From contig CAZUVH010000003.1 of NCBI GenBank assembly GCA_964623775.1, positions 5,739 to 69,738 on the forward strand: a stretch of DNA of 64,000 bases. The letters are read 5' to 3'. The translations under genes were made by a program, and so were the position numbers. A model generated the notes under the pieces. That model had not been told where the DNA came from. It did no database searches and saw nothing but the letters and a program-made list of their open reading frames with translations. Source of the DNA: an uncultured Candidatus Saccharibacteria bacterium. GTDB lineage: Bacteria > Patescibacteriota > Minisyncoccia > Phycocordibacterales > UBA2100. Positions 1 to 64,000 of the stretch are shown piece after piece. Every line of letters begins with the position of its first letter. Positions within the stretch are counted from its first letter, which is position 1.

Positions 1-2
1 AA

Positions 3-434
3 GTGGCTGCTGTTTCGCTCCAGATACACAGCATGCTCGGTGATGGCGCCGTGTCGGCCTATCGTGAATACGGTCGCACCCTCGGTTTTACCGATGATGG
101 AAAAGGCGCGCTGCTGCCGGAGTTGCGCAAATCGAAATCGACATTTCAGGAAGTCGAATTCGAGATTCCCGAGCCCGAAGCGTCTGTCGTGATTGACCGC
201 GTATCGCAGTTGCCGACTTGGGTAAAAAAGATCGCCCAGAAGATCATGGAGGGGGTCGATGCCGGAGATATTCCTGCGGCATGTAAGATCTCTGTCCAGC
301 GAATGAGCGGCATTATGAATCAGATATCATGTGCTGTCGGAATCATCCCCTCAGGTACTACAAACAAGGCAGCGAGGTGGAAGGCCGCCGAACAACGGCT
401 CCGCGCGCTCAACGCTTCAGATATTGAATTCTAA
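3..434 (+). CDS. hypothetical protein (possibly N-terminally incomplete at window edge)
   Basis: ORF reaching the window start; no recognisable motif in the translation. Confidence 0.3.
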   Translation: MAAVSLQIHSMLGDGAVSAYREYGRTLGFTDDGKGALLPELRKSKSTFQEVEFEIPEPEASVVIDRVSQLPTWVKKIAQKIMEGVDAGDIPAACKISVQRMSGIMNQISCAVGIIPSGTTNKAARWKAAEQRLRALNASDIEF

Positions 435-482
435 TATTGATCCCGGCAAAACTGCCGGGATCTTCCTTTTGAATAATCGAAA

Positions 483-2132
483 TCACGCGTGCGTGATCAT
501 GCTGCGCTCGATATCAGCGATTGTACCCCCTACTTTTTTGCCAGGATTCAATATATTGAGCGGATCAAATATCTTTTTCACCTCCGAAAATAGTTCCACC
601 ATCTTTTCTCCATACATAAGTGGAAGGTAGGGGGTGCGGACGATGCCGTCGTTGTGTTCACCGGTCGTCGAGCCATGGTATTTCGCGACGAGTGCGTAGA
701 TTTTTGGCTGGAGTTCAAGAATCTCTTTTCGCACCGACTCCTTGCTCAAGTCCATAAGCGGGATGATGTGAAAATTACCATCACCCACATGTCCGGCGAT
801 CGTATAGATGAGGTCGTGCGCATTGAGCATTGAGTTTATCTCGGGAATAAAACGCGGGTAATCATCGGGATGCACGACGATGTCATCGATAAAGGGCGCT
901 GCGTGGAGGCCGTGAAGATTCTTGCGCAAGAGTGAGAAACTCTCTCGGCGGATCGTCCAGTATTTTGCCGATTGCGTCTCGCTTCTCGCGATTTTGGTGC
1001 GCAGCGCAAGACCGTCGAGGCTCGCGCGAGCGGATTTTGCCTTTTCCCACGCCTCCTCTGCAGAATCCTCGGCGAATTCAGCCATGAGGACCAGCTTGGG
1101 GACACCGCCAGTCATCGCCATCCATACCTCCGGGATAAATGCGAAACCGAGTTTGATCATTTGTACGATTCCGAAGTGCCCGATGATTTGCGGGATGAAG
1201 CGGACGGCAAGCTTAAACGTCTGGTCGTCGTACGACTCGAATGATTCGGGAGCATGCTTGAGTACGCGGTGTACGATGTCGGGGAGAATTTCGAAGTCGG
1301 TAAGGAAAACGACGAGCATTGCGCGATGATCCTTGGTCTTCACGAGGCCGAGCTTCATCTTTGTGATGAGTGCGAGCGTACCCTGCGAGCCGGTGATGAG
1401 CTGCGAGAGGTCAAAGGTGCCGCGAGTTTTGTCGATGACATTCCAGAGCGCGTACCCGGCCGAATTCTTGGTCACGTTGGGGCGCGCGGCTTCTATCGCG
1501 GCGGCGTGCGTGTCGAGCAGGTCGTGCATCTCTCTATATATAGAGCCCTCCAGCGTCTGTTCCTTCTGTTTTTCTTCAAGTTCCTGCGCAGTCAGGGGCC
1601 GAAATGTGGCTTGAGAGCCATCAGAGAGTACGACGTCGAGTTCGCGCACGTAGCGATTGGTCTTGCCATACTGCAGCGTGAGTTCTCCGCCGGAATTATT
1701 GGAAACCATGCCGCCGATTGCGCAGAGATTGCGGGAAGCAGGGTAAGAGGGGATGATCTTGCCGCTTTTAGCGAGCGTCTCTTTTTCAAAATCGCGGTAG
1801 TACACACCCGGCTCGGCGATCGCGTAATCGCTGCCAACCTCGATGATGCGATTCATGTATTTCGTAAAAACGACTGAGACGCCGTTGGTGAGCGGTCCGC
1901 CGGTCATGTCGGTACCCGCTGAGCGCGCGGCGAGAGAGATGTCGGTACCGGATTGTTTTTCTACAGCGACCGCACGCACGACCGAGGACACGTCGTCTTT
2001 GTCCTTGGGAAAGACGACCATTGACGGTGTGCGCTCGAAAATACTCGTGTCGTGACTGTATTCCTTGAGTGTCTTCGCGTCATCAGTCACGTCGCCCTTT
2101 ATAAGCGTAGCAATCCGTTCGCGTAAATTCAT
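483..2132 (-). CDS. FAD-binding oxidoreductase, FAD-linked oxidase (GlcD / D-lactate dehydrogenase-like) family
   Basis: 549 aa. N-terminal PCMH-type FAD-binding pattern (…CAIGGMVSNNSGGELTLQYGKTNRYVRELDVVLSDG…) and C-terminal FAD-oxidase-C-like region ending …GEHNDGIVRTPYLP…FDPLNILNPGK. Confidence 0.8.
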   Translation of the reverse strand: MNLRERIATLIKGDVTDDAKTLKEYSHDTSIFERTPSMVVFPKDKDDVSSVVRAVAVEKQSGTDISLAARSAGTDMTGGPLTNGVSVVFTKYMNRIIEVGSDYAIAEPGVYYRDFEKETLAKSGKIIPSYPASRNLCAIGGMVSNNSGGELTLQYGKTNRYVRELDVVLSDGSQATFRPLTAQELEEKQKEQTLEGSIYREMHDLLDTHAAAIEAARPNVTKNSAGYALWNVIDKTRGTFDLSQLITGSQGTLALITKMKLGLVKTKDHRAMLVVFLTDFEILPDIVHRVLKHAPESFESYDDQTFKLAVRFIPQIIGHFGIVQMIKLGFAFIPEVWMAMTGGVPKLVLMAEFAEDSAEEAWEKAKSARASLDGLALRTKIARSETQSAKYWTIRRESFSLLRKNLHGLHAAPFIDDIVVHPDDYPRFIPEINSMLNAHDLIYTIAGHVGDGNFHIIPLMDLSKESVRKEILELQPKIYALVAKYHGSTTGEHNDGIVRTPYLPLMYGEKMVELFSEVKKIFDPLNILNPGKKVGGTIADIERSMITHA

Positions 2133-2160
2133 TCACAAAATTATAGCAGGGAAAAGAAAG

Positions 2161-2186
2161 AGGCCGCCCATATGCTCGGGCGGCCT
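2161..2186 (-). terminator. GC hairpin aggccgccc-atatgctc-gggcggcct, followed on the minus strand by CTTTCTTTTCCC
   Basis: Perfect 9-bp stem seen in sequence, immediately downstream of the minus-strand ORF 2206..2508. Confidence 0.55.
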
Positions 2187-2205
2187 TTAGTCTAAAGAGC
2201 AAAAA

Positions 2206-2508
2206 TCAAGGTTTGAGACCTGCCTCGATCATCAGAAGTCGGATTTCATCGACAGCAGCGCACGGAGAAATCTCGTCATCGTATCTACCCGTCATGTAAC
2301 TCGTGATTCCATCAATGATCGCATCGATCTCCTGTACCTTGAGATCGCTTCCTGTTGCGACCGTGCGCACCCATCCATCAATAAGGTCGCACACGTCCAC
2401 CTTGTTGCCATTCCAACTTTTCTCGAGTTGAATTTCGTACGTGTTGAGGGTGCGAGGCATGTGCCCAAGATACTTGTGGGGTGTTTCCAAGGTCGTGTCA
2501 TTGCTCAT
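2206..2508 (-). CDS. hypothetical protein
   Basis: 100-aa ORF with clean spacing to neighbours and a terminator downstream; no recognisable domain. Confidence 0.4.
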   Translation of the reverse strand: MSNDTTLETPHKYLGHMPRTLNTYEIQLEKSWNGNKVDVCDLIDGWVRTVATGSDLKVQEIDAIIDGITSYMTGRYDDEISPCAAVDEIRLLMIEAGLKP

Positions 2509-2565
2509 CGATACCTCCTTCTGGTGGAATCAAGGGGCCCGCGAAAATCTCGCGGGCCTCAAGAA

Positions 2566-3087
2566 CTAGTTGTGACTGTCGAGCGACATGCCGCGCGTAG
2601 CCGTGCGCGAATTGAGCTTGTTGGCGATCGGTGACTGGATGGCCGCCAAGAACAAAAGCATGGCGAATTCCGTCCTCGCGAAGAGAGCGAGTTGTGGGGT
2701 ACCTGCTACCCCGAGGGTAAACAAGATGATACCGACAATCAGGGTCCCGAGCATGAAGTTGCACTGGGTGGAGTTGTCGACACCAGGGTGGGTGACGCGC
2801 AGAAGTTCGGTCAGGAAGAGTGCGGCGGTTGCAGGATACAGAATATCGACTCCCGAAGCGACGAATGTTCCCGACGAGAAAATCTCACGTCGTAGATCGA
2901 CTTCAAAAAAAGCCAGACCCGCGTACAGAGCGATGAGGTATGCCGTGAAGGGCGTCCACTCCCGTGCTTTGCGGACGCAATACCAGCAACATCCGCCGAT
3001 AAATCCGCAGAAGCGCCGGAAACGCCCCTTCGTCGCGACCATCTCAGCTGCCACAACAGCTTCAGCCATCTGACCCTCACCAGGCAT
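2566..3087 (-). CDS. hypothetical membrane protein
   Basis: 173 aa with 3-4 hydrophobic helices (…LIALYAGLAFF…, …FMLGTLIVGIILFTLGVAG…). The overlapping plus-strand ORF is Arg/Lys-rich antisense-like. Confidence 0.35.
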   Translation of the reverse strand: MPGEGQMAEAVVAAEMVATKGRFRRFCGFIGGCCWYCVRKAREWTPFTAYLIALYAGLAFFEVDLRREIFSSGTFVASGVDILYPATAALFLTELLRVTHPGVDNSTQCNFMLGTLIVGIILFTLGVAGTPQLALFARTEFAMLLFLAAIQSPIANKLNSRTATRGMSLDSHN

Positions 3088-3159
3088 AGTAGACCTCCAA
3101 TGTTTGATTTACTCGCGCGATTTTGCATTGAAATCACCTCTAAGTCAAGCGCTCGATAT

Positions 3160-3188
3160 TTGTATTTTTATAGAAAGATGGTATAATC
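3160..3188 (+). promoter_or_regulatory. sigma70-like promoter: TTGTAT (-35), 16-17 bp spacer, extended -10 TGgTATAAT
   Basis: tgGTATAAT at 3179-3187, about 30 nt upstream of the AGAGGAG RBS and ATG 3217. Confidence 0.5.
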
Positions 3189-3216
3189 AATTCAGAAAAA
3201 CAGAGAGGAGCGACCA

Positions 3217-4020
3217 ATGCACTGGAAACGGTGGACGGTCACGCTTCTCGTGATCGTCGGAATCATTTTTGCAATCGATGTCGCGACTGATACGTATGCG
3301 ATCGGCGCGTCGTTTCAATTCGCGTGGCGAGTGACTCTCTTTGGGATTGCATGGATCACGCGGAGCGCCCTCGACATCCTTGCTCTCGTGCTCCGCAGGA
3401 GAGCGTGGCGTCTTGTCACGATGATTACACCGATCGGGTGGGGGTATCTCGGAAGTGTCTTTCTCTCGGAAGCGAGGCTCAAGCATGCAATCATCTGGCT
3501 CGATCATTGTCGCGGATTTCGTGAACATCTCCGCCTGTGGTGGCACCGCCTCCCGACGTGGAAGAAATTTGCGTTCGTCGCGTTTGTGATCACGATGCAA
3601 ATTATTCTTCTACCGACGATCTCGCAGTACATCATTCTTTTCCCTGTGAGCTTCATGGTGCCGGTCATTCGAGGTGCTGCACAGCGTCTCTATAGCTGGA
3701 TCACCGATATGTTTCTCGGAAAATTATATTGGAGTTACTGCGGCACTATGCACCGCCGGATCATGACGTGGGTACGCTCGCTGTGGCTTCTCAAGATCTG
3801 TCACGGCGCTATCCGTCTCGCGCGTCTTCAATATCTGACGGCGTGGAGACTGTGGATGTACGACGAGACATATCGCGACGAAGCCGGAGAATTGTGGATC
3901 AGCTTTCTGGAGCCGATACGGCTCTGGAGAAGCGGGTACCTCAATAAATACGTCGGCCGCCCGCTTTTTGCGGGACGCGCATCACACACTTCGGCGCCTA
4001 CTGCTCTTACAGCCACCTGA
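3217..4020 (+). CDS. hypothetical polytopic membrane protein
   Basis: 267 aa with multiple hydrophobic segments; good RBS (agaggag) 8 nt upstream; promoter upstream. Confidence 0.5.
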   Translation: MHWKRWTVTLLVIVGIIFAIDVATDTYAIGASFQFAWRVTLFGIAWITRSALDILALVLRRRAWRLVTMITPIGWGYLGSVFLSEARLKHAIIWLDHCRGFREHLRLWWHRLPTWKKFAFVAFVITMQIILLPTISQYIILFPVSFMVPVIRGAAQRLYSWITDMFLGKLYWSYCGTMHRRIMTWVRSLWLLKICHGAIRLARLQYLTAWRLWMYDETYRDEAGELWISFLEPIRLWRSGYLNKYVGRPLFAGRASHTSAPTALTAT

Positions 4021-4059
4021 TTCGAAGGAGTCGGGTGGTTTTCTTTAAATAAAATAAAA

Positions 4060-4079
4060 GAGCCGCATGTGCGCGGCTC
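4060..4079. terminator. bidirectional hairpin gagccgc-atgtgc-gcggctc between convergent genes, with an A-tract upstream and T-tract downstream
   Basis: aaataaaataaaa-GAGCCGCATGTGCGCGGCTC-ctttggg. The minus-strand reading gives the hairpin followed by TTTTATTTTATTT. Confidence 0.65.
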
Positions 4080-4087
4080 CTTTGGGA

Positions 4088-4642
4088 TTACAAAAGAACA
4101 AAACGATCCCTGATTTTAACTACGCCGTCGGTCAGTGCTTCGGCGCGAAGTCCTCCGATACCTGCAAAACGCTCCTTGAATCCTTTTCTCTTTGAGAGTG
4201 CAGATGGTCGATGGCAAGGATCGGCGAGTTCCACGCCACGGAACTGCACATCTCCGAATGAGAATCTTCTGCCGACAAGCTCGTTCAGATCCACCCCCCA
4301 CGTCACGAAGTTGCGACGCGTGTCTTTGCCGAGAAAAGGCGACAATTCTCCAGACCCGGTCATTGCTACGGCCACCGTCAAAATGGATTCGAACGCAATG
4401 AATGTTGCGTGCCGAATCTTCTCGGGCTTCACTTTTGAATACGCTCCAATTCCGAGCGCATATCGATCGCCAACAATTCCGACTCCGGCTTTCACTGTGA
4501 CTTCATGCTGACGGATCATCGGAGCACCAGCTTCGGGGCATGTGTAAATTTCACAGATACTTGGCGGAGTGGGTACGAGCTTAGGCATTCCACCTATCCT
4601 CATCCCGAGTGACATCGTTCCTTTTGAGGCAGACTTTTTCAT
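4088..4642 (-). CDS. MOSC domain-containing protein (YiiM-like)
   Basis: 184 aa. C-terminal …GVELADPCHRPS… resembles the conserved Pro-Cys motif of MOSC domains. …VGDRYALG… also fits the beta-barrel part. Confidence 0.55.
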   Translation of the reverse strand: MKKSASKGTMSLGMRIGGMPKLVPTPPSICEIYTCPEAGAPMIRQHEVTVKAGVGIVGDRYALGIGAYSKVKPEKIRHATFIAFESILTVAVAMTGSGELSPFLGKDTRRNFVTWGVDLNELVGRRFSFGDVQFRGVELADPCHRPSALSKRKGFKERFAGIGGLRAEALTDGVVKIRDRFVLL

Positions 4643-4710
4643 TTCGATCTCCTATCGTTCCTGAGAGTTTTTTATCACTTTTTGAAGCTGGTCACAATGA
4701 GCAGGTCAAA

Positions 4711-4745
4711 TCAACTTGACATATCCATGGATCGAACTAGCATAG
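4711..4745 (+). promoter_or_regulatory. promoter/operator of the XRE regulator gene: ACTTGACAT-ATCCATGGAT, TTGACA -35 plus an inverted repeat
   Basis: TTGACA at 4716-4721; ATCCATGGAT is a perfect palindrome. A near-identical ACTTGACAT-CCATG sits upstream of the thioredoxin gene (5353-5372). Confidence 0.4.
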
Positions 4746-4753
4746 CAGTAACC

Positions 4754-4966
4754 ATGATTGAATATGTTAAAAACTCTCTTCTGTCGTATCGAACGAAAAG
4801 CGGTATCACTCAGGAAGAGCTTGCAGAGCGTGTCGGCGTCAGTCGGCAGACGATCATTGCTATTGAAAAGGGGAATTACACCCCCTCGGTACTTCTCGCG
4901 CTCAAGATTGCACGCTGTTTCCGCGTGCCGTTAGAAGATATATTTAAAATATCGCATGAACGTTAA
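4754..4966 (+). CDS. XRE-family (Cro/C1-type HTH) transcriptional regulator
   Basis: …SGITQEELAERVGVSRQTIIAIEKGNYTPSVLLALKIARCF… is a classic HTH_3 signature. Start chosen at MIEYV (4754); the longer ORF from 4682 would overlap its own promoter. Confidence 0.75.
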   Translation: MIEYVKNSLLSYRTKSGITQEELAERVGVSRQTIIAIEKGNYTPSVLLALKIARCFRVPLEDIFKISHER

Positions 4967-5321
4967 CGTTACATTTCAAGTGATCAGTGCGCTCGCGCTC
5001 GTCGTGCTCGCGGTGCTCTTGGTGAATCCTTTTGCAATCTGGATGCCGACGATGATGCACATGCTGGTGCTCGGCATCGCGGTTGTCGTTTTCGGGATAT
5101 TTTGTGTATTTGCGCTTGCCGAGCGGACGGAAGACGAACGAGGGGAGACGCACAAAGCGCGTGCGGGCCGTGCAGCATTCTTGGCGGGCGGATCTGTTCT
5201 CATCGTTGGAATTATTCTACAGACGTTTGCCCATGCGCTTGATCCATGGCTCGTCGGCGCGCTCGTCGGGATGGTTGTGGCAAAAGTATTCTCTCGGCTC
5301 TACGATCATTGGTACTGCTAA
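4956..5321 (+). CDS. small membrane protein (2-3 TM), typical companion of XRE regulators
   Basis: 121 aa; hydrophobic helices; starts 11 nt before the XRE stop, suggesting a translationally coupled pair. Confidence 0.45.
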   Translation: MNVNVTFQVISALALVVLAVLLVNPFAIWMPTMMHMLVLGIAVVVFGIFCVFALAERTEDERGETHKARAGRAAFLAGGSVLIVGIILQTFAHALDPWLVGALVGMVVAKVFSRLYDHWYC

Positions 5322-5350
5322 GCACTTCGGTATCCACAGACGATGTAAAG

Positions 5351-5390
5351 TAGACTTGACATCCATGTCAGGTCTTTTAAACTTGATTCA
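5351..5390 (+). promoter_or_regulatory. promoter of the thioredoxin/DipZ operon with the same ACTTGACAT-CCATG motif as the XRE promoter
   Basis: TTGACA at 5356-5361, followed by GACATCCATGTC (inverted repeat GACAT..ATGTC) and an A/T-rich -10 region. Confidence 0.4.
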
Positions 5391-5410
5391 TTAGTTTAAA
5401 AAATTTCACT

Positions 5411-6013
5411 ATGAATTTGATTGCAATGGTACTTGGTCTGGTCGTTCTCCTCGGAGGCGGTTACTTTGTCGCACAAAAAAGCGGCGTTCTCTCCGGCGAC
5501 ACGATGCAGAAAGAATCAACGATCGGCGGGGCGATAGAAGATGCGATGGCAGCAAAAGACGCGATGATGAAAAAAAATGAAGCGACCGAAGCCGCGATGA
5601 TGCAAAAGGACGAGGGGATGACAGCAGGTGACGCCATGATGAAGGATGAGACGATGATGCAAAAGGACGACACAATGATGAAAGGCGAGGAGGGTGCAAT
5701 GATGAAATCTGGCTCGTACGAAACGTATTCACCGGAAAAAATGGCGGCAGCAAAGGGCAGGGTGCTTCTCTACTTCCACGCGGATTGGTGCCCGATCTGC
5801 CGCGGAATCGAAGCGGATATTAAAGCAAATCTCGGAAAGATCCCTGGCGACGTCACGATCCTCAAGGTCAATTACGACGCCGCGACTGATTTGAGACAGA
5901 AGTACGGTGTTACGTACCAGCACACGTTTGTACAAATAAATTCTGATGGGTCTCTCGTCAAAAAGTGGGGCGACAGTACGAGTCTCTCGGGAGCATTGAC
6001 CAAGGTACAATAA
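5411..6013 (+). CDS. membrane-anchored thioredoxin-like protein with a Met-rich repeat linker
   Basis: N-terminal TM helix. Six or more MMxK(D/E)-type repeats (AMMKKNEA, AMMQKDEG, AMMKDETMMQKDDTMMKGEEGAMMK). Trx fold with WCPIC active site (…YFHADWCPICRG…). Confidence 0.75.
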   Translation: MNLIAMVLGLVVLLGGGYFVAQKSGVLSGDTMQKESTIGGAIEDAMAAKDAMMKKNEATEAAMMQKDEGMTAGDAMMKDETMMQKDDTMMKGEEGAMMKSGSYETYSPEKMAAAKGRVLLYFHADWCPICRGIEADIKANLGKIPGDVTILKVNYDAATDLRQKYGVTYQHTFVQINSDGSLVKKWGDSTSLSGALTKVQ

Positions 6014-6097
6014 GAGTATGCAACTCTTTTTGCGTCTTCGCTCGGACAAAATGAATGCGAGCTTTCATTTTGAATCCTCGCTAGCCACAATAATTTC

Positions 6098-7936
6098 ATG
6101 ATCTTACTCCTGATTTCCTTCATTGCGGGCGTGCTCTCCGTCCTTGCGCCGTGCGTCCTGCCGCTTTTGCCGGTGATCGTGGGGCAATCGGTTACAGGTG
6201 AGCGGAGTCCGCGTCGTGCGATCGTAATCGTGGTCTCGCTCGGCCTCTCGATCGTTCTCTTCACACTGCTCCTCAAGGCGAGCACTGTGTTCATCAATGT
6301 TCCACCGAGCTTTTGGCTCTGGTTTTCCGGCGGTATTTTGATCACTTTTGGTATCGTGATGATGTTTCCGCGTCTCTGGGATTCTCTTGGAATCGTCGCT
6401 CTCGTCAATCGTAGTTCGAATCAGCTGCTCGCGACGGGATATCAGAAAAATTCTTTCTGGGGAGATGTCATTATGGGTGCGGCGCTTGGGCCTGTCTTTT
6501 CGAGTTGTAGCCCGACGTACTTCGTCGTACTTGCGACTGTTCTTCCCGCGTCATTTGCGATGGGGTTGCTCGATCTGATCGCATACGCAATTGGTCTTTC
6601 CGGATTTCTTCTCATTATCGCGCTCCTCGGGCAGCGGCTTGTCGACAAACTTGGGGTAACCATCGAGCCAACTGGATGGTTCCGCCGAGCGATTGGCATA
6701 CTATTTGTCGCGGTAGGTGTCGCTATACTGACCGGATTTGAGAAAAAGGCGGAAATATGGCTCCTCGATCATGGATTCGATATCACAAAAATTGAGCAAC
6801 GGCTCCTGGAAGCAAATCCTCCGAGAAACGAATCGCAAATGTGTGCAGCCGGTTTTTGCCCCGGCCAGGTAAGTGTCACAGAGCTTGCTACTACGACCGA
6901 GGAGATCATTGCCCCCGGGAAAGCTGTTGCCGACGCGAAAATCGCAATACAGGTCACAAAGAAAGCGGCGATGTACGCAAAGGCACCTGAGCTCGTCATG
7001 CCAAACGCTTATATAAATACAGACGGGAAACCAATCACGATTGGCGAATTTCTCGGCAAGAAAGTCGTGCTCATTGATATCTGGACATACAGCTGCATCA
7101 ACTGCCAGCGCACGCTCCCGTATCTCAAGGCATGGCATCAAAAGTACAAAGACCAAGGTCTCGTCATTATCGGCGTACACACACCAGAATTTGCATTCGA
7201 AAAGGTGCAGAAGAACGTGCAGGATGCGGCGATGGGTTTTGGACTCACATATCCGATCGTGCTCGACAATGAGTACAAGACCTGGAACGCATTTGGTAAC
7301 AATTACTGGCCGCGCAAATATCTTATCGATATCGACGGCTATATCGTGTATGACCACGCGGGAGAAGGGCAGTATGAGGAGGCGGAGGAGGCGATTCAGG
7401 CGGCGCTCGCCGAGCGTGCGAAGCGCCTCGGGGCCACTGATATGGCTGATGTAGGCATTACCGCACCGAGCGACGCTGTGGCCGTGCAGTACGGATTGGT
7501 CGGAAGTCCTGAGACGTACTTCGGCGCATGGCGGAATGATAATTTTGGAAACGGTACGCCAGGTCAAATAGGAATCCAGACGCTCACGCTTCCGCAATCA
7601 CTCGCACCCAATGCCTTTTATCTTGATGGTACCTGGAGTTTTGAGCGGGAATATGTGCAAAACGTCACACAGTCGGCGAAACTGCATTTCCGATACCAGT
7701 CAAAAGACGTGTACTTTGTCGCGAGCGCCGACAAGCCGGTCAGAATCAAAGTCACACGCGACGGCGGAAAATCGCTCGGTGCCGCACGAGGCGCGGATGT
7801 CGATCAAAATGGCTACGCGACGATCAATGAGGATCGACTTTACAAATTGATCGAAGATTCCGCGTATGGCGCGCACACGCTCGAGATAGAGGTGGAAGGG
7901 CAGGGGCTCAAAGCCTATACATTTACCTTTGGCTAA
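6098..7936 (+). CDS. DipZ-like thiol:disulfide interchange protein (CcdA/DsbD transmembrane domain fused to a TlpA/redoxin domain)
   Basis: 612 aa. N-terminal CcdA-like 6-TM domain with …LAPCVLPLLP… and a second Cys region (…FSSCSPT…). Then thioredoxin-like …IDIWTYSCINCQRTLPYL…GVHTPEF… and a C-terminal beta-rich domain. Confidence 0.85.
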   Translation: MILLLISFIAGVLSVLAPCVLPLLPVIVGQSVTGERSPRRAIVIVVSLGLSIVLFTLLLKASTVFINVPPSFWLWFSGGILITFGIVMMFPRLWDSLGIVALVNRSSNQLLATGYQKNSFWGDVIMGAALGPVFSSCSPTYFVVLATVLPASFAMGLLDLIAYAIGLSGFLLIIALLGQRLVDKLGVTIEPTGWFRRAIGILFVAVGVAILTGFEKKAEIWLLDHGFDITKIEQRLLEANPPRNESQMCAAGFCPGQVSVTELATTTEEIIAPGKAVADAKIAIQVTKKAAMYAKAPELVMPNAYINTDGKPITIGEFLGKKVVLIDIWTYSCINCQRTLPYLKAWHQKYKDQGLVIIGVHTPEFAFEKVQKNVQDAAMGFGLTYPIVLDNEYKTWNAFGNNYWPRKYLIDIDGYIVYDHAGEGQYEEAEEAIQAALAERAKRLGATDMADVGITAPSDAVAVQYGLVGSPETYFGAWRNDNFGNGTPGQIGIQTLTLPQSLAPNAFYLDGTWSFEREYVQNVTQSAKLHFRYQSKDVYFVASADKPVRIKVTRDGGKSLGAARGADVDQNGYATINEDRLYKLIEDSAYGAHTLEIEVEGQGLKAYTFTFG

Positions 7937-7941
7937 CAAAA

Positions 7942-7966
7942 AGCCGCCCGAGGATACGGGCGGCTC
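7942..7966. terminator. bidirectional terminator hairpin agccgcccg-aggatac-gggcggct
   Basis: aaaa-AGCCGCCCGAGGATACGGGCGGCT-caatatattttaaaaa between convergent genes. Confidence 0.65.
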
Positions 7967-8023
7967 AATATATTTTAAAAACAGTTGATTGGTGAGAAGG
8001 GGGTGAATGCCACCCCCTTCCAG

Positions 8024-8725
8024 CTACGGTTTCGAAAATTGTGAAACCGGGTTTTCAAGCGGATTGAATGCCACATATCCGATCACTGAATCACCCTCGA
8101 CCTTGAGTCGCTTGAGCACATGATGTCCCACGTTGAGGTCGCCACCGTGCTCGCCGAGCCAGGCGATGAATTCCCGGGCGAGAAGTTTGTGCACTTCTTT
8201 GCCCTCCTCGGTCGGCGGAATATTCAGCGACCCATCGAGGAGCTTGCGACCCTCTTTTGCAAACTCCTCGTCCTTAATGAGAACGAAAGACGGCAGCTTT
8301 GAGCTGCTGGCTGAATATGTCCGCAAAATGACGTACCGGAGGATGGAATCACCGTGCAGCGCCCTGATCTTGCCCAGATTCTTCGGGGACTGGACAGCAA
8401 TGCCGTACGCGTTGAGAGCTTCCTTGAGCTTGGCCACATATGCGGCCGACGGCTTGAAGCCGAGCGTGATCGGATTCTTGCGATCATTGTACGCCCGGTA
8501 GTGCAGCTCGAATTTCTCACGACATGTCGCGCAGGACCGCAGGTGATCGACTTTCGCAAGGAATTTTTCGTCGAATGCGGATTCATCCAGGCAGTTCATC
8601 GTTCTCTCGCCTGGAATCTGCTCTGGCAGCAGTCCGAGCTCCGCAGCGCGGTTTTCCATCGCGCGCTTTTCTTCTAGTGCGCGCATGGTCTGCGCGTCAG
8701 TCTTCGCTTTCCTTCGTCTGCTCAC
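8024..8725 (-). CDS. hypothetical protein (possible Cys-containing regulator)
   Basis: 233 aa; …HLRSCATCREKF… could be a small metal-binding motif; no clear family. Confidence 0.4.
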   Translation of the reverse strand: MSRRRKAKTDAQTMRALEEKRAMENRAAELGLLPEQIPGERTMNCLDESAFDEKFLAKVDHLRSCATCREKFELHYRAYNDRKNPITLGFKPSAAYVAKLKEALNAYGIAVQSPKNLGKIRALHGDSILRYVILRTYSASSSKLPSFVLIKDEEFAKEGRKLLDGSLNIPPTEEGKEVHKLLAREFIAWLGEHGGDLNVGHHVLKRLKVEGDSVIGYVAFNPLENPVSQFSKP

Positions 8726-8901
8726 AGTGGTCTCCTTTGAATGATCTGCGGTAAATAAACACGAATATCGGAAGAGTGCAATGTCTTTACTCTATATAAA
8801 AAATGTTGTCAAACGCGTATTTGGGTGGAAGAAAGATTAAAAAATTGCTAAATTGCGGCACTTTAGCTTTCATTAGTAATTCATTAATTTTTTGGGGTCC
8901 T

Positions 8902-11900
8902 ATGGATATATCTGTACCTAGAAGCGTTTCTCTTATTTTTAACAAATTGGCTGCAGGCACCGTTGTGCTCGCAATGGTCGTCAGCATGTTCCCAGCCGGT
9001 CTCACCGGTTTTAATTTTGCGTCGGCGGACGACAGTGGTTTTCTTTCACCCACGGTCAAGGATGTGAATCATGACGAATGGAGTAATGCAGACCGTGCAT
9101 TCAGTAGCAACAATAATTACTCAACGGAAACCGACGAGGATGATGACCAGAGCTTTGAAAGTTTCGGTTTCTCGGTGCCATCAGCATCGACAATCAATGG
9201 AGTCGAGGTGAGCATCGAGGGCTTCACTGCTGACCCTTCCGGTTGTCAGGCTGAGGTGCGAATGTGGTCAGACAGCGATAATGAGCATTCTGACTACCGC
9301 ACGCAGTCTGTCACGGACACTGAGGGGACGTATGTCCTCGGCGGGTCATCTGACTTGTGGGGTTCTACATGGATACCATCAGACTTCAGCAACGCGGACT
9401 TCCACGTGGAAATTCGATTTGATGATGTAGGAAGTGGTACCTGTGATGACATAGATGTTGAAAATGGTGGCATCGACATCAACCACAGCGGCAGTGTCAG
9501 CAGTTCTGATGATGGCTCCCTGGGCGGGAAGACCATAATTGACGGACGAGTTGATTGGGATAACAACGGTGTCGTAAATGGCAGCGATGATTCCTCTGCA
9601 AATGCGTTCCTTGGCAAAACGATCATCGATGGATGGGTAGACTTCAATGGCAGTGGAACGATTAGTGGTAGTGGAAGCAGTGACGACGGCGAGCTTGTGA
9701 ATAACACGTTCTCGCTCGATCACATCCAAGTGAAAGTCCATTACACTCCAGATGCATGCAATGATGTGTTCACGTACGAAAAGGAGAGCGACTACAGCGA
9801 TGCTCGCGTGGCCATCGACTTCCATGGCTTTGGTGGTAATGAAATTGACGTGTCGGCGCAAACTGGTTACGAAATTCAGGAAGTTTGGCTGGATGTCGAA
9901 GGTGATGGCGAATCAGGTTACTACCTCTATGCAACGGGCCCCGTAGACGACTTCAATCCACCAGGTGGCGAGATTGACGAAGCAAAAATCATAGTCAAAA
10001 AGACCTGCAACGGTGTATTGGAGGTGAAGAAAGTAATTGTCGGCGGTCATGATGGAGATGACGCAGAAGACTTCTCCTTCACGGTTGCGACAAATGACAG
10101 CGTTACGGTCCCGCAGAGTTTCGAAGCGGACGGCCAGAATGATCTCTCACTCGCTCCTGACACCTACACTGTCACAGAAACCGCAGCGGCGGGATGGGTC
10201 ACTACATACGAAAATTGCTCCGACGTTTCTCTCGCACTTGGTGAGACAGAGACCTGTACCATAACCAACACAAGACTCGGCTCGATCACAATTGTGAAGG
10301 AGACGGTGCCCGGCGAAGTAGATCAAGACTTCGTCTTCACGACGAGCGAAGGTCTCGCGGAGGGGAATCAGTTCACCCTCAATACATCCGAGGAAAGCCA
10401 GGTTACATTCAGCGGACTCGAGGCCGGTGAGTATTCGATTACGGAAACGGAAGTTCCCGGCTATGTTCTCACGAATGTGAGCTGTGTAGCAGATGGTGCG
10501 GAATACATTGTTGAAGACAATATGGTATCGATCGGTCTCAGTAACACCACTGATGTAGTGTGTACTTTCACCAATAAGCGACTTCCGATGCTGACGGTCT
10601 ACAAATATGCTTCTCCGCTCGACACGTCCTTCGACATTACGGTAGAGAATACTACGCTCGCGACGAGCAGCATCTTTACAGCTGATGTCGCAGGTGATGG
10701 TGAGGCAAACAGCGGTAATACGTATCATTACGTTGCGCTTGGCGACTACACTCTCACAGAAACACTTCCTGAGGGCTGGGGTGCAAATGGTACAGGCGGT
10801 GTCTCGAGCTCTGTCTGCTACAAGAATGGTGATGCGTCGGATATGGACGACACATCGATCAGCACATCTCTCGCGTATGGCGACGTAGTCAACTGTATCT
10901 TCAACAACACCCCGAATTCAATCCTTGCCGGAGACAAATTCGAGGATATGGATGGTAAGGGCGAAAGCACGGAAGGGGATGGTCTCAGCGGATGGACCAT
11001 TAGACTCTTTGAGTGGGATGGTGACAGTTGGGATTTTGAGGACGACACAACGACGGATGCAGGAGGCATGTTCAACTTCGGCAACATTCAGCCTGGCAAA
11101 TACCTCCTTTGCGAACAAGAACAGAGCAGTTGGTACCAATCAGTACCGTCTGACAGCACCACCCCGCCCGCAGGCGCTGTGGTCACGAGCTGCATCAATG
11201 ACGTGACTTGGGGTTCGGCCAAGGGTTACAGAATCGAAATCGTTGATGTGCCGGTCGCAACCACGACGGCAACTGTCGACGATCAGGAGGTGGTGATTGC
11301 AGAGCCGCTCGAGGGTGACGACGAATTTCCGGGCCAGGTATTCGATGGCTTCCGTTTTGGTAACTACCAGAAAGGATCCATCGGTGGCATAAAGTGGAAC
11401 GACGAAGACTCGAACGGTGTTCTCTGCACGGAGGAGATGGATGCAAATGATGAATGCACAGAAGAACAGGCTCCAGACAACAAGTGGTACATCGCTTACT
11501 CGGGTCCTTACAACAATGGCGGTGAATGGACCTCTGCAGGCACCTTCTCGTTCACCAATCTCGAGCCGGGCACATACACCTTGAGCGAATCCATGCAATC
11601 AGGGTGGGCACAGACGTACCCATACCTTTCGACGGGAAATCAGACGCATACCGTGGTCGTGCAATCAGGCGATCACAAGGTTCGCAATTTCGGCAACGTC
11701 GGTGACTCAACCATTTCAGGTGAGAAATGGAATGATGTCGACGGAGATGGGGTGAAAGACGAAGGCGAAACTACACCGGGCACTTCGTTCACATTCGAGC
11801 TGTACAAGATAGTCGGTGAGACATCAACACTGGTCACTACGCAGAGTGATAACGACGGATACACTTTCAGTGGCCTGCTCTCGGGTACCTACATGGTATG

Positions 11901-13299
11901 TGAGGTTGAAACTTCCGGCTGGGAACAGACATACCCCGCAGATGATGGTTGCCATACGGTGACCGTGGGTATTGATCAAGACTCGACCGACAATGACTTC
12001 GGCAACATTGAGGTGGTCGACATCTCTGGTATGAAGTACCACGACAAGAACAGAAACGGCGTCAAAGATGAAGGTGAGTTCGGCCTCTCGGGCTGGACCA
12101 TCACGGCGACTCCGATCGTAGATTCGTGCAACGACGGATGCTGGGAGGAGGACACAGACAATATGAAGACGACAACGACAGATAGTGACGGCAACTACGT
12201 CTTCCATATCAAAAACAGCGAGACAGGAACGTGGCGAATTGCGGAAGTAAATCAATCCGCATGGACACAGACCGCGCCCACAGATCCGAGCTACTACGAC
12301 ACTCAGGTCTCGATCGGTGATCCATCCACAGGAAATAACTTCGGCAATTGGAAGTGGCCGGTCATACAGGTATACAAGTGGACCGATCTCAACTCGAACG
12401 GCACTCAAGACGAGGGTGAGGGGCCAGTCGCTGGTTACCCGATCGCAGTTGGCCAGATCACAGGCAGTGAAGGAGGTGAGGAAGGCGCCGACGCTCTCAA
12501 TGTGGAAATTATCACCACTGAGCTCACCGGCTCCGATGGCTTTGCTAATATCGCTCTCAATCCCGCTTGGTTCGAGGACGGCCTCACGCAAAGTGAGTTG
12601 AACAATCTCGTTGTGTTTGAGGGTCAGCAGAGCAATTGGACGAAGACCTTCCCGAATTTCACGCACAATGACACGATCAATATCACCTGGCGCGACGGCC
12701 TCATTCCAATCACACTTCTCACAGACTCATTCTTCGATGTCTTCACAGAGGGCATATTCTCTGGCGGCGGCACTGCAACAGCAGGTCTTCAACACGACAC
12801 GTACTCACCTGAGACTTCACTCAAGTTTGGCAACCACTACACCGAGCCGGTGACGGAGACGCCGTCGACCCCGACGAATGGCGGTGGTGGGGGTGGCGGC
12901 AACGGCCCGATCGCGGGATCTCTCCCGGCTGGTCAGGTACTTGGCGCATTCGCAAGTTCGAATGGCCAAGTGCTCGGTGAATCTGCGTGCAGTGCAGTAC
13001 TCCTCACCGACTTCATGCGCCGCGGCAAGAAGAATGATCCAGAACAGGTGAAGCTCCTGCAGGAATTCCTCAACAAGGAAATGGGCCTCAACCTCCCAGT
13101 TACAGGCTTCTTTGGACCGTTGACCGAGAATGCGGTCAAGAGCTTCCAGATCAAGTACGCGGCTGACATCCTGACGCCATGGAATCTGTCGGAACCGACC
13201 GGATTCGTGTACCTCACGACGCTCCGCAAGATCAATCAGATCCACTGCGAAGCGCTCAATATCCCGATGCCTGAGCTCGTTCCATTCAGTGGCGAGTAA
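8902..13299 (+). CDS. giant secreted cell-surface protein with about five Cna-B / SdrD-B-like (prealbumin-fold) repeats and a C-terminal peptidoglycan-binding (PG_binding_1-like) domain
   Basis: Signal peptide MDISVPRSVSLIFNKLAAGTVVLAMVVSMFPAGLTGFNFASA|DD. Repeated (K/E)(F/W/Y)xDxDG/NxNGxxDxGE…G(W/F)T…(Y/W)xQTxP units (e.g. ISGEKWNDVDGDGVKDEGE…SGWEQTYPA). Poly-Gly linker GGGGGGG, then …VKLLQEFLNKEMGLNLPVTGFFGPLTENAVKSFQ… Start set at 8902; the ORF extends to 8803 without a signal-like sequence. Confidence 0.75.
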   Translation: MDISVPRSVSLIFNKLAAGTVVLAMVVSMFPAGLTGFNFASADDSGFLSPTVKDVNHDEWSNADRAFSSNNNYSTETDEDDDQSFESFGFSVPSASTINGVEVSIEGFTADPSGCQAEVRMWSDSDNEHSDYRTQSVTDTEGTYVLGGSSDLWGSTWIPSDFSNADFHVEIRFDDVGSGTCDDIDVENGGIDINHSGSVSSSDDGSLGGKTIIDGRVDWDNNGVVNGSDDSSANAFLGKTIIDGWVDFNGSGTISGSGSSDDGELVNNTFSLDHIQVKVHYTPDACNDVFTYEKESDYSDARVAIDFHGFGGNEIDVSAQTGYEIQEVWLDVEGDGESGYYLYATGPVDDFNPPGGEIDEAKIIVKKTCNGVLEVKKVIVGGHDGDDAEDFSFTVATNDSVTVPQSFEADGQNDLSLAPDTYTVTETAAAGWVTTYENCSDVSLALGETETCTITNTRLGSITIVKETVPGEVDQDFVFTTSEGLAEGNQFTLNTSEESQVTFSGLEAGEYSITETEVPGYVLTNVSCVADGAEYIVEDNMVSIGLSNTTDVVCTFTNKRLPMLTVYKYASPLDTSFDITVENTTLATSSIFTADVAGDGEANSGNTYHYVALGDYTLTETLPEGWGANGTGGVSSSVCYKNGDASDMDDTSISTSLAYGDVVNCIFNNTPNSILAGDKFEDMDGKGESTEGDGLSGWTIRLFEWDGDSWDFEDDTTTDAGGMFNFGNIQPGKYLLCEQEQSSWYQSVPSDSTTPPAGAVVTSCINDVTWGSAKGYRIEIVDVPVATTTATVDDQEVVIAEPLEGDDEFPGQVFDGFRFGNYQKGSIGGIKWNDEDSNGVLCTEEMDANDECTEEQAPDNKWYIAYSGPYNNGGEWTSAGTFSFTNLEPGTYTLSESMQSGWAQTYPYLSTGNQTHTVVVQSGDHKVRNFGNVGDSTISGEKWNDVDGDGVKDEGETTPGTSFTFELYKIVGETSTLVTTQSDNDGYTFSGLLSGTYMVCEVETSGWEQTYPADDGCHTVTVGIDQDSTDNDFGNIEVVDISGMKYHDKNRNGVKDEGEFGLSGWTITATPIVDSCNDGCWEEDTDNMKTTTTDSDGNYVFHIKNSETGTWRIAEVNQSAWTQTAPTDPSYYDTQVSIGDPSTGNNFGNWKWPVIQVYKWTDLNSNGTQDEGEGPVAGYPIAVGQITGSEGGEEGADALNVEIITTELTGSDGFANIALNPAWFEDGLTQSELNNLVVFEGQQSNWTKTFPNFTHNDTINITWRDGLIPITLLTDSFFDVFTEGIFSGGGTATAGLQHDTYSPETSLKFGNHYTEPVTETPSTPTNGGGGGGGNGPIAGSLPAGQVLGAFASSNGQVLGESACSAVLLTDFMRRGKKNDPEQVKLLQEFLNKEMGLNLPVTGFFGPLTENAVKSFQIKYAADILTPWNLSEPTGFVYLTTLRKINQIHCEALNIPMPELVPFSGE
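10925..12700 (+). repeat. about five tandem ~330-bp coding repeats (Cna-B/SdrD-B-like modules) inside the surface-protein gene
   Basis: Protein-level periodicity beginning DKFEDMDG…, GSIGGIKWNDEDSNG…, ISGEKWNDVDGDG…, ISGMKYHDKNRNG…, IQVYKWTDLNSNG…. Confidence 0.6.
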
Positions 13300-13320
13300 A
13301 TAAAGCCCGTTTACCAGAAG

Positions 13321-13346
13321 CAAACCCCGCCTCTTGGCGGGGTTTG
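13321..13346 (+). terminator. terminator hairpin caaaccccgcc-tctt-ggcggggtttg
   Basis: Perfect 11-bp stem 20 nt after the stop of the giant gene, followed by cgttataaaag. Confidence 0.6.
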
Positions 13347-13374
13347 CGTTATAAAAGTGTGCGAGAATGAATAC

Positions 13375-13773
13375 ATGCGTCCCGTAGCCACCGCTCTTGC
13401 ATCCGGGTTTATCCTCATAGCAATGAGCGTCACCCCTGCACTCGCTGACACCTCATTTTTCGTCGGTGACCGTGTCACCGTTACTTCCGGGCCTTTGAAT
13501 GTACGTATGTCGCCCTCGATATACGATGCCCCATACGGCACACAAAAAGAGGGGAATCGCGGCGTCATCTTCCAGGGTCCTGTCGAAAAGGATGGTTATA
13601 CCTGGTGGTTTATCGATTATGACAGCGGGGTGGATGGATGGAGCGTACAGAATTATCTGGGCAGCGCTCATGTGCAAAGTACGCAGACGGCTGCCGCGAA
13701 TACGCAGATTCAGGCACTCTACTGGCAGCTCAAAAATATCCTCATTGTGTTGCAGCAACTGAAAACGCAGTAA
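13375..13773 (+). CDS. secreted SH3b-like domain protein
   Basis: Signal peptide (…LIAMSVTPALA|DT). …GDRVTVTSGPLNVRMSPS…GTQKEGNRGVIFQGPVEKDGYTWWFIDYDSGVDGW resembles bacterial SH3 domains. Confidence 0.5.
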   Translation: MRPVATALASGFILIAMSVTPALADTSFFVGDRVTVTSGPLNVRMSPSIYDAPYGTQKEGNRGVIFQGPVEKDGYTWWFIDYDSGVDGWSVQNYLGSAHVQSTQTAAANTQIQALYWQLKNILIVLQQLKTQ

Positions 13774-13874
13774 GCATTTTGTGTACTTAAAACCACCTAT
13801 AGATAAAGATAGGTACAAATAGAAAGAGTTGAATAGTGGATAATTGACGGGAGATTTCGTGCGACAATGAATCC

Positions 13875-14876
13875 ATGAGTCGGAAGAGGGGCTTTTTTAG
13901 CAGCAAGAAAGTGAAGAGGGAATTCGAGCTGCTCGGGGGCGTATCGGCGACAGCGGCCTCGCTTCTCGTCGTTTCCATTTTTCTTCTCACGTCGCTCGAC
14001 AAGATCCTCATTACCTCCAATCAGTACGCATCCGTCATTGCGGCGGTCTTGGTAGATCTCACAAATGGCGATCGTAATGCGAGCAACATCCACGGTCTCA
14101 CGATCAATCCCGTACTCGTCGCGGTCGCGCAGGCCAAGGCGGATGACATGGCTGCAAAAGGCTATTTCTCGCACGTGTCGCCCGAGGGCAAAGACCCATG
14201 GCATTGGTTTAAGCTCGTCGGTTACAAATTCACGTACGCGGGAGAGAATCTCGCCGTTGACTTTTCGGACTCTGCTGATGTGCAGCGAGCATGGATGAAT
14301 TCGCCGACGCATCGCAAGAATCTGCTCGATCCGCGCTTTACCGAAATAGGGATCGCGACAGCTGCTGGCTTCTATCAGGGCCACCCCACCATCTTTGTCG
14401 TCCAGGCATTCGGCGCCCCTGCAGCATCAGCAAGCGAGCCAACCGTCGCATCCAATGTACCGGACGATCCGGGCACGCTTGCCGTGGCAGAAGTAATGCC
14501 CACGGCGCCCACACAAGTCTTGGGCGAAACAACCGACTCTAATGTGGTAAAGCCGACGATGGAAGTGCGACCAATTACAGCTGGGGAGGTGGTAGTTGTG
14601 CCCCAGCACTCGGCTTGGTACGACCGCCTCGCGTCCTCACCGCGCAATTTCGTGTACATCACATACTATGTCATCGCGGCGCTCATCATCCTCTCGCTCT
14701 TGATCGAGACGGGTCTCCAGATACGCCTGCATCATGAGAAAAAGGCAGTTACGGCGGGCCTCATGCTCGCGCTCGTCCTCGGTTTTGTCTTCGTGACCAA
14801 TGTGTACCTCTTCCCGCACCCTGTACTTGTCTCCGAAAACGCGGTGCAGATGGCAGCTGCTGCAGCCGCGCTCTAG
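13875..14876 (+). CDS. CAP (SCP/PR-1, YkwD-like) domain protein with an N-terminal TM anchor and a C-terminal membrane segment
   Basis: …GYFSHVSPEGKDPWHWF…AGENLAVDFSDSADVQRAWMNSPTHRKNLLDPRFTEIGIA… matches CAP-domain signatures. Confidence 0.75.
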   Translation: MSRKRGFFSSKKVKREFELLGGVSATAASLLVVSIFLLTSLDKILITSNQYASVIAAVLVDLTNGDRNASNIHGLTINPVLVAVAQAKADDMAAKGYFSHVSPEGKDPWHWFKLVGYKFTYAGENLAVDFSDSADVQRAWMNSPTHRKNLLDPRFTEIGIATAAGFYQGHPTIFVVQAFGAPAASASEPTVASNVPDDPGTLAVAEVMPTAPTQVLGETTDSNVVKPTMEVRPITAGEVVVVPQHSAWYDRLASSPRNFVYITYYVIAALIILSLLIETGLQIRLHHEKKAVTAGLMLALVLGFVFVTNVYLFPHPVLVSENAVQMAAAAAAL

Positions 14877-14892
14877 TATTGATGCACGCAAC

Positions 14893-14916
14893 AAAACCCC
14901 GCTTTCGCGGGGTTTT
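14893..14916. terminator. bidirectional terminator hairpin aaaaccccgc-tttc-gcggggtttt
   Basis: Perfect 10-bp stem with A/T tracts between convergent genes. Confidence 0.65.
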
Positions 14917-14931
14917 GTTACGCGAGTTTTT

Positions 14932-15438
14932 TTAATTGCCGAATTTGAATGCTCCGAAGATGCGTGCCCAGAAGCCAAGACCCTGAGATTTAGAAGTGCT
15001 CGCCGCTGCCGACGCGCTACCCTTGGCTGTCAGCTCGTTTCTGAGGTCACCAACAGTTGTAGAAGCGGGGAGTCCGAAGAAAAAGCTGAGGAATGAGCGG
15101 ATACCGCCTCTGCCCCATCCCTTACCTTCATCATCCGTCGTTGTCGACTTTTCGCCGCGGTTTTCTTTTTGTTTTGAATCCTGGCGGCGGTCGGCGTCCT
15201 CCCGCTTGTCTGCGACACTGTCATTATCGTCGTCTGAGTCGCGGTATTCGCCCTTAATTTGCTGAATTTTCACATCAAGCTTGCCATCGGCATCGATATC
15301 GCCGATCTGCGCGCGATGCTCGAGTGAAGCATCCGCACCCATTTCTACCCCCAATCCTCCGCGATTGTTATCTGCAAGCGCGAGTGTCGGAAGAGCTAAT
15401 AATGCGGTCATAAGACCAATAGTCACTTCTTTCTTCAT
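14932..15438 (-). CDS. secreted acidic low-complexity protein (hypothetical)
   Basis: Start taken at MKKEVTIGLMTALLALPTLALA (signal peptide). D/E/K-rich, then Ser/Ala-rich tail. Confidence 0.4.
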   Translation of the reverse strand: MKKEVTIGLMTALLALPTLALADNNRGGLGVEMGADASLEHRAQIGDIDADGKLDVKIQQIKGEYRDSDDDNDSVADKREDADRRQDSKQKENRGEKSTTTDDEGKGWGRGGIRSFLSFFFGLPASTTVGDLRNELTAKGSASAAASTSKSQGLGFWARIFGAFKFGN

Positions 15439-15687
15439 ATGTATTAGCGTAACACCAAAGTAGGGGAGTAATGTCAATACTGTTAATAGTGTGCTGCTGA
15501 CCCTCATACCCCAGCCGGTGCCGCTCTCATGAAGACGAGTTCAAAATGAGTTCCTTACAGTACTGATTTTAAGCCATATTTTACTGCTATAATCCACTTC
15601 ATGGTGACCGTAAGAATGATGAAGTACGGTCGTCTATATAAAGGGTCTGAAATTAATAGGTTATAAAAAAATTAACATTAGATATAT

Positions 15688-17352
15688 ATGACAGTATTTA
15701 AGAAAATGACCGCTGGAGTATTGGCGGCAGGCATTATGGTGCCGTCTCTCGCTTTTGCGCAGACGTCGACAAGTTCGACCCTCACGGCGCTTTTGGCGCA
15801 GATCAAAGCCTTAACGGCCCAGATTGAGGCTCTCAAACAGCAGCAGTCGACGTTGCAGGGCCAAATCAAGACGGTAAAAGAAGATGCGCGCGCGGCAGTG
15901 AAAGAACTTCGTGGCCAGATAAGGTGCGGAGCGAGCGGCGAAGATGTCGCGCTTCTCCAAACGATCCTCGCATCTGATCCGTCGATCTTCCCGGAAGGCA
16001 TAATCAATGGCTTCTACGGCAAAAAGACGAGCGAGGCAGTTAAGCGCTTCCAGCGCATGACCGGTCTCACGCCGACAGGCTGCGTCGGTCCGCAGACCAT
16101 GAACGCACTCAACAACTTCCTGAAGAAGCACCCGATCATAGTGCAAGACGGCACCGTCTGTGCGCTTGTATTGAATGGCGAAAAGCCGAAAGGCTGGGAG
16201 CGCAAGCTTGATCGTGAACGCGAGAAAATGGGTATGAGCTCCATCCCGACGTGCACGGGCGGCATTCCTCAGTCGATTCTCAATGCTTTCGGTATCAGTT
16301 CGACGACACCGTTTGTCCCGGGCAATACCGGTGTGACACAAGATGAAACGATTCCGGGAAGCGGCAAGATCACGATGTGCCACAAGCCAGGTCACAACAA
16401 AGTGACGATCTATGTCAGCTCGTCTGCTTTTGGCGCGCATATCGCGCATGGTGATCGCCTTGGTGCGTGCGATGGCAGTACTGCCACGACCACGACCGAC
16501 ACTATCGCGCCGACGATCAGTGGCGTGAGCTCGACCAACGTCACAACTACAGGTGTTACCGTTACCTGGACGACCAACGAGGCTGCCACCACGCAGGTTG
16601 AGTATGGCACTACGGCTTCGTACGGTTCGACGACTTCGCTCGATAGTACGAAGGTTACGAATCACAGCGCGGCGATCTCCGGACTCTCAAATGGTACGAC
16701 CTATCACTTCCGCGTGATTTCGAAAGACGCGGCAGGGAATACGGCAACTTCTGGCGATATGACATTCACGACAGGTACGGTCGACACGACCGCCCCGTCG
16801 CTCTCAGCGATCACATCGACCAACCTGACAATGACCGGCGCCACAATCACGTGGACGACCAATGAGAACTCAACGAGTCAGGTGGAATACGGCACGACGG
16901 CTTCGTATGGAAATACGACCACCCTCGACACTGCGCTCGTAACAGGGCACAGCGTCAACCTTACCGGCCTCACGACCGGTACCACATACCACTTCCGCGT
17001 CATTTCGAAAGACGCTGCGAACAATGTGGCGACCTCCGGCGACATGACGTTTGTGACGACAGCCGACACCACCGCGCCAGTTATCTCCGGCGTCTCGGTC
17101 TCGCCGATCAGTGCAAGCAGCGCGTCGATCTCGTGGACGACCAATGAATCAGCTACGACCAAGGTGTACTACGACACCGTAGCCATCACGTCTGGTTCGC
17201 AGTTTGCGGTTGCCGCAGGCGCAGGCACGTCGCACATGGTTGGTCTCACCGGCCTCAGTGCGTCGACGACGTACTACTATGTCCTCGAATCGAAAGACGA
17301 TCAGAACAACACCGCGACGACGACCCAGTCGAGCTTCGCGACGACCAACTAA
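15688..17352 (+). CDS. secreted protein: coiled-coil region, peptidoglycan-binding (PG_binding_1-like) domain, then three FN3-like repeats
   Basis: Signal peptide …PSLAFA|QT. …GASGEDVALLQTILAS…NGFYGKKTSEAVKRFQRMTGLTPTGCVGPQTMNAL… is PGBD-like. Three ~90-aa repeats TTAPxISxxSSTNxTxTGxTxTWTTNExxTxQVEYGTTASYG…TTYHFRVISKDAAxNxATSGDMTFxT. Confidence 0.7.
   Translation: MTVFKKMTAGVLAAGIMVPSLAFAQTSTSSTLTALLAQIKALTAQIEALKQQQSTLQGQIKTVKEDARAAVKELRGQIRCGASGEDVALLQTILASDPSIFPEGIINGFYGKKTSEAVKRFQRMTGLTPTGCVGPQTMNALNNFLKKHPIIVQDGTVCALVLNGEKPKGWERKLDREREKMGMSSIPTCTGGIPQSILNAFGISSTTPFVPGNTGVTQDETIPGSGKITMCHKPGHNKVTIYVSSSAFGAHIAHGDRLGACDGSTATTTTDTIAPTISGVSSTNVTTTGVTVTWTTNEAATTQVEYGTTASYGSTTSLDSTKVTNHSAAISGLSNGTTYHFRVISKDAAGNTATSGDMTFTTGTVDTTAPSLSAITSTNLTMTGATITWTTNENSTSQVEYGTTASYGNTTTLDTALVTGHSVNLTGLTTGTTYHFRVISKDAANNVATSGDMTFVTTADTTAPVISGVSVSPISASSASISWTTNESATTKVYYDTVAITSGSQFAVAAGAGTSHMVGLTGLSASTTYYYVLESKDDQNNTATTTQSSFATTN
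16496..17340 (+). repeat. three tandem ~280-bp DNA repeats encoding FN3-like modules
   Basis: Near-identical stretches (e.g. ggcacgacggcttcgtatgg…accacataccacttccgcgtcatttcgaaagacgc) recur with a period of about 280 bp. Confidence 0.7.
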
Positions 17353-17382
17353 CCTACAGAGTGATCACTGGAGGCTTATGCA

Positions 17383-17408
17383 AACACCCCGGCACATGCC
17401 GGGGTGTT
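17383..17408 (+). terminator. terminator hairpin aacaccccggc-acat-gccggggtgtt plus TTTT
   Basis: Perfect 11-bp stem directly after the 15688..17352 stop. Confidence 0.7.
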
Positions 17409-17429
17409 TTGCTGATATATAATGACGAT

Positions 17430-19004
17430 ATGAAAAATATTACCCACGTTCTGTTCGTGTTGTTTGTGTTTGCGATATTTTCCCTCCCCGCATCAGCGTA
17501 TGCAGTGTCTGCATCGATCCAAGAAATTTCTCCCGGGACGAGCGTACTGCCGAAAAATAAATTTACGTTCAAAATCGTTCCGTCTGGATTTATGGCGCAA
17601 TCGTACCAACTAACGGATTCGTTCCCCGGGACGACACTTACGGTCAACAACATCGACCAAGCTGGCCGCTTATTCTGGGTACCGCTCCCGAGTGATGTGG
17701 GGACGCACAATCTCACTATCACGGCGCAAGATTTCAACGGCAATAGCGCGATTGTCACACAGACCGTTACGATCTTGCCACCCCCCTCCGTCTCTATTCA
17801 GTCGGTTTCGCCTGACCTCAAAATCATGCCTGGTACGACGCTTACATTCCAAGTTGTTGCGACCGGTTTTACGAACCCGAGATTCACGGTGAGCGATTCT
17901 GTGAGCGGCTCGGGTATTGCCAATGTTACGATCGGCTCATCAGGCGCATTCTCATGGACGCCCGCTCCCGCTGACGACGGGGAGCACAGGATAACTGTCT
18001 ACGCCAATGATTCAAGCGGCAGCAGTGCTTCTGCAAGCATCGATGTCGTAGTCGGCACCGGTCCGAGCATTGTGATCAATGGGATGTCGCCGGGCCCTTC
18101 AGTGACGCTCGGTCAAACGCTCACGTTTACGGCATCGCCGGTGCAATTTTCTCCGAATGCATTTTCAGTGACTGACACATTTTCAGGGACAACTGTTTCC
18201 AACGGCAACATCAATATCTCGGGTCAGTTTTCCTGGACTCCGTCAGGGATCGACGCGGGGACGCATACGCTTACAGTGACGGGGACGGTCGGGTTCTATG
18301 GCAAAAGTGCATCGGTGAAACAGGTGGTACATGTCCTTCGGCCCGGCGAGACGGCGCCAATACAGACTGTTGCTGCCACAAGCACTGCGCCCACAACAGC
18401 AATTGCCGCAAGCGATACTGCCGTGACCGCTCTTCAAAAACAGATTGCCGAACTCACTGCAAAAATCGCCGCTCAAAAAGGCGCATCTGTCTCCACCCCC
18501 GCGGCGACACCCGCACCCGTATCTGCAAACGGCTCATTCACGACCTACCTCTATCAAGGTATGGAGGGGGAAGAGGTGACTCGGTTGCAGAAAGTGCTGG
18601 CGCAGCAGGGCTTTTTCAGCGCAGAACCAAATGGCACCTTTGGACCGCTCACGGTGGCCGCGGTGAAGAAATTCCAGGCAGCGCAGGGTCTCAGCACGCT
18701 TGGGGTCGTGGGTCCGGCCACTCGCGCAGCGCTCAATGCACTCTCGAATTCTTCGGCGACACCGAAGGGTGTTGAAAATTCTGCCAGCAAATATGTATTT
18801 GAAAAGTTCCTCTCACGGGGCGATGAGAATACGGATGTTACGGAGCTTCAGAAGCGCCTCAAGGCACTTGGCTTTTTCACGGGCGAAGCATCGGGGTACT
18901 TTGGTCCAGCCACCTACGCGGCAGTCATAAAATTCCAGGTGGCAAATGGTCTTGACCCGAAAGGACATGTAGGGCCTGGCACGCGCGCTGCGCTCAATAA
19001 GTAA
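17430..19004 (+). CDS. secreted protein with three Ig-like repeats and two C-terminal peptidoglycan-binding (PG_binding_1-like) domains
   Basis: Signal peptide MKNITHVLFVLFVFAIFSLPASAYA. Three ~95-aa repeats (…FSWTPxxxDxGxHxLTVTA/G…). Two PGBD-like segments (…VTRLQKVLAQQGFFSAEPNGTFGPLTVAAVKKFQAAQGL… and …VTELQKRLKALGFFTGEASGYFGPATYAAVIKFQVANGL…). Confidence 0.7.
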   Translation: MKNITHVLFVLFVFAIFSLPASAYAVSASIQEISPGTSVLPKNKFTFKIVPSGFMAQSYQLTDSFPGTTLTVNNIDQAGRLFWVPLPSDVGTHNLTITAQDFNGNSAIVTQTVTILPPPSVSIQSVSPDLKIMPGTTLTFQVVATGFTNPRFTVSDSVSGSGIANVTIGSSGAFSWTPAPADDGEHRITVYANDSSGSSASASIDVVVGTGPSIVINGMSPGPSVTLGQTLTFTASPVQFSPNAFSVTDTFSGTTVSNGNINISGQFSWTPSGIDAGTHTLTVTGTVGFYGKSASVKQVVHVLRPGETAPIQTVAATSTAPTTAIAASDTAVTALQKQIAELTAKIAAQKGASVSTPAATPAPVSANGSFTTYLYQGMEGEEVTRLQKVLAQQGFFSAEPNGTFGPLTVAAVKKFQAAQGLSTLGVVGPATRAALNALSNSSATPKGVENSASKYVFEKFLSRGDENTDVTELQKRLKALGFFTGEASGYFGPATYAAVIKFQVANGLDPKGHVGPGTRAALNK

Positions 19005-19072
19005 TCAGCGCGCCACGTGTCCACAAAAAAATCAATTTGACCGGAGGTGGGGAGTGCTACAATCCGGACACT

Positions 19073-19948
19073 ATGTTTAAGGAGGGGGCACTCGACACGA
19101 GAACGTCGGTTCTCATTGGCGGAGTTTTGGCTACTTCTGTATTTCTTGCGAATCCTAGTGTCTACAAAATCGGTACTACTCTTCCAAATTTCCATTTCTC
19201 GACCACCGCGTCGCACGAGAGCGCTGTCACGGTGCAGCTCGGGCCCTCGACGCTTCAAATCTCAGTCCCAGCTCCTCATGTATCGCAATCTCAAGTTGCA
19301 TCTGTCGCACTTCCAGCAGATGGGCCAATCATTTATGATCCTGCGTCTGCGTCGATTACAATGGCAACTCCGCAGCTGATCGAGACGACAATCGTTGGGG
19401 CATCCATGCAGAGCGCTTCGGACGTCGCCCCTATTTCAGCCAGCGTCGCAACTCCTGCGATCTCCGAGACAATCGCTCCGGCCGTACCCGAGACTCCTGT
19501 GCCGGCAATTTCAGTACCAGTCCCGATCGAATCGGTGCAGGTACAAGCGCCAGTTCAAGAAAGTGCCACGCCATCGGTACCAGCAGATACAGTAATCGAA
19601 AATACCGCAGTAGAAAGTGCCGTGTCCGCTCCTGCAGCCGCTGAACCGGTTGTTACCCCTGTCGCAGAATCTGTCCAAGAAGTAGAAACGCCCGCCGTGA
19701 CAACCCCTGTTGAAGAAATTCCAACCGCATCGGAGACTCCCGTAGAGGCACCAGCAGCTATTCCAGTACTTCCAGTCGAAGAATGCCACCCGAGCTATAT
19801 CCCGTGTTTGCGCATTGATGCGAGTGATTATGATTGCGAAGGAGGTACAGGAAACGGCCCATACTACACAGGTAAGGTGCAGGTAATCGGTCCCGACGTG
19901 TTCGGGCTTGATAAAAATGGCGACGGGTGGGGATGCGAGGCGAGCTAA
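19073..19948 (+). CDS. secreted/anchored protein with a Pro/Ala/Val/Glu-rich linker and a C-terminal Excalibur (extracellular Ca-binding) domain
   Basis: C-terminal …CLRIDASDYDCEGGTGNGPYYTGKVQVIGPDVFGLDKNGDGWGCE contains the DxDxDGxxCE Excalibur signature. N-terminal hydrophobic anchor. Confidence 0.6.
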   Translation: MFKEGALDTRTSVLIGGVLATSVFLANPSVYKIGTTLPNFHFSTTASHESAVTVQLGPSTLQISVPAPHVSQSQVASVALPADGPIIYDPASASITMATPQLIETTIVGASMQSASDVAPISASVATPAISETIAPAVPETPVPAISVPVPIESVQVQAPVQESATPSVPADTVIENTAVESAVSAPAAAEPVVTPVAESVQEVETPAVTTPVEEIPTASETPVEAPAAIPVLPVEECHPSYIPCLRIDASDYDCEGGTGNGPYYTGKVQVIGPDVFGLDKNGDGWGCEAS

Positions 19949-20697
19949 GAATTACAAATCTTCAGTAGCTCATCAAGGACGACGGATGTATCGGCGGGGC
20001 CCGTCACCATACGTGTCTTTACGCCGGTAGGGATCACGACGTAATCGTTGCCGCCCGGATAGAGCGCGTCACCGACGTAGAGCATCTCACCCGGTGCACA
20101 ATCGAATTTTTTTGCCATCCATTCCACGCCGTACGCTTTGTTGATGCCTTTGCGCGTGATGTCGATCGTTGTCATGCCACCGATCAAGACCTCGAATTCG
20201 GGCAGCTGCTTCTCGAGCATTTTTTTTAGCTTCGTCCGCTTGGTCTGGTCTGGATCCCATGCCTTTTTCTGCTCGAGCGGCGCATCGAGCCCGATAGCCG
20301 CGAAGGCGATCTGTGCCTCGCGATCGATAATGCGCCATTTGTACGCAGAATCTTCGCTCACGATGCTTTTTGCGTCTTTTTGGATCGCATCGGCGATCTG
20401 TAGGCGCTCCTCGTGTGTCAGGGCAAAGGTGTAGCCTCTTTGCCACGATTCTCCGTCCCAGGAGTAGCACTCGGCGGCGCTGTTGGGGAATACGTAGAAT
20501 CGCCATACGTTCTTCGATTTTTCTATTTCCGGCAGTATTTGCTCCTGCACACGCGCAAAACCGGCCGCGGTGATGATCGCGCACGGCATATAGTCGAGGA
20601 GGCGTCGTAATTTATCGAGCGTTTCCGGTTTTGGAGGTCGAAAACTCTCGGCAAGAGTATCATCGAGATCGAAGAGGGCGGCTTTCGGACAATTCAT
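19945..20697 (-). CDS. HAD-superfamily hydrolase, subfamily IIB-like (phosphomannomutase / sugar-phosphatase-like)
   Basis: N-terminal FDLDDTL (HAD motif I) and …LYVGDALYPGGNDY… (motif IV). Confidence 0.7.
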   Translation of the reverse strand: MNCPKAALFDLDDTLAESFRPPKPETLDKLRRLLDYMPCAIITAAGFARVQEQILPEIEKSKNVWRFYVFPNSAAECYSWDGESWQRGYTFALTHEERLQIADAIQKDAKSIVSEDSAYKWRIIDREAQIAFAAIGLDAPLEQKKAWDPDQTKRTKLKKMLEKQLPEFEVLIGGMTTIDITRKGINKAYGVEWMAKKFDCAPGEMLYVGDALYPGGNDYVVIPTGVKTRMVTGPADTSVVLDELLKICNS

Positions 20698-20828
20698 ATG
20701 AAAAGAGTACCATAGCGCGACAGAAATCCACTGTTTTTGTCAAACTATCATGCGTGGTGCGCGGAAATTGAGTGCTAAAATAATGTAGGGCTAACTCTGC
20801 CCCTACTTTTGATACGCACACTCACAGC

Positions 20829-22049
20829 ATGAAGACACGGATTTTGATGTTTGGTTGGGAATTTCCGCCGTTCCATAGCGGGGGTTTGGGTGTCGCCTGT
20901 CTCGGGCTTACGCGATCACTTTCCCGATTGGGGACGGAGGTGATTTTCGTCATGCCCAAGAAGCTCGATGTGCGATCTCCGTACGCCAAGATCGTCTTTG
21001 CCGACCGCGGTATCAAGGTAGTGACCCATGCAATCAATTCTCTGATTACCCCATACGTCACCGCCAAATCGTATTTGAAAAATCGCAGTGCTGCCGAGGC
21101 AATCTATGGCAAGGATCTCTACAGTGAGGTCATGCGCTATGCCGCGATGGGCGGCGTCATCGCCGAGGAAGAGGAATTTGATGTCATTTATGCACACGAC
21201 TGGCTCTCTTTTGGCGCTGGAATGGAAGCGAAGAAGGCGACTGGTAAGCCGCTCATCGTACATGTGCATGCTACTGAATTCGACCGCTGCGGCGGTGCCT
21301 GGGGGGTCAATCACGATGTATATGAGGTGGAAAAAGCGGGCATGGAAGCAGCCGATGTCGTGATCGCGGTATCGGAACTGACAAAAAATATCTTGGTCCA
21401 AAACTACGGAATTCCAGCGAGTAAAATTCGCGTTGTCTACAACGGTATCGACGAAACGACAGCCACTACGGAGGGGCAGGGCTTACCGCGACTGCGCCAG
21501 CTGAAAAATGCCGGCTTCAAACTCGTCTTGTTCCTCGGGCGTGTCACACTTCAGAAGGGTCCGGATTATTTCATTCGTGCCGCAAAGCGGGTGCTCGAAG
21601 TGAATCCCAAAGTCTTCTTTATCCTCTCCGGATCCGGTGATATGGAAAAAAGTGTGATGGAGCTCGCGGCACGCCTTGGCGTCTCCGATCGGATGTTCTT
21701 CACGGGGCATCTCGAGGGTGCAGAGAAACACGAGGTCTATAGGGTTGCCGATCTTTTCGTGATGCCCTCCGTCTCCGAGCCTTTTGGCATCACCCCGCTT
21801 GAGGCAATGAAGATTGGTACGCCTGTGCTCATCTCAAAACAATCTGGCGTATCGGAAGTCGTGAAAAATGCGCTCAAGGCTGATTTCTGGGACATCGATG
21901 ATATGGCCAACAAAATCCTCTCGGTCGTAAAATATCCAGGACTCGGTAGTGCGCTTTCTGAAAATGGCGCAGTGGAGGCCAATAAGCTCACGTGGAATCA
22001 GGCCGCCGAAAAGGTAGATAGTATCGTACAGACACTCGTGAAGACATAG
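20829..22049 (+). CDS. glycosyltransferase family 4 (glycogen/alpha-glucan synthase-like)
   Basis: 406 aa. N-terminal …FGWEFPPFHSGGLGVACLGL… and C-terminal GT-B Rossmann region (…FLGRVTLQKGPDYF…FVMPSVSEPFGITPLEAM…). Confidence 0.8.
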   Translation: MKTRILMFGWEFPPFHSGGLGVACLGLTRSLSRLGTEVIFVMPKKLDVRSPYAKIVFADRGIKVVTHAINSLITPYVTAKSYLKNRSAAEAIYGKDLYSEVMRYAAMGGVIAEEEEFDVIYAHDWLSFGAGMEAKKATGKPLIVHVHATEFDRCGGAWGVNHDVYEVEKAGMEAADVVIAVSELTKNILVQNYGIPASKIRVVYNGIDETTATTEGQGLPRLRQLKNAGFKLVLFLGRVTLQKGPDYFIRAAKRVLEVNPKVFFILSGSGDMEKSVMELAARLGVSDRMFFTGHLEGAEKHEVYRVADLFVMPSVSEPFGITPLEAMKIGTPVLISKQSGVSEVVKNALKADFWDIDDMANKILSVVKYPGLGSALSENGAVEANKLTWNQAAEKVDSIVQTLVKT

Positions 22050-22134
22050 AGGACTTTATCCACGTAATTGCTGAAGGAGGAAGTGTAAACATGCACTAGA
22101 ATAGAGGTACGTCGCAGTGCGGCGTTTTTCTGCC

Positions 22135-23355
22135 ATGAAATCGATCTGCTTTTATTTTCAAGTTCACCAACCGTATCGCGTCAAGCATTATCGTGTCTTT
22201 GATATCGGCAATGACCCCGAGTATTTCAATGACCGCGGCGAGCGCGATGTAAATAATAGACGCGTCATCGAGAAGGTGGCGCGCAAATCATACATTCCTG
22301 CGACCAAGCTCATTCTCCACCTTCTCAAAAAGCATCCAAGTTTCCGGGTCTCGTATTCATTTTCGGGTGTTGCTCTTGAACAAATGGAACAATACGTACC
22401 GGAAGTCATCGACCTTTTCAGGCAGGTGATCCAGACAGGGCAGGCAGAAGTCTTGGGCGAGACATACTACCATTCGCTCGCATTTTTCTATTCACCGGCA
22501 GAATTCGAGCGACAGGTCGCAAAGCATCGTGAAGTTGTTCGCAGGCTTTTTGGTGTGTGGCCACGCGTCTTCCGCAACACCGAGCTCTCGTACCGAAACG
22601 ATCTTGGCACTTGGGCCGATCAAAACGGCTACGCGGGTGTAATTGCGGAAGGTTGGGATCCGATACTTGGCTGGCGCAGTCCAAATTATGTCTACAAGCC
22701 AAAAGGCGCACAAAACGCGCGCCTCCTTCTCAAGAATTACAAGCTCTCCGATGACGTCGCGTTCCGCTTTTCCTCGAAGCAGTGGACGGAGTGGCCGCTC
22801 ACGACAGAAAAGTACGGCCAATGGCTCGGCGAAGCGGAGGGTGACACGGTGAATCTTTTTATGGACTACGAGACCTTCGGCGAACACCAGTGGGAAGACA
22901 CCGGCATTTTTCATTTCTTGGAGAAATTGCCTGAAGAAATGGCAAAAAATCCGGGGATCGATTTCAAGACACCTTCTGAAGTCATTGCAAACTACGATCC
23001 GCGCGATGAGGTGGACATCCCGCACATTCTCACGTGGGCAGATACCGACCGTGATCTCACTGCCTGGGTAGGGAATCCGATGCAAAATGCCGCGATTGAA
23101 AATATTTATGCGATGGAGAATGACATTCATCTTGTAAACGACGCGAAGCTCATGGAGGATTGGCGCAAATTGCAGACTTCCGACCACTTCTACTACATGT
23201 GTACGAAATGGTCCAACGACGGCGATGTCCACGCCTATTTCTCACCGTACGAATCTCCGTACGAAGCCTACATTGCTTACATGAACGCGCTCACGGACCT
23301 CAGATTGCGCGTCAACAAACGCCTTCCCGCTCCAGTACAGGTCGGGCAGGGCTGA
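22135..23355 (+). CDS. glycoside hydrolase family 57 (alpha-amylase / 4-alpha-glucanotransferase-like)
   Basis: N-terminal …ICFYFQVHQPYR (GH57 HQP motif); …GVWPRVFRNTELSY… (GxWxxE nucleophile region); 3' neighbour of GT4 as in archaeal and CPR glucan clusters. Confidence 0.8.
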   Translation: MKSICFYFQVHQPYRVKHYRVFDIGNDPEYFNDRGERDVNNRRVIEKVARKSYIPATKLILHLLKKHPSFRVSYSFSGVALEQMEQYVPEVIDLFRQVIQTGQAEVLGETYYHSLAFFYSPAEFERQVAKHREVVRRLFGVWPRVFRNTELSYRNDLGTWADQNGYAGVIAEGWDPILGWRSPNYVYKPKGAQNARLLLKNYKLSDDVAFRFSSKQWTEWPLTTEKYGQWLGEAEGDTVNLFMDYETFGEHQWEDTGIFHFLEKLPEEMAKNPGIDFKTPSEVIANYDPRDEVDIPHILTWADTDRDLTAWVGNPMQNAAIENIYAMENDIHLVNDAKLMEDWRKLQTSDHFYYMCTKWSNDGDVHAYFSPYESPYEAYIAYMNALTDLRLRVNKRLPAPVQVGQG

Positions 23356-23358
23356 TCT

Positions 23359-25344
23359 ATGTCACGTTCGATTGTTTTATCCAACGGCGAGCTCTGCGTC
23401 GCACTCGATCACCGCGCGGAAGTACGCGACATCTACTACCCGCACGTCGGATTGGAGGATCATGTGCGCGGTCACTACCTTCACCGCGTAGGAGTGTGGG
23501 TCGACGGCCGCATGTCGTGGTTTGACGAAGACAATGGATGGGAGATCAGCATTTCATGCAGCGACGAATCGCTCGAGAGTCGAATAGTGGCAAAACATCA
23601 GGGCATCGAGGTCGAACTCAATTTCAAAGACACTGTCTACAACGAACGCCCTGTATTTTTTAGGCAGATCACCGTAAAAAACAATGCGAATCGCGCGAGA
23701 GAGATCAAATTATACTTTGGTCATCAATTCGAGATCTATAAGTCACACGGCTCAGATACGGCGTACTACGACCCCGCGTCGCATTCGATGATTCATTACA
23801 AGGGAAGACGTGTCTTTGTCATCGGAGCAGTACTCGATGGTGAGTCGTTCAATGACTACACCGCCGGGCGCGCCAATTTTCAGGGTCACGAAGGGTCGCA
23901 TAGGGATGCGAGCGACGGTTCGCTCACGAAAAACCCAATCGAACACGGGCCGGCGGATTCGGCGATCGGCCTCTACGCCCAATATGAGTCGGGGCAGACG
24001 CGTACGTGTCACTACTGGATAGCTGCCGGACTTTCTATTCCAGAAGCGCAGGAGCTCAATCAGTACGTCATCAAGAAGACGCCGCAACATCTCGTGCAAA
24101 GCACCGCAGATTACTGGAAGGCGTGGGTCAATGCGTATCAGTGGGTTTTCACCGGGCTTCAGCCAGAGCATGTCGCGCTTTTTAAGCACTCACTCATGTA
24201 CGTACGCGCACATGTCGACAAAGAGGGTGGGGTGCTCGCCAGCCTCGATTCCGATATGTTGCAGCACGGCCTCGATACATACACGTACGTATGGCCGCGC
24301 GACGGTGCGTACGTCGCACTCGCACTCGATCTGGCGGGCGATGCCAATGTGTCGAAGCGCTTTTTCGAATTCTGCAATTCTGTCATTTCCAGCGATGGTT
24401 ATTTCATGCACAAATATCTTCCCGATAAATCACTCGGGAGTTCCTGGCATCCATGGGTAAAAGACGGCCAGATGCAGCTCCCGATCCAAGAGGACGAGAC
24501 GGCACTCGTCATTTATGCGCTCAGGCACCACTACGAGCACAGTCGCGATCTGGAATTTCTTGAGCAAATGTACAATCTACTCATTGAAAAAGCCGGCGAT
24601 TTTCTAGTGCATTATCGTGAACCAGACACAAAGCTCCCGAGACCTTCATATGATCTGTGGGAGGAAAAACGCGGCTGCTCGACCTATACGGCTGCATGCT
24701 GCTTTGGTGCCCTGACTGCCGCAGCAGATGTCGCGAAGATTCTCGGGAAAAGCGCCAACGAGACGCAGTTTCGTGATGCGGCACACGAGATTCAGGAAGC
24801 AATATTGAAGTACCTTTGGGATGAGAAAGAGGGGATTTTCGTAAAAATGGTCAACCGCAAGGGGCAGGAATTTATATACGACAAGACCGTGGATATTTCG
24901 AGCGTGTACGGCATCTTCGCTTTTGGGGTCTTGCCGCCCAACGACCCGCGACTTGCGCGTGCCTTCGATACGACGGTGCGCAAATTGAGCTACGGAATCT
25001 CGATCGGAGGCCTCGCGCGCTACGAAGGCGATGTATACTACAAGACCAATAAAGATGCAGCGGGGAATCCGTGGATCATAACGACACTCTGGTACGCAGA
25101 ATACCTGATCGCGAATGCGCACACCGAAGCGGATTTTGATCGCGTGCGAGAGATTTTCAGCTGGGTCGCGCGCCGCGCACTGCCTTCGGGAGTCCTCTCC
25201 GAACAAGTGCATCCGCAAACAGGCGTGCAACTCTCGGCGGCACCGCTCGCATGGAGTCATGCGGGGTACGTCTCGGCAGTCCTCAAATACCTCAACCGTC
25301 TTCAAGAGCTCGGCATAGGCACTGCCCTCAATCCAGCGCCGTAG
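23359..25344 (+). CDS. glycoside hydrolase family 15 (glucoamylase / glucodextranase-like)
   Basis: 661 aa with N-terminal beta-domain and (alpha/alpha)6 catalytic part; …PSYDLWEEKRGCSTYT… carries the GH15 catalytic DLWEE motif. Confidence 0.75.
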   Translation: MSRSIVLSNGELCVALDHRAEVRDIYYPHVGLEDHVRGHYLHRVGVWVDGRMSWFDEDNGWEISISCSDESLESRIVAKHQGIEVELNFKDTVYNERPVFFRQITVKNNANRAREIKLYFGHQFEIYKSHGSDTAYYDPASHSMIHYKGRRVFVIGAVLDGESFNDYTAGRANFQGHEGSHRDASDGSLTKNPIEHGPADSAIGLYAQYESGQTRTCHYWIAAGLSIPEAQELNQYVIKKTPQHLVQSTADYWKAWVNAYQWVFTGLQPEHVALFKHSLMYVRAHVDKEGGVLASLDSDMLQHGLDTYTYVWPRDGAYVALALDLAGDANVSKRFFEFCNSVISSDGYFMHKYLPDKSLGSSWHPWVKDGQMQLPIQEDETALVIYALRHHYEHSRDLEFLEQMYNLLIEKAGDFLVHYREPDTKLPRPSYDLWEEKRGCSTYTAACCFGALTAAADVAKILGKSANETQFRDAAHEIQEAILKYLWDEKEGIFVKMVNRKGQEFIYDKTVDISSVYGIFAFGVLPPNDPRLARAFDTTVRKLSYGISIGGLARYEGDVYYKTNKDAAGNPWIITTLWYAEYLIANAHTEADFDRVREIFSWVARRALPSGVLSEQVHPQTGVQLSAAPLAWSHAGYVSAVLKYLNRLQELGIGTALNPAP

Positions 25345-25467
25345 ACTGCCCCAGGACTCACCGTGTTCTAAATATGGCCCTAAACAAGGATTTTCTGAGC
25401 ATTGACTATACTACTAATTAATAGTATAATTGCACAAGTACATTCAACCGCTGCCTTGGAGGGCACG

Positions 25468-25911
25468 ATGACGATGTTTATTTCTTTCTCTAGACTCCCG
25501 GCGAACATATCTGTCGAGCACTATGCGGACATCCTCAGGCTTCTCACCGCACTCTACGGCAAGCTCGCGACGGTCCCGACAAAAGAGCAGGTCGAACAGA
25601 CTGCGGCGACTCACTTCGTCGCGATCGCGAAGGGTGACTTGCGGGGCGATATTGTCGGTATGGCCACGCTCGTTTTGAACCGGCAATTTGCCAAGGTGAT
25701 GGCGGTCGCAGAAGACGTCGTTGTCATGCCGGAGTTTCGAGGTCGCGGCGTCGGCAAGAGTCTTATGCAGATGATCGAATGCGCGGCTTCCAACGAGGGC
25801 GCGAAGACGGTCGATCTCGTGACGGATCTGGAGCGTCGTGCCGCCTGCGCTCTGTACGAAAAAAACGGCTACGTGAAGCGCGACAAGATCAACTACCGCA
25901 AGACCATCTGA
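25468..25911 (+). CDS. GNAT-family N-acetyltransferase
   Basis: …VVMPEFRGRGVGKSLMQMIE…LYEKNGY… (acetyl-CoA binding motif A, Q/RxxGxG/A). Confidence 0.7.
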   Translation: MTMFISFSRLPANISVEHYADILRLLTALYGKLATVPTKEQVEQTAATHFVAIAKGDLRGDIVGMATLVLNRQFAKVMAVAEDVVVMPEFRGRGVGKSLMQMIECAASNEGAKTVDLVTDLERRAACALYEKNGYVKRDKINYRKTI

Positions 25912-25920
25912 AGTCCTTTA

Positions 25921-25960
25921 GAAGCCTGTACTGGTCCAAACCCAGTCCAGGCTTCTTTTA
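25921..25960 (+). terminator. terminator hairpin gaagcctg…caggcttc plus TTTTATTT
   Basis: Seen directly after the GNAT stop. Confidence 0.5.
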
Positions 25961-25981
25961 TTTGATACAATAAGCTTCATT

Positions 25982-26953
25982 ATGGCAATGGAAGATACGA
26001 TCAGGCGGTTTGGCGAGCAGTTTTCGTGGAAGCCGATCGTGGAGCACAGCGAGTCGCTTCGCGAATACAAATACTACGTCGTCTGCGGTATGGGAGGCTC
26101 TCACCTTGGTGCATGGCTGATCAAGCGATATGGCGAGCACAACAACATTTTCATTCATCGCGGGTACGGGCTACCCGATCTCCCCAAGGATATTCTAGAG
26201 AATGCACTCATTATCCTCAGTTCATATTCCGGCACGACGGAGGAAGTATTGGATGCTGGCAAGACGGCAAAAGACAGAGGCCTTCCGGTCGCTGTGATCA
26301 CGAAGGGCGGCCCGCTTCTCCAGTTCGCAAAGGAGAGCGTCGTTTCGCACGTCGTCATTCCAGATACGGATCTCGAACCCCGCATGGCCATCGGTTTTAC
26401 CATGCTTGGTATCGCCGCGCTCATAAAGAACTCCAAACTTGAAGAGAGTATCCGCGCTGCGGGCGTAGCTACGAATCCGTCGGTCGGCGAGATGGAGGGC
26501 GCGCGTATCGGCGGCTTACTGCAGGGTAAGATCCCACTCATCTATTCATCGGCAGCAAATATCCCGCTTGCATACATCTGGAAAATCAAATTCAACGAGA
26601 CGTCCAAGATCCCGGCGTTTTGCAATTCATTCCCCGAGCTTTGTCACAATGAGCTTTCGGGGTTTGACGTGGCCGACTCGACGAAAGCACTCTCCGCTCA
26701 AATGCACGTGATCTTTTTCGATGACGAAAAAGATACGCAGCGTATCAAAGATCGCATGCGCGTTGCCTCTGAGGTGCTCTCCGAGCATGGCATTCCTGTC
26801 ACGCACGTCGCCCTCACCGCGTGGGGTTTTGAAAAGGCATTCGAAGCTGCGCTTCTTGCGGATTGGGTCTCGCTGCACCTCGCGAAGGGGTATAATGTGC
26901 CCAATCCTCAGACGCCGCTCATTGCGGATTTTAAAAAAAGAATTGGCCAATAA
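25982..26953 (+). CDS. bifunctional phosphoglucose/phosphomannose isomerase (archaeal-type PGI/PMI, SIS domain)
   Basis: 323 aa; …YVVCGMGGSHLGAWL… and …LSSYSGTTEEV… match the PGI/PMI family signature. Confidence 0.7.
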   Translation: MAMEDTIRRFGEQFSWKPIVEHSESLREYKYYVVCGMGGSHLGAWLIKRYGEHNNIFIHRGYGLPDLPKDILENALIILSSYSGTTEEVLDAGKTAKDRGLPVAVITKGGPLLQFAKESVVSHVVIPDTDLEPRMAIGFTMLGIAALIKNSKLEESIRAAGVATNPSVGEMEGARIGGLLQGKIPLIYSSAANIPLAYIWKIKFNETSKIPAFCNSFPELCHNELSGFDVADSTKALSAQMHVIFFDDEKDTQRIKDRMRVASEVLSEHGIPVTHVALTAWGFEKAFEAALLADWVSLHLAKGYNVPNPQTPLIADFKKRIGQ

Positions 26954-26959
26954 AATTGC

Positions 26960-27781
26960 ATGTACATAGTTGCTGACATCGGAGGTACGAAGACGCGGGT
27001 CGCCGCGAGCCATGATCTCGAGAAATTCGACGAGCCTGTCATTGTTGACACAATCCAAGAATACGACAAGGGGATAGCCCAACTCTCGGATGTTATCAGT
27101 CAGGTGGCTGGAGCAGAACACGTAGATGCAATCGCCGTCGCGATGGCGGGAGTGCTCTCGCATGACAAACGTATGGTGAGTGGTGCGCGGCACCTGCCGT
27201 TTTGGAGAAGCCACGACATCGTAGGCGATCTTGAGAAAACGTTTAGCACGGAAGTGCATATGGAAAACGACACTGCGCAGGTAGGCCTCGGTGAAGCGGT
27301 ATACGGCGCGGGGAAGGGCGCTGAGATCGTCGTTTACGTCACCGTCTCTACAGGAGTGAATGGGGTACGGATCGTCGGCGGCAAAATCGAGCCCGCTGCG
27401 CTCGGATTTGAGATCGGCGGACAGTATCTCATCATGGGAGACACTCCTCGGGATCTTGAGGATTTGATCTCTGGTAAGGCGATCAGCGAAAAATATGCCG
27501 TCGCTTCACCGAAGATGATTGCCAAAGATTCTCCTATATGGGAAGAGCTTGCCGAATACTGCGCCTACGGTGTGCACAACACAATCCTGCACTGGTCGCC
27601 GCACCGTGTCGTTCTCGGTGGGTCCATGTTTAATGAGATCGGCATCAAGGTCGATCGCGTGCACCATCACGTACAGCGGCTCATGAACAAACTCCCTGAA
27701 GTGCCGGAAATCGTGCACTCAAGCCTGGGCGACCTCGGTGGCCTCTGGGGCGGCATGGCCATCCTAAAAATACATCGTTAG
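26960..27781 (+). CDS. ROK / BadF-type sugar kinase (glucokinase-like)
   Basis: N-terminal …IVADIGGTKTRVA… ATPase motif of the ASKHA sugar-kinase fold; size 273 aa. Confidence 0.65.
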   Translation: MYIVADIGGTKTRVAASHDLEKFDEPVIVDTIQEYDKGIAQLSDVISQVAGAEHVDAIAVAMAGVLSHDKRMVSGARHLPFWRSHDIVGDLEKTFSTEVHMENDTAQVGLGEAVYGAGKGAEIVVYVTVSTGVNGVRIVGGKIEPAALGFEIGGQYLIMGDTPRDLEDLISGKAISEKYAVASPKMIAKDSPIWEELAEYCAYGVHNTILHWSPHRVVLGGSMFNEIGIKVDRVHHHVQRLMNKLPEVPEIVHSSLGDLGGLWGGMAILKIHR

Positions 27782-27800
27782 CCACTGCGCAGTGCGTATA

Positions 27801-28424
27801 TTACGCACTCGGTAAGTCCTTGGTCTCAGGAACCTCCTTGAAGCGTCGATACATGTCGATAAAAATAGGGATCGAGGTGACGCCAATGATGCCCAATATG
27901 ATGTACGAAAGGTAGTGCTCTACAGCTGGGAATCGTGAGCCGAGGTAATATCCCGCAAAAGTGACCCCCGCTCCCCAAATAACTGCTCCAAGAACATTGT
28001 ATGTAATGAACGTGCGATATTTCATACCCACGACACCGGCTACTATCGGCGCAAAGGTGCGCACAATCGGTATGAAGCGTGCAAGGAATATGGCGCGCGA
28101 GCCGTACTTGTCATAAAAATCCTTCGCTCGCTCGAGATGTTCGTGGCGGAAAAATCGAGAGTTTGGACGGAGGAACAATTTGATACCTATCTTATTGCCA
28201 AACCAGTATCCGGTGTTGTCGCCGAGAATAGCTGCGATGGTCACGCCGGGTATGAGAATCCATGGATTGAAAAAGCCTTGTGAAGCGAGCAGCCCGGCAG
28301 TGAAAAGCATCGAGGCGCCTGGTAGGAAAAAACCGAAGAAAACGCCCGATTCTAGGAAGACGGCCGCAAAAAGGCCCGGGTATCCCACAAACTGAATCAA
28401 TGTCGTCAGAGTGTATTCGGGCAT
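27801..28424 (-). CDS. DedA / VTT-domain membrane protein
   Basis: …YPGLFAAVFLESGVFFGFFLPGASMLFTAG… and …AIFLARFIPIVRTFAPIVAGV… are DedA hallmarks. Confidence 0.8.
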   Translation of the reverse strand: MPEYTLTTLIQFVGYPGLFAAVFLESGVFFGFFLPGASMLFTAGLLASQGFFNPWILIPGVTIAAILGDNTGYWFGNKIGIKLFLRPNSRFFRHEHLERAKDFYDKYGSRAIFLARFIPIVRTFAPIVAGVVGMKYRTFITYNVLGAVIWGAGVTFAGYYLGSRFPAVEHYLSYIILGIIGVTSIPIFIDMYRRFKEVPETKDLPSA

Positions 28425-28459
28425 AGGTCGAGCAATTATACAGTGTTTCGGGAAAAAAG

Positions 28460-28489
28460 AATCCCGCTCCTTCTTGAGAAGGGGCGGGA
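28460..28489 (-). terminator. hairpin aatcccgc(t)cc…gg(g)gcgggatt, followed on the minus strand by CTTTTTTCC
   Basis: Immediately downstream of the NUDIX gene stop. Confidence 0.55.
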
Positions 28490-28891
28490 TTAATCAATCA
28501 GATTTCTCTCTGCAAACCAGGCGAGGATCTCACGGCCCATCGGGGTTGTGCGGTGGCCGTCTGCGCTGGTAAACCAGTCGAGCTCTGCAATCTCGCTCGA
28601 AGCCATCGGTTCACGGTCACCAACTGCGTCAAAGCATATCAATTTGACGTCGATGTCGGGTGCGACTACGGACGGCCCGATAAAAGTATGCCAGTGCCGA
28701 ATGGTCGACGGATCGAGTCTGACGCCTGTCTCTTCAAAAATTTCACGCAAGAGTGCCTGTTCGTCCGTTTCGCCCTTTTCGCGCTTGCCGCCAGGGCAGT
28801 AGAAAAGTTCCTGGCCGTGGGACCGTGCAAACAGAATCTTGCGGTCCCGCACGGGAATCCACGAGAGTTTGTCTATTATTTTTTTCATCAT
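28490..28891 (-). CDS. NUDIX hydrolase
   Basis: Nudix box GGKREKGETDEQALLREIFEETGV. Confidence 0.8.
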   Translation of the reverse strand: MMKKIIDKLSWIPVRDRKILFARSHGQELFYCPGGKREKGETDEQALLREIFEETGVRLDPSTIRHWHTFIGPSVVAPDIDVKLICFDAVGDREPMASSEIAELDWFTSADGHRTTPMGREILAWFAERNLID

Positions 28892-28922
28892 CTCACTCCT
28901 TATCTGCAGACACTATAGCAAA

Positions 28923-30194
28923 TCAGACGAACGATTCGGGGATCGGGAATCTCTTGCAGAGACGGCGGATTTCTTCGCGAATTTCTTTGTGGCGCTTCTT
29001 GTCGCCCTTGTTCTTGATGGTCTCCACCATGAGCTCAGCGACGCGGGCGCACTCCTTTTCCTTGAATTTGCGCGTCGTGATTGCGGGGGTGCCAAAGCGG
29101 ATACCGGAGGGGTCCATTGGTTTACGGGTGTCGTCGGCGATCGCGTTTTTGTTGAGTGTGATGCCCACGCTATCGAGGAGCGTCTCTGCTTCGTGGCCGG
29201 TGATACCAAGCGACCCGAACACATCCGCAAGGATCAGGTGATTGGATGTGCCGCCCGTGATGAGACGGATGTTGTTTTTCAGGAATACTTTTTCCATCGC
29301 TTTCGCATTCTTCAAAACTTGCTTCGCATATGTACGGAACGATGGCTTCAGTGCTTCGCCAAAAGCGACCGCCTTTGCGGCTATATTGTTCATATGCGGA
29401 CCGCCTTGGAGGCCGGGGAAGACCATCTTGTCGATCTTTTTTGCGATCTCTTCGCTCTCGCGCGTGAGGATCAGGCCGCCGCGGGGGCCGCGGAGCGTCT
29501 TGTGCGTCGTCGAGGTCATGACATCAAAACCGAAGTCGAACGGATTTTTTACTGCCTTGCCGGCAATAAGGCCTGCGATGTGGGCGATATCCATGACGGC
29601 ATACGCGCCGACTTCGCGGGCGATCGAGACGAATTTTGCGTAGTCGAGCTCGCGCGGATAGGCGGAGAAGCCCGCGAGTACTATTTTGGGCTTGGTCTGG
29701 ATCGCCGTGCGGCGCATTGCGTCGTAATCGATCTCTCCCGTATTCGGATTTTTCATCTTGTAGCGGACAAAATTGAAGATCTTGGTGAGGTAGGTCACCG
29801 GATGTCCGTGGGTGAGGTGGCCGCCATGGGAGAGATCCATCCCGAGGACTGTCTCGCCCGGTTGCAGGAGTGCAAAATACATCGCGATATTCGCATTGGC
29901 GCCGCCCAAGGTCTGGACGTTGGCATATTTGGCACCAAAGAGTTTCTTCGCGCGCTCGATCGCGATATTTTCTACGATGTCCGTGTATTTCTGACCGCCA
30001 TAGTAGCGGCGTCCCGGGTAGCCCTCGGAATATTTATTCGTGAGTGATGATGCATTGGCCTCGCGCACCGCAGCTGAGACGTAATTTTCTGAGGGGATCA
30101 GTTCGAGGCCGTCTGCTTCGCGCGTATCTTCGCCGATCAGGGCCTCAAATACCTGCTTGTCCTGCTTTTTTATGTGAGTGTAGACATTTTTCAT
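28923..30194 (-). CDS. glyA: serine hydroxymethyltransferase
   Basis: …LELIPSENYVS…NKYSEGYPGRRYYGG…TTHKTLRGPRGG… (PLP-lysine region). Confidence 0.9.
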   Translation of the reverse strand: MKNVYTHIKKQDKQVFEALIGEDTREADGLELIPSENYVSAAVREANASSLTNKYSEGYPGRRYYGGQKYTDIVENIAIERAKKLFGAKYANVQTLGGANANIAMYFALLQPGETVLGMDLSHGGHLTHGHPVTYLTKIFNFVRYKMKNPNTGEIDYDAMRRTAIQTKPKIVLAGFSAYPRELDYAKFVSIAREVGAYAVMDIAHIAGLIAGKAVKNPFDFGFDVMTSTTHKTLRGPRGGLILTRESEEIAKKIDKMVFPGLQGGPHMNNIAAKAVAFGEALKPSFRTYAKQVLKNAKAMEKVFLKNNIRLITGGTSNHLILADVFGSLGITGHEAETLLDSVGITLNKNAIADDTRKPMDPSGIRFGTPAITTRKFKEKECARVAELMVETIKNKGDKKRHKEIREEIRRLCKRFPIPESFV

Positions 30195-30263
30195 GAGAGT
30201 TGAGTTAGTGATAGTTCGTCCGTGAGAGCCTTAAATCATGGGGGACATAATATCACAAAGAAA

Positions 30264-30284
30264 AATCCCGCCAGAGGCGGGATT
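30264..30284 (-). terminator. hairpin aatcccgcc-agag-gcgggatt with a flanking T-tract, abutting the tmk stop
   Basis: aaaaAATCCCGCCAGAGGCGGGATTtta. Confidence 0.55.
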
Positions 30285-30917
30285 TTATGCTGCGATGAGC
30301 TGGCGCACAAGATCGAGGGTCTTTTTTTGTACATGTTCCAAGGGTGGTTCGGCATCGATTATCGAGTGGGAAATCGGCGTATGTTCGTTGGTGAAGAACC
30401 GTGAGTAACCTGCGCGTACGCGTTCGTGGAATGCGATGTCGCGTTCATCGAAGTGAGTCAATTTTTCCTGACGGCTCTTGGCCCGTGAAAGTCCGGTCCT
30501 CGTGTCGATGTCATAGAGGATGTAGTGATCCGGCCGATGCACAAGCTCTTTGCGACGTTCCCAAAAGACGGGCTCCAAATGCCGATTTTCTTGGCCGTAG
30601 ATCTGGTACGTGAAGGTCGAGCCATCAAATCTGTCGCAGAGTGCTATTGCGCCACGCGCAATTGCCGGCAAGATAACGCTTCGCATATGGTCGCGCCGCG
30701 CATCCCAGAAAAAATCGAACAATGTTTCTACGGGGGTGAATTTCGCATCTGGGTGCAGAATAACCTCGCGAATCTTCTCCGCATAAGGCGATCCGCCGGG
30801 TTCGCGCGTCAAAACGACGTCGCGCCCCTCGGCCTTGAGTTGCTCATACACAAATTTTGCCTTGGTGGATTTACCGGAGCCTTCCCCGCCTTCAAAAGCA
30901 ATGAATATACCGCGCAT
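30285..30917 (-). CDS. tmk: thymidylate kinase
   Basis: …FIAFEGGEGSGKST… P-loop and …LTREPGGS… motifs. Confidence 0.85.
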   Translation of the reverse strand: MRGIFIAFEGGEGSGKSTKAKFVYEQLKAEGRDVVLTREPGGSPYAEKIREVILHPDAKFTPVETLFDFFWDARRDHMRSVILPAIARGAIALCDRFDGSTFTYQIYGQENRHLEPVFWERRKELVHRPDHYILYDIDTRTGLSRAKSRQEKLTHFDERDIAFHERVRAGYSRFFTNEHTPISHSIIDAEPPLEHVQKKTLDLVRQLIAA

Positions 30918-31042
30918 AGTTGCTCCTTATACTACTTCGCTGACTGTAGGAGAAAATAGCACGCTGTACACAACAAGCTGTGGATAAACTCCAAAAAAGA
31001 GATGCTACACTGCGCGGGTTATAATCAATATGCGCATGACAT

Positions 31043-31726
31043 ATGGCTCTATCTGACCGGAAAATTTTGCACGCAATAGACGAAGGCTCGATTGTCATCG
31101 AGCCGTTCGACCGCAAAAACTTGGCGACGTCAAGCTATGATGTCACCCTCGGCGAGTTTTTTTACACAGAAGCGCACCCGAAACATTTTGAAAATATTTA
31201 CAATATTTACGACAAGGCACACGTAGATCGCGTGTGGGGCACGGAGCCCAAGGTCGCCAAATCGGCTTCGCATGTGCTCCGCCATTACAATTTTGATTTC
31301 AGGGGTATCCAACCCGAAGAGAAAATAATCTTGCTAGCCCCCGGCGAGACGGTACTCGGACATACACAAGAATTTATCGGTGGTCGCGACCACATTACGA
31401 CCATGATGAAAGCGCGCAGCAGTTTGGGACGCAGTTTTATAGAAGTCTGCAAATGCGCCGGGTGGGGTGATGTGGGCTACATCAATCGCTGGACCATGGA
31501 GATCACCAACAACTCTTCTCATTACTACATCCCGCTCGTTGTGGGTCGGCGTATCGCGCAGATCGTTTTCTTCGAGACGGGGCCGATCATTGCGAGCGAT
31601 TATGCACAGGTCGGCAAATACCAGACGTCTGGGAGTCTGTCACAATTGAAGAAGAGCTGGAAGCCGGAAATGATGCTTCCGAGGTTGTTTACCGATCGCG
31701 ACATCAAGAAGCCGAGGAGAAAGTAA
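31043..31726 (+). CDS. dcd: dCTP deaminase family protein (unusually long, 227 aa)
   Basis: N-terminal MALSDRKILHAIDEGSIVIEPF…SSYDVTLG matches the Dcd/dUTPase-fold N-terminus; about 35 aa longer than E. coli Dcd. Confidence 0.7.
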   Translation: MALSDRKILHAIDEGSIVIEPFDRKNLATSSYDVTLGEFFYTEAHPKHFENIYNIYDKAHVDRVWGTEPKVAKSASHVLRHYNFDFRGIQPEEKIILLAPGETVLGHTQEFIGGRDHITTMMKARSSLGRSFIEVCKCAGWGDVGYINRWTMEITNNSSHYYIPLVVGRRIAQIVFFETGPIIASDYAQVGKYQTSGSLSQLKKSWKPEMMLPRLFTDRDIKKPRRK

Positions 31727-31727
31727 T

Positions 31728-32567
31728 ATGAAAACATACAACGACATACTGCGCCGCATCATGGATGAGGGCGTTGATCGTCAGGGCCGCAATGCCATGA
31801 CGCGATCGCTTTTTGCCCTGCAGATGCGCTTCGACATGGCCGATGGTTTTCCCGCCGTTACCACCAAGAAATTGGCATTCAAGGCGGTCAAAAGCGAGCT
31901 TCTTTGGTTCCTCGCCATGAAGGGCAAGGAGCGAGCGAGCGACGAGCACTTGAAGGAGCTCAACCAGAGCGAGCGAACGATCTGGACGGACAATGCGGAG
32001 GCGGACTATTGGACGCCGAAATCGAAATTCAAAGGTGACCTCGGTCGCGTCTACGGCATCCAGTGGCGCAGTTGGACGGCCCCCGATGGTCGCGTGATCG
32101 ACCAAGTGGCCGATCTCATTGAGCGGATCAAGAAGACCCCGACCGATCGCAGGCTCATCGTGACCGCATGGAATCCCGGCGAGTTGCACGATATGGCGCT
32201 GCCACCGTGCCACATGCTCTTTCAGTGTTATGTCGCCAATGACAGACTTTCACTCCATATGACACAGCGCAGCTGCGATATGTTCCTCGGCGTGCCGTTC
32301 AACATCGCTTCCTATGCGCTCCTCCTTGCCATGCTCGCGCAGGTGACCGACCTCGAGCCCGGAGAATGCATCCTCACGCTCCAGGATGCGCACGTCTATC
32401 ATGATCATTTTGACGCGGTGAAGGAGCAGCTGTCGAGGGAGCCGATGAAGCCTCCGACGCTCTGGCTCAATCCCGAGAGGAAGAATATCGACGATTTCAC
32501 CATGGACGACATCCGGCTCGATAATTACGTAAGTCACCCAGGGATTAAGGCAAAGATGATAGTTTGA
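31728..32567 (+). CDS. thyA: thymidylate synthase
   Basis: …TAWNPGELHDMALPPCHMLFQCYV…LSLHMTQRSCDMFLGVPFNIASYALL… canonical ThyA active-site region. Confidence 0.9.
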   Translation: MKTYNDILRRIMDEGVDRQGRNAMTRSLFALQMRFDMADGFPAVTTKKLAFKAVKSELLWFLAMKGKERASDEHLKELNQSERTIWTDNAEADYWTPKSKFKGDLGRVYGIQWRSWTAPDGRVIDQVADLIERIKKTPTDRRLIVTAWNPGELHDMALPPCHMLFQCYVANDRLSLHMTQRSCDMFLGVPFNIASYALLLAMLAQVTDLEPGECILTLQDAHVYHDHFDAVKEQLSREPMKPPTLWLNPERKNIDDFTMDDIRLDNYVSHPGIKAKMIV

Positions 32568-32632
32568 CAGACACTGTATTTTGTTATATCGTGTGGCCAG
32601 ATTGAAATAGTCCCATTTACCAGGAGGTTTCA

Positions 32633-32914
32633 ATGTGGACACGGACTGTCTGTAGGAAAGCAATGAAGATGGCCATTCTGGTTCTTTTTTTTCTACCGAT
32701 GTTCGTCATCTTTGTTGCTGCGGAGACGTACATGGTTCTTATGTTTCCGTGGATGATCTTGAGCGGAATTTCGAACTCTGCACAAGTCGACCATGTATTC
32801 CTGTGGATATGGGGCGTCCTGATCGCGCTTACCTGCGTTGTTGGGGTCGGAGTCGCACTTGGTCCTCTTCGGGACGAGACGCTCAAAACATTCCGATCAT
32901 TCATCCACTCGTGA
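32633..32914 (+). CDS. small hypothetical membrane protein
   Basis: 93 aa, two hydrophobic helices, sits in the thyA-folA gap. Confidence 0.3.
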   Translation: MWTRTVCRKAMKMAILVLFFLPMFVIFVAAETYMVLMFPWMILSGISNSAQVDHVFLWIWGVLIALTCVVGVGVALGPLRDETLKTFRSFIHS

Positions 32915-32992
32915 ACTTGTTCGCATTAAGAGGGCACGACGCGAACATTGTTACAATAAGCGAGTCATCCGAAAGGGTGGCTCGTTCTTTTT

Positions 32993-33559
32993 TTGAGAGG
33001 TTATAATCGCATGATGACGACCCATCTGACCACTATCAGCATGATTGCTTCTCTTGGGAAGAATCGCGAGCTAGGGAAGGATAATGAGCTTCTGTGGCCC
33101 ATCCCCGACGATTTGAAGCGATTTCGCTCGATCACGACCGGACACCCGGTCATCATGGGTCGCAAGACATTTGAATCGATCTTCGCGATGATCGGCAAGC
33201 CGCTCCCAAACCGCACCAATATCGTCGTCACGCGCGATGCCGATTGGAAAGCGCCAAGCGAAGAGGTGATCAAGGCGAATTCGATGTACGACGCGGTCGT
33301 GCGGGCAAAAAATATCGATCCGGTGGAGATATGCATCATCGGTGGCGCGCAGATATACGAAGAGGGGATCAAGTTTGCCAACAAGCTATACCTCACACTC
33401 GTTGATGCCGAAGCCGAAGCTGACACATTTTTCCCGCCTTACGAAGCTGAGTTCACCAAAAAAGTATTTGAGGAGGTACGAGATTGGAATGGGCTCAAAT
33501 ACACGTGGGTGGATTTGGAGCGCTCCGTACAGTATCCTGGCGAAAGCAAAGAGGTGTAA
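32993..33559 (+). CDS. folA: dihydrofolate reductase
   Basis: …MIASLGKNRELGKDNELLWPIPDDLKRFRSITTGHPVIMGRKTFESI… DHFR signature; true start may be the internal Met (MIASLG…). Confidence 0.85.
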   Translation: MRGYNRMMTTHLTTISMIASLGKNRELGKDNELLWPIPDDLKRFRSITTGHPVIMGRKTFESIFAMIGKPLPNRTNIVVTRDADWKAPSEEVIKANSMYDAVVRAKNIDPVEICIIGGAQIYEEGIKFANKLYLTLVDAEAEADTFFPPYEAEFTKKVFEEVRDWNGLKYTWVDLERSVQYPGESKEV

Positions 33560-33562
33560 GTA

Positions 33563-34666
33563 ATGGCCAGCAATTATTCCGACTACGTACAGATCGATAA
33601 GGCGAATCTATTTAAGCGGGAAGCGCAAGCTGAAGCTCTGCGGTCAACTGCCGACATAGGCAGACTTGGGCTTAAGGATGCATCGTGGACAATCGGTGAG
33701 AGTGTACATCTCATCGAGGACAAAAGCGCGTTTTGGGCGCATGTGAACGAAGGTCTTGGCACCAAGAACCTGGTGGCCGACGAAATGTTTTGGTGCACCG
33801 ACCGCTCCTTTGATGCCAATGTGGCCAAGGATACTGTTGCTATGATCGTCAACGATGGAGCGCCGCTCGGCGCTGTGCCCGTTACTGTTGCGATGCATGC
33901 GGCAGCTGGATCAACGCATTGGTTTAATTCCGCTGTGCGCCGCAAACAATTTCTATTGGGATGGCGCGAGGCCTGCGACGAGGCGCGTTGCTTGTACCGA
34001 GGCGGAGAAACTCCGATTGTCCGCGACATGGTAAAAAGCGACAGCGCGCTTCTCTCGGGCTCGATGATTGGCATTATTCGGCCGAAATCGCGACTCATTC
34101 GCCGTAATATCCGTCACGGTGATGGAATCGTTATTCTCACGAGTTCTGGGGTTCATGCCAATGGCCTGACGCTTGCCCGCAAGATAGCCGAGGGTTTACG
34201 CGAGGGCTACCGTACTAAAATTTCCGATGGACGAATGTACGGCGAAGCGCTCCTTGATCCGACGCATATCTATGTTGGATTTGTCGAGGATTGTCTCAAT
34301 GCGGGCGTTAAGATCCACTATGGCGTGAACATCACGGGACACGGGTGGCGCAAATTCATGCGTGCGCCCGAGCCGTTTACGTACGTGATCGAGCAAATAC
34401 CTACGCCGCAACCCGTGTTTGACTTCATTGCGCAGAAGGGCAACGTGTCGCTTCGCGATATGTATGCCGACTACAATATGGGAGCAGGTTTTGCGCTCTA
34501 TGTACCACCGGGCCAGGTATCCAAAGTGATCAGGCTCTGGCAGAAGGGTAATTATCCGTTCCAGGTCTTCGGGGCGGGACACATCGAGAAGAGTAAGAAG
34601 CGTCGTGTTGTCATCGAACGGAGTGGTTTTGAACCATTCGAAGAAGATGAGCTACAGGTTCGTTAA
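33563..34666 (+). CDS. PurM-like (AIR synthase-related) protein, closely resembling phosphoribosylformylglycinamidine cyclo-ligase
   Basis: …EGLGTKNLVAD…, …VAMIVNDGAPLGAVPV…, …GGETPIV…, …HGDGIVILTSSGVHANGLTLARKI…, …ITGHGW…, …YNMGAGFALYVP… align motif-by-motif with PurM N- and C-domains. Confidence 0.6.
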   Translation: MASNYSDYVQIDKANLFKREAQAEALRSTADIGRLGLKDASWTIGESVHLIEDKSAFWAHVNEGLGTKNLVADEMFWCTDRSFDANVAKDTVAMIVNDGAPLGAVPVTVAMHAAAGSTHWFNSAVRRKQFLLGWREACDEARCLYRGGETPIVRDMVKSDSALLSGSMIGIIRPKSRLIRRNIRHGDGIVILTSSGVHANGLTLARKIAEGLREGYRTKISDGRMYGEALLDPTHIYVGFVEDCLNAGVKIHYGVNITGHGWRKFMRAPEPFTYVIEQIPTPQPVFDFIAQKGNVSLRDMYADYNMGAGFALYVPPGQVSKVIRLWQKGNYPFQVFGAGHIEKSKKRRVVIERSGFEPFEEDELQVR

Positions 34667-34670
34667 AACA

Positions 34671-34697
34671 AAGGCCTCGCATATGCGAGGCCTTTTT
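34671..34697. terminator. bidirectional hairpin aaggcctcgc-atat-gcgaggcctt plus TTTT
   Basis: Between convergent genes (PurM-like and ABC permease). Confidence 0.65.
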
Positions 34698-34698
34698 G

Positions 34699-35481
34699 TT
34701 ATTGCCGCAATCCCAGGCCCGTGCGGATCAAATACCAATTGATAGCCACGAGCGCTACGATCATTGTCGCAAGGACGATAAGTGGAATGAAAAGTGGTAT
34801 ATCGGAAATGCCGAGGAATCCATAACGGAAGCCGTTGATGAGATAGAAGATCGGATTCACGTATGTCACGTACTGCGCCAATTGCGGCAGTGCGTGTACG
34901 GAGTAGAAGACGCCACCGAGGTAGACGAGCGGCGTGAGCACGAAAGTCGGGACGAGGTTTATGCCGTCGATCGTTTTTGCGTAGACGCCGTTGACGAGTC
35001 CCGCGAGAGAAAAGACGATAGCGGTGAGGACGCCAAACCCGAGAATGATGAGGAGATTGTGCGTGTCGAGGTGGAGCCCGGTGAAAAAGAGCGACACAAA
35101 CATGACAAGTGTCCCGACGAGCACGCCGCGAATGACACCGCCTGCAACGAAGCCGGAGATAATGAGCCACGGCGGCATTGGGGAGACGAGCATTTCATCG
35201 ATTGAGCGCGCAAAGAATTTTGACTGGAAAAAGGTGAAGGAAGAATTGGCGTAGGAAGAGGTGACGATCGCGAGCATCACGAGACCTGGCACGACGAAGC
35301 TCATGTAATCGACACCCTGCATTTCACCGATTCGAGACCCGAGGACGGTGCCAAATACGAGAAAGTACAGCACCGACGTAATAACACTCGGAAGAAATGT
35401 CTGTACCCAAATACGAAATATACGCGTCACGTCTTTGCGCAACATCGTATAAAAGGCGATCCATTTACGACGATTATCCAT
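34699..35481 (-). CDS. ABC-2 type transporter permease
   Basis: 6-TM ABC-2 permease pattern. Start at MDNRRKW directly after the ATPase stop (1-nt gap). Confidence 0.75.
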   Translation of the reverse strand: MDNRRKWIAFYTMLRKDVTRIFRIWVQTFLPSVITSVLYFLVFGTVLGSRIGEMQGVDYMSFVVPGLVMLAIVTSSYANSSFTFFQSKFFARSIDEMLVSPMPPWLIISGFVAGGVIRGVLVGTLVMFVSLFFTGLHLDTHNLLIILGFGVLTAIVFSLAGLVNGVYAKTIDGINLVPTFVLTPLVYLGGVFYSVHALPQLAQYVTYVNPIFYLINGFRYGFLGISDIPLFIPLIVLATMIVALVAINWYLIRTGLGLRQ

Positions 35482-35482
35482 A

Positions 35483-36259
35483 TTATTTATCAGAGGTAAG
35501 TTTAAGGAATACTTCTTCGAGCCTGCCGCCACGGTAGCCGTCTTGTGGCTTGCCTGAATCATCGTGCATAGCGAGGATCTCACTCATCGTGCCGTTGGCG
35601 ACAATCTGCCCTTTGTTGATGATCGCCACGTGTTTTGCGAGTTGCTCGGCTTCTTCAAGATAGTGCGTGGTGAGAAGAATCGTGAGACCGTCTGCGGTCA
35701 ATTTTTTCAGATAATCCCACATGCCTCGGCGCAATTCGACATCGACACCTGCGGTAGGCTCATCGAGAATAAGGAACTGCGGTTTGTGGATGAGTGCACG
35801 GGCGATCATGAGGCGGCGCTTCATACCGCCCGAGAGCTGCATGCCGGTGCCATACATTTTTTCGCCAAGTCCAAGATCACTGAGGAGTTGCTTGGCACGC
35901 GGGATCGCTTCCGAACGGGGGATGCCGTAGTAGCCGCCCTGATTGATCACTGTGTCGATCGGTCTTTCAAACGGATTGAAATTGATCTCTTGGCCGACGA
36001 GGCCGATGTACGTCTTTGCTTTCTCGGTCTCTTTGTCTGTATTGTGACCAAATACTTCCACAGTGCCGCTCGTTTTATTCACGAGCCCTGCAGTGATGCC
36101 GATGATGGTCGTCTTGCCGGCGCCGTTGGGTCCGAGGAGGGCGAAGAAATCGCCACGCGGAATATCAAGTGAGATACCTTTGAGAGCCTGGACACCATTG
36201 CTGTAGGTTTTGGTGACGTCTCTAATTGAGAGTGCGCTTATGTCCTTATTTTCGGCCAT
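35483..36259 (-). CDS. ABC transporter ATP-binding protein
   Basis: Walker A GPNGAGKTT, signature LSGGMKRRL, Walker B ILDEPT. Confidence 0.85.
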   Translation of the reverse strand: MAENKDISALSIRDVTKTYSNGVQALKGISLDIPRGDFFALLGPNGAGKTTIIGITAGLVNKTSGTVEVFGHNTDKETEKAKTYIGLVGQEINFNPFERPIDTVINQGGYYGIPRSEAIPRAKQLLSDLGLGEKMYGTGMQLSGGMKRRLMIARALIHKPQFLILDEPTAGVDVELRRGMWDYLKKLTADGLTILLTTHYLEEAEQLAKHVAIINKGQIVANGTMSEILAMHDDSGKPQDGYRGGRLEEVFLKLTSDK

Positions 36260-36366
36260 ATAACGAAGAAGTGTATCACAAAAGATGAAGATTCCGCTGA
36301 ATTGACTTCACTATGTATAAGTGGTTAAGTGTGCACAGAATCGATGTTTGTAAATAGGAGTGGAAA

Positions 36367-37269
36367 ATGAGCACGGAAGATCGGAGTACGGAATTCATCG
36401 ACGAGATGAATCCTCATCGGGCACTGCGGTTCTTGCTCAAGGAATTGGGTGCACCCAAGTCGGTGAGGGATGCTAAAAGACAGATCCACAAAGCCGTGGA
36501 CGCGATCTCGGATCGTCTGTCGACCGGAAAAGGCCGACTCATTTATGTCGGTGCAGGTACGTCTGGCCGCCTCGGTGTGCAGGACGGTGCGGAACTTTGG
36601 CCGACCTTTGGTTGGCCGAAAGAGCGGTTTGCGTATCTTATTGCCGGCGGCGACAAGGCGCTTACTCAGTCGGTGGAAAGGGCTGAGGACGATATCACGG
36701 ACGCCTTCCTGCGTGTCCGCGATCTGGAAATCGGAAAAAACGACATTGTGATCGCGCTTGCCGCAAGCGGCAGCACGCTCTTTACGCGCAAGGCAGTCAA
36801 TGAGGCAAAAAGTTGCGGCGCTCTCACCATCGGGATCGCGAACAATGGGGGCAGCCCACTTCTCGAAGAGTGTGATCATCCCATTTTTCTTGATACAGGA
36901 GCGGAACCGATCGCCGGATCGACGCGTATGAAAGCGGGGACGTCGCAGTGTGTCGTCCTCAAGATTCTTTCGACGCTCGTAATGGTACGGCTCGGGTACG
37001 TGTACAAGGGAATGATGGTCAATGTACGCGCCGTAAATGACAAATTGAAAAGGCGCGCGGTCGCTATGGTACAAACGATTACCCGATGTGATAAGGAATG
37101 GGCCGAGCAGGCGCTTCTGCAAGCCGATTGGGAAGTGGGTGTGGCCGTCGTTATGCACGGCGGTACCGCGCTCCCGTGCGCGCAAAATCAGTTTCTCGAT
37201 ATATATGAGAGGAATTTGCGCGAATACTTTATCGGGGAAAAAATCATACAAGCGACGCGAATGAAATAA
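36367..37269 (+). CDS. murQ: N-acetylmuramic acid 6-phosphate etherase
   Basis: SIS domain with …YVGAGTSGRLG… and …GSTRMKAGTSQ… MurQ signatures. Confidence 0.8.
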   Translation: MSTEDRSTEFIDEMNPHRALRFLLKELGAPKSVRDAKRQIHKAVDAISDRLSTGKGRLIYVGAGTSGRLGVQDGAELWPTFGWPKERFAYLIAGGDKALTQSVERAEDDITDAFLRVRDLEIGKNDIVIALAASGSTLFTRKAVNEAKSCGALTIGIANNGGSPLLEECDHPIFLDTGAEPIAGSTRMKAGTSQCVVLKILSTLVMVRLGYVYKGMMVNVRAVNDKLKRRAVAMVQTITRCDKEWAEQALLQADWEVGVAVVMHGGTALPCAQNQFLDIYERNLREYFIGEKIIQATRMK

Positions 37270-37271
37270 CA

Positions 37272-37299
37272 AAAAGCGGGATCACACTGGTCCCGCTTT
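37272..37299. terminator. bidirectional hairpin aaagcggg-atcacactg-gtcccgcttt plus TTCTTTTT
   Basis: Between convergent murQ and the phosphohexomutase gene. Confidence 0.65.
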
Positions 37300-37313
37300 T
37301 CTTTTTGCCTTTC

Positions 37314-38702
37314 TCAGGAGCGGATGAGCGCAAGGATCTCGTCGCGCTTTTTTTCCATAAGCTCTTTGTATGTGGCTTCAACGATGAGGCGAATCAGGGG
37401 CTCGGTATTGGAGAGGCGTACGCTAAACCAGTAGTCATTGTACGTGATCGAAAGTCCGTCGATCTGTGAGAGCGCACCATCCCTGTATTTTTCCTGGATC
37501 TGTTTCAATTTCTCGAGACCCTTTTCTCGACTTTCGAGCTTTGTATTGATCTCCCCCGAATTGAAATAGCGCTTATATGGCTTTACGATTTCTGAAAACG
37601 GCTTATCCTTTGCGGTGAGAAAATGGAGAAGCTTCGAGAGGAGCATAAAAGGCGCCTCAAACGTGCCGTAGGGGAGTTTGTAAAAAAAGTGCCCGGAAGA
37701 TTCTCCACCGAAGATCGCCTTTTCCTTGATCATGATCTCTTTTATGATCGAGTGCCCAACGGGGGAGCGGATCGCTCGACCGCCCGCGTCGTCGATCATG
37801 TCGCGCGTGATCTTGCCGGGGCGCACATCGTATACCACTGTGGCACCGATGTGCGTGAAAAGTTCGATCTGCGCAAGAATGCCACGCAATATTTCTTGCG
37901 GGACCAGCTCGCCTTTTTCGTCGAAGAAAAAGTAGCGGTCGCCATCGCCATCAGAGGAGATGCCGAGATCGCAGTGTTCCTCGACGATCTTTTTACGCAG
38001 GTCGGCGGTGTTCTCCTCCTTCATGGGGTCTGCTGGATGCGCAGGGAAGGTGCCGTCGGGCGTATCGTTCATCCATACGACTGTGCACGGCAATTTTGCA
38101 AAAAAAGCCTTCATGTCGGGACCGCCCATGCCGTTTGCCCCATCGATCGCGATCTTGAACGGTTTGATCTTGGCAAAATCTTTGCCGATTTCCTCCATTT
38201 GTTCGTTGAGAATTGTGTCGAGGACGCCGGGTCGCTGCTGCAAAATGCCACGATCCTTTTCAGCTACCAGCGGCGCGTACTGGTCGTTTTCGATCGTCTT
38301 TTTTACCTCTTCAATTCCGCTCGTGTAGCTGACGGGCGTTGCATGGCGGCCGACAAATTTGAATCCGTTCCAGTCCTTGGGATTATGCGAGGCCGAGACC
38401 TGTGCGCCGGCATCGTAGCCGTAATATGCGACGGCAAAATAAAAAGTCGGCGTGGAGAGCATGCCGATGTCGTCGACTGCGATACCACTATCGAGCAGAC
38501 CTCGGATGAATTGCTGCTTGAGCTCGGGCGTCGAAAGACGCATGTCTCCCGCCACCGCGACACGCATCGTCTCGCGGGGCATTTTTTTGAGGAGGAACGT
38601 CGCATAGCTTCGCCCGATCGCATACGCGACATCTGTATTGATCTGAGAGGGGTAGAGGCCGCGGACATCGTAGGCTTTAAATATGGATGCTTCAACTTTC
38701 AC
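37314..38702 (-). CDS. phosphoglucomutase/phosphomannomutase family protein
   Basis: 462 aa; …GAQVSASHNPKDWNGFKF… contains the SASHNP phosphoserine-loop motif; apparently GTG start. Confidence 0.8.
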   Translation of the reverse strand: MKVEASIFKAYDVRGLYPSQINTDVAYAIGRSYATFLLKKMPRETMRVAVAGDMRLSTPELKQQFIRGLLDSGIAVDDIGMLSTPTFYFAVAYYGYDAGAQVSASHNPKDWNGFKFVGRHATPVSYTSGIEEVKKTIENDQYAPLVAEKDRGILQQRPGVLDTILNEQMEEIGKDFAKIKPFKIAIDGANGMGGPDMKAFFAKLPCTVVWMNDTPDGTFPAHPADPMKEENTADLRKKIVEEHCDLGISSDGDGDRYFFFDEKGELVPQEILRGILAQIELFTHIGATVVYDVRPGKITRDMIDDAGGRAIRSPVGHSIIKEIMIKEKAIFGGESSGHFFYKLPYGTFEAPFMLLSKLLHFLTAKDKPFSEIVKPYKRYFNSGEINTKLESREKGLEKLKQIQEKYRDGALSQIDGLSITYNDYWFSVRLSNTEPLIRLIVEATYKELMEKKRDEILALIRS

Positions 38703-38713
38703 CTAAAAAGTAT

Positions 38714-38819
38714 ACCACCACACCAATAGTGGTAAGTCAGACTCCATCCTCAAAAACAAAATATATATATGCATTTGACTCCGGTGCGCAATATTTTCAG
38801 CTATTGGTGTGGTGGTGTA
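38714..38819. promoter_or_regulatory. about 105-bp palindromic element: 17-nt arms TACCACCACACCAATAG / CTATTGGTGTGGTGGTGTA flanking an AT-rich 70-bp core
   Basis: Perfect complementarity of arms seen in sequence. The same CAGCTATTGGTGTG(A/G)TGGTA arm recurs at 50349-50369. Confidence 0.45.
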
Positions 38820-38838
38820 GCATGTGATGCTATCAAAA

Positions 38839-40032
38839 TCAGGATACGTCGCCTGAGTAGTCCACAAGTATTTCACTCACAGTACTGACCTGCTCTCTTC
38901 CGGTGGCCTCAGTACTTTTGGACGCACTCGGCAAGAGTACTGATACGGTTGTACCGCTTCCCACCTCGCTTCTCACGGTAATCTTGCCGCGGTGCATGCG
39001 CACAAGCTCGGAGACAATCGTGAGGCCAAGGCCAGAGCCGCCCTGTATACGCGAACGCGAAGGATCGCCACGATAAAATGGTTCGAAAATGCGAAAGAGG
39101 TCTTTGCGGGCGATACCCACACCCGTGTCGCGCACGGTGAGTTCGACCTGCCCGCTTGCAGTTTGCCATGTCGTCAGGATCACAGAGCCGCCACGCGGAG
39201 TGTGGGTGATCGCGTTCTTGATGAGATTGCTCAGTATTTGCTGCAACGCTGTCATGTTGCCATATACATACACGTCGGTGCTTTTGCGCACGGTAATCTG
39301 CACGTTGCAGCGCGCCGCAAGACCAGCGTGCTTCGCCACAGCTTCACTCGCGAGTGCCGAAATATCGATCGAGCTGAACTCCATCTGCTCGGGACGGGTG
39401 AGACTCGAGAGCGAGAGGAGGTTGTTGATAATCTCTGATATGCGGTCGAGTTCCTCTACATTGCTCGTAATTGCCTCCTTGATGTCTGGCGTGATGGACG
39501 AATCAAAAAGCATGATCTCGCTGTTGGTCTTTATGACCGAAAGTGGCGTGCGCAGTTCGTGCGCGATATTGCCAATAAATTGCTTTTGCGCGGCGAGCGC
39601 GCTACGGGCAGGGGAGAGTGTTATGCGCGATATGATGTATCCGAAGACCATTGTGGCGACGACAATAAAAATCCCCATGAGGCCGACGTTCTGTAGGCGC
39701 AGCTGTTTCGTCTCTGCAATTATTCCAGGGGCGACCACACTTGCCGCATTGTGAGAAATTGATTCGCTGATCGTCGAGAAGATGATGGCCGCCACATCGT
39801 GCGAGAGCGTGTTGAAGACGACGAGAATCACGCCGATGATGAGCGACGCGAAAATCACCTGGAGTCCCAAGACGCGAATCTCCACCCGGAAGAACGGGTC
39901 GTCCTCGTATCTATTGAGCCAATCGGTAACCAATGCCGCGAACCGTTTCAAGGAGGTCGCGACCGTTTCCTTCACTGAGTTTGCGTCGGAGGTTTTTGAC
40001 ATGGACATCGACGACGTTACTGAATCCCACAT
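38839..40032 (-). CDS. sensor histidine kinase (2 TM, HisKA + HATPase_c)
   Basis: …IAHELRTPLSV… H-box; …GGSGLGLTIV… G2 box. N-terminal 40 codons overlap the upstream RR gene, so the start is uncertain. Confidence 0.8.
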   Translation of the reverse strand: MWDSVTSSMSMSKTSDANSVKETVATSLKRFAALVTDWLNRYEDDPFFRVEIRVLGLQVIFASLIIGVILVVFNTLSHDVAAIIFSTISESISHNAASVVAPGIIAETKQLRLQNVGLMGIFIVVATMVFGYIISRITLSPARSALAAQKQFIGNIAHELRTPLSVIKTNSEIMLFDSSITPDIKEAITSNVEELDRISEIINNLLSLSSLTRPEQMEFSSIDISALASEAVAKHAGLAARCNVQITVRKSTDVYVYGNMTALQQILSNLIKNAITHTPRGGSVILTTWQTASGQVELTVRDTGVGIARKDLFRIFEPFYRGDPSRSRIQGGSGLGLTIVSELVRMHRGKITVRSEVGSGTTVSVLLPSASKSTEATGREQVSTVSEILVDYSGDVS

Positions 40033-40585
40033 AATTGAAATCCCATAGATGATTAAGAAGGTCTTCGCGGTTTACGACTTGATTCGGGTGTCTCATGAAG
40101 TACTCGAGGAGCCCAAACTCCTTAAGCGTGAGCGAGATCTCCTTTCCTTCGCGTGTGACCTTGCGGCTACTAGGATTCAACTCTATCTCATCGAACTTGA
40201 GTTTCTCGGGAAGGGACTCCGTAGGGCGTCGCAAGAGCGCACGAGCTCTCGCCACTAATTCTGCAAATGAGAACGGCTTGACCAGGTAATCATCGGCGCC
40301 GGACGAGAGGAGCTTGACCTTGGTGTCTGTCTCGGCGCGGGCAGTGAGGATAAGGATGGGGACCGTGATATTCCATTCGCGAACCTGCTTACAGATCTCG
40401 AGGCCGTCCATCGACGGGAGCATGAGGTCGAGAATAATGAGGTCATAATCGCTTCGATGGAGGGAAATGCGCGTGAGCGCCTTCTTGCCGTCGGGGATCA
40501 CGTCGACCGTGTACCCCTCAAGAGCGAGTCCTTTGGAGAGGGCTGAAGATAATTTCTGTTCATCTTCAACGAGTAAAATTTTCAT
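39911..40585 (-). CDS. OmpR-family response regulator
   Basis: MKILLVEDE…DLIILDLMLP… receiver domain plus winged-helix C-terminus (…RGIGYRL…). Confidence 0.85.
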   Translation of the reverse strand: MKILLVEDEQKLSSALSKGLALEGYTVDVIPDGKKALTRISLHRSDYDLIILDLMLPSMDGLEICKQVREWNITVPILILTARAETDTKVKLLSSGADDYLVKPFSFAELVARARALLRRPTESLPEKLKFDEIELNPSSRKVTREGKEISLTLKEFGLLEYFMRHPNQVVNREDLLNHLWDFNYVGFSNVVDVHVKNLRRKLSEGNGRDLLETVRGIGYRLAQ

Positions 40586-40803
40586 ACGTATCTTTTTGAT
40601 ATTGGCTAACGATTAAGAGCCCGAAATTGGCTTTAAACATATATACAACAGTGAATATGAAGGATTCATGATCCACTCTCTACCTCGCACTTTACTTGCC
40701 AAACTGGCAAACACAGGGTGTGCTTGCCACACGCTTTCTACAATACAAAGCGCCCTTGACGCAAGGGCATTTTATATGTCCATTACTTCATGAAGTTGCA
40801 GCG

Positions 40804-41676
40804 TTAGAGCTGCAATCCCTTCAGGAAATCCTTGAAATCACTGCCAATATCTCCGTGTTTGAGGCCAAATTCAACGACTGCCTTCATGTAGTCTAATTTA
40901 TTTCCCGTATCGTAGTATTTTCCATTCTGAATCTCGACGGCATGGATGTCCGTCTCTTTGGCAAGTGCGGTGATCGCATCGACGAGCCAGATTTCACCGC
41001 CCTTGCCGGGTTTTACTTGCTCGAGGAGGTCAAAAAGTCGCGGTGGCATGATGTAGGCGCCGTGCGTCGCGAGATCCGAGGGAGCCTCTTCCATTTTGGG
41101 CTTTTCGACGATCTTATTAATCTTGAAGACATTTTTCTCCACAGGAGAAATGTCGGCAATGCCGTACTTGCTCACGGCCGTCTTAGGTACGCGTACTGCA
41201 GAAATATTCGGTTTCTCATATTTCTCCCATGCGTCGATCATTTGCTTGAGACGCGGGGGGTCGGAATAAATAAACTCATCGCCCCAGAGAATTGCAAACG
41301 GCTCGTCGCCGATCACTGATCGGCAATTCATGACCGGTGTACCGTTGCCATACGATCCTTTTTGGCGCACGTATATAAAATTCGCCATCTCCGCAATCTT
41401 GGTGACCTCTTTTGCTTGCTCCTCTTTGCCGTTCTCTCTGAGATAGCGGGAGAGTGCAAAAGGGAAGTCGAAATGATCTTCGATCGAGCGTTTGTTCCAG
41501 CCGGTGACGATCACGATGTCGCGGATGCCTGCGGCGATCGCTTCTTCGACGACGATCTGGATGATGGGCTTGTCGACGATCGGGAGCATCTCTTTGGGCA
41601 TCGCCTTCGTGGCAGGCAAAAAGCGCGTGCCATATCCTGCTGCCGGAATAATCGCCTTCCTAATTTTCTGTGCCAT
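40804..41676 (-). CDS. galU: UTP-glucose-1-phosphate uridylyltransferase
   Basis: MAQKIRKAIIPAAGYGTRFLPATKAMPKEMLPIVDKP… canonical GalU N-terminus; start at the internal Met of the longer ORF. Confidence 0.85.
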   Translation of the reverse strand: MAQKIRKAIIPAAGYGTRFLPATKAMPKEMLPIVDKPIIQIVVEEAIAAGIRDIVIVTGWNKRSIEDHFDFPFALSRYLRENGKEEQAKEVTKIAEMANFIYVRQKGSYGNGTPVMNCRSVIGDEPFAILWGDEFIYSDPPRLKQMIDAWEKYEKPNISAVRVPKTAVSKYGIADISPVEKNVFKINKIVEKPKMEEAPSDLATHGAYIMPPRLFDLLEQVKPGKGGEIWLVDAITALAKETDIHAVEIQNGKYYDTGNKLDYMKAVVEFGLKHGDIGSDFKDFLKGLQL

Positions 41677-41933
41677 GCCCCTCACACGAAAAGGCATTGC
41701 TGCTTTGCAGCAGAACAATACCTGTTCGTTACTAGTGAATAAGCCGCACGATGTGAAGAATCAGTGGGTGTTGAAACTAACAATACCTTTTCGTGTGTTG
41801 GGGCCATGCCGAGCATTGTAGCAAACGAATGGAGATGAGTGCAGTGCCCAGCGCCAGTAGGCGGCGGGTGCAAGACCAAATTTGCGCGCTACGCCCGCCG
41901 TGCGCAAAAAATGCATTTTTCTGTGGACAATGA

Positions 41934-42818
41934 TCAGATGAGCTCCGCGTGGAAACTTTGGAATTGGACATCCATGAAGTCGGTGCGGATGCCGATGTGG
42001 CCTTCGCCGATTATCGGTGTGTTGCCGAATCGCTTACCGTCGTCGAGTGCCGAGAGAATCTCGTGCCACGTGCCTTTCTCGTCGGTCAAATACATCCGAA
42101 TTGTGACGGTGCCGTCTCGTTGCGTGATGGTCTGTGCGCGCAGACCAAGCCATGTGTCGTGGGGGAGCAGATTTATGTCCTCGACACGCGAATAGTGTCC
42201 GGGAAATATTTTTTGCTGCGCCATCGTGTAATACACCCCTTGATACTTTTTCTTGATGACCGCGGTCCCGTCGACGCGGATGCCCGCGTAGTAGAGCGTC
42301 TCGCCCGTAGGGCTACGACCGAGGGTGTCGCCGTCTTGATAGCGACTCATGAGGAGGACGCCGTTGGATTCATTGCGATTTTTGCTCCGACTGAAATTAT
42401 CGGCTGTTATTTTGAAGAAAAATTCTTGTTGGACATTGCTCCAGAGGCTTTTGGATACGAGACGGAAGATATTTTGCGGATGGAATCCGTTGTCGGTGTC
42501 CACCGGATTGGTGATCGCGTAGGCGAGGCGCCAGTGATCGAGAATCGCGAGACGTCCTTGCACGGTACCGCCGTATGAGCCGTTGTCGAACATCTTGCCG
42601 CCGGAATCGAGCCACCAGTATGGGCTCGAACTGTGTTCCGTAGAGTCGGACTCATAGAGAATTTCAGGCACGTTGAATACGTAGGTGAATGATGACGGGC
42701 GAAGCGGCTGCTCCTCAGCTGGCGGCGCACTGCGCTGTGAAATTATGTGCATGGCCGCAAGAATCGCGATGGTCGCGAAAATAACGAGGGTAATCCTGAG
42801 GCGATTCTGTAGCCACAT
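41934..42818 (-). CDS. hypothetical membrane-anchored (periplasmic) protein
   Basis: Start at MWLQNRLRITLVIFATIAILAA (TM anchor), 4 nt after the upstream gene stop; no recognisable domain. Confidence 0.45.
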   Translation of the reverse strand: MWLQNRLRITLVIFATIAILAAMHIISQRSAPPAEEQPLRPSSFTYVFNVPEILYESDSTEHSSSPYWWLDSGGKMFDNGSYGGTVQGRLAILDHWRLAYAITNPVDTDNGFHPQNIFRLVSKSLWSNVQQEFFFKITADNFSRSKNRNESNGVLLMSRYQDGDTLGRSPTGETLYYAGIRVDGTAVIKKKYQGVYYTMAQQKIFPGHYSRVEDINLLPHDTWLGLRAQTITQRDGTVTIRMYLTDEKGTWHEILSALDDGKRFGNTPIIGEGHIGIRTDFMDVQFQSFHAELI

Positions 42819-42820
42819 GG

Positions 42821-44389
42821 CTAGGGGAGTGCTCGTACGGAGAGATCTGCAAAGGTGCTCTTGGCGACGCCAAAGCGCGCATCCCACACTTTGACACCAA
42901 TGCCGCCAGTCGAGAGGTCGTTGAAAGCGGCACTCACTACCGCACTACCATCGACAAAACACTGTACCGACTGCCCCTCGACGCGCATCCCGAGCAAGAG
43001 GGGGCCATGCAATGTAGTGCGCGGCACGAACGCAAGGCGGATCACTTCCTCTCCACGCTGCTCGTCGACGGCGACGCCGTTTCGTAGGACCGAGCAGGCG
43101 ACGTTGCGCGTATCGTCGGTATTGCGAGCGATAAGCGCCACGTTCTCGCCGGCGATCCACACCACGCTCGCGGTGAATTCGTAATCGCGCCACCACCCCG
43201 AGCCGTTCAAAAAGCCCGATGATCCGGTCGAATCGCTCCGCGCAGCGAGGGTAATCGTGCCGTTTTCTTTTTCGATATCTCCCCAGATGCCCACCCATTC
43301 GTCGCCGATACGTGCCGAAGTGTAGGGAAGAGGCTTCGCGTACCCGGCTTCGAGCGCCCGCATAAGATCTTGCCCATCCCAATTGAGCGGAGGCTCGATG
43401 CGCTTGATCGCAAACACGTCTTTGTCTGGGTAATTAAATGAGTCACCGTTGGCGCTCCAGTGCTGGTAGAAGGCAAATGTATATATGGATGGCACGACTC
43501 GCGCGATAATCTCGGTGGAGCCGGAGAAATTCACTGTGCTTTCTCCGAAATCATTGAACGGATAGGCAAAGGAGTGGACGGTATGGCCGAATGTCTTTTC
43601 GAGTCTTTGGCGTGCCTCGATGAGGTCGGTCCGTATACGCGTCGCAAATTCCTCGTCGGTCTCGAAGCGGTTGGCCGCATCGTTCCAGAATTTATTGCTC
43701 AAGAAATTGCCCTGCACTGTCTGCGCATCCTGCGAGAGGTCGGTCGTGCTCTGAACGTTGTATTTGAAGTGGTCTCTGTGTCCGTGCGACTGCAATTCCC
43801 ACCGCCCCGTCTCCAGCATGAAGTCGAGCTCCTTCTTAGTGAGGTAAAAGTCGGCGGGCTTGCCTTTGTCGGGCATCGAGAATCCCGTGACGACAAACAT
43901 GACGCTGTGGAACCCCATGTCATCGAGTATCGGATCGAATGGATAGAAAGTGTCGCGGCGGCCGTCGTCGAATGTGAGGAGGAATGATTTGTCGGGGAGC
44001 TGTTTGCCGTTTTTCATAAAATCATGAAACTCGGTCATGGCGATCGTGCGCCAACCGTTCTTCTTGAGTGCTCGCATTTGGTCGACGAAGAGCGAGACAG
44101 GTGTATTGCCTTTGGACGCACTTTCGCCGTGGTAGAGCAAGACGGGGATGGACTTGGCGGGAATGGTCGAAGTCGCTTGAGCATACGCGGAGACGTCGCT
44201 CTGCGGATATTTGTAGAATACCCAGTAATACGTCGTGGCTCGTATACGCGAAATGAGCGATGAACTGCTTAGTGTAAATCCAGAAACGGCGTCAAAAAGT
44301 AAAAATACACCGATGCCGGTCGCTATGAGTACTAAAGCGACTGTGATCGGAAACACTTTCTCTTTGGTGGCTTGGATATACGCTGACAT
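42821..44389 (-). CDS. polysaccharide deacetylase (NodB-homology) family protein with N-terminal TM and an extra C-terminal domain
   Basis: …FLLTFDDGRRDTFYP… (TFDDG motif 1), …HSVMFVVTG…, …ELQSHGHRDH… (His motifs). Confidence 0.7.
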   Translation of the reverse strand: MSAYIQATKEKVFPITVALVLIATGIGVFLLFDAVSGFTLSSSSLISRIRATTYYWVFYKYPQSDVSAYAQATSTIPAKSIPVLLYHGESASKGNTPVSLFVDQMRALKKNGWRTIAMTEFHDFMKNGKQLPDKSFLLTFDDGRRDTFYPFDPILDDMGFHSVMFVVTGFSMPDKGKPADFYLTKKELDFMLETGRWELQSHGHRDHFKYNVQSTTDLSQDAQTVQGNFLSNKFWNDAANRFETDEEFATRIRTDLIEARQRLEKTFGHTVHSFAYPFNDFGESTVNFSGSTEIIARVVPSIYTFAFYQHWSANGDSFNYPDKDVFAIKRIEPPLNWDGQDLMRALEAGYAKPLPYTSARIGDEWVGIWGDIEKENGTITLAARSDSTGSSGFLNGSGWWRDYEFTASVVWIAGENVALIARNTDDTRNVACSVLRNGVAVDEQRGEEVIRLAFVPRTTLHGPLLLGMRVEGQSVQCFVDGSAVVSAAFNDLSTGGIGVKVWDARFGVAKSTFADLSVRALP

Positions 44390-44476
44390 AAAATTTACAA
44401 TTTACAATTTTCAATCAATTTCCAATGATAAATTTTCATTTGAAAATTAAAAATTGAGAATTGAAAATTCATATTT
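44390..44476. repeat. 87-bp strongly AT-rich repetitive intergenic island (ACAATTT / TTGAAAATT-type direct repeats) inside the GC-rich EPS operon
   Basis: aaatttacaatttacaattttcaatcaatttccaatgataaattttcatttgaaaattaaaaattgagaattgaaaattcat. Confidence 0.6.
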
Positions 44477-45793
44477 CTATCGGGTGCCCCACTTGGTGTC
44501 CGCGATCGTGATCACCGCCCACGGGAGCTGCCACATGAGGACGACGGTGTAAAACCAGAACGTCGCAACGGGCCAAAGCCATGGCTCGCCCCTGCGGTGT
44601 GCGCGGTAGTAGAGGCCGTGGAGTGCGAGCATGATGAAAAGTCCGAAGAGATAGACGAACGGCATGATGCCGGAGAGAAATGGATTCCATACCATCGCAT
44701 GGAGAAAGACAATCGGGGAGGAAAATGCGAGGAAGAGGTATATGTAAAAGAAAAGCGCGGCAAACTTGTTCTTCCTCCAGATAAATGTCGCCGCGATCAT
44801 GGTCTCGCGCACCCACGATTTTTTCCACCGCTGCTGTTGGCGCATATATTTGCCGAATGTGTCGGGCACGACCGTGACGGCTTTTGCGTCGGGATTGTAG
44901 GTGGCGTCGTATTTACGAAGCATGTAATTGGTGAGCGAGCGATCGTCGCCGAAGGTGCATTCGCGTCCCAAGAATTTCTGATGGAGCCATTCGTCGATGA
45001 ATTCGAGGAGATATTCGCGGCGATATGCAGAACAGCAACCGGGGCAGCACGTCACAATCCCAAAGATCGATTCTGCCGCTTTGTAGACCCTGAATGACAC
45101 GTAGTAGCGCAGCGTCTGCATCTGTGTGAGTAGATTTGTATCTTTATTGTGGACATCAGTGTGGCCGGAGACGGCACCGATCTGCGGCTGTACAAAATAC
45201 TTTACGAGCTCACGGACGCAGTCTTTCTCCACGAAACTGTCCGAATCGATAAAAATAATGATGTCATTTCGCGCGCGCTTAACGCCCTCGGCCATGCCGT
45301 GGCGTTTACCGAGATTTACCTCGAAATTCACGACCTCGACGCGTGCTATTGTGGTCCTGATCGATTCCGCCGCCTGCAGCATCATCTCGTAGGTGCGATC
45401 GGTCGATCCATCGTTGATCGCAATGACCTCGATTTTCTTGAGCGGATAATTTACCTCCGCGAATCTTTGAATAGTTTCGTAGATATTGTCCTCCTCATTC
45501 TTTGCGGGCACCACGAAGCTGATTGTCGGCTCATACGAGGGGTCGGCATAGACCGGCGCATGAAAATACGAGAGGAGAAATCTGGATAACACGTAGAACG
45601 TGATCGCGATCGAGTAGATACCAAAGAAAAGACCGTCATTGATGTAATTTCCACCCATGACTTTGATGAGGACAATGACATAGAGGACGACAAAAAATGC
45701 AAACCACCACCCCGACCACCAGGAGGCAAGACGCGTCTCAGAATTTCGCTCAAGCGTCGGTTGAGCGATCACACTGTCCACAGCATTATTCAT
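44477..45793 (-). CDS. processive family-2 glycosyltransferase (HasA / NodC / PgaC-like polysaccharide synthase)
   Basis: N- and C-terminal TM clusters; …FVVPAKNEEDNI…IEVIAINDGSTDRT… (DxD/DGS region); …MRQQQRWKKSW… is the QxxRW motif of processive beta-glycosyltransferases. Confidence 0.75.
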   Translation of the reverse strand: MNNAVDSVIAQPTLERNSETRLASWWSGWWFAFFVVLYVIVLIKVMGGNYINDGLFFGIYSIAITFYVLSRFLLSYFHAPVYADPSYEPTISFVVPAKNEEDNIYETIQRFAEVNYPLKKIEVIAINDGSTDRTYEMMLQAAESIRTTIARVEVVNFEVNLGKRHGMAEGVKRARNDIIIFIDSDSFVEKDCVRELVKYFVQPQIGAVSGHTDVHNKDTNLLTQMQTLRYYVSFRVYKAAESIFGIVTCCPGCCSAYRREYLLEFIDEWLHQKFLGRECTFGDDRSLTNYMLRKYDATYNPDAKAVTVVPDTFGKYMRQQQRWKKSWVRETMIAATFIWRKNKFAALFFYIYLFLAFSSPIVFLHAMVWNPFLSGIMPFVYLFGLFIMLALHGLYYRAHRRGEPWLWPVATFWFYTVVLMWQLPWAVITIADTKWGTR

Positions 45794-45795
45794 AT

Positions 45796-47226
45796 TTAGC
45801 GGCGACCGATTCCGCGGTACGTGATGGATGAACCGGCAAAAGAATCTTTGTCGAGACAATTGCGTCCGTCGACAACGATCGAAATGCCGAATTTTTCAAA
45901 ATCTTCAGGTGTAAGGTCGCGAAATGCGGCGTGATCGGTAGCGATCACGACCGCGTCAGCGCCATCGAGCGCTTCTTCAAGACTTTTTGCGCTCGACTCG
46001 CGCGGAATGTACGGATCCCACGTGCGTACAGTGGCGCCGCCCTCGATCAATCCTTTTTTTATAGCGAGCGCGGGACTTTCGCGTACGTCCGGGACGTCAC
46101 GCTTGTATGCGAGGCCCAAGAGCGCAACCTTCGAACCCTGGAGACCCATGTCGCGTTTCTCAAGCGCGTCCTCAAGTACATTTACTGTATAGAGCGGCAT
46201 ATTGTTGTTGATGCGCCGAGCAGTCATGAGGAAGCGGTGCGCAAAGCCATTCTCTTCGCCATAACGAATCAGATAATACGGATCGACCGGGATGCAGTGT
46301 CCACCGACGCCACAACCGGGATAATGCGGCATAAAACCAAAAGGTTTGGTGGAAGCGCCCTTGATGACGTTGACCACATCTATACCGGCACGATCAAACG
46401 CCATCGCGAGTTCGTTGACGAAGGCGATGTTGATATCGCGGAAGGAGTTCTCCACCATCTTTACCGCCTCTGCTTCTTTGATCGAATCCATCGGGACGAT
46501 CTCGGCATCGACGAGTGTGCGGTAGACGCGCGATGCGAGGCGAAGACTCTCATAATTGAGTCCGCCGACGACGCGGGGGATCGTGCGCACGTCCCATGTG
46601 GCATCGCCAGGATTGATACGTTCGGGGCAGTGCGCAAAATAAAATTGGTCGCGGGAGAGTCCGGATTCTTTCTCAATGATCGGAAGCGAGACCTCTTCGC
46701 AGGCGCCGGGATTGACCGTGGACTCGATGATGACAAGTGCGCCCTCTGTAATATTCTGACCGACTATTTTGGAGGCATCCTCAAGTGGACGAAGATCAGG
46801 GAGGTGGTCTTCGTGTACGGGCGTGGGGACGCACACGATAAATGTGTCCGCACCTTTCAATTTCGATTGATCTGCTGTGACGGTGAGGGATCGTGCCCGC
46901 TTGAATTGACCCGACTCCTCTTCGTTGAGGAAATTTGCTTCACGCTTTTCAAGCTGCGCGACCTTCACTTCGTCGATATCGAATCCAATGACCTTGAATC
47001 CGCGCGTTGCGGCGAGTATGGCGAGCGGCAATCCGACGTAGCCGAGGCCCACAATCGCAATCGTAGACGTTGTGGTCTGGTCGCTTTGCCCTGCGTCGGA
47101 TCTTGTGACGATGTCATTAAAATCAGAAGAAGACTTTCTCCCCGATGTTTTTGTTTTCCGTGTTTGTGAAATTTCAGCGATCTGTTCTGGTGACATAAAA
47201 AATTTGACGCTACTACCTTTGGGCAA
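45796..47226 (-). CDS. ugd: UDP-glucose 6-dehydrogenase (nucleotide-sugar dehydrogenase family)
   Basis: …IAIVGLGYVGLPLA… NAD-binding motif; …GGHCIPVDP… catalytic Cys region. N-terminal ~60-aa low-complexity extension, so the start is uncertain. Confidence 0.8.
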   Translation of the reverse strand: MPKGSSVKFFMSPEQIAEISQTRKTKTSGRKSSSDFNDIVTRSDAGQSDQTTTSTIAIVGLGYVGLPLAILAATRGFKVIGFDIDEVKVAQLEKREANFLNEEESGQFKRARSLTVTADQSKLKGADTFIVCVPTPVHEDHLPDLRPLEDASKIVGQNITEGALVIIESTVNPGACEEVSLPIIEKESGLSRDQFYFAHCPERINPGDATWDVRTIPRVVGGLNYESLRLASRVYRTLVDAEIVPMDSIKEAEAVKMVENSFRDINIAFVNELAMAFDRAGIDVVNVIKGASTKPFGFMPHYPGCGVGGHCIPVDPYYLIRYGEENGFAHRFLMTARRINNNMPLYTVNVLEDALEKRDMGLQGSKVALLGLAYKRDVPDVRESPALAIKKGLIEGGATVRTWDPYIPRESSAKSLEEALDGADAVVIATDHAAFRDLTPEDFEKFGISIVVDGRNCLDKDSFAGSSITYRGIGRR

Positions 47227-47665
47227 TTACGAATGCGTTCATGTTTTGTTCATCTTTTCTGCATCCGTTGTGCGACGCCGTGATGATGGGTCCGTGTACA
47301 CGCCGGGGCGGTCGCAAAAAGTGGCGGCCGCCCCGAGCAGTACGTTACGTAGTTCGGAAGAACCCGCGCGGGAGAACCTCCTCCTAGGTTGTGGAGATTC
47401 TCCTGCATGTGCTCTAAGGAGCTAGACTAAGGGAGATTTTATACAAGGGGGGTGAAGTGAAGATGAAGAGGGGGGTGTCCTCGACCGAGCGTGCCGCATA
47501 CTCTCTCCGAAACCGGAATTTTCTGCTAAAAATTCCTCAGTCCTCGGGCCAAGCCCTGCGGGGATTCTCCGAGAGCGCGCGGCACCCTCGGTCGAGGGTT
47601 TGGAGGAAGAAGCTGAGAAGTGCAAATACGCGTTCATTAGTTCAGCCACCTCATGAAGATCTTCA

Positions 47666-48250
47666 TTGAAATCCACGAGGCCTCTTGTAGAATGCCCGCG
47701 CATGTCTGTCGTTAACCGTCCCACGATCAAGGGAGCATACATCCTCAGCCATATACAGGCTCTTCTCGATGAGCGTGGCGGCGGGGCAGTCGAGGAATTG
47801 AGAAAGCGATATGGTAAGTCTCTCGACTTCAAAAGCGACGAATACGTACCTGTTAGAACAGAAGTGGAAGTATTGGAACATATCGTCGATATTTCCACAC
47901 CGAAAAAACTCTCTCCGGATGAGCGCGCACTCCTTGCGGGGCGGCTCGCTTTTAAGAATTTCACCTCCTCGCTGCTGTGGAGAGCACTCATGCCGCTTGT
48001 CCACACGAATCCCAAGGCAGCGCTCATGCGCGCTCATCACATTGCGAGCCAGGTTTTTCAAGGTGTTGTTTTTACACCCGAGGATGCGGGTGTATCGACG
48101 GTGAATATGAAGCTTGAGAACAACGATTATCCGCTCGCGTATTTCCAAGGATTCTTTGAGGAAGGGCTCGTGGTCGCGCATCTGACTGGTGCAGTAGAAG
48201 CCGATACAGACTCCCGCGGGGCCTACGTGTACACCATCACCTGGAAATAA
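47666..48250 (+). CDS. hypothetical protein
   Basis: 194-aa ORF, no recognisable motif. Confidence 0.4.
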   Translation: MKSTRPLVECPRMSVVNRPTIKGAYILSHIQALLDERGGGAVEELRKRYGKSLDFKSDEYVPVRTEVEVLEHIVDISTPKKLSPDERALLAGRLAFKNFTSSLLWRALMPLVHTNPKAALMRAHHIASQVFQGVVFTPEDAGVSTVNMKLENNDYPLAYFQGFFEEGLVVAHLTGAVEADTDSRGAYVYTITWK

Positions 48251-48254
48251 TCAC

Positions 48255-48683
48255 TTACGCCCAAAATCCGAGGACGATTCCCATCGCAAGGAGCAAGACG
48301 AGATAGTAGCTCGCGTTGATGACCCAGAGCATCCAGGGCTTGCCGTCCCACAAGACGGTACCGATCGTCACTGGTGCAATAAATCCGAGCCAGCTCCAAA
48401 ACGCCGCTTGTAAACCAGCAGAGACACCGGTCACATTGAGGAACGCGCCGGCAAATACGATCGAGTGCGCGAGTACGTACGCCATGACGAGTGCACCGAC
48501 GAAGGTGATCGCATATGCGGGGCGCGCCTTTTTCTGCATCTCGGCCATTTTTTCAGGCGTCATAGGGCCCCATCCCATTAATTCTGACCACTTTTTCCCA
48601 AAAAGCGGACCGTACCAGAGAAATCCGATAACCATCGCGACGATAGCGGAAAGCAATACTGCCAAATAATTAATTGGAACCAT
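48255..48683 (-). CDS. DUF1761-like small membrane protein
   Basis: 142 aa, 4 TM; …VIGFLWYGPLFGKKW… resembles the DUF1761 family. Confidence 0.45.
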   Translation of the reverse strand: MVPINYLAVLLSAIVAMVIGFLWYGPLFGKKWSELMGWGPMTPEKMAEMQKKARPAYAITFVGALVMAYVLAHSIVFAGAFLNVTGVSAGLQAAFWSWLGFIAPVTIGTVLWDGKPWMLWVINASYYLVLLLAMGIVLGFWA

Positions 48684-48757
48684 AAGAGAAGTTTTACCCC
48701 GATAATATGGTAAGGATGTGAGGTATTACATGTATTGTCAATAATGAAAAGAAAAAG

Positions 48758-48786
48758 GTCCGACGTGCATACGCACACGCCGGACC
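48758..48786 (-). terminator. hairpin ggtccg-acgtgcatacgcacacg-ccggacc, followed on the minus strand by TTTTTCTTTTC
   Basis: Directly downstream of the Gfo/Idh/MocA gene. Confidence 0.6.
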
Positions 48787-48793
48787 GATTTTG

Positions 48794-49753
48794 TTAGCAA
48801 CGAACATTGATGCGCCGTACACCTTCGTTCTGGAGGATAATACCAGCTTCGGTATTCATAAGCATTTCAGCACGTGATAGATAGCCAGCTTGTTCCCAAG
48901 TGATCTGGCAATCACCGAAGTCAGCATTAACCTTCTTGAGTCGGCCGTCGTAATCGATCGCGAGATCGGATTTGATGTAGGTCTGCTTCTGATCGTGGTT
49001 CTTGTAGTATGCCTGACCATGCATCATGTCGAGTTCGACTTCGCCTCGCTCAAACCGCACACGACACCACTCGGGGTACACGTGATTCTTCAATCGGCGC
49101 GTGCCGCGGAAGTGGAAAGTGATGCCGTCGTCGCGCTTGCCAGCCACCTCGTAACGATCAAAGCTGTCGTGGAGTTTCCACGCATTGAGCCCCTTGATGC
49201 CAAACAGACAGTTCATGAGATCGATCTCGTGATTGAGATGATCGAGCAGCAGACTGCGCGCATGCTTCCACTCATTGGAAGGGGCGTGATAAGAAAAGTC
49301 GAAATCAAAACTGATCACCTTACCGAAATCAAGAAAGATTCCGGAATGAGCCAGTTCGTGCCTGAGCCATTCGATCGGCCTGTCGTACCTTCGCGGATGG
49401 CACGACGTGAGGACGAGCTTTTTCTTGGCCGCGAGATCGAACGCTGCCTCGAGCATTGCAATATCTTCGCCAGGTACCATGAGCGGCTTTTCGCAGAACA
49501 CGTGTTTGCCGGCATTGAGCGCCAATTCGATCTGCTTGAGATGAAACTGTTCAGGCGAACAGATCATGACAGCCTGGACTTCCTCTTCGGCGAGCATTTC
49601 CTCGAGCGTGTTCCACTTGAGAGCACTGGGAAAGTTCTCCAGCACGGTCTTGTCGGGGTCCCATGCGCTATGGGCAAAGAGGTGACCGTCGAGATTGTCG
49701 ACATGATGCCTCGCGTGTCTGCCGCAGCCAATGATTCCGAGGGGGATCGGCAT
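48794..49753 (-). CDS. Gfo/Idh/MocA-family NAD(P)-dependent oxidoreductase
   Basis: N-terminal …LGIIGCGRHARHH… Rossmann motif; …EKPL… and C-terminal alpha/beta domain. Confidence 0.75.
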   Translation of the reverse strand: MPIPLGIIGCGRHARHHVDNLDGHLFAHSAWDPDKTVLENFPSALKWNTLEEMLAEEEVQAVMICSPEQFHLKQIELALNAGKHVFCEKPLMVPGEDIAMLEAAFDLAAKKKLVLTSCHPRRYDRPIEWLRHELAHSGIFLDFGKVISFDFDFSYHAPSNEWKHARSLLLDHLNHEIDLMNCLFGIKGLNAWKLHDSFDRYEVAGKRDDGITFHFRGTRRLKNHVYPEWCRVRFERGEVELDMMHGQAYYKNHDQKQTYIKSDLAIDYDGRLKKVNADFGDCQITWEQAGYLSRAEMLMNTEAGIILQNEGVRRINVRC

Positions 49754-49941
49754 CTCGCATCCTTTCGATGAGTGTCAGTGCTGTATAAACCGATGAGATT
49801 TTACATCAAAAACACATTATGTCAATAGTGGATATCGGGTAGCGTCCACCTGTACGGGTGTCATACTTGCGGGGTAAGCAAAAAGCTTCCTGCAAAGGCA
49901 GGGGTCGAAATTAAAAGAAATAATCAATCAATGTTTTTATT

Positions 49942-50184
49942 ATGAAATGGATGCATATGGTTACCTGGATACTCGTCATAGTGGGCGGCGTCAATTGGGG
50001 ACTCGTGGGCTTGGGCGCCTTCATGATGAAAGACTGGAATCTCGTTCACATGATCTTGGGCTCAATGCCGCAGGTCGAGTGGGCAGTCTACGTGCTCGTC
50101 GGTCTCGCAGCAGTCTACGAGATCGTCATGCACAAGAAGATCTGCAAGGATTGCGGCGTTTCCGCAGCTCCTTCGACGATGTAG
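49942..50184 (+). CDS. DUF378 family small membrane protein
   Basis: …ILVIVGGVNWGLVGLGAF… hallmark of DUF378. Confidence 0.65.
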   Translation: MKWMHMVTWILVIVGGVNWGLVGLGAFMMKDWNLVHMILGSMPQVEWAVYVLVGLAAVYEIVMHKKICKDCGVSAAPSTM

Positions 50185-50205
50185 TGCGATTTGTAGAAAG
50201 AAGGC

Positions 50206-50229
50206 AAAACCGCCCGAAAGGGCGGTTTT
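50206..50229 (+). terminator. terminator hairpin aaaaccgccc-gaaa-gggcggtttt
   Basis: Perfect 10-bp stem after the DUF378 stop. Confidence 0.65.
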
Positions 50230-50255
50230 GTGTACCTACACCCGCTCTTCACGAG

Positions 50256-50371
50256 GTGTGGTACACCATGACACCAATAGAGTCGGATTTGGATGTCTGG
50301 ATGCGCGTCACAACTATTTGCACGTTTTCCAGTCTATCTCGAATTCGACAGCTATTGGTGTGATGGTACAC
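50256..50371. promoter_or_regulatory. second copy of the palindromic element: arms GTGTGGTACACCATGACACCAATAG / CTATTGGTGTGATGGTACAC about 70 bp apart, upstream of a TATAAT box
   Basis: The right arm CAGCTATTGGTGTGATGGTACAC is near-identical to 38798-38819. TATAAT at 50380-50385; ATG at 50409. Confidence 0.45.
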
Positions 50372-50408
50372 TCTTTTTCTATAATCAATCTTTTAAATCA
50401 CTCATCGT

Positions 50409-50906
50409 ATGAAAACACTTATTTGGATCACAGTTGCACTTATTATCCTCGCGGGAGCGTGGTGGTATTTTGGAATGTCGGTCGCGACAGCACCAATACC
50501 GACACCCACGACTGACACTGTTTCACCGAACCCCGCTACGACAACCGACAACGCGACGACTACAGGCACAACTACAGATACTGGCGCCAGTGCCGCGCCC
50601 ATGAGCGTTACGGTCGTGTACGGTTCGCAGGGTTTTACCCCGGCGACGGTCACGATCGCGAAGGGCGGCTCAGTCAAATGGGTCAATGAGAGCGGTTCGT
50701 CGATGTGGGTAGCAACTGATGAGCACCCCTCGCACATCGTGTACGCCGGCACTACGCGTCAGCAGCACTGTCCTGATGCAAGCGGCGAGGCTTTCGATCA
50801 GTGCGCGCCGGGCAATGACTACTCGTTTACCTTCAGCAAGACGGGGTTATGGCAGTATCATGATCACATGAACGCTGCTCGTGGCGGTACTGTCGTCGTA
50901 CAATAG
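50409..50906 (+). CDS. membrane-anchored secreted protein, possibly a cupredoxin-like metal-binding domain
   Basis: N-terminal TM, Thr/Pro-rich linker, ~100-aa beta-rich domain with …DEHPSH…QHCPD…DQCAPG…YHDHM… (His/Cys/Met cluster). Family assignment tentative. Confidence 0.35.
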   Translation: MKTLIWITVALIILAGAWWYFGMSVATAPIPTPTTDTVSPNPATTTDNATTTGTTTDTGASAAPMSVTVVYGSQGFTPATVTIAKGGSVKWVNESGSSMWVATDEHPSHIVYAGTTRQQHCPDASGEAFDQCAPGNDYSFTFSKTGLWQYHDHMNAARGGTVVVQ

Positions 50907-50976
50907 AGCCTTTTTAGAGTTTTTTCGAAAAACATATACACACCGCAATCTTCAGTTTGCCTCGCTGTGCGCTACT

Positions 50977-51897
50977 ATGAATGCAATGCAACGCTTCGGA
51001 AAGGGGCTTATGTTTGTGAGCGCATTCCTATGGATAGTTGCCGGCGCTGTCGTTTTTTCTTCGAATACGTCGGGGGATCCGCCTCGCTTCGCTCATAATG
51101 TCGGCGCACCTGCGCAGGTCGCTGGTGCTGAAGCAGCGCTCACCTATGGCAGTAATTTCACGGCATCCACCGTTGTACAGGCTGTAAATAGCGTGATATC
51201 CGATCGATCTGCTTCCGTGCCATGGGAGGGGCCATACTACGTCGAATATCACGGAGATGCCCCGGTCGTCCAGCAAGAAGTGATAATAGACGAAAAGAAG
51301 CCGTGGTACGTCCAGGTGTTTGGGGGTTTGGGTACGATGGTTCACAATCTCATCCCCGGCAATACCTCGTCTGCATACAGTGTGTCTGCCCCTCAGGCTT
51401 CAAGAGCCGCGAAGCCGATGCCCCCCGCATGCACCATATCGATCATTCCTAATTCCGTACCGTATGGCGGCTCAGCCACTGTCACATGGACATCCCGCAA
51501 CGCCGACCACATTGTTTTCCAGGGAGTAGGCGAAGTGGCTCCGAGTGGCTCGCTTCCGGTCACGAAGATTACATCAACACGCGCACTCGCACTCGCCGTC
51601 GTTGGCGTGGGTGGTCTGAGTAGTTCATGCTACACCGTCGTCAACGTGGAGCCGGTGATTGTCGAGCAACCCTCATGTGTTATCTCTGCGCTCCCAGCTA
51701 CGATCCACGAAGGAGAGGTAATAAAGCTCTCGTGGGGTTCACAGAATGCCGCACAAGCCCTACTTGAAGGGCAAGGCATAGTATCGACGATGGGCGGCAT
51801 GGAGCTTACGCCGTCGAAGACCACAACTTACGTCCTCAATGTGGATTCTGAATTCGGCGATACCTTCACCTGCGAGACGACGGTCACGGTCGAGTAA
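50977..51897 (+). CDS. secreted hypothetical protein with two Ig-like beta-sandwich repeats
   Basis: Start at MNAMQRFGKGLMFVSAFLWIVAGAVVFS (signal/anchor). Two C-terminal ~90-aa repeats with conserved Cys (…ACTISIIPNSVPYGGSATVTWTS… / …SCVISALPATIHEGEVIKLSWGS…). Confidence 0.45.
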   Translation: MNAMQRFGKGLMFVSAFLWIVAGAVVFSSNTSGDPPRFAHNVGAPAQVAGAEAALTYGSNFTASTVVQAVNSVISDRSASVPWEGPYYVEYHGDAPVVQQEVIIDEKKPWYVQVFGGLGTMVHNLIPGNTSSAYSVSAPQASRAAKPMPPACTISIIPNSVPYGGSATVTWTSRNADHIVFQGVGEVAPSGSLPVTKITSTRALALAVVGVGGLSSSCYTVVNVEPVIVEQPSCVISALPATIHEGEVIKLSWGSQNAAQALLEGQGIVSTMGGMELTPSKTTTYVLNVDSEFGDTFTCETTVTVE

Positions 51898-52145
51898 CAC
51901 ATCTCAGCACTCCTGTACCAACTAGTTTCTATTTTAAGGCTGTAATTAAGGTTTTTTTAGGTTTTGGAAAAAACCGCTTATTTTTTTTGCTTTTTTTACG
52001 CACAATAAAGCATTACTGAGTAGAGATGGGGGATTTGAGGGGTTTTGGGGCCGCTATGAGTTGTCCACCATGGCAATAGCGTGAATGCAGAGGGTAGGGT
52101 AGAGTGTAGGGACTATAAGAATTAAATAAGTAAACCAATTTACGT

Positions 52146-52403
52146 ATGGTACGAAAAATGAATCCTGCATTGCTCAAGCCCCTCAACCTCTCGGCAGATC
52201 TCGAGGCCGTTGTGGGCAAGGGTCCGAAGCCTCGCTCTGAGGTAGTGAAGGGTCTCTGGGCATATATCAAGAAGAACGATCTCCAGAATCCGAAGAACAA
52301 GCGCAATATCTTGGCTGACGACAAGCTCGTGAAGGTATTCGGGGGCAAGAAGGAAGTCAACATGTTCGAGATGACGAAGCTCGTCTCGGCACACATGAAA
52401 TAA
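52146..52403 (+). CDS. SWIB/MDM2 domain protein
   Basis: …LSADLEAVVGKGPKPRSEVVKGLWAYIKKNDLQNPKNKRNILADDKLVKVFGGKKEVNMFEMTKLVSAHM matches the SWIB/MDM2 domain essentially end-to-end. Confidence 0.75.
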   Translation: MVRKMNPALLKPLNLSADLEAVVGKGPKPRSEVVKGLWAYIKKNDLQNPKNKRNILADDKLVKVFGGKKEVNMFEMTKLVSAHMK

Positions 52404-52417
52404 TCTTTCCGAAATAA

Positions 52418-52459
52418 AAACCAAGAGGCCGCCCCCACAAGGGGCGGCCTCTTGGTTTG
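52418..52459. terminator. long bidirectional hairpin aaaccaagaggccgcccc-caca-aggggcggcctcttggttt
   Basis: Perfect 18-bp stem between convergent genes. Confidence 0.7.
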
Positions 52460-52467
52460 GGCACTGA

Positions 52468-53301
52468 TCAAACGGTGAGGAGCGCGATTCCTATCGCTAC
52501 GAGGACAAAGAGGGTTGCCTTGAGTGCGAATTGTCTCTCATGGAAGTAGAAGCGACCCGAAATAACGGAAAAGAGAACTGAAAAGGCACGAAGAGCGGCG
52601 GTAATGACCGACGCGGGAGCAAAGAGGAGCGCATATGCACCGGATATGCTCGCAAGTCCCATCGAAGCACTTTGGAGGACAAACACAGGTCTGGCGAGGA
52701 AGGAAAATGGATTCTCTTTGGCGACAAAGACAGCGAGGAGGATGAAGTAAAGCAGCAGTACGACAGTGACTATACCTTGCTCCGTCTCGACGGCATTGAA
52801 ATGCGTGATGTTGTATTTGTAGAGGGAGATCGTCGCCACCGCATTAATAGCAGATGCAAAAAGGAGCCATCGTGCCTTGGTGTGAAAATGCTCGAAATAA
52901 AGAAGGATGATTATTGCGGCGAAGATAAGTGCCATCCCCATAATCTGGAGCGGAAAGATCACATACCCAAGCGCAAGATCAACGAAGAGAAGAAGAGGTA
53001 CGGTGACACTGCGTATGAGTCCGAAATCGCCGCGATCCGATTTCACAAGGGCCTTGATGGAGATGTGGGCCTGGAAGATTTCGAGACAAAGGCGTGGCAA
53101 AAACGTGGGTAGCGATGCGAGCGAAAACACAAAACTTTGCTTGTAGATGCTTATTGCAGCAAAGAAAATAACTGAGGAGAGCAAACTGAGGACCCCAAGG
53201 GTGTAATAGCTCTCGGCGCGCTTACGCACTTCGTATTTTCCGATCGATTCCGACAATTCAGCGAGTCCACTCGCGACTGCCGCAAGAATAATGCCAAACA
53301 T
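52468..53301 (-). CDS. DMT-superfamily (EamA-like) transporter
   Basis: About 10 TM helices in two similar halves; start placed at MFGIILAAV to avoid overlap with the upstream gene. Confidence 0.5.
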   Translation of the reverse strand: MFGIILAAVASGLAELSESIGKYEVRKRAESYYTLGVLSLLSSVIFFAAISIYKQSFVFSLASLPTFLPRLCLEIFQAHISIKALVKSDRGDFGLIRSVTVPLLLFVDLALGYVIFPLQIMGMALIFAAIIILLYFEHFHTKARWLLFASAINAVATISLYKYNITHFNAVETEQGIVTVVLLLYFILLAVFVAKENPFSFLARPVFVLQSASMGLASISGAYALLFAPASVITAALRAFSVLFSVISGRFYFHERQFALKATLFVLVAIGIALLTV

Positions 53302-53353
53302 TCCTTCATCGTAGCAAACAAAAAGCCCGCCGAGGCGGGCTTGAGTAAAAAGA

Positions 53354-53977
53354 TTACAATTGAAGGAACTTCTCCGCGGCCTCGACGGCTGTTTGGAAGT
53401 CGTCCTCATTCTCTAGATAGACGGGATTATTCCGGACAATGTTGAGCCAGTCGCGGACGTCATACTGCGCCGTGAAGTCCTTACGGTACCTCATCGTCAT
53501 TTGAATCTGATGGAGGCGCGCATTCAGTACAATTCGCGAGGCACGAGCCCTATCGGATTCTGATGTTGTTGATGCGTTCGCGATGTCCTCGGCCTTAGCG
53601 GCGACGCCACCTGAATTTCCGAGGGCGATCTCCCATTTGCCGAGCTCCGGCAGGATAAGACCGGCGATGTTCATCTCGGCAAAAAGTCTGCCGAGTGGAT
53701 CACCTGCTTTGTCCGCTTCTTCCGCCGACCGTTCAGCAAGTTGCTGGGAATCCTCGAGATGTTCAGTGCGCGCCGCACCTTCGTTTTCCATCGCGATCTG
53801 GTACTTTCCCATGTGGTATTCGTACGAAATCTTACTGCGCACTCCCCATGTCTTTTTTGATCCATCGTCAGGAAGTATCTGGCGGAGAAGACCATCGAGC
53901 GGAATCATTATTCCATACTGCTTCGCACGGCGCGCCGATTCGAATGCAGCGAGTAGGTCGTTGATAAGCTTGTCCAT
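53354..53977 (-). CDS. hypothetical protein
   Basis: 207-aa acidic, helical ORF; no recognisable motif. Confidence 0.4.
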   Translation of the reverse strand: MDKLINDLLAAFESARRAKQYGIMIPLDGLLRQILPDDGSKKTWGVRSKISYEYHMGKYQIAMENEGAARTEHLEDSQQLAERSAEEADKAGDPLGRLFAEMNIAGLILPELGKWEIALGNSGGVAAKAEDIANASTTSESDRARASRIVLNARLHQIQMTMRYRKDFTAQYDVRDWLNIVRNNPVYLENEDDFQTAVEAAEKFLQL

Positions 53978-54059
53978 TTACCACTCCCAGGCAGGGTTAA
54001 TTATCGTCCGGGCAGTATTTAATCACAAAAACGAGAAAAATCAAGTAAAACTGTAAAAC

Positions 54060-54839
54060 TTAGAGCTGCAGCGTTGTACCGACCGCGAGATGGTCTGAGA
54101 CGCGGTGGGGGAAAGTGCGGTAGTCGCTCATCGTGAGGTGCGGTGAAGTCATGATCCAATCGATACGGCGTGTCGGGCGGATTGCCGGGAAGGTGTGGAG
54201 GCTCCTGTCGCTCTCACCGAATTTATGAGTGGAGACGCCGAGCTTGGACATGAGAGATTTGATGTGTGGGGAGCGCATCGATCCATTGAGATCGCCACCG
54301 ATAACGAGAGGACCTTTTTCTTTGAGTGAATGGGAGAGCTGCTCGATCTGTACGTGGCGCGATCGTGTTTTCAATATATCGAACGAGACAAGGTGTACAG
54401 ATGCCACGGTGAGCGTGACACCCGGAGACACCGTGAGCGTCGCACTCAAGAAGCCTTTGCGCGGCGTGGGGAATGAGAGCTCGAATTTTACATTCTCCAC
54501 ATCGGTCATTGGATAGCGCGAGATGATGCCGCAGCCAGCGGAATAGATCAGCCGGTCGCGACGGTGGAGTTCGCTCGAGGCGCCATATGCCGAGTACTGA
54601 TGGCCGATCTTGGATTGGATATAGGAGAGCTGATCAATCTTGCGTGTGAGTGGGGAGGTGCGATCGACTTCCTGTAAGAGCACGACGTCGGCATCGTATG
54701 AGCCAATGAGGTCTACTATTCTGTCGAGATTTTCTATCGCCATTCTTTCGGGGATATAGACGCGGGGGAGCGTATGGCCCGCATTCCACCCGTGTTGGAT
54801 GTTGAGAGAGATGATACGCACATCTTCCTTCGGGCGCAT
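54060..54839 (-). CDS. endonuclease/exonuclease/phosphatase (EEP) family protein
   Basis: …IISLNIQHG…, …VVLLQEVD…, …GGDLNGS…, …IDWIMTS…SDHLAV… EEP catalytic motifs. Confidence 0.7.
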   Translation of the reverse strand: MRPKEDVRIISLNIQHGWNAGHTLPRVYIPERMAIENLDRIVDLIGSYDADVVLLQEVDRTSPLTRKIDQLSYIQSKIGHQYSAYGASSELHRRDRLIYSAGCGIISRYPMTDVENVKFELSFPTPRKGFLSATLTVSPGVTLTVASVHLVSFDILKTRSRHVQIEQLSHSLKEKGPLVIGGDLNGSMRSPHIKSLMSKLGVSTHKFGESDRSLHTFPAIRPTRRIDWIMTSPHLTMSDYRTFPHRVSDHLAVGTTLQL

Positions 54840-54949
54840 GTGTGCAGTATACCGTGCGAGAAGTGTGGAGATGAAGAAGGCGCTTGCATAGAATGCTCTA
54901 CAGTGCTGTACTAGCTACAGTTTCATAAGGCTTCAGAGAGGAGGGTGTC

Positions 54950-55606
54950 GTGCAGAGTGTTTTTGTATACGCAGTAGCAGCGATTCTGCTCCTCGTGACG
55001 CCCTTTACGGCGTCTGCGCAAGGGCAATCGCGATCAGAGCTCGTGACGGGCGACACTGTTCCTGCCCTCGGTGGCTGGAATGTCTATTGTCGGGATTATG
55101 TGTATATGTGCGCAGTTGAGCGTACGGGCAAAGCGGTCGTTGCTCTGACTGAAGAGTCTCGGCGCGTGATCGAAGATGTGAACAACGAGGTCAACGCACG
55201 TATCCACTATTTGCCCGACATTGATCATTGGGGCAGCGATATTCGCCGATATGTCTATTCCAACGGCGACACCGACAAGTGGGATCACGCAGAAGATGGG
55301 TACGGGGATTGCGAAGATTTCGCGCTGCTGAAACAAAAGTTGTTGATCGAGAAAGGTTTCCCGCGATCGGCAGTCTTGTTGACCCGAGTCGAAGGCGAGC
55401 AGCCCGACGCGACGGGCATCGGACACTTGATCCTTATGGTGAGAACAGACCAAGGGGATTTTCTTTTGGACGACGCAACAATGAAAAGGCCGCTCTTTCG
55501 TTGGTGGGAAAGCTCTTATAGATTCCTGTCACGGCAGTCAGAGGAGCACCCCAATGTGTGGGTCGCGCTCCATAAGCCGGCGCTCATAAGCGAGCAGAAC
55601 AACTGA
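54950..55606 (+). CDS. periplasmic transglutaminase-like cysteine protease (BTLCP / LapG-like, peptidase C93), copy 1
   Basis: Signal peptide …TPFTASA|QG. …DKWDHAEDGYGDCEDFALLKQ… (catalytic Cys), …GHLILMV… (His), …LLDDATM… (Asp) form the C-H-D triad layout of the BTLCP family. GTG start with AGGAGG RBS. Confidence 0.65.
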   Translation: MQSVFVYAVAAILLLVTPFTASAQGQSRSELVTGDTVPALGGWNVYCRDYVYMCAVERTGKAVVALTEESRRVIEDVNNEVNARIHYLPDIDHWGSDIRRYVYSNGDTDKWDHAEDGYGDCEDFALLKQKLLIEKGFPRSAVLLTRVEGEQPDATGIGHLILMVRTDQGDFLLDDATMKRPLFRWWESSYRFLSRQSEEHPNVWVALHKPALISEQNN

Positions 55607-55756
55607 TCCCGCCCTTTCTACGGAAAGAGCGGGATTTTCTTTTGGATAATTACATCTTCATACGGATGTGAGACACTTATTCGGGAACTTGCAAATTATA
55701 CTGTATGTGGTATAATACAAATCTGTTCTTTTCATAGCCAGACATAGGAGGCAGGA

Positions 55757-56389
55757 GTGCGGAAAGTGATCAAGTGTCTTGGGGTGGCATTCGTGCTGCT
55801 CTTCGCGTCGGTCGCTTCTGCGCAGCAGATCCGGCCAAGTCCAGAAATCATAGTCGGCGAAGTCACCACGACACCTGTCGGGTGGAATAGGTTCTGCGTG
55901 GACTACAAGTCCGAGTGCGACGTGCAGCCGATGGAAGATCGGAAGGTGGTCCTCGATGCGAAAGTATGGAGGAATCTGCAGGCCGTCAATACGATGGTCA
56001 ATCGGCAGATCAAGCCAAAGCCCGACCTCGAGCATTGGGGGACGTCTCTCAAGCCGTACGTGTATCGCGGCTTGGTCGAGAAGTGGGACTTTGCCGAGGA
56101 TGGTTACGGCGATTGTGACGAGTATGTCCTCGTCAAACGCCGAGAACTTCTGCGGCAGGGCTGGCCGCGTTCGTCACTTCTCGTGACGGTCGTAAAGAGG
56201 CCCGATGGAGAAATCCATGCGGTCCTCACGGTCCGGACCACCCATGGCGACCTCGTCCTCGACAACATGGCCAATGAAATCAAAGGATGGTGGCAGACGC
56301 CATACGATTACATCAAGAGGCAGTCTGCCGAGGATCCCAACAAATGGCTTGCTCTGCGCAAGCCTGGGGTCATGAGTGTCAGACAATAA
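55757..56389 (+). CDS. periplasmic transglutaminase-like cysteine protease (BTLCP / LapG-like), copy 2 (tandem paralog)
   Basis: Signal peptide …LFASVASA|QQ. …EKWDFAEDGYGDCDEYVLVKR…, …HAVLTVRT…, …VLDNMAN… Same architecture as copy 1. Confidence 0.65.
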   Translation: MRKVIKCLGVAFVLLFASVASAQQIRPSPEIIVGEVTTTPVGWNRFCVDYKSECDVQPMEDRKVVLDAKVWRNLQAVNTMVNRQIKPKPDLEHWGTSLKPYVYRGLVEKWDFAEDGYGDCDEYVLVKRRELLRQGWPRSSLLVTVVKRPDGEIHAVLTVRTTHGDLVLDNMANEIKGWWQTPYDYIKRQSAEDPNKWLALRKPGVMSVRQ

Positions 56390-56472
56390 TTATGAGGCTC
56401 CGCATGCTGCGGAGCCTTTTCTTTTTATCGAAATTTCATCTTGATCACATACATGAACGCTACAGTAGCTTC

Positions 56473-57024
56473 ATGATGTATTCGTGGCGTCTCCCTCGGG
56501 CCGACTTTTTTCGGCCATATCTCCACGGGACATTCGACGCACGTTCGCGATCCGGCATTTTTGCTGCTTTAGCGGTATCCATTTCACTTACGTTTTTAAT
56601 AGCAACGATCGTCCAGGGCTATCAGGACACTTCGGCCGACACTCTCCCCGGCATCCCAAAAACAGGGGAAGTGCTTCGCGTCACCGATAGGGTCGTGGCG
56701 ACCACGAGCGCTCCTGTAGCGGTAAGGAGTCATCCTATGCGCGAGGTGCACGTGGCCAACAACGGCGCGGTGTATCTGCGCGGTGCGCGAATCACCGCGA
56801 TTAGTTCATCATCGATCACCGTATCTTCCGGATGGGGATCGATGGATTTTTCGTGGGACGTGGTCACAGGGATCGGCACACGGTATATCAATGCAAAAGG
56901 TGAAGCGATTAAGCGAAGCAGTCTCAAGGTGGGTACCATCGTCGCAGTGACGGGCGTGCTTGATGAAAGCGCACACTCAGCCTCTATGCGCGGACAATAC
57001 ATCCGCGTGAGTAAATCAAATTAG
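56473..57024 (+). CDS. hypothetical membrane-anchored secreted protein
   Basis: TM anchor IFAALAVSISLTFLIATIV then a ~140-aa beta-rich domain; start uncertain (alternative Met at 56392). Confidence 0.4.
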   Translation: MMYSWRLPRADFFRPYLHGTFDARSRSGIFAALAVSISLTFLIATIVQGYQDTSADTLPGIPKTGEVLRVTDRVVATTSAPVAVRSHPMREVHVANNGAVYLRGARITAISSSSITVSSGWGSMDFSWDVVTGIGTRYINAKGEAIKRSSLKVGTIVAVTGVLDESAHSASMRGQYIRVSKSN

Positions 57025-59141
57025 ATGCGGCTCTGTTTGTTGGGGCCGGGCGCTTCCGCCTTGAGTCTTTGCCTCTTTGAGGCTTCTTTCGGGGTGACAT
57101 TCATTATTTTGACGACTTCGGCGATGCTCACTGGTTTGGTGAGGAAGAAGTCAAAGCCCGCATCGCGCGCTTTTCTTTTATGATCATCGTGCCCATAACC
57201 ACTGAGCGCGATCAGAATCGAGGCATGGCCGGCTTCTCGCATCCTTCGTGCCACTTCGTATCCGTCGATATCGGGAAGTCCGATGTCGAGGATGACTCCG
57301 TGCGGTTGTAGTACACGCGCTTTGTCGAGCGCTTCTTGGCCGGTGTAGGCGACCTCCGTCTCGTGGCCGTGCAATTCCAAAAGCTTGCCCATGCCTCGCG
57401 CTGCGTCCACATTGTCATCAACGACCAATATTTTTGAAGATTCAGCCGTAGGTTTGGGCGCTGGCTCCGGCGCGATTTTTACCGGCGGAGTCCCGATTTT
57501 TGCGGGCAATCGCACGATAAATTCACTCCCTCTTCCAAGGCCGTCGCTTTGTACCTCGATCGAGCCCCCGTGCATCTCGACGAGATTTTTAGCGAGCGTG
57601 AGGCCAAGACCCACTCCTCCCATGAGGGATTGTTTCGGGTTGATCTGCATGAAGGGCTCGAAGATCTTTTCCTGCTCCTCTTCGGTGAGTCCGACGCCCG
57701 TGTCGCGGACGCGTATGACGAGGTGTTCGCCTTCATAGGTGGCTTTGCAATCGATCAGGCCGCCCGACGGGGTATATTTTGCGGCATTGTAGAGGAGGTT
57801 TGTGACGACCTGTTCTATGCGCACAGGGTCGGCCTCGATGAGTACGGTTTTGTCGGGGTAGGTGACCGTAAATTGATGCCCGTTCTTTCGCATGTACGCC
57901 TCCACCGATTCGACCGCGGAGCGCAAGACCGTGCGCGCGCGCAGGATCTCTTTTTTGAGTTTGAGTTTTCTTTGGGTGATGCGCGAGATGTCGAAGATGT
58001 CGTCCAGGAGTCGTGCCATCGATCGGATGCGGTCTTCCATGCTCTCAAGAAGTCTCTCGCGCTGAGCCTCATCTTTTTTTGCGACCTTCATGAGTTCGAC
58101 AGAGCTCAGTATCGCGGCGAGCGGATTGCGGATCTCGTGTCCCAACGTGGCGATGAATTCATTCTTTGCCTCCTCATTCATTTCTTTTTCGGTCAGCGAG
58201 GACTTGAGGTTCTCGGTATACTTGGCCAATTCTCTGACCGCCGCTCTACGACGCTCCTCAATCGCGCAGAGTGTGTAATAAAAGAGAGCCATAAAGATAA
58301 ATAAAATCTGTGTGCTGTATATCCGATCGGGAATCGGACGCATATTGGCGGCTGTCGGTTCGTGTACGCCTAGAAAAAGTCCACTGAACGTGATTACACA
58401 TGTCATGAGCATCGCGAGGGTGACGAAGCGTGACCCTGCGCGCAAAGCGATCCACAAGAGGAGTAAGAAGTATGGAATTGCGATCGAGACTCCGTATATG
58501 ACACTGTTGGGAGTATAGGAAGCAATGTAGTTCGTGATTGCAAAGAGGGAGAGAATTGATACGATCTCGATCCAATCTCCGATAGTCCTTTTCCTGAGAG
58601 GGACTGTCCATCTGAGGATAAACGGCGTGAGGATGACACAACTGAGAAGGACCCCCGCCCAGATGTGCATCCAAGAAAAGGTCGCCGTGGAGCCAATGTA
58701 GGTGTTAAATGCCATTCTCGTTACCACACTCGTTGTTGGCGCGATGGTAGAGATGAGACTTGTGACGCCCAGAAATACCATAAAATCCCGCGTGTTTTCG
58801 AGCGAACGCTTGAAATTGAGTTTATTGAGGAAAAAGAGCGCGAGCGCAGGCTGGGCGACCGCTGCCAGTATGTTTGGTATGACGATCAGAAGAGGGGACC
58901 CGTTTATAAATCCGGAGACCATCGACGCGAGCGCGACCGGAAGTGCTGCACTGTACCCAAGCATAATAAATGCGGCGAGCGCTATGCCGTGGGCCGTAAA
59001 GAGTACCGCGGGAGCCGTACCCACGTGTCTATAGAGATACGTTGAAAAGAGGATCGCCCCCAGCTGTGCGGCAAACGTCAAAAGGAGCCACAACCAGTTG
59101 CGCCTGACTTCCTCCGTAAATTTTGACAAAAAATTGTTCAT
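57021..59141 (-). CDS. hybrid sensor histidine kinase / response regulator with a multi-TM (MASE1-like) N-terminal sensor
   Basis: About 8 TM helices; …LGHEIRNPLAAI… H-box; …GGVGLGLTLAK… ATPase; C-terminal receiver …ILVVDDNVDAA…ILDIGLPDIDGYEV…. Confidence 0.8.
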   Translation of the reverse strand: MNNFLSKFTEEVRRNWLWLLLTFAAQLGAILFSTYLYRHVGTAPAVLFTAHGIALAAFIMLGYSAALPVALASMVSGFINGSPLLIVIPNILAAVAQPALALFFLNKLNFKRSLENTRDFMVFLGVTSLISTIAPTTSVVTRMAFNTYIGSTATFSWMHIWAGVLLSCVILTPFILRWTVPLRKRTIGDWIEIVSILSLFAITNYIASYTPNSVIYGVSIAIPYFLLLLWIALRAGSRFVTLAMLMTCVITFSGLFLGVHEPTAANMRPIPDRIYSTQILFIFMALFYYTLCAIEERRRAAVRELAKYTENLKSSLTEKEMNEEAKNEFIATLGHEIRNPLAAILSSVELMKVAKKDEAQRERLLESMEDRIRSMARLLDDIFDISRITQRKLKLKKEILRARTVLRSAVESVEAYMRKNGHQFTVTYPDKTVLIEADPVRIEQVVTNLLYNAAKYTPSGGLIDCKATYEGEHLVIRVRDTGVGLTEEEQEKIFEPFMQINPKQSLMGGVGLGLTLAKNLVEMHGGSIEVQSDGLGRGSEFIVRLPAKIGTPPVKIAPEPAPKPTAESSKILVVDDNVDAARGMGKLLELHGHETEVAYTGQEALDKARVLQPHGVILDIGLPDIDGYEVARRMREAGHASILIALSGYGHDDHKRKARDAGFDFFLTKPVSIAEVVKIMNVTPKEASKRQRLKAEAPGPNKQSRI

Positions 59142-59218
59142 ATCGTGTCGACTGCGGGATGCTACATCTTACTTGGGGAAAACTCAAGGTGTCGCTTCCG
59201 CAAAATTTCATATTGGAT

Positions 59219-61264
59219 TCAAGTGTTGATCTTATCCAGTACGTTTGTAAGGTCTCGGATGCCAACGGGCTTGGTGAGGTGGTAGGCAAAGCCACTGTCT
59301 CTAGCCCGCAGTTTGTCGGTACTTTGCCCATATCCGGTGACGGCGACGAGTGCGGGCCCGCCGCTCAAAAGCCGTACCTTTTGCGCCACCTCATAACCAC
59401 TCATGCCCGGGAGCCCGATATCCAATACGGCGACTGAGGGGCGGAATTTTTCTATTGCCTGGAGCGCTTCCGTGCCATCGTACGCGAGTGCGGTCTCGTA
59501 GCCAAAATGCCGTAGAAGCTTCGCGAGTCCATCTGCGGCCGGCTTATTGTCGTCGACGACGAGCACTCGATGTTTTTGTTTTGACGGCGCAATCTCTTTC
59601 AATTTTTCCACCGGAGCCGCTTTTTCTACGGTCGTCGGGAGCGTGATGATAAATTCGCTCCCGAGATTCTTGCCGCCACTGTGCATGGAGATCGTGCCGC
59701 CGTGCAGCTCCACAAGGCGTTTCGTGAGTGAGAGGCCAAGGCCAAGGCCCGGTGTCTCGCGCTGATGATCTGAGGCGCGACGGAACGGTTCGAATATATA
59801 TTGACTCGCCTCCTCATCGATGCCGATGCCGTTGTCGCGGATGATGATGGAGACGGCGCCTTCTTGCGGAACGACCGAAATATAAATCTTACCGTTTGGC
59901 GGGGTGAATTTTGCAGCGTTGTTGAGAACGTTTGCGATTATCTGTTCGAGGCGTACCGGATCTGCGTTCAAATGCACAGGTGACTCCGGCAGTGACACAC
60001 TGATCGTGTGATTGCGCGCGCGTATCGCTGGAGCGCTCATATTCACAGCGTGCGTGATGACTGATCCGAGCTCGATCACCGAGCGCTCGAGACGATATTT
60101 TTTGTTGTTGATACGGGAGATATCGAGGAGATCGTCGAGAAGGCGCGAAACACTCTTGATGTGGTGGCGAATACTCTCGACCGATTTGAGCACTTCTGCG
60201 TTTGCCCCCACCGTCTCGAGCTGCATGAATTCGAGCGTGCTCAAGACTGGCGCAAGCGGATTGCGCAACTCGTGCGCAAGGATTGCGATGAATTCGCTTT
60301 TTGCACGGTCCTCGCCGGAAATGCGCTTGAGCGCAGCCTCGAGTTTCGTGAGATTCGAAGCCATCGCTCTTTGGTCCGCTTTTCGTTCGCGCGCGATTGT
60401 CGCGAGGATTAGAAATCCCGCTGCTGATACACCGATAAACAACTGCGTCCACAAGAGTGCGGTGTCTTGCCCGTAGCTGTAAAAGACGCCCCTGCCGAAA
60501 AGTGCACCTGTCTCAGCGAGAATTGCGAGCAAGAATATACAGAGCGTCGTCGAGCGTAGGCCAGTGCGGATCGCCGTCCAGGCAAGCGGAATAAAGATGG
60601 GATAAAGAAATGGCGGGAGTGTGACTGACGATGCCATCCAGAATATAAAAAACGCGGTTGCGGTCGTTACTGTGATAGCAGCGACCCGCTCAATTTCCTC
60701 TGCGACTGTCTTTTTATAAAACTGAGGTGCAATCCACGAGAGTACGAACGGTACGAGGATGAGGGCGCCGAGCATGTCGCCAATCCACCACGGAATCCAC
60801 GTGAGCAAGAATTGGGATGATGGAATCGATCCTCCGAGGACGAGAGTACTGACGCCGAGCGTCGCGCTGACGATCGGGGCGGTGACCGCGACGAGTATGA
60901 AGCCCATCGTGTCGCGTAGGCGCGGGAAGACACGGTCGACCCCAAGTCTGTTCAAAAAATAGAGTGCGAGCGTTGCCTCCAGTGTATTTCCGATAGCAAT
61001 GCCGAGCGCTTCCGGAATGCTCGCGCCGATTGAGAAGTTTGCAAAAAAAGCGCCGAGCATCACGCCTGGCCATAGATTTCTCCCAAAGAGGAGTAGGACT
61101 ACAATCGCGATGCCTGATGGAGGCCAGATAAGAGCGGCAAACTCATTGACTGCCTGAAGGGAAAGGCCAAGACGTGCGGCAATAAAATACGCGAGAGCGA
61201 GTATGGCTATATATGCGATCCGCCGTGAAGAGGCATCGAGCACCATGTGCCATATTAGACACAA
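59219..61264 (-). CDS. hybrid sensor histidine kinase / response regulator with a multi-TM (MASE1-like) sensor (tandem paralog)
   Basis: Same architecture: …LAHELRNPLAPV…, …PGLGLGLSLTK…, C-terminal receiver …VLVVDDNKPAAD…LDIGLPGMSGYEV…. Confidence 0.8.
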   Translation of the reverse strand: MCLIWHMVLDASSRRIAYIAILALAYFIAARLGLSLQAVNEFAALIWPPSGIAIVVLLLFGRNLWPGVMLGAFFANFSIGASIPEALGIAIGNTLEATLALYFLNRLGVDRVFPRLRDTMGFILVAVTAPIVSATLGVSTLVLGGSIPSSQFLLTWIPWWIGDMLGALILVPFVLSWIAPQFYKKTVAEEIERVAAITVTTATAFFIFWMASSVTLPPFLYPIFIPLAWTAIRTGLRSTTLCIFLLAILAETGALFGRGVFYSYGQDTALLWTQLFIGVSAAGFLILATIARERKADQRAMASNLTKLEAALKRISGEDRAKSEFIAILAHELRNPLAPVLSTLEFMQLETVGANAEVLKSVESIRHHIKSVSRLLDDLLDISRINNKKYRLERSVIELGSVITHAVNMSAPAIRARNHTISVSLPESPVHLNADPVRLEQIIANVLNNAAKFTPPNGKIYISVVPQEGAVSIIIRDNGIGIDEEASQYIFEPFRRASDHQRETPGLGLGLSLTKRLVELHGGTISMHSGGKNLGSEFIITLPTTVEKAAPVEKLKEIAPSKQKHRVLVVDDNKPAADGLAKLLRHFGYETALAYDGTEALQAIEKFRPSVAVLDIGLPGMSGYEVAQKVRLLSGGPALVAVTGYGQSTDKLRARDSGFAYHLTKPVGIRDLTNVLDKINT

Positions 61265-61342
61265 ATGATCATGATTTAATCATGAAGACGGTCTTCATCT
61301 TCCGATATGTCATTTAAATGGCTTTACATAAGGATAATCGAG

Positions 61343-61371
61343 AGGCCGTCAGCCCGGGGGCTGACGGCCTC
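61343..61371 (-). terminator. GC hairpin gaggccgtcagcc-cgggg-gctgacggcctc downstream of the 61396..62598 gene
   Basis: Perfect 12-bp stem; weak T-tract, so it may act as a stabiliser or attenuator rather than a pure intrinsic terminator. Confidence 0.4.
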
Positions 61372-61395
61372 ATCTCGTGCTGAGCTTCTGAGAAT

Positions 61396-62598
61396 CTAGT
61401 ACTGCTGCATGCCACGCAGCTGCATGAATCTCATCCAACCTGTATTTTGTTGCGGTGTTAATTCTGCGTAGGCACCACGGCGATCTGAATAGCTTACGCC
61501 ACCGTATTGTTGGGCAGGGTTTTGATTGCGTAGGTTGTGCCACCAGCTTCTGTACCAATCATTCTGTCCGTAGTTTTGCTGTGGCTGTTGATACTGCGGC
61601 TGTGGCTGCGGCGGTGTGTACGATTGCGGCTGTTGAGTTGGTTGCTGCGGCGCCTGTTGCTGAGGTGCCTGTTGCTGCGCTTGATACCATTGCGGCTGAG
61701 TTTGCGTCACGTTGACGTTGGTCGTACACCACGATGAGCCTTGCGGCCCCCACACACTGAGCCGGTAGACGGTTGATTGTGTCGGAGACACACTACGAGA
61801 ACCTTGTACCGGTACTGGACCGATGCCGTGGTCGAGCGATGCAGATGTGGAATTCACCGAGTTCCACGAGAGCGTCGCCACTTGTCCGGGATAGATCGTG
61901 TTGTCGTCGGCCATCAGATTACAATCTGGTGCCGGTGATGGCTCCACTTGTACTGTCGTTTGGCACGTGGCCGTCCCGCCAGGCCCAGATACAGTCATCG
62001 TGTATGTGGTCGTGACCGAAGGGAAGACGGAGTAGGTTCCGTTCACCGTTACTGGTCCAATCCCTTGATCGATTGATGCTGAGGTGGCGTTTTGCCAGGT
62101 CCACGAGAGTATCGGGTCTTGGTTGACGTAGATAAGTGATGGTTCAGCTTTGATGGTACAACTCGGTCGTGGTGCCGGTGGAGGTGGTGTAACGCACCTA
62201 CCACCGCCATATCTATCTGATCCCGGGGGACACAAGGGGGTAGGTGGGGGCGGGGGATTGAAGAAAACAAATCCTCCACCTGCATCGCCGACGCCCGATC
62301 CGGAGCTGTCGCCGCCGCAGCACCCTGCACCCGCATCTCCCGGGGCTCCGCTGCTATCTCCGCCGCAACAGCCTGCATCACCAACGCCTCCGCCACCACC
62401 GTCACCTGCGGCTCCGCCGGAGTCGCCACCTCCGCCGCCGTCATCGGCGTGCGCTATTGAGAAGTTGATACGCGAGAAATGATCACCTTGAGCTTGATTG
62501 GTAAAGTACACTGGAAGAAAAAGCACGACCGCGGTCGAAATACTTATAGCGAGAAGTAATCCGATCCAAGAGCGTACTCGAAAATGGGGTAAATTCAT
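61396..62598 (-). CDS. secreted low-complexity protein: Gly/Cys-rich (GDAGCCGGDSSG x2) and Pro-rich segments, two Ig-like repeats, Gln/Pro-rich C-terminus
   Basis: Signal/anchor …LLLAISISTAVVLFLPVYF…; …GDAGCCGGDSSGAPGDAGAGCCGGDSSGSG…; PPPPPTP / PPPPAPRP; repeats …SWTWQNATSASIDQGIGPV… / …SWNSVNSTSASLDHGIGPV…; C-terminal QQAPQQQAPQQPTQQPQ…. Confidence 0.5.
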   Translation of the reverse strand: MNLPHFRVRSWIGLLLAISISTAVVLFLPVYFTNQAQGDHFSRINFSIAHADDGGGGGDSGGAAGDGGGGGVGDAGCCGGDSSGAPGDAGAGCCGGDSSGSGVGDAGGGFVFFNPPPPPTPLCPPGSDRYGGGRCVTPPPPAPRPSCTIKAEPSLIYVNQDPILSWTWQNATSASIDQGIGPVTVNGTYSVFPSVTTTYTMTVSGPGGTATCQTTVQVEPSPAPDCNLMADDNTIYPGQVATLSWNSVNSTSASLDHGIGPVPVQGSRSVSPTQSTVYRLSVWGPQGSSWCTTNVNVTQTQPQWYQAQQQAPQQQAPQQPTQQPQSYTPPQPQPQYQQPQQNYGQNDWYRSWWHNLRNQNPAQQYGGVSYSDRRGAYAELTPQQNTGWMRFMQLRGMQQY

Positions 62599-62794
62599 AT
62601 TAATGAATGGGTGTTACTGATAACAATCTGCCCGCACAGTATTTACTAACGGCAGTGTGGCTACAGTGAATCACCAAAACATAATGAACTTGTTCGAGTC
62701 GGACTTCACATAAAATTCCTACCGTCCCGCTACTATTGTCCCGTTCGTGGCCTATGGCACGACGCAACGAAAACAGACAAAAGGAGGGTCTGAT

Positions 62795-63079
62795 GTGATA
62801 CGAGTTCTTTTTGCAGCTCTGGCGCTTCTTGTGGCCTCGGTGCAATTTGCCGAAGCTGGCTGCAAGCGTGTCTGCATATCCGAAAGCCGTTGGAATTACA
62901 TCGTGTCGACGACGAGAGGAGGTATTCCGTATTGGTATGCGGGGATACGATGGAGCGACGGATGTGGTGTGCGCAAGTGCCTGAGTTCGCCGCATTTTCA
63001 TGGCAGATGCGGCACCGTGTGCGGCCCCGCGGGATCAATCGCATGTTATGACCCCGAGGGGATCAGAGTTCCGCTCTAA
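62795..63079 (+). CDS. small secreted cysteine-rich protein (8 Cys in a ~73-aa mature part)
   Basis: GTG start 7 nt after AAGGAGG; signal peptide MIRVLFAALALLVASVQFAEA|GC; mature GCKRVCISESRWNYIVSTTRGGIPYWYAGIRWSDGCGVRKCLSSPHFHGRCGTVCGPAGSIACYDPEG…. Confidence 0.45.
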   Translation: MIRVLFAALALLVASVQFAEAGCKRVCISESRWNYIVSTTRGGIPYWYAGIRWSDGCGVRKCLSSPHFHGRCGTVCGPAGSIACYDPEGIRVPL

Positions 63080-63159
63080 GTGCGAGAGTACGAACATGAC
63101 ATGGGCCTAAGAAAAGCCCCCACACCAAGTATTTGGCGTGGGGGCATATTTTTTGTCGG

Positions 63160-63456
63160 TCAATTGAGATGGAGCATCCCGTTGACCAACCGAATCTCAG
63201 CGGGCCTGATGAGTCGCGAGTGCGCAACACGGACTGAATGCAGCGGACCATCGAGTTTGAGCTCCCAGAAATGCAAGAACTCGCTCAGCCGAGGAAATTT
63301 CGGATACATATCGTATTCCTGCCAGACGTACGTCTGGAGAATCGATTGGTGATCGGGCATGCGGTACAAAATTTCAGCGGTCGTCAGGCCGTATCCCGCG
63401 ACCTGTTTCAAGAAGTCGTCGGACACTCTGGACATACAGACCTCCCTCAAATCCAC
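63160..63456 (-). CDS. small cytoplasmic protein, possibly Usg-like family
   Basis: 98 aa; …GYGLTTAEILYRMPDHQSILQTYVWQEYDMYPKFPRLSEFLHFWELKLDGPLHSV… resembles my recollection of Usg-like proteins; unverified. Confidence 0.3.
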   Translation of the reverse strand: MDLREVCMSRVSDDFLKQVAGYGLTTAEILYRMPDHQSILQTYVWQEYDMYPKFPRLSEFLHFWELKLDGPLHSVRVAHSRLIRPAEIRLVNGMLHLN

Positions 63457-63558
63457 TCTCTTTACACTAGCGCTACCGGCCGTTCGGTCAAGGTGTTTTC
63501 AACGGTATCATCGGCGAGACGATTGACGGGTGGTGCGGCCCGAAGTACGGTTATTCAA

Positions 63559-64000
63559 ATGGATAAAATTCCTCAATGCGTTGGCATTATTCTCGATGGC
63601 AACCGAAGGTGGGCGAAAGAGCAGGGGATGCCCACCTTTGAAGGGCATCGCCGAGGCATGGACAATGTGGAGACTATCACCCTCGCGGCGCGAGATCTTG
63701 GCATTAAACATCTCGTCGTGTATGCGTTCTCGACCGAGAATTGGAAACGGACGACCGAAGAGGTGTCCTATCTTATGGGGATTTTCGAGGAGATGGCCAA
63801 GAGATCGATGGCGCGGCTTGCCGAAGAGGGCGTAGCGGTGCGCTTCATCGGACAGCGTGAGCGATTCTCCGAAAGTTTGCGCGCCGCCATGGACGAAGCA
63901 GAAGAGCGTAGTCCGAAAGATCCTGCGATCACGCTTTGGGTCTGTCTTTCATACGGCGGCCGTGCCGAGATCGTAAGCGCCGCGCGATCCCTTGTCGAAA
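63559..64000 (+). CDS. uppS: isoprenyl transferase / undecaprenyl-diphosphate synthase (3'-truncated by the window end)
   Basis: MDKIPQCVGIILDGNRRWAKEQG…HRRG…LVVYAFSTENWKRTTEEV… canonical cis-prenyltransferase motifs. This frame is not in the supplied ORF track because it runs off the window. Confidence 0.85.
   Translation, partial: MDKIPQCVGIILDGNRRWAKEQGMPTFEGHRRGMDNVETITLAARDLGIKHLVVYAFSTENWKRTTEEVSYLMGIFEEMAKRSMARLAEEGVAVRFIGQRERFSESLRAAMDEAEERSPKDPAITLWVCLSYGGRAEIVSAARSLVE

Follow-up and report, generated by a model that had tools for sequence, protein, structure and literature searches.

A methionine-rich tethered thioredoxin and a DipZ-type fusion as the probable output of a regulated surface-defence cassette in Patescibacteria

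What could a membrane-anchored thioredoxin with a methionine-crowded tether, encoded directly before a DipZ-type fusion, do for its cell? The Patescibacteria are very small episymbionts, for the most part anaerobic, in which few defences against oxidative stress have been recognised. We examined this gene pair within a stretch of DNA of 64 kb (the window) and across related loci. On balance we lean towards the view that the pair forms the output half of a four-gene cassette under its own regulation, encountered mainly in Paceibacteria, which would defend the surface of the cell against the oxidation of methionines and thiols.

An anchored thioredoxin with a methionine-rich tether

The first gene (ORF1; 5411..6013, 200 aa) encodes the Met-rich tethered thioredoxin, and its boundaries, together with those of the downstream ORF2, were reproduced by an independent gene call on the Logan contig. 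All genes, protein segments and palindromes described here lie on the + strand. A hydrophobic N-terminal membrane anchor (residues ~2-21; 5414-5473), modelled by AF2 as a helix over residues 2-15, leads into a disordered Met/Lys/Asp/Glu linker (residues ~22-100; 5474-5710) and then into a thioredoxin fold (residues 101-200; 5711-6010). The fold is modelled with pLDDT >93, matches Pfam Thioredoxin (PF00085) at E=4.4e-11, and has thioredoxins as its top Foldseek matches, with TM(target) ~0.7. WCPIC occupies residues 126-130 (5786-5800), with C127 and C130 as the active-site cysteines. ORF1 has the WCxxC active site on a thioredoxin fold that marks a classical thioredoxin; at the cis-proline loop it departs from the classical pattern, with His171 (5921-5923) aligned in place of the proline.

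Over its 77 residues (23-99) the linker contains 15 Met (19%) and 26 Lys, Asp and Glu residues (34%), with six MM dipeptides in the contexts AMMKK, AMMQK, AMMKD, TMMQK, TMMKG and AMMKS. At a background of 2.5% Met, the binomial probability of finding 15 or more in 77 aa is 7.6e-10. The densest 40-aa segment holds 11 Met in ORF1 and ~9-10 across the Met-thioredoxin family; among 1,021 other ORFs of related loci this maximum is most often 2 Met. With its anchor, its WCPIC at 126-130, its 15 Met and its six MM dipeptides, ORF1 is the membrane-anchored WCPIC thioredoxin with a Met-repeat linker that a first-pass annotation had described. AF2 gives the linker pLDDT <50 and no secondary structure, and a rigid single alpha-helix stalk is accordingly unsupported.

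A search with ORF1 recovered more than 1000 homologous proteins, which come from 597 or more species genomes and chiefly from Paceibacteria; at E<1e-10 the family comprises 2424 representatives. Across the >1000 homologues the linker varies in length and keeps its Met-rich character, and its absence from orthologues, the outcome that the first-pass annotation had said would count against its reading, is not what we find, because the repeat is conserved in kind. Across 211 single-domain homologues linker length has a median of 74 aa and MM dipeptides a median of four per linker, at 18% Met and 38% Lys, Asp and Glu; in some distant family members the linker is not Met-rich. Tandem Repeats Finder found no tandem repeat at the DNA level in 5300-6100, which rules out a recent tandem expansion; the ORF1 repeat is thus a degenerate protein-level pattern and not the product of recent slippage. 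Taken with the alignments of relatives, the Met-rich linker is not a recent expansion. The module, which had been called unusual, is so against textbook thioredoxins but is the norm within this large Patescibacteria family.

Could the methionines nonetheless be incidental? In one alternative, which we judge rather unlikely, ORF1 and ORF2 would form a general extracytoplasmic disulfide reductase pair (cf. CcdA-ResA, DsbD-DsbC/G) for surface-protein folding or de-sulfenylation, and the Met-rich segment would serve only as a flexible spacer by which the thioredoxin extends across the wall. The disorder and highly variable length of the linker suit such a spacer, as do the many large wall-associated surface proteins encoded in the window region and the peptidoglycan-binding domain inserted in the linker of one homologue (P0117). 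Against it, linker Met is retained at 15-19% although the thioredoxin domains are only 40-60% identical, some linker Met columns are at least 90% conserved, and the enrichment is limited to the Met-thioredoxin: the other anchored proteins of related loci, anchored Msr included, have ordinary linkers with Ser/Glu/Thr/Pro-rich spacers. Methionine has one codon only.

The DipZ-type fusion and its relatives

ORF2 (6098..7936, 612 aa) begins 84 bp after ORF1. Its CcdA membrane domain (6104-6730; Pfam DsbD_TM, residues 3-211), whose 27.1-bit match lies exactly at the Pfam gathering cut-off, carries C19 (6152-6154) and C137 (6506-6508). It is followed by a TlpA-like redoxin (6995-7378; Pfam Redoxin, residues 300-427, E=2.4e-14; ResA subfamily, 2.7e-17) with a CxxC (C333/C336) at 7094-7105 and a cis-Pro (W404-P405) at 7310-7312, and by a Cys-free PF17991 beta-domain (7505-7933; Thioredoxin_10, residues 470-612) matched over the full model length at E=1.9e-36. 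C19, C137, C333-x-x-C336 and W404-P405 are invariant in all 41 aligned DipZ-type relatives. A redox relay through C249/C254 in the ORF2 linker was rejected, as this Cys pair occurs in only two of the 41.

The extracytoplasmic part of ORF2 aligns with Mycobacterium tuberculosis DipZ (Rv2874; PDB 2hyx/5cyy) at E=5.7e-57 over ~265 residues, taking in the YSCINCQR active site and GVHTPEFAFEK. By these domain and alignment matches ORF2 is a true DipZ homologue, sharing with Rv2874 the three-part architecture of CcdA, TlpA-like redoxin and PF17991 domain, and the CcdA-redoxin fusion with an extra beta-domain proposed in the first-pass annotation is well founded. Unlike its M. tuberculosis counterpart, the ORF2 gene is locked beside the Met-thioredoxin and is exchangeable in relatives with a CcdA-MsrA-MsrB fusion. 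To our knowledge, no physiological substrate of DipZ has been established, and the alternation of DipZ-type and MsrA-MsrB-type CcdA fusions at one position offers a hint at DipZ function.

DipZ has further relatives in SOQ1 and NHLRC2, which are important in plants and human disease. Their Trx-like domains (PDB 7djj, 6gc1) match ORF2 at E=5.7e-23 and 1.1e-19, respectively, that of SOQ1 ranking second to DipZ among the PDB relatives of ORF2, and all share a (S/C)CINC-type TlpA-like domain. These domains have been proposed to be CcdA-fed and tied to Met-sulfoxide reduction (bioRxiv 10.1101/2024.11.01.621559). SOQ1 passes electrons to a Cys-pair C-terminal domain with Msr activity, whereas the C-terminal domain of ORF2 is Cys-free and ORF2 has no NHL domain. 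Because the PF17991 domain of ORF2 contains no cysteine, a Cys-pair mechanism of the SOQ1 type is impossible there.

A regulated four-gene cassette and its msr genes

Synteny was counted over 80 related loci. The conserved order is XRE-HTH, a 4-TM protein (TM121), Met-thioredoxin and CcdA fusion: the HTH and TM121 genes lie upstream of the Met-thioredoxin in 70 of the 80 loci and a CcdA gene lies directly downstream in 77, and the flanks outside these four genes are not conserved. In the window, the XRE-family HTH regulator (4754..4966; 70 aa in the Logan gene call; Pfam HTH_3, E=1.6e-16) has a stop codon that overlaps the start of the TM121 gene (4956..5321), whose 121-aa product is a membrane protein predicted to have four TM helices. 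TM121 carries the conserved motifs NPFxFWMPxMM, DER...H/R...AGR and H..DPW (alignment A2), finds a confident family match in neither Pfam nor NCBIfam, and is presumed to be the sensor partner of the HTH protein.

Two promoter-like sites have their -35 boxes overlapped by a palindrome. Upstream of the HTH gene, the site at 4716-4743 is overlapped by an operator-like palindrome at 4703..4722, with two mismatches to the pattern ATGTMAAG-N4-CTTKACAT; upstream of ORF1, the site at 5356-5383 is overlapped by the operator palindrome ATGTAAAG-TAGA-CTTGACAT at 5343..5362, with no mismatch to the family pattern. These are the only two matches to the pattern in the 64 kb window, both inside the cassette, and the same palindrome stands between the TM121 and Met-thioredoxin genes in ~60 of 70 related loci. 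The HTH protein would act here as a repressor. A GC-rich hairpin of 9-10 pairs (7942..7966, without strand), directly 3' of the DipZ stop codon, is likely a bidirectional terminator that closes the operon. The regulator pair and its operator were missing from the first-pass annotation, as were the replacement of cis-Pro by His and the absence of msr from the window.

The dedicated regulator and operator speak against the general disulfide reductase, suggesting a stress response over housekeeping folding. No ResB/CcsA-like gene is found among the conserved neighbours, a further point against that alternative, and a cytochrome c maturation context was rejected on the same ground. A DsbB homologue near the cassette in six related loci counts in favour of the general disulfide reductase.

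Genes for methionine sulfoxide reductases, in contrast to those for copper proteins considered below, recur at these loci: msrA or msrB lies in or adjoining the cassette in 30 of 80. At 12 of the 80 loci a CcdA-MsrA-MsrB fusion takes the place of DipZ, with Pfam matches of E 1e-41 to 1e-58 that confirm it, and the Met-thioredoxin is then the only thioredoxin-fold partner; at 14 further loci DipZ is followed by msrB/msrA. Nine small msr ORFs have a membrane anchor, eight encoding MsrB (162-184 aa) and one MsrAB, and at one locus (L021) the HTH-TM121 pair and the same palindrome precede an anchored MsrAB. Several cassette-adjoining msr genes lack an anchor and are apparently cytoplasmic; these may share the regulation of the cassette without drawing its electrons. 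MsrA/B are the linked reductases, and no MsrP/Q homologue occurs among the conserved cassette neighbours as identified.

The check for msrAB, sco and cop genes that the first-pass annotation had suggested drew a blank in the 64 kb window. Since neither msrA nor msrB occurs anywhere in it, and no msr gene lies within ~6 kb at 50 of the 80 related loci, the Msr link for this genome rests on relatives. The 50 loci without msr also count for a general disulfide reductase.

A proposed sacrificial tether with its own electron supply

The composition of the tether has parallels among known oxidant sinks. HOCl oxidises MrpX, which has 20% Met and 44% charged residues, and an Msr restores it (PMC4436054); BcrX is an 'MXKDX repeat protein' of the HOCl-induced bcrXQP operon (PMC8315932). 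Like the ORF1 tether, both are exported disordered segments of ~20% Met and ~40% Lys/Asp/Glu (PMC4436054, PMC8315932), and in both settings there is a genetic tie to methionine sulfoxide reduction and a dedicated oxidant-responsive regulator. MrpX and BcrX are free periplasmic peptides encoded with msrPQ (yedYZ), whereas the ORF1 segment tethers a thioredoxin to an anchor; their repeat is MXKDX, that of ORF1 is ~7-8 residues long with MM dipeptides; and their reductase is the molybdoenzyme MsrP/YedY fed by MsrQ, that of the cassette being the thiol-based MsrA/B fed by CcdA. ORF1 gives no match to TIGR02953 (penta_MxKDx) at E<=10, and its close homologue P0009 matches at 4.7e-7 with 29.7 bits, under the 41-bit cut-off; the low-complexity likeness to MXKDX proteins is no proof of homology or shared function. 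As the linker matches in composition these known sacrificial hypochlorite sinks, extracytoplasmic methionine-oxidation defence is our best reading.

The electron pathway also has counterparts. The surface pathways of Streptococcus pneumoniae are CcdA1-Etrx1-MsrAB2 and CcdA2-Etrx2, the ccdA2-etrx2 operon being without msr (PMC3914529). In Fusobacterium nucleatum the Trx-CcdA-MsrAB-ModRS locus includes its own regulators (PMC9239216). As in the cassette, ccdA adjoins a gene for an anchored extracytoplasmic thioredoxin-fold protein, each system has two thioredoxin modules, msrAB joins the operon in some versions only, and regulators are dedicated. The Etrx proteins are TlpA/ResA-like lipoproteins, whereas ORF1 has the classical thioredoxin fold in minimal form (PF00085), lacks the cis-Pro and sits on a Met-rich tether; the cassette CcdA, unlike theirs, is joined in one protein with a redoxin of its own (DipZ) or with MsrA-MsrB; and an XRE-HTH and a 4-TM protein stand in the cassette where those pathways have a two-component system. 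Neisseria PilB, a DsbD-reduced Trx-MsrA-MsrB fusion cited in PMC3914529, follows the same conduit-thioredoxin-MsrA/B logic outside the cytoplasm; it fuses Trx to MsrA-MsrB, whereas the cassette relatives fuse CcdA and keep the thioredoxin gene separate. Our literature search for Patescibacteria Met-rich thioredoxins, or for DipZ with methionine sulfoxide, found nothing relevant.

Most likely the cassette is a pathway of the CcdA-Etrx-Msr type into which an MrpX-like sink has been built, serving protection and repair of an oxidised cell surface. From the observed sequence features, conservation, synteny, alternative fusions and operator, we infer the direction of electron flow and the oxidation and re-reduction of the tether as follows. 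Electrons from cytoplasmic thioredoxin would be carried across by the CcdA domain of ORF2 (Cys19/Cys137) and, outside, would reduce both the CcdA-fused TlpA-like domain (C333/C336) and the separately anchored ORF1 thioredoxin (C127/C130). Both thioredoxin-fold modules would re-reduce surface Msr enzymes, and perhaps further oxidised proteins of the surface as well; in many relatives the Msr is supplied by the same cassette (CcdA-MsrA-MsrB fusions, anchored MsrB), and in this genome it would come from elsewhere, if at all. The ORF1 tether (~80 residues, 19% Met) would be a sacrificial sink in which HOCl, H2O2 and chloramines yield Met-sulfoxide beside the membrane, and Msr enzymes would regenerate it with electrons from the thioredoxin at its own end. 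The XRE-HTH and its 4-TM partner would set expression through the palindromic operator over the -35 box.

Such an oxidant sponge with an electron supply, present in at least several hundred Patescibacteria species, would rank among the chief protections that can be recognised in them, and it would join two ideas described separately so far, that of the sacrificial Met-rich peptide (MrpX) and that of the CcdA-Etrx-Msr pathway. The envelope reducing system postulated at the outset for copper or oxidative stress holds up in its oxidative-stress/Msr half, with msr at 30 of 80 loci, 12 fusions and an MrpX/BcrX-like linker (PMC4436054, PMC8315932); its copper/Sco half is not supported, as described below.

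Histidine at the cis-proline position

Normal disulfide reductases use the cis-Pro. HMM alignments with thioredoxins of solved structure place His171 of ORF1 at this residue, so that it would adjoin the CxxC. QHT stands at this position in 120 of the 120 closest homologues; in a wider set of 285 domain instances, 252 have His and none has Pro. A polar Q-H-T...Q (Gln170, His171, Thr172, Gln175), invariant in alignment A1, replaces the hydrophobic cis-Pro loop, and the histidine may tune the domain toward Msr sulfenate or disulfide substrates.

Cis-Pro reportedly keeps the thiolates of thioredoxin from binding metals under normal circumstances (Su et al. 2007, Biochemistry), and its replacement by His so widely in the family is one attraction of a copper reading. 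Met-rich segments are classical Cu(I) ligands; the tether would take Cu(I), and the CxxC with His would form a Sco- or chaperone-like site kept reduced by DipZ, much as TlpA keeps ScoI reduced. A CopA-like P-type ATPase occurs in two related loci and DUF305 with Met-rich N-termini in two (3 of 80 have a P-type ATPase of any kind near the cassette, 2 of 80 a DUF305 gene). Organisms of this fermentative kind rarely have cuproenzymes to load, however, and copper-related genes occur at no more than 5 of 80 loci, against 30 with msr. A motif scan of the window for Sco, CopA, CopZ, multicopper oxidase and cupredoxin found none. The ORF1 motif is CPIC (CPxC) and not the CxxxC of Sco, its structural neighbours are thioredoxins, and the family linkers, with 0.4% His, almost no Cys and no MxM, MxxM or His-Met motifs, resemble MrpX in make-up (PMC4436054). 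The copper reading of the pair has almost no support, and we regard it as very improbable.

A different use of the loop would make the ORF1 domain itself a thioredoxin-fold methionine sulfoxide reductase acting on its own tether and nearby proteins: Cys127 would attack the sulfoxide, His171 with Gln170, Thr172 and Gln175 would bind and protonate the oxygen, Cys130 would resolve the sulfenate and CcdA would recycle the disulfide. The invariant Q-H-T...Q, the Met-rich segment always in cis and CcdA always adjacent are in keeping with this scheme, as is the presence of msr at only 30 of 80 loci. We know of no thioredoxin that reduces sulfoxides, the basis is purely one of chemical plausibility, and the 12 CcdA-MsrAB fusion loci need the thioredoxin as a conventional Msr reductant; this mechanism seems very unlikely to us. 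There is a precedent in SOQ1, whose non-Msr fold has Msr activity and is fed by a DipZ-like Trx (bioRxiv 10.1101/2024.11.01.621559). That the domain is a new catalyst, a methionine sulfoxide or sulfenate reductase that repairs the tether and its surface neighbours with CcdA electrons, is an improbable proposition; if true, the exchange of DipZ for MsrA-MsrB would imply that the DipZ/SOQ1/NHLRC2-type domain works in methionine sulfoxide repair.

Thioredoxins with His at the cis-proline position form a large natural family here, a ready system in which to ask what this residue controls. The best structural match of ORF1, Edwardsiella Trxlp/TRX3 (PDB 5zf2, 5zpv), shares its WCPxC motif and has likewise lost the cis-Pro, with Q-S-T aligned to Q-H-T; this solved relative is a poor insulin reductase (PMC6636751). 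The missing cis-Pro and the weak activity of Trxlp count against the favoured reading. Unlike ORF1, Trxlp has Ser and not His at the position, is described as a secreted virulence effector, and has no reported Met-rich tether or CcdA partner (PMC6636751).

Anatomy and conservation of the Met-rich thioredoxin and its DipZ-type neighbor

Both genes lie on the forward strand. ORF1 (200 aa) occupies 5411-6013 and ORF2 (612 aa) 6098-7936. We read both ORFs at the positions assigned in the first-pass annotation, and a public contig of 3.8 kb encoding identical proteins gives the same two when its genes are called independently. The N-terminus of ORF1 is a hydrophobic anchor; a 77-residue linker holding 15 Met and six MM dipeptides among Lys, Asp and Glu connects it to a thioredoxin domain (Pfam PF00085, E=4.4e-11), whose WCPIC motif spans residues 126-130. 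ORF2 contains the Pfam domains DsbD_TM, Redoxin and Thioredoxin_10/PF17991, and its extracytoplasmic part matches the M. tuberculosis DipZ crystal structures 2hyx and 5cyy (E=5.7e-57). The Pfam and structural matches thus confirm the anatomy originally read from the sequence, a WCPIC thioredoxin on a Met-rich linker beside a protein of DipZ architecture. Across 41 aligned relatives, the cysteines of CcdA and both the CxxC and the cis-Pro of the redoxin domain are invariant. A separate cysteine pair, CAAGFC, is found in the CcdA-redoxin linker (window 6842-6859, ORF2 residues 249-254); given its conservation in only 2 of the 41 relatives, it probably does not serve as a redox relay.

Met is enriched in the ORF1 linker well above chance (binomial P 7.6e-10, background 2.5%), and because Met has a single codon, an effect of base composition is excluded as the source of this richness. 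No DNA-level tandem repeat was found at ORF1. The Met maximum per 40 residues is 9-10 in the ORF1 family versus typically 2 in 1,021 other ORFs of the related loci, where other anchored proteins, including anchored methionine sulfoxide reductases (Msr), have linkers rich in Ser, Glu, Thr, Pro and Gln, without Met-richness. A search of 5.8 billion proteins (E<=1e-5) returned 1047 ORF1 homologues, and the few whose source is named indicate Patescibacteria (Kaiser-, Zambryski-, Nomura-, Taylor- and Yonath-bacteria, among others). An ORF1-type gene is present in at least 597 species by a scan that took one genome for each, and an exhaustive HMMER search restricted to the thioredoxin domain yields 2424 cluster representatives (E<1e-10). 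Linker length among 211 single-domain members ranges from 0 to 236 aa, with a median of 74; Met makes up 18% of the linker and Lys+Asp+Glu 38%, and the median number of MM dipeptides is 4. Several Met columns of the linker reach 90% conservation or more.

Absence of the repeat from orthologues had been named beforehand as the result that would speak against the first-pass annotation; the Met-rich linker is kept across homologues, so such an absence was not observed, and the repeat is no peculiarity of the window protein. The exceptions are a minority of distant representatives whose linkers lack Met enrichment. We consider it unlikely that the two proteins are simply a pair of reductases whose spacer has its composition by accident. 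AlphaFold predicts a disordered linker, with pLDDT <50 and free of secondary structure, beside a thioredoxin fold at pLDDT >93.

One ORF1 homologue bears the JGI label 'pentapeptide MXKDX repeat protein', and homologue P0009 gives 4.7e-7 against TIGR02953, under the cut-off. MXKDX proteins are the exported peptides MrpX (Azospira) and BcrX (Brucella), with about 20% Met and 44% charged residues. Hypochlorite both induces and oxidises these peptides, and YedY/MsrP, a periplasmic Msr, recycles them (PMC4436054, PMC8315932). We found no published work on the Patescibacteria Met-rich thioredoxin family.

Extra domains sit inside the Met-rich linker of some relatives (P0117, P0076, P0060, P0174 and L055:5527-6444), including a peptidoglycan-binding domain in P0117 and DUF6799 in P0076; a further insert in this group is an unrecognised beta-domain, about 110 aa long and without a Pfam match, that bears the motif AHIHEG/SHIHTG and is possibly related to CHRD or SOD. 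Other homologues (P0007, P0008, P0025, P0033, P0122-P0127) contain two or three tandem thioredoxin domains lacking the cis-Pro, and the two-domain members inspected have a lipoprotein-type signal and Met-rich segments connecting the domains.

Histidine at the cis-proline position

HMM alignments with solved thioredoxins place His171 of ORF1 at the conserved cis-proline position ('VTYQHTFV' aligned with 'VTAMPTFV'), a replacement absent from the first-pass annotation. Q-H-T occurs in all 120 of 120 close homologues, and among 285 domain instances the position is occupied by His in 252, Ser in 14, Thr in 13, Asp in 5 and Pro in none. ORF1 is therefore a thioredoxin by fold and active site that is missing one defining trait of the classical family. 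Its best structural match, Edwardsiella Trxlp (5zf2), likewise lacks the cis-Pro but has Ser there (Q-S-T), and is reported to reduce insulin much more weakly than classical thioredoxins do (PMC6636751). The ORF1 thioredoxin is probably specialised.

A four-gene cassette with a candidate operator

To define the genomic context, 80 related loci were fetched, domains were placed by tblastn and all flanking ORFs were clustered. The conserved order, on one strand, is an XRE-type HTH gene (window 4754-4966, +, 70 aa), a four-TM protein termed TM121 (4956-5321, +, 121 aa; alignment A2) with no Pfam family, the Met-rich thioredoxin and the CcdA fusion. CcdA lies directly 3' of the thioredoxin gene in 77 of the 80 loci and the HTH and TM genes lie 5' of it in 70; any other gene family is present in at most 8, and the cassette is therefore self-contained. 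The HTH and TM121 genes of the window (4754-5321) overlap by 11 nt and are translationally coupled. The conserved TM121 motifs NPFxFWMPxMM and H..DPW face outward, and the protein may sense oxidation at the membrane.

About 60 of 70 related loci carry a palindrome, ATGTAAAG-N4-CTTTACAT, between the TM and thioredoxin genes, with the variant ATGTCAAG-N4-CTTGACAT in Kaiserbacteria-like loci. The 64 kb window contains two matches only: a candidate operator at 5343-5362, overlapping the -35 box of a promoter-like site, and a weaker copy at 4703-4722, overlapping the -35 box of a promoter-like site 5' of the HTH gene. A hairpin follows ORF2 (7942-7966). In one related locus (L021:1841-3771) a membrane-anchored MsrA-MsrB gene is preceded by an HTH-TM121 pair and the cassette palindrome. 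It lies 2.5 kb from the same genome's thioredoxin-CcdA pair, an arrangement that suggests a regulon shared by the two.

Further genes surround the cassette in the window. Upstream lies an FAD-linked oxidase (486-2132, -), a family found near the cassette in 8 related loci, and convergent with ORF2 is a 233-aa ORF (8024-8725, -) with no Pfam or NCBIfam match. Downstream of ORF2, at 8803-13299, 13875-14876 and 15688-19004, the window encodes several wall-associated surface proteins in a row: a SpaA/SdrD-repeat protein of 1498 aa that includes a peptidoglycan-binding domain, a CAP-domain protein and two further PG_binding proteins with fn3/Ig domains.

Methionine sulfoxide reductases, copper genes and the proposed pathway

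The CcdA gene takes two forms at one position, DipZ-type in 60 loci, as in the window, and a CcdA-MsrA-MsrB fusion of about 600 aa in 12 (L032:6533-8332, L036:6545-8353 and 10 further loci; Pfam PMSR E~1e-56, SelR E~1e-41). In these 12 loci the Met-rich thioredoxin is the sole thioredoxin-fold protein available for electron transfer from CcdA to Msr. That the thioredoxin is itself a sulfoxide or sulfenate reductase we judge highly improbable. [quoted passage not shown] Among DipZ-type loci, msrB/msrA directly follows DipZ in 14. Nine small msr ORFs, eight MsrB (162-184 aa) and one MsrAB, have an N-terminal membrane anchor, and others look cytoplasmic.

The first-pass annotation had proposed an envelope reducing system for copper or oxidative stress, acting on Msr- or Sco-type substrates. 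We find this proposal partly supported. Its oxidative, Msr-linked side holds, with these fusions and with msr genes in 30 of the 80 loci overall. Its copper side does not: copper-related genes are rare, the 80 loci containing three P-type ATPases, of which two carry a CopZ-type CxxC motif, and two DUF305 genes, and the window contains none, leaving copper handling only a slim chance.

Given established CcdA-Etrx-MsrAB pathways that reduce surface Met-sulfoxide in S. pneumoniae (PMC3914529), and that of F. nucleatum, with its own regulators in the locus (PMC9239216), we favor, at somewhat better than even odds, the following mechanism. CcdA would move electrons outward to reduce both the TlpA-like domain fused to it and the ORF1 thioredoxin on its separate anchor, and these two modules would hold surface Msr enzymes, and possibly other targets, in the reduced state. 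The Met-rich tether would act as a built-in, MrpX-like oxidant sink regenerated on site, and the HTH/TM pair would set expression via the operator. What the comparisons establish is the anatomy of the sequences with its conservation, the synteny, the alternative CcdA fusions and the operator; electron flow, oxidation of the tether, the logic of the regulator and the part played by His171 are inferred. The main weakness of this mechanism is that the 64 kb window contains no msr gene and most related loci show none nearby; the ccdA2-etrx2 operon of S. pneumoniae, which lacks msr, offers a parallel (PMC3914529). As read here, the system is a CcdA-Etrx-Msr type pathway, with a thioredoxin lacking the cis-Pro and an MrpX-like sacrificial segment as tether. 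It comes together with a DipZ fusion and a regulator of its own, and is widespread, chiefly in Patescibacteria. Its interest would rise if the exchange of DipZ and MsrAB fusions, or the replacement of Pro by His, reflects new chemistry.

The triple fusions have the MsrA motif GCFWC. The MsrB domain of the six fusions inspected contains only one Cys and is of the 1-Cys type, lacking zinc-site cysteines. The two DUF305 proteins (L010:9288-9695, L063:7476-7883) have a Met-rich N-terminal stretch (HMMPNGQMMGNGGSMSMSDMM), and each gene lies downstream of an anchored MsrB adjoining the cassette, at a distance of about 0.5 kb. A homologue of DsbB, of the disulfide-forming pathway, is encoded within a few kb of the reducing cassette in L009 (1735-2268) and 5 other loci.

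Follow-up and report, generated by a model that had tools for sequence, protein, structure and literature searches.

The closest described counterparts of the 1,465-residue protein reported here, termed A, are the SdrD/Cna (MSCRAMM) adhesins, which likewise comprise a signal peptide, an amino-terminal domain with a putative role in ligand binding, Ca-binding B-type/prealbumin domains forming a stalk, a flexible linker and a carboxy-terminal wall anchor. In contrast to these adhesins, A ends in a PG_binding_1 fold that would act non-covalently, devoid of an LPXTG anchor, a hydrophobic tail and a sortase, and its tip belongs to no Pfam family. The anchor shares its helical fold ('PGB1') and core motif with the wall enzymes SleB, SleC, CtpB and Zn DD-peptidase, from which it differs by a PWxLxxPTG insertion, two invariant cysteines, an exclusively carboxy-terminal position and the poly-Gly and GxVLG elements ahead of it. 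Moreover, it is fused to adhesin-type repeats, whereas the PGB1 domains of wall enzymes are fused to hydrolases. PG_binding_1 is among the recognised cell-wall-binding domains (PMC5817068) and has been listed among the anchors of fibrillar adhesin-like proteins (PMC8286594).

For the arrangement around the anchor, the C. difficile proteins CD2831 and CD3246 offer a parallel, as both combine a CnaB stalk with short motifs clustered in the linker directly upstream of the anchor and with an adjacent partner gene (PMC4591827). These proteins have a Pro-rich motif and a sortase signal as anchor, and their partner is the proven zinc protease ZmpI (PPEP-1); the present cluster instead has a GxVLG motif, an anchor of the PG-binding type and, as neighbour, a CAP membrane protein. 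This neighbour, gene C, shares a CAP domain with conserved His/Glu positions with the YkwD family and with the divisome-associated lipoprotein DalA, a CAP-domain protein that binds peptidoglycan non-covalently (PMC10470522). It nevertheless scores below both NCBIfam cut-offs (YkwD TIGR02909, 107.4 vs 171; DalA NF052539, 57.7 vs 200), has a TM–CAP–long linker–two-TM topology, stems from another lineage and is linked to surface-protein genes. Finally, the T9SS CTD/PorU and LapA–LapG systems also equip numerous large, mutually unrelated surface proteins with one conserved terminal domain and have dedicated envelope partners, but they are diderm systems with other folds and machinery, and Lap release is carried out by a BTLCP protease.

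A cluster of seven genes for exported or membrane proteins

Within the 64-kb window, the whole stretch of DNA analysed, the seven adjacent genes A, B, C, X, E, F and G all encode exported or membrane proteins. The original prediction had described six consecutive same-strand genes for signal-peptide proteins forming a coherent toolkit. Six genes do lie on the plus strand, but gene X on the minus strand interrupts the series and gene C encodes a three-TM membrane protein. In related loci, joint recurrence is limited to A, the CAP gene and E-like genes; B and G do not share in it, nor for the most part does X, and the six genes are not a coherent toolkit. The GC content of the cluster (0.50–0.55) does not differ from that of the rest of the window, on which ground a compositional island or horizontal transfer was rejected, and we therefore refer to the region as a gene cluster. 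Promoter and terminator scans performed no better than shuffles.

Domain architecture of protein A

Gene A (8902–13299, plus strand) was called with an identical protein sequence in two independent assemblies. Pfam analysis yielded matches to SdrD_B (95.3 bits), SpaA (84.2 bits), SpaA_4 (70.7 bits) and PG_binding_1 (27.8 bits; cut-off 23). The amino-terminal 42 residues (8902–9027) form a signal peptide of the AxA type with a hydrophobic segment at residues 8–39 and a predicted cleavage site between ASA and DDSG; no hydrophobic window was detected past residue 39. The AxA element followed by (A)DTGxxSPT, marking the start of the tip domain, is kept in the homologues of A.

The conserved tip domain (residues 43–282; 9028–9747) was delineated by homology and by an AlphaFold2 model, which predicts a β-sandwich with pLDDT values >90 except in an 84-residue, Asp/Gly-rich insertion (nt ~9445–9708) containing two GKTIIDGxVD repeats. 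The domain is common to the homologues P0009, P0020, P0043 and P0124–126 at 42–63% identity, and a homologue search with it yielded only three new proteins. Its Pfam search matched no family, and comparison of the model with known folds gave weak CBM4/15/16-like matches (E about 3e-3). The following ~86 residues (9748–10005) have no Pfam match; their carboxy-terminal part is found repeated inside other module proteins.

Self-BLAST of A revealed no internal repeats at 1e-3, indicating that the stalk repeats are too divergent for this approach, and they were therefore delimited by Pfam searches on segments. Three SpaA_4-type prealbumin-fold domains (10006–10920) scored 24.3, 53.7 and 36.5 bits, the 24.3-bit segment also scoring 28.6 bits for DUF7601. 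They are followed by five SdrD_B/SpaA-type domains (10921–12840; SdrD_B scores of 29.8, 18.7, 35.0, 38.2 and 20.4 bits, three of the five passing the cut-off alone), each of which opens with a Ca-loop-like D/N-rich motif, e.g. WNDVDGDGVKDEGE. The predicted set of about five SdrD-B/Cna-B-like repeats was thus recovered, together with the three additional SpaA_4-type domains. The stalk leads into a disordered linker (12841–12984; pLDDT <50) with GQVLG motifs at 12931–12951 and 12964–12984, and the poly-Gly hinge expected before the PG-binding domain is present as the run GGGGGGGNG (residues 1327–1335; 12880–12900). Of the features described for fibrillar adhesin-like proteins (PMC8286594), A contains tandem stalk domains of known families and a listed anchor.

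The carboxy-terminal module forms a large family in Parcubacteria

Pfam, homologue alignment, model and PDB matches all assign the last part of A (12985–13299) to an extended PG_binding_1 fold. Scanned as a segment, this module scored 32.0 bits against the cut-off of 23, with the match spanning only positions 3–38 of the 57 in the profile. The homologue alignment revealed two invariant cysteines (residues 1363 and 1449) that bracket the fold as well as the PWxLxxPTG insertion. The model shows a helical domain (pLDDT 81–97), whose best PDB matches were PG-binding domains (5tv7, 6tci, 9h68, 4c2h, 1lbu), among them the SleB N-domain, SleC and CtpB, with a probability of 1.0, an rmsd of 2.4 Å and a TM score of 0.81 to the SleB N-domain (6tci), at modest Foldseek E-values (best 4e-3). 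Both the profile score and the structural matches bear out the assignment to PG_binding_1.

The module is very common in Parcubacteria, the family numbering 910 clusters at E ≤1e-30; at ≤1e-10 it has 6,365 clusters, and 45 of 46 members matched PF01471. The module always occupies the extreme carboxy-terminus, in proteins of 190–6,588 residues with SpaA, DUF11, Big_9, cadherin-like, Ig, VWA, PA14, Rib or MBG domains as passengers. A genome scan, for which a 4-sequence alignment was used as a 10-sequence alignment proved too divergent, located it in 212 loci of GTDB species-representative genomes; among the 80 of these loci listed, nearly all were labelled Patescibacteria or plain 'bacterium'. 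The extended module is hence a standard carboxy-terminus in Parcubacteria, and its presence at the end of hundreds of repeat proteins that are unrelated in other respects is the pattern of an anchor or sorting module. Use of PG_binding_1 as the anchor of a large adhesin-like protein had been considered unusual, a view at odds with its place among the listed adhesin anchors and with this abundance. The underlying idea, that the module may anchor a large adhesin-like protein, holds up.

A CAP-domain membrane protein is genetically coupled to the module

Gene C (13875–14876, plus strand) encodes one amino-terminal TM segment (TM1, 13923–14018), a CAP domain (14052–14408; PF00188, 62.5 bits against a gathering threshold of 21.1), a linker containing QVLGE (VLG at 14517–14525) and two carboxy-terminal TM segments (TM2–TM3, 14643–14831). 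Homologues keep this topology and the putative His/Glu site, but only about half of their linkers carry VLG. In the 79 loci examined, which were the best matches to the module of A, 52 of 78 module ORFs were immediately followed by a CAP gene on the same strand (≤300 bp), 5 more had one within 2.5 kb and 20 had none nearby. The CAP gene was the only widely conserved neighbour of the module, occurring in 61 loci, against 12 for the real gene family that ranked second. Since best module matches may be enriched for positional orthologues, some of this adjacency may reflect inherited synteny.

In each of the six CAP-seeded loci, a PG-binding surface protein is encoded on the same strand within 7 kb, with other genes (Peptidase_S8, GT2) intervening in three of the six. 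A Peptidase_S8 gene stands between module protein and CAP in L084, L085 and L089, and L008, L009, L019 and L074 each have tandem module genes with one CAP gene after them; in the window, gene B takes the intervening position. Overall, the CAP membrane protein is genetically coupled to the module, a pairing of which we found no description in the literature on CAP or PG_binding_1 with Patescibacteria. The thioredoxin/DsbD genes upstream were discarded as obligate partners, as only about 9 of 85 loci have them.

A near-invariant motif precedes the module

The linkers before the module carry the near-invariant motif G-[QES]-V-L-G-[AE]-[ST]. VLG was present in 75 of the 77 module proteins of the loci and in 82 of 86 in an independent sample; 94 of 100 copies have a glycine at position −2, and the motif is duplicated in 24 of the 77. 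Its distance to the module varies from 2 to 40 residues within disordered, low-complexity surroundings, indicating a linear motif outside the fold. Its enrichment over background ORFs is about 180-fold for module proteins and about 40-fold for CAP linkers, and L066 and L074 have small proteins in which it stands ahead of a carboxy-terminal TM anchor.

Neighbouring genes

Genes E and F encode further proteins with PG_binding_1 domains, which in both are canonical and lack the VLG cassette. Gene E (15688–17352, plus strand) contains a signal peptide, a coiled coil, PG_binding_1 (15934–16110; 49.1 bits), a Cys-rich region and three FN3/Pur_ac_phosph_N domains (about 16516–17349); shorter E-like genes with one FN3 domain lie near the module–CAP pair in about 8 loci. 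Gene F (17430–19004, plus strand; start as called in L001) combines a signal peptide, three Ig-like repeats (Big_13, 32.8 bits), a coiled coil and two PG_binding_1 domains (about 18537–18995; 110.6 bits). The FN3, Ig-like and CAP assignments of the original prediction are thus confirmed by Pfam, and PG_binding_1 exceeds the cut-off of 23 bits in A, E and F alike.

The assignments of the smaller genes fared less well. Gene B (13375–13773, plus strand; gene call in L002) encodes a 132-residue secreted protein with a signal peptide ending between ALA and DT, and is absent from the position between A and CAP in related loci. The SH3b domain proposed for it was not recovered: Pfam gave no match at E ≤10, phmmer against the PDB E ≥0.3, and among NCBIfam families TIGR04211 alone appeared, at E = 0.006 and with 16 bits where 65 are required. 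By eye the protein looks SH3b-like, and a B-like region in L063 is also unannotated. Gene G (19073–19948, plus strand) is an ORF with an amino-terminal hydrophobic segment, a Pro/Ala/Val-rich spacer and a Cys-rich carboxy-terminus of ~55 residues ending in DKNGDGWGCE. It has no Pfam match at E ≤10, no PDB match and no homologue in related loci, so that of the proposed Excalibur domain only the DxNxDGxxCE signature remains as a trace. Gene X (14932–15438, minus strand), supported by an ORF and a gene call in an independent assembly (L001), encodes a 168-residue acidic secreted protein between CAP and the FN3 gene, with homologues near CAP in L003, L067 and L086.

Model for the display of A and alternative explanations

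We consider it probable that A is a self-anchored fibrillar adhesin within a lineage-wide display cassette that has a CAP-domain partner. The region would represent a cell-envelope gene neighbourhood of a Parcubacteria (Paceibacterota, Kaiserbacteria-like) bacterium, a placement drawn from named homologues. After Sec export and cleavage of the signal peptide, the β-sandwich of A would become the distal tip of a stalk of eight prealbumin-fold domains, five of them with Ca-loop-like motifs, connected through the flexible Gly-rich linker to the carboxy-terminal module, which, probably bracketed by a disulfide, would hold A non-covalently on the wall of the producer itself. Poly-Gly, GxVLG[AE][ST] and Cys...PG_binding_1...Cys would together constitute the cassette, fused to varied passenger repeats. 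As a dedicated partner, the CAP three-TM protein may install or retain the module proteins at the membrane–wall interface, with E and F as additional wall-bound proteins held via canonical PG_binding_1.

A different mode of attachment could be read from the literal LPVTG at residue 1398 of A, which would make A a sortase substrate or pilin; Cna-B/SpaA domains are indeed typical of sortase-assembled pilins, and sortase domains appear as fusions or in the annotation of the distant homologues P0081 and P0114. However, this LPVTG lies inside the PG-binding fold, in the core L-x-v-D/T-G-x-F-G (pLDDT >90), 63 residues from the end, and is replaced in homologues by LAVDG, FTPTG, LSVDG or LPQTG. A sorting signal combines the motif with a hydrophobic domain and a positive tail (PMC4155245), and neither a hydrophobic segment nor a charged tail follows here. 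Among the 47 window proteins scanned none matched a sortase in Pfam, and the sole TLxTC signature in the window falls in a 63-residue ORF, outside the credible ORFs. A cryptic sortase signal is thus effectively refuted. The SLH domain search gave no match and no cluster signal peptide carries a lipobox, so that the predicted lack of LPXTG, SLH and lipobox anchors stands for the latter two and fails for LPXTG in the literal sense only. That the cluster has no functional unity, A being an ordinary PG_binding_1 repeat protein among unrelated secreted neighbours, appears very unlikely. It would fit the lack of homologues of B and G in related loci and the few of X, the absence of compositional, promoter or terminator signals above chance, and the canonical domains of E and F; yet the module–CAP adjacency in 52 of 78 cases is far above chance for one family among each genome's genes, E-like genes accompany the pair, and the products of all seven genes are exported or membrane proteins.

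The lineage is thought to be episymbiotic, and PG_binding_1 is best known from wall-lytic enzymes (SleB, SleC, endolysins), which would suit modules targeting the wall of a host or prey, with the PG-binding end as the business end of attachment or attack factors. Patescibacteria also highly express extracellular proteins with PG-binding domains, for which a role in host attachment was proposed (PMC10936435). We nevertheless regard such targeting as unlikely: the signal-peptidase site of A is conserved and nothing else in the protein would retain it, so a host-directed carboxy-terminus would leave it unheld on the producer; its conserved tip and variable stalk reflect the polarity of Gram-positive fibrillar adhesins with carboxy-terminal anchors; A, E and F lack hydrolase domains; and CAP, to which the module is coupled, is itself a membrane protein of the producer, which favours the producer's envelope as the site of action. 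Simple non-covalent anchoring leaves the conservation of VLG unexplained, and the motif could instead be a processing or sorting signal at which module proteins, and CAP itself, are cut or transpeptidated just outside the anchor by CAP or a nearby protease such as Peptidase_S8, leading to regulated shedding of the passenger or to covalent wall attachment. Its near-invariance in disordered linkers, frequent duplication and variable spacing, its enrichment in CAP linkers and occurrence before TM anchors, the V at −3 and G at −1 that suit small-residue protease rules, and the S8 genes of three loci are consistent with such processing, for which the ZmpI cleavage sites of CD2831, clustered directly upstream of the anchor with the protease gene adjacent, provide a precedent (PMC4591827). 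On the other hand, a folded 105-residue domain follows the motif in place of the TM segment and charged tail of known sortase-type signals, the window contains no S8 protease gene, and about half of the CAP linkers do without VLG. Furthermore, we know of no bacterial CAP domain with established protease or transpeptidase activity, and processing at VLG is possible but doubtful. Two BTLCP genes of the window were rejected as the cutting enzyme, being about 35 kb from the cluster and without homologue in related loci.

Implications

The finding in its earlier form was fairly ordinary, with a recognised anchor type and an architecture common in the lineage; the features added here are the near-invariant GxVLG linker motif and the CAP three-TM partner adjoining the module. 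Parcubacteria and related groups are ultra-small bacteria, mostly uncultivated and thought to live attached to other cells, and an epibiotic lifestyle is plausible for this lineage. If the display cassette and its CAP partner are real, they would provide a simple sequence rule to list the surface proteome of thousands of genomes, mark the proteins likeliest to contact hosts and give bacterial CAP domains a testable role. More tentatively, Parcubacteria might possess a display system of their own, in which the cassette serves as the sorting signal of hundreds of surface proteins and the CAP three-TM protein recognises VLG and installs, cross-links or releases the cargo. If true, unrelated parts would here make up a functional counterpart of sortase/LPXTG or T9SS-CTD/PorU, and a bacterial CAP domain would gain its first defined molecular role.

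Organisation of the surface-protein cluster

Each of the seven genes at positions 8902–19948 of the window encodes a protein that begins with a signal peptide or a hydrophobic segment. For the gene starts we followed the calls made independently on Logan contigs that encode identical proteins. On the plus strand lie A (8902–13299; 1,465 residues), B (13375–13773; 132 residues), C (13875–14876; 333 residues), E (15688–17352; 554 residues), F (17430–19004; 524 residues) and G (about 19073–19948; about 291 residues), with X (14932–15438; 168 residues) on the minus strand. In GC content this region matches the remainder of the window, so that the island of the original prediction stands as a gene cluster, not as a compositional island.

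Pfam supported most of the proposed domain assignments: PG_binding_1 in A, a CAP domain in C, PG_binding_1 with three FN3-type domains in E, and Ig-like domains with two PG_binding_1 domains in F. The SH3b assignment of B could not be sustained, as the protein had no Pfam match at E ≤ 10, scored 16 bits against TIGR04211 (cut-off 65) and matched nothing in the PDB. Likewise, the Excalibur domain proposed for G found no Pfam or PDB match, nor did any other part of the protein; its carboxy-terminal DxNxDGxxCE signature was recognized by eye only. X is an acidic secreted protein outside any Pfam family; it contains a Ca-loop-like motif, DIDADG, and its carboxy terminus is rich in aromatic residues.

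Domain architecture of protein A

Pfam matches in A comprised SdrD_B, SpaA, SpaA_4 and PG_binding_1. A segment-wise scan resolved the stalk into eight domains, three of SpaA_4 type and five of SdrD_B/SpaA type. Of these five, three exceeded the cut-off individually, and all open with a D/N-rich Ca-loop-like motif; the earlier estimate of about five repeats was fair. Among A homologues, an AxA signal-peptidase site is followed at once by a conserved (A)DTGxxSPT, the first strand of an amino-terminal domain of roughly 155 residues that belongs to no Pfam family. AlphaFold2 modelled this putative tip domain as a β-sandwich (pLDDT > 90). Just before its last strand sits an 84-residue Asp/Gly/Ser-rich insertion (window 9445–9708), modelled as disordered, which contains two GKTIIDGxVDxxxxG repeats and is missing from all aligned homologues. 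In the PDB the domain matched CBM4, CBM15 and CBM16 weakly and unspecifically (E about 3e-3), and a glycan-binding function of the modelled tip is only a lead.

The stalk is followed by a Thr/Pro stretch, GGGGGGGNG, two GQVLG motifs and the 105-residue carboxy-terminal module, an extended PG_binding_1-fold domain modelled with pLDDT values of 81–97. Its best PDB matches were all peptidoglycan-binding domains (5tv7, the SleB N-domain with a TM score of 0.81, SleC, CtpB and 1lbu). The module is bracketed by an invariant Cys pair. A thioredoxin gene (window 5411–6013, +) and a DsbD_TM–Redoxin–Thioredoxin_10 fusion gene (6098–7936, +) lie just upstream of A. Trx/DsbD or Trx/DsbB pairs precede module proteins in about nine loci in all, including L086 and L088, and such genes may serve disulfide formation in the Cys-bracketed modules.

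A literal LPVTG occurs in A at residue 1398. It can be ruled out as a sorting signal, as it lies within the PG_binding_1 core, 63 residues before the carboxy terminus, lacks a subsequent hydrophobic tail and falls outside the published definition of such signals (PMC4155245). Homologues have LAVDG, FTPTG or LPQTG at this position, and a sortase signature was absent from every credible ORF in the window.

The module is a common carboxy terminus in the lineage

Bacteria of this lineage are small, monoderm, peptidoglycan-containing and often episymbiotic. A profile of the module matched 910 of 1.84 billion cluster representatives at E ≤ 1e-30, and 6,365 at E ≤ 1e-10. In almost all top matches the module formed the extreme carboxy terminus, on proteins of 190–6,588 residues, indicating that an architecture originally considered unusual is standard in the lineage. 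PF01471 matched 45 of the 46 module proteins scanned, whose passenger domains included SpaA-type, DUF11, Big_9, cadherin-like, VWA, PA14, Rib and MBG domains.

Relatives of the module were located at 212 places in species-representative genomes. Among the 80 matches listed, nearly all were labelled Patescibacteria (Parcubacteria, Paceibacterota, Kaiser-, Lloyd-, Adler-, Zambryski-, Nomura- and Giovannonibacteria) or just "bacterium". Two contigs with a Parcubacteria-type module came from bins labelled otherwise, L050 (Gammaproteobacteria) and L055 (Kapabacteria); these are probably mis-binned contigs rather than genuine occurrences beyond the lineage.

A CAP-domain membrane protein accompanies the module

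One neighbour alone is widely conserved in the related loci, a CAP-domain protein that 61 of them encode; the next genuine gene family occurs in 12. Its gene lay at most 300 bp downstream on the same strand for 52 of 78 carboxy-terminal-module ORFs, a count that includes one duplicate pair of loci, and within 2.5 kb for five more; being best matches to A's module, these loci may be enriched for positional orthologues. Tandem module genes were followed by one single CAP gene, and in the window gene B sits between A and the CAP gene C. As a reverse check, we seeded six loci from CAP homologues, picked regardless of their neighbours. All six carried a PG-binding surface protein gene within 7 kb on the same strand, directly upstream of CAP in two and on both sides in one; in the other three a Peptidase_S8 gene intervened, alone or together with a GT2 gene.

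The proteins share a basic amino terminus, a transmembrane segment, the CAP domain with conserved His/Glu positions, a linker of 70–100 residues and two further transmembrane segments, a topology matched by C with its amino-terminal hydrophobic segment and two carboxy-terminal transmembrane segments. This family comprises more than 1,157 clusters, and its named relatives are from Kaiserbacteria or Parcubacteria.

In Kaiserbacteria-like relatives, a subtilisin-like Peptidase_S8 gene, which the window lacks, is located between module protein and CAP (L084, 4005–5366; L085, 3950–5281; L089, 5817–6911), and this position makes its product a candidate for the processing enzyme. L084 and L085 also have a chitin-synthase-like GT2 gene in this interval. 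E-like genes, encoding a coiled coil, PG_binding_1 and one FN3 domain, adjoin the module–CAP pair in about eight loci, and a few close relatives have X-like genes in the vicinity of CAP. The domain of B was seen once in related loci, within a GH26 protein, and G had no relatives there. The conserved core hence consists of A and CAP, sometimes with an E-like gene, and the proposed six-gene toolkit does not recur as a unit.

A VLG motif is found next to anchors

Of the 77 module proteins in the loci, 75 contain G-[QES]-V-L-G-[AE]-[SAT], 24 of them in duplicate, and G occupies position −2 in 94 of 100 copies; an independent sample of 86 proteins had the motif in 82. The motif falls in a stretch predicted to be disordered, and its spacing to the module varies. 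Its density per 1,000 residues was 1.07 in module proteins and 0.235 in CAP proteins, against 0.006 in the remaining ORFs of the loci. In roughly half of the CAP proteins, C of the window among them (TQVLGETT), xVLG[EATS] occurs in the linker before the transmembrane pair. The few remaining carriers are small proteins of about 275 residues with poly-Gly and GQVLGTT ahead of a carboxy-terminal transmembrane segment (L066, 6247–7071; L074, 1945–2766, −), showing that the motif accompanies membrane anchors too. Judged by these three settings, the motif sits just outside an anchor.

Other genes in the window

Two tandem secreted BTLCP cysteine proteases are encoded at 54950–55606 and 55757–56389 (+; Peptidase_C93, E = 1.5e-41 and 4.7e-57). 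LapG, through which Proteobacteria release giant adhesins, belongs to this family; no homologues of the pair were found in any related module–CAP locus. Adjoining them are two tandem hybrid histidine kinases (57021–59141 and 59219–61264, −) with MASE1 sensor, HisKA, HATPase and receiver domains. A gene run for a polysaccharide deacetylase, a chitin-synthase-like GT2 and a UDP-glucose dehydrogenase (42821–47226, −) looks like an exopolysaccharide synthesis unit, and its GT2 type also adjoins CAP in L084 and L085. Downstream of the cluster, a minus-strand HAD/PMM-like gene is followed by a sugar-metabolism block (GT4, GH57, GH15, PGI and ROK; 20829–27781, +). The block shares its gene order with the Kaiserbacteria contigs L084, L085 and L089, an aid in assigning the window to a taxon, and synteny with Kaiserbacteria contigs comprises HAD-PMM, GT4, GH57, GH15, PGI, ROK, VTT and SHMT.

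Discussion

We consider it most likely, with reasonable though not high confidence, that A is a self-anchored fibrillar adhesin, in which the tip would be distal, Ca-binding repeats would stiffen the stalk and the carboxy-terminal PG_binding_1 module would hold the protein on the producer's own wall, the CAP membrane protein acting as a dedicated accessory at the membrane–wall interface. The domains, the fold, the size of the family, the gene linkage and the motif are observed here, and each biochemical step of this scheme is inferred from them. Alternatively, the PG-binding domains could be aimed at a host, as proposed for other Patescibacteria (PMC10936435), a role less likely for A because nothing else would retain it on the producer. 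The main rival is that the VLG motif might serve in processing or sorting, a possibility that we regard as rather unlikely. Its precedent is C. difficile CD2831, in which ZmpI sites cluster immediately before the anchor and the protease gene is a neighbour (PMC4591827).

Returning to the self-anchored adhesin, PG_binding_1 is among the published adhesin anchors and wall-binding domains (PMC8286594, PMC5817068), and A is a further example of an already known protein type. No NCBIfam model covers the extended module, and we found no description of it in the part of the literature covered. Together with the VLG motif and the CAP linkage, the extended module would represent a new form of non-covalent wall anchoring.

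Follow-up and report, generated by a model that had tools for sequence, protein, structure and literature searches.

Palindromes upstream of a phosphoglucomutase/phosphomannomutase gene and a cupredoxin-like gene probably belong to a MITE family inserted at the -10 boxes of putatively leaderless genes

The window, the whole 64-kb stretch of DNA that was analysed, has a G+C content of ~52% and is ~90% coding. Two palindromes with near-perfect inverted arms are present at 38714-38819 (copy A) and 50256-50371 (copy B), as claimed in the first-pass annotation of this DNA. Copy A separates a minus-strand histidine kinase gene with HisKA/HATPase domains (38839..40032), whose stop codon faces it, from the GTG start of a minus-strand gene (37314..38702) encoding a phosphoglucomutase/phosphomannomutase (PGM/PMM) with Pfam domains PGM_PMM_I-IV. 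The kinase gene is immediately preceded by a gene for an OmpR-type response regulator. The sole ORF overlapping copy A (38703..38876, 57 amino acids) begins within the kinase gene. Copy B is preceded by a DUF378 gene (49942..50184) and a hairpin and followed by a cupredoxin-like gene (50409..50906). The tool call for this hairpin (50205-50230) is on the minus strand, but a T run is also found 3' of it on the plus strand and the hairpin is thus read as the intrinsic terminator of the DUF378 gene. Named homologues of three flanking proteins come from Candidatus Kaiserbacteria, Paceibacterota, Saccharibacteria and the Parcubacteria group, so that the genome of the window is probably Patescibacteria (CPR)-like. 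Elsewhere in the window, the gene at 8803..13299 (plus strand) encodes a large surface protein of 1498 residues with SpaA/SdrD-B prealbumin-like repeats and a peptidoglycan-binding domain, which has no NCBIfam match. The features of the two loci are as follows.

38700..38702, minus strand: GTG that starts the PGM/PMM gene (37314..38702), with the -10-like TATACT 6 nt before it
38709-38714, minus strand: -10-like hexamer TATACT of the PGM gene
38710..38715, no strand: gene-proximal target-site duplication GTATAC of copy A (compare the empty site in L039)
38716..38729, plus strand: left terminal inverted repeat of copy A, CACCACACCAATAG
38730..38800, plus strand: 71-bp interior of copy A, with weak similarity to the Ga0210388 family interior
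38801..38814, plus strand: right terminal inverted repeat of copy A, CTATTGGTGTGGTG
38815..38820, no strand: distal target-site duplication GTGTAG of copy A (CTACAC on the minus strand)
50205..50230, plus strand: G+C-rich hairpin between the DUF378 gene (49942..50184) and copy B; context only
50261..50266, no strand: distal target-site duplication GTACAC of copy B, with the original TG before it (empty sites in L064 and L068/L069)
50267..50280, plus strand: terminal inverted repeat of copy B, CATGACACCAATAG, two mismatches to the consensus
50281..50351, plus strand: interior of copy B, 71 bp, an imperfect palindrome extending the hairpin
50345-50350: -35-like TCGACA inside the interior of copy B
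50352..50365, plus strand: terminal inverted repeat of copy B, CTATTGGTGTGATG, its final two bases being the TG of an extended -10 motif
50366..50371, no strand: gene-proximal target-site duplication GTACAC of copy B (empty sites in relatives)
50367-50372: -10-like hexamer TACACT upstream of the cupredoxin-like gene (50409..50906)

The arms of copy A extend over 38711-38729 and 38801-38819 (19 nt, 95% complementary, one mismatch) and include the 17 nt of perfect complementarity described earlier; the AT-rich core that was reported with them is also confirmed, the interior holding an atatatatat tract. In copy B the arms extend over 50265-50280 and 50352-50367 (16 nt, 94% complementary, one mismatch), and the separation between the arms is 71 nt in both copies. 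The inverted arms are therefore present as claimed, but their outer 5-6 nt are duplicated target DNA that lies outside the element: the nucleotides formerly counted as arm are GTATAC and GTGTAG in copy A and GTACAC on both sides of copy B. Measured between the outer repeat ends, the non-coding element is 96-99 bp long across the family (99 bp in each of copies A and B), and it is delimited by consensus 14-bp terminal inverted repeats, CACCACACCAATAG ... CTATTGGTGTGGTG, which carry 0-2 mismatches in 15 copies. The interiors of copies A and B give no alignment and are unrelated in sequence.

Empty counterparts of both sites are found in related genomes. The closest relative, whose PGM is 82% identical, keeps the order NTP-transferase, response regulator, kinase and PGM in three assemblies (L039-L041), with just 38 nt and no element between kinase and PGM (...gagCATGaTACAC/TTTTTccATG, the slash marking the junction; full stretch ...gagCATGaTACACTTTTTccATG). 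The empty site in L039 reads CATGaTACAC/TTTTTccATG and the same strand of the window reads CATGcTACAC-(CACCACACCAATAG...CTATTGGTGTGGTG)-GTATAC-TTTTTagGTG, that is, a 99-bp insertion plus a duplicated hexamer. The element of copy A is also absent from L042, a 72%-identical relative. The distal duplication of copy A lies 18 nt from the kinase stop codon, and the GTG start at 38700-38702 is placed 7 nt past GTATAC and 13 nt past the 14-nt repeat. Copy B is bounded by a perfect GTACAC duplication, and its empty sites agree with both of its flanks, reading ...gggccgTGGTACAC/TCTTTCGATAT... (TCTTTCG) in L064 and ...catgatacaTGATACAC/TCTTTCGATAT... in L068/L069, where a DUF378 gene and a terminator are located upstream. 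In two assemblies of the relative with the 82%-identical PGM (L066 4247-4427 and L067 4247-4392) the contigs end 146-181 nt past the DUF378 gene, and synteny breaks after this gene since the next ORF differs from the cupredoxin-like gene of the window.

Two copies from a second genome (Ga0210388, described below) also bear on the duplication. In L021 (Ga0210388_10004479, 5670-5780) a direct repeat GTATGAC, of 7 nt and not 6, is found on both sides of the element; the left one contains the TGA stop of a gene for a 585-residue T2SSE (PilB-like) ATPase and the right one contains the ATG of a response-regulator gene. As GTATGAC is present on each side, the ATGA stop/start overlap is duplicated and both genes are intact. 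In L023 (Ga0210388_10000043, 192-366) the element sits in the 3' end of a tRNA-Met gene between the non-palindromic duplications CCCCGA and TCCCGA, and CACCA, the first five bases of its repeat, takes the place of the final acceptor base, discriminator and CCA of the tRNA. Both insertions would survive through restoration of the cut sequence, by the duplication or by the repeat. A GIY-YIG-like ORF begins 25 nt past the repeat in L023. Since GTATAC is itself palindromic, in most copies the duplication looks the same as an extension of the inverted repeat; copies A and B, L021 and L023 identify the outer GTATAC as target DNA in spite of its palindrome-like appearance, and the duplication length of ~6 bp rests on these four copies (7 bp in L021). 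A duplication of 8 bp (TGGTACAC in copy B) was considered and rejected, for the other copies have AA or other bases distally, not TG, and symmetric 14-bp repeats result from 6 bp only.

Searches of the window with the 16-mer CTATTGGTGTGRTGGT, allowing up to three mismatches, gave five matches against 0.72 expected, four of the five being arms of copies A and B, and the paired pattern CCAATAG-N60-85-CTATTGG gave two matches against 0.01 expected, in keeping with the earlier view that the palindromes are not due to chance. Looser pattern searches and an nhmmer profile detected no further copies in the 64-kb window, and the 50 kb of the closest relative that were examined likewise gave none. At 48229 a 12-nt match lies within a coding ORF and was not accepted as an extra copy. 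A scan of metagenome contigs for the same kind of core pattern returned 24 stretches, 11 of which are located on six long contigs of a single metagenome, Ga0210388. These 11 stretches comprise 12 copies, and with one degenerate copy recognised later in L021 the total is at least 13; this second copy of L021 lies 4.5 kb from the first, in front of pilM. The Ga0210388 copies have common arms (GTATACCACCACACCAATAG ... CTATTGGTGTGGTGGTATAC), whose 10-nt cores, on which the scan was based, are separated by 68-70 nt; the interiors of these copies can be aligned and are found in both orientations (nhmmer 68-101 bits). Against a profile built from these copies, with the window copies excluded, copy A scores 48.9 bits in the plus orientation, which is taken as its own, and 31.4 bits in reverse; copy B matches weakly, with 19.4 bits against 15.4 for the reverse.

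The Ga0210388 genome is distant from the window, with one common protein match, ~26-38% identical, and no orthologous flanks. Its contig Ga0210388_10000043 carries a heme cluster (L070, 10001-14040) of hemC, hemD, a chlorite-dismutase-like protein gene, uroD and a ferrochelatase gene, and because such a cluster is unusual for Patescibacteria the host may belong to another phylum. Identical repeats in two genomes so far apart fit a horizontally spreading element and not a host operator. A collection of species-representative genomes, from which the species of the window is apparently absent, contains 13 matches to ACACCAATAG-N60-85-CTATTGGTGT, about the number estimated for chance, none of them with extended arms. 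Viral contigs gave 18 single, unpaired matches to the 17-nt arm, with no partner arm, which were taken as chance, and BLAST of the element against plasmid and phage collections gave no match. Perfect palindromes that continue into the flanks are seen in Ga0123357 and Ga0123355 sequences (L015 2699-2786, L016 1251-1338 and L036 3781-3868), the arms of L015, CATCACACCAATAG, being identical to the right repeat of copy B; these palindromes probably arose as fold-back artefacts of assembly at a repeat that is either unrelated or a distant relation.

The copies occupy a recurrent position relative to start codons. In most of them a start codon is located 13-14 nt past the 14-nt repeat and 7-8 nt past the hexamer, in the form GTATACT-N6-ATG. 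Starts at 13-14 nt past the repeat are supported by Pfam or by the source for GlyRS, HemC, bPH_2, PilM, HAD, CorA, PD-(D/E)XK and the PGM of the window, and two more ORFs without a family match start at the same distance. HemC (hydroxymethylbilane synthase) and bPH_2 flank opposite sides of one copy, and independent gene calls use exactly those starts. The element ends abut promoter -10 boxes, a point absent from the first-pass annotation. Unoccupied GTATACT-N6-ATG promoters are present in both genomes, two of them in 20.9 kb of Ga0210388_10000043. The window holds 11 GTATAC sites, nine coding and two intergenic (the copy A duplication and a site at 54847), and both intergenic sites are -10 boxes. 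The latter site (54840-54856) reads GGTATACT-gcacac-ATG before the gene 54060..54839 (minus strand). A TAnnnT hexamer 6-7 nt before the start, with no Shine-Dalgarno sequence, is seen in the window at 483..2132, 19945..20697 and 54060..54839 (all minus strand) and in L070 at the genes at 7353, 8825..9235 (minus strand), 11455 and 15734; Shine-Dalgarno-led genes coexist with these. The TAnnnT layout suggests, as a reading of the sequences, that leaderless mRNAs are frequent in both genomes.

The element itself contributes sequence to these putative promoters. It ends in ...GGTG, which with the adjoining hexamer gives TG-G-TATACT, an extended -10 motif; the promoters of the empty sites also have the TG (TGaTACACT in L039 and L068, TGGTACACT in L064). 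In copy B a consensus scan found TCGACA, 16 nt and TACACT with TG, the -35-like hexamer being within the element; copy A has no canonical -35. These observations may be brought together as follows. It is presumed that the repeats are bound by a transposase encoded elsewhere, whose cut, staggered by 6 bp, would duplicate 6 bp of target, the preferred target being a near-palindromic hexamer, GTATAC or GTACAC. Intergenic GTAYAC would mostly be the -10 box (TAYACT) of leaderless-gene promoters, 6-7 nt before the start codon. On the simplest reading, a strong preference for GTAYAC combined with the loss of gene-breaking insertions would leave the surviving copies in -10 boxes. Because insertion duplicates the -10 box, one copy of it stays at the original distance from the gene, and an extended -10 would gain its TG from the element end, which in copy B would also contribute the -35-like hexamer 16 nt upstream. 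With the duplicated -10, the TG and, in copy B, the -35-like hexamer, the promoter would be rebuilt rather than destroyed, and such rebuilding would explain why survivors are placed there, mostly in one orientation. Where a gene start is found on one flank only, it lies at the same element end in nine of 10 copies, a count in which the orientation of copy B rests on just 4 bits; the exception is L021. The position equivalent to a -35 holds GTTACC or TCGACA at the gene-start end and ACTGCA at the other end, and because these hexamers differ between the element ends we think that orientation may be filtered by promoter function. An asymmetric target preference (A-GTATAC-Y) would give the same orientation bias.

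The family is assigned to the MITEs because the element is small, has terminal inverted repeats and a target duplication, is multi-copy and varies in presence between relatives. The element is also non-coding, its duplication corresponds to an empty site in single copy, and its dispersed copies number at least 13 in Ga0210388 and just two in the 64-kb window. Pfam/NCBIfam searches of ~40 window ORFs gave no transposase domain, and none was found in the related loci. The window, ~150 kb of related loci and viral contigs yielded no autonomous element in which these repeats enclose a transposase gene, and no unpaired repeat was detected in the window or the related loci. Since no autonomous element was found, mobility by a transposase is deduced from the footprints of insertion. 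Taken as a whole, it is very probable that the palindromes are a MITE family which inserts with a 6-bp duplication at the -10 boxes of putatively leaderless genes and would leave the promoter rebuilt. The family is undescribed, the kind of element is familiar and the insertion site is unusual.

The Correia elements of Neisseria have a 26-bp repeat and a TA duplication. The window family is like them in size, inverted repeats, copy number, upstream position, promoter sequences and hairpins; the repeats are unrelated, however, and the window family has a 14-bp repeat and a 6-bp duplication at GTATAC-like sites. As the repeat sequence and the duplication differ, the window family is not Correia. 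In addition, the -10 box of the window family derives from the duplicated target and not from the element, unlike in Correia elements (CREE or NEMIS), which are non-coding, ~100-150 bp long, multi-copy, framed by terminal inverted repeats and located mainly immediately upstream of genes, and which carry sigma-70-like promoters able to drive the neighbouring gene and form hairpins when transcribed (PMC10969869). Prokaryotic IS-derived MITEs such as MITEAba12, Nezha and Chunjie are small, non-coding and intergenic, with terminal inverted repeats, target-site duplication and presence or absence between relatives (PMC10969869; PMC6382973; PMC11602168). In contrast to these generic elements, no parent IS was found for the window family, its host is Patescibacteria-like, and it strongly prefers a palindromic target of 6 bp which is at the same time part of a promoter. 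The literature searched yielded no account of a MITE in Patescibacteria or CPR-like genomes. Copy B, an intergenic imperfect palindrome of ~110 bp that is better conserved than its surroundings, resembles ERIC/IRU elements in being a long palindrome of this type, whereas the interiors of copy A and the Ga0210388 copies are not palindromic. ERIC is not known to have a target duplication of this type, and its sequence is different. The staggered cut that duplicates a target with a symmetric consensus is shared with IS10/Tn10. IS10 prefers NGCTNAGCN; the window family differs in having a duplication of 6 bp and not 9, another consensus and no transposase found. IS200/IS605-derived elements and REP/BIME, which have subterminal hairpins but neither terminal inverted repeats nor a target duplication (REP being ~35 bp), are excluded by the terminal inverted repeats and the 6-bp duplication. 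Integron attC sites, imperfect palindromes with R''/R' core sites (RYYYAAC ... GTTRRRY) at their ends that follow cassette ORFs on the 3' side near an integrase, were rejected as well: the element ends are CACCAATAG and CTATTGGTG, not GTTRRRY, the elements lie on the 5' side of genes, and the window ORFs tested include no integrase.

The first-pass annotation had offered three explanations, an operator pair, a structured RNA or a miniature repeat, of which the last is upheld by the duplication, the empty sites and the multi-copy family. That the arms are an operator pair for a dedicated DNA-looping regulator, such as the adjacent OmpR-type protein, with the PGM and cupredoxin-like genes as its regulon, is very unlikely, even though two identical sites with a fixed spacing of 71 nt lie beside promoters, the proximal arm falls between -13 and -26 of a putative promoter and genes for a two-component system lie immediately upstream of copy A. 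In the closest relative the two-component genes and the PGM promoter are kept while the arms are wholly absent, relatives have the cupredoxin promoter without arms, and in the distant genome the same arms and target duplications flank unrelated genes (GlyRS, hemC, pilM and a tRNA); moreover, a single arm is neither a dyad nor an 11-bp direct repeat. Equally slim is the prospect that the element encodes a small structured RNA or forms a leader RNA with a cis-regulatory role. The single-sequence folds do predict strong hairpins (-37 to -52 kcal/mol, z-scores -4 to -6.3) and the differences in copy B preserve structure, but the window has no Rfam match at gathering and five element loci have none at E<=1 other than a 25.8-bit match to a plant microRNA hairpin whose gathering score is 110. 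Furthermore, consensus folding of 12 Ga0210388 copies on both strands retains the terminal stem only, with no interior consensus, no internal promoter/terminator pair was found, and the empty sites identify the element as an insertion. In most copies the element would lie outside the mRNA, since the start codon follows 6-7 nt after a -10 located downstream of the element. An intrinsic terminator formed by the arms and a T run was also rejected: the tool matches in copy A fold within a single arm and the T run after the arm is inconsistent among copies. Chance similarity may be practically dismissed; it has in its favour just the two copies in the window, against which stand the identical spacing, the excess over expectation of the paired pattern and the same arms of 14-20 nt in 13 further copies elsewhere.

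A possibility that deserves more weight, although we hold it to be unlikely, is that single copies of MITE origin, chiefly copy B, are domesticated and are now kept by the host, possibly as the upstream half of a promoter (TG and -35) or as a long hairpin which, when it forms in read-through RNA, insulates the gene that follows. Copy B is found at the same site in L062, whose cupredoxin-like protein is 73% identical, and over the part available (1-98 of L062, a contig that begins inside the element and is the only filled relative, against 50282-50371) the two copies are identical at 88 of 93 positions (94.6%), against 57% in the spacer to the ATG and 73.6% in the coding sequence. Because the identity of the element far exceeds that of its flanks (57-74%), a neutral relic is disfavoured for copy B. 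All four differences keep the predicted hairpin: they comprise a C-to-G change matched by a C inserted on the opposite side, the change of a G.U pair to A-U and a TA insertion in the apical loop. Two other relatives have the empty site, one of them, L064, being an outgroup to the window and L062, and TCGACA is found in copy B at the right -35 spacing. Copy B is thus either an old insertion with the whole element under selection or the product of near-identical copies gained independently at the same preferred target. Across the family, folding of the strand that reads toward the gene is more stable by 3.0 kcal/mol on average (nine of 13 copies), the orientation bias is nine of 10, and mirrored changes in both repeats are seen at position 2 of L031 and position 3 of copy B, next to unpaired changes in L021, L023 and L025; a constraint on pairing is weakly hinted at by the mirrored changes and the strand difference in folding. 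Paired changes of this kind can also arise by template-switch mutation in quasi-palindromes, without selection. Against domestication it also counts that copy A and the Ga0210388 copies have no conserved interior structure, that two independent insertions at the same hot target are possible and that the comparison of the window, L062 and L068 rests on 90 nt. A further, rather doubtful reading is that the element is a promoter-homing module, whose transposase would target the GTAYAC -10 of leaderless genes, with the element adding the TG and a -35-like hexamer at its gene-proximal end and some copies, copy B in particular, being domesticated; the duplicated -10 could then turn one promoter into two back-to-back. 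The MITE family with rebuilt promoters, as set out above, is the reading that we prefer.

MITEs are known across bacteria. CPR-like genomes are small and densely packed, and little mobile DNA and few regulators are thought to occur in them. The family provides a ready marker for strain-level variation and for horizontal exchange between distant uncultured lineages, and its precise link to start-adjacent -10 boxes is indirect evidence that leaderless transcription may be common in these organisms. Were the promoter-homing reading true, a mobile element would be rewiring transcription initiation in genomes of minimal regulatory capacity. If promoter rebuilding by the MITE family holds, it would illustrate how a parasite can last in a genome that is 90% coding, by confining its insertions to sites where the sequence it disrupts is restored.
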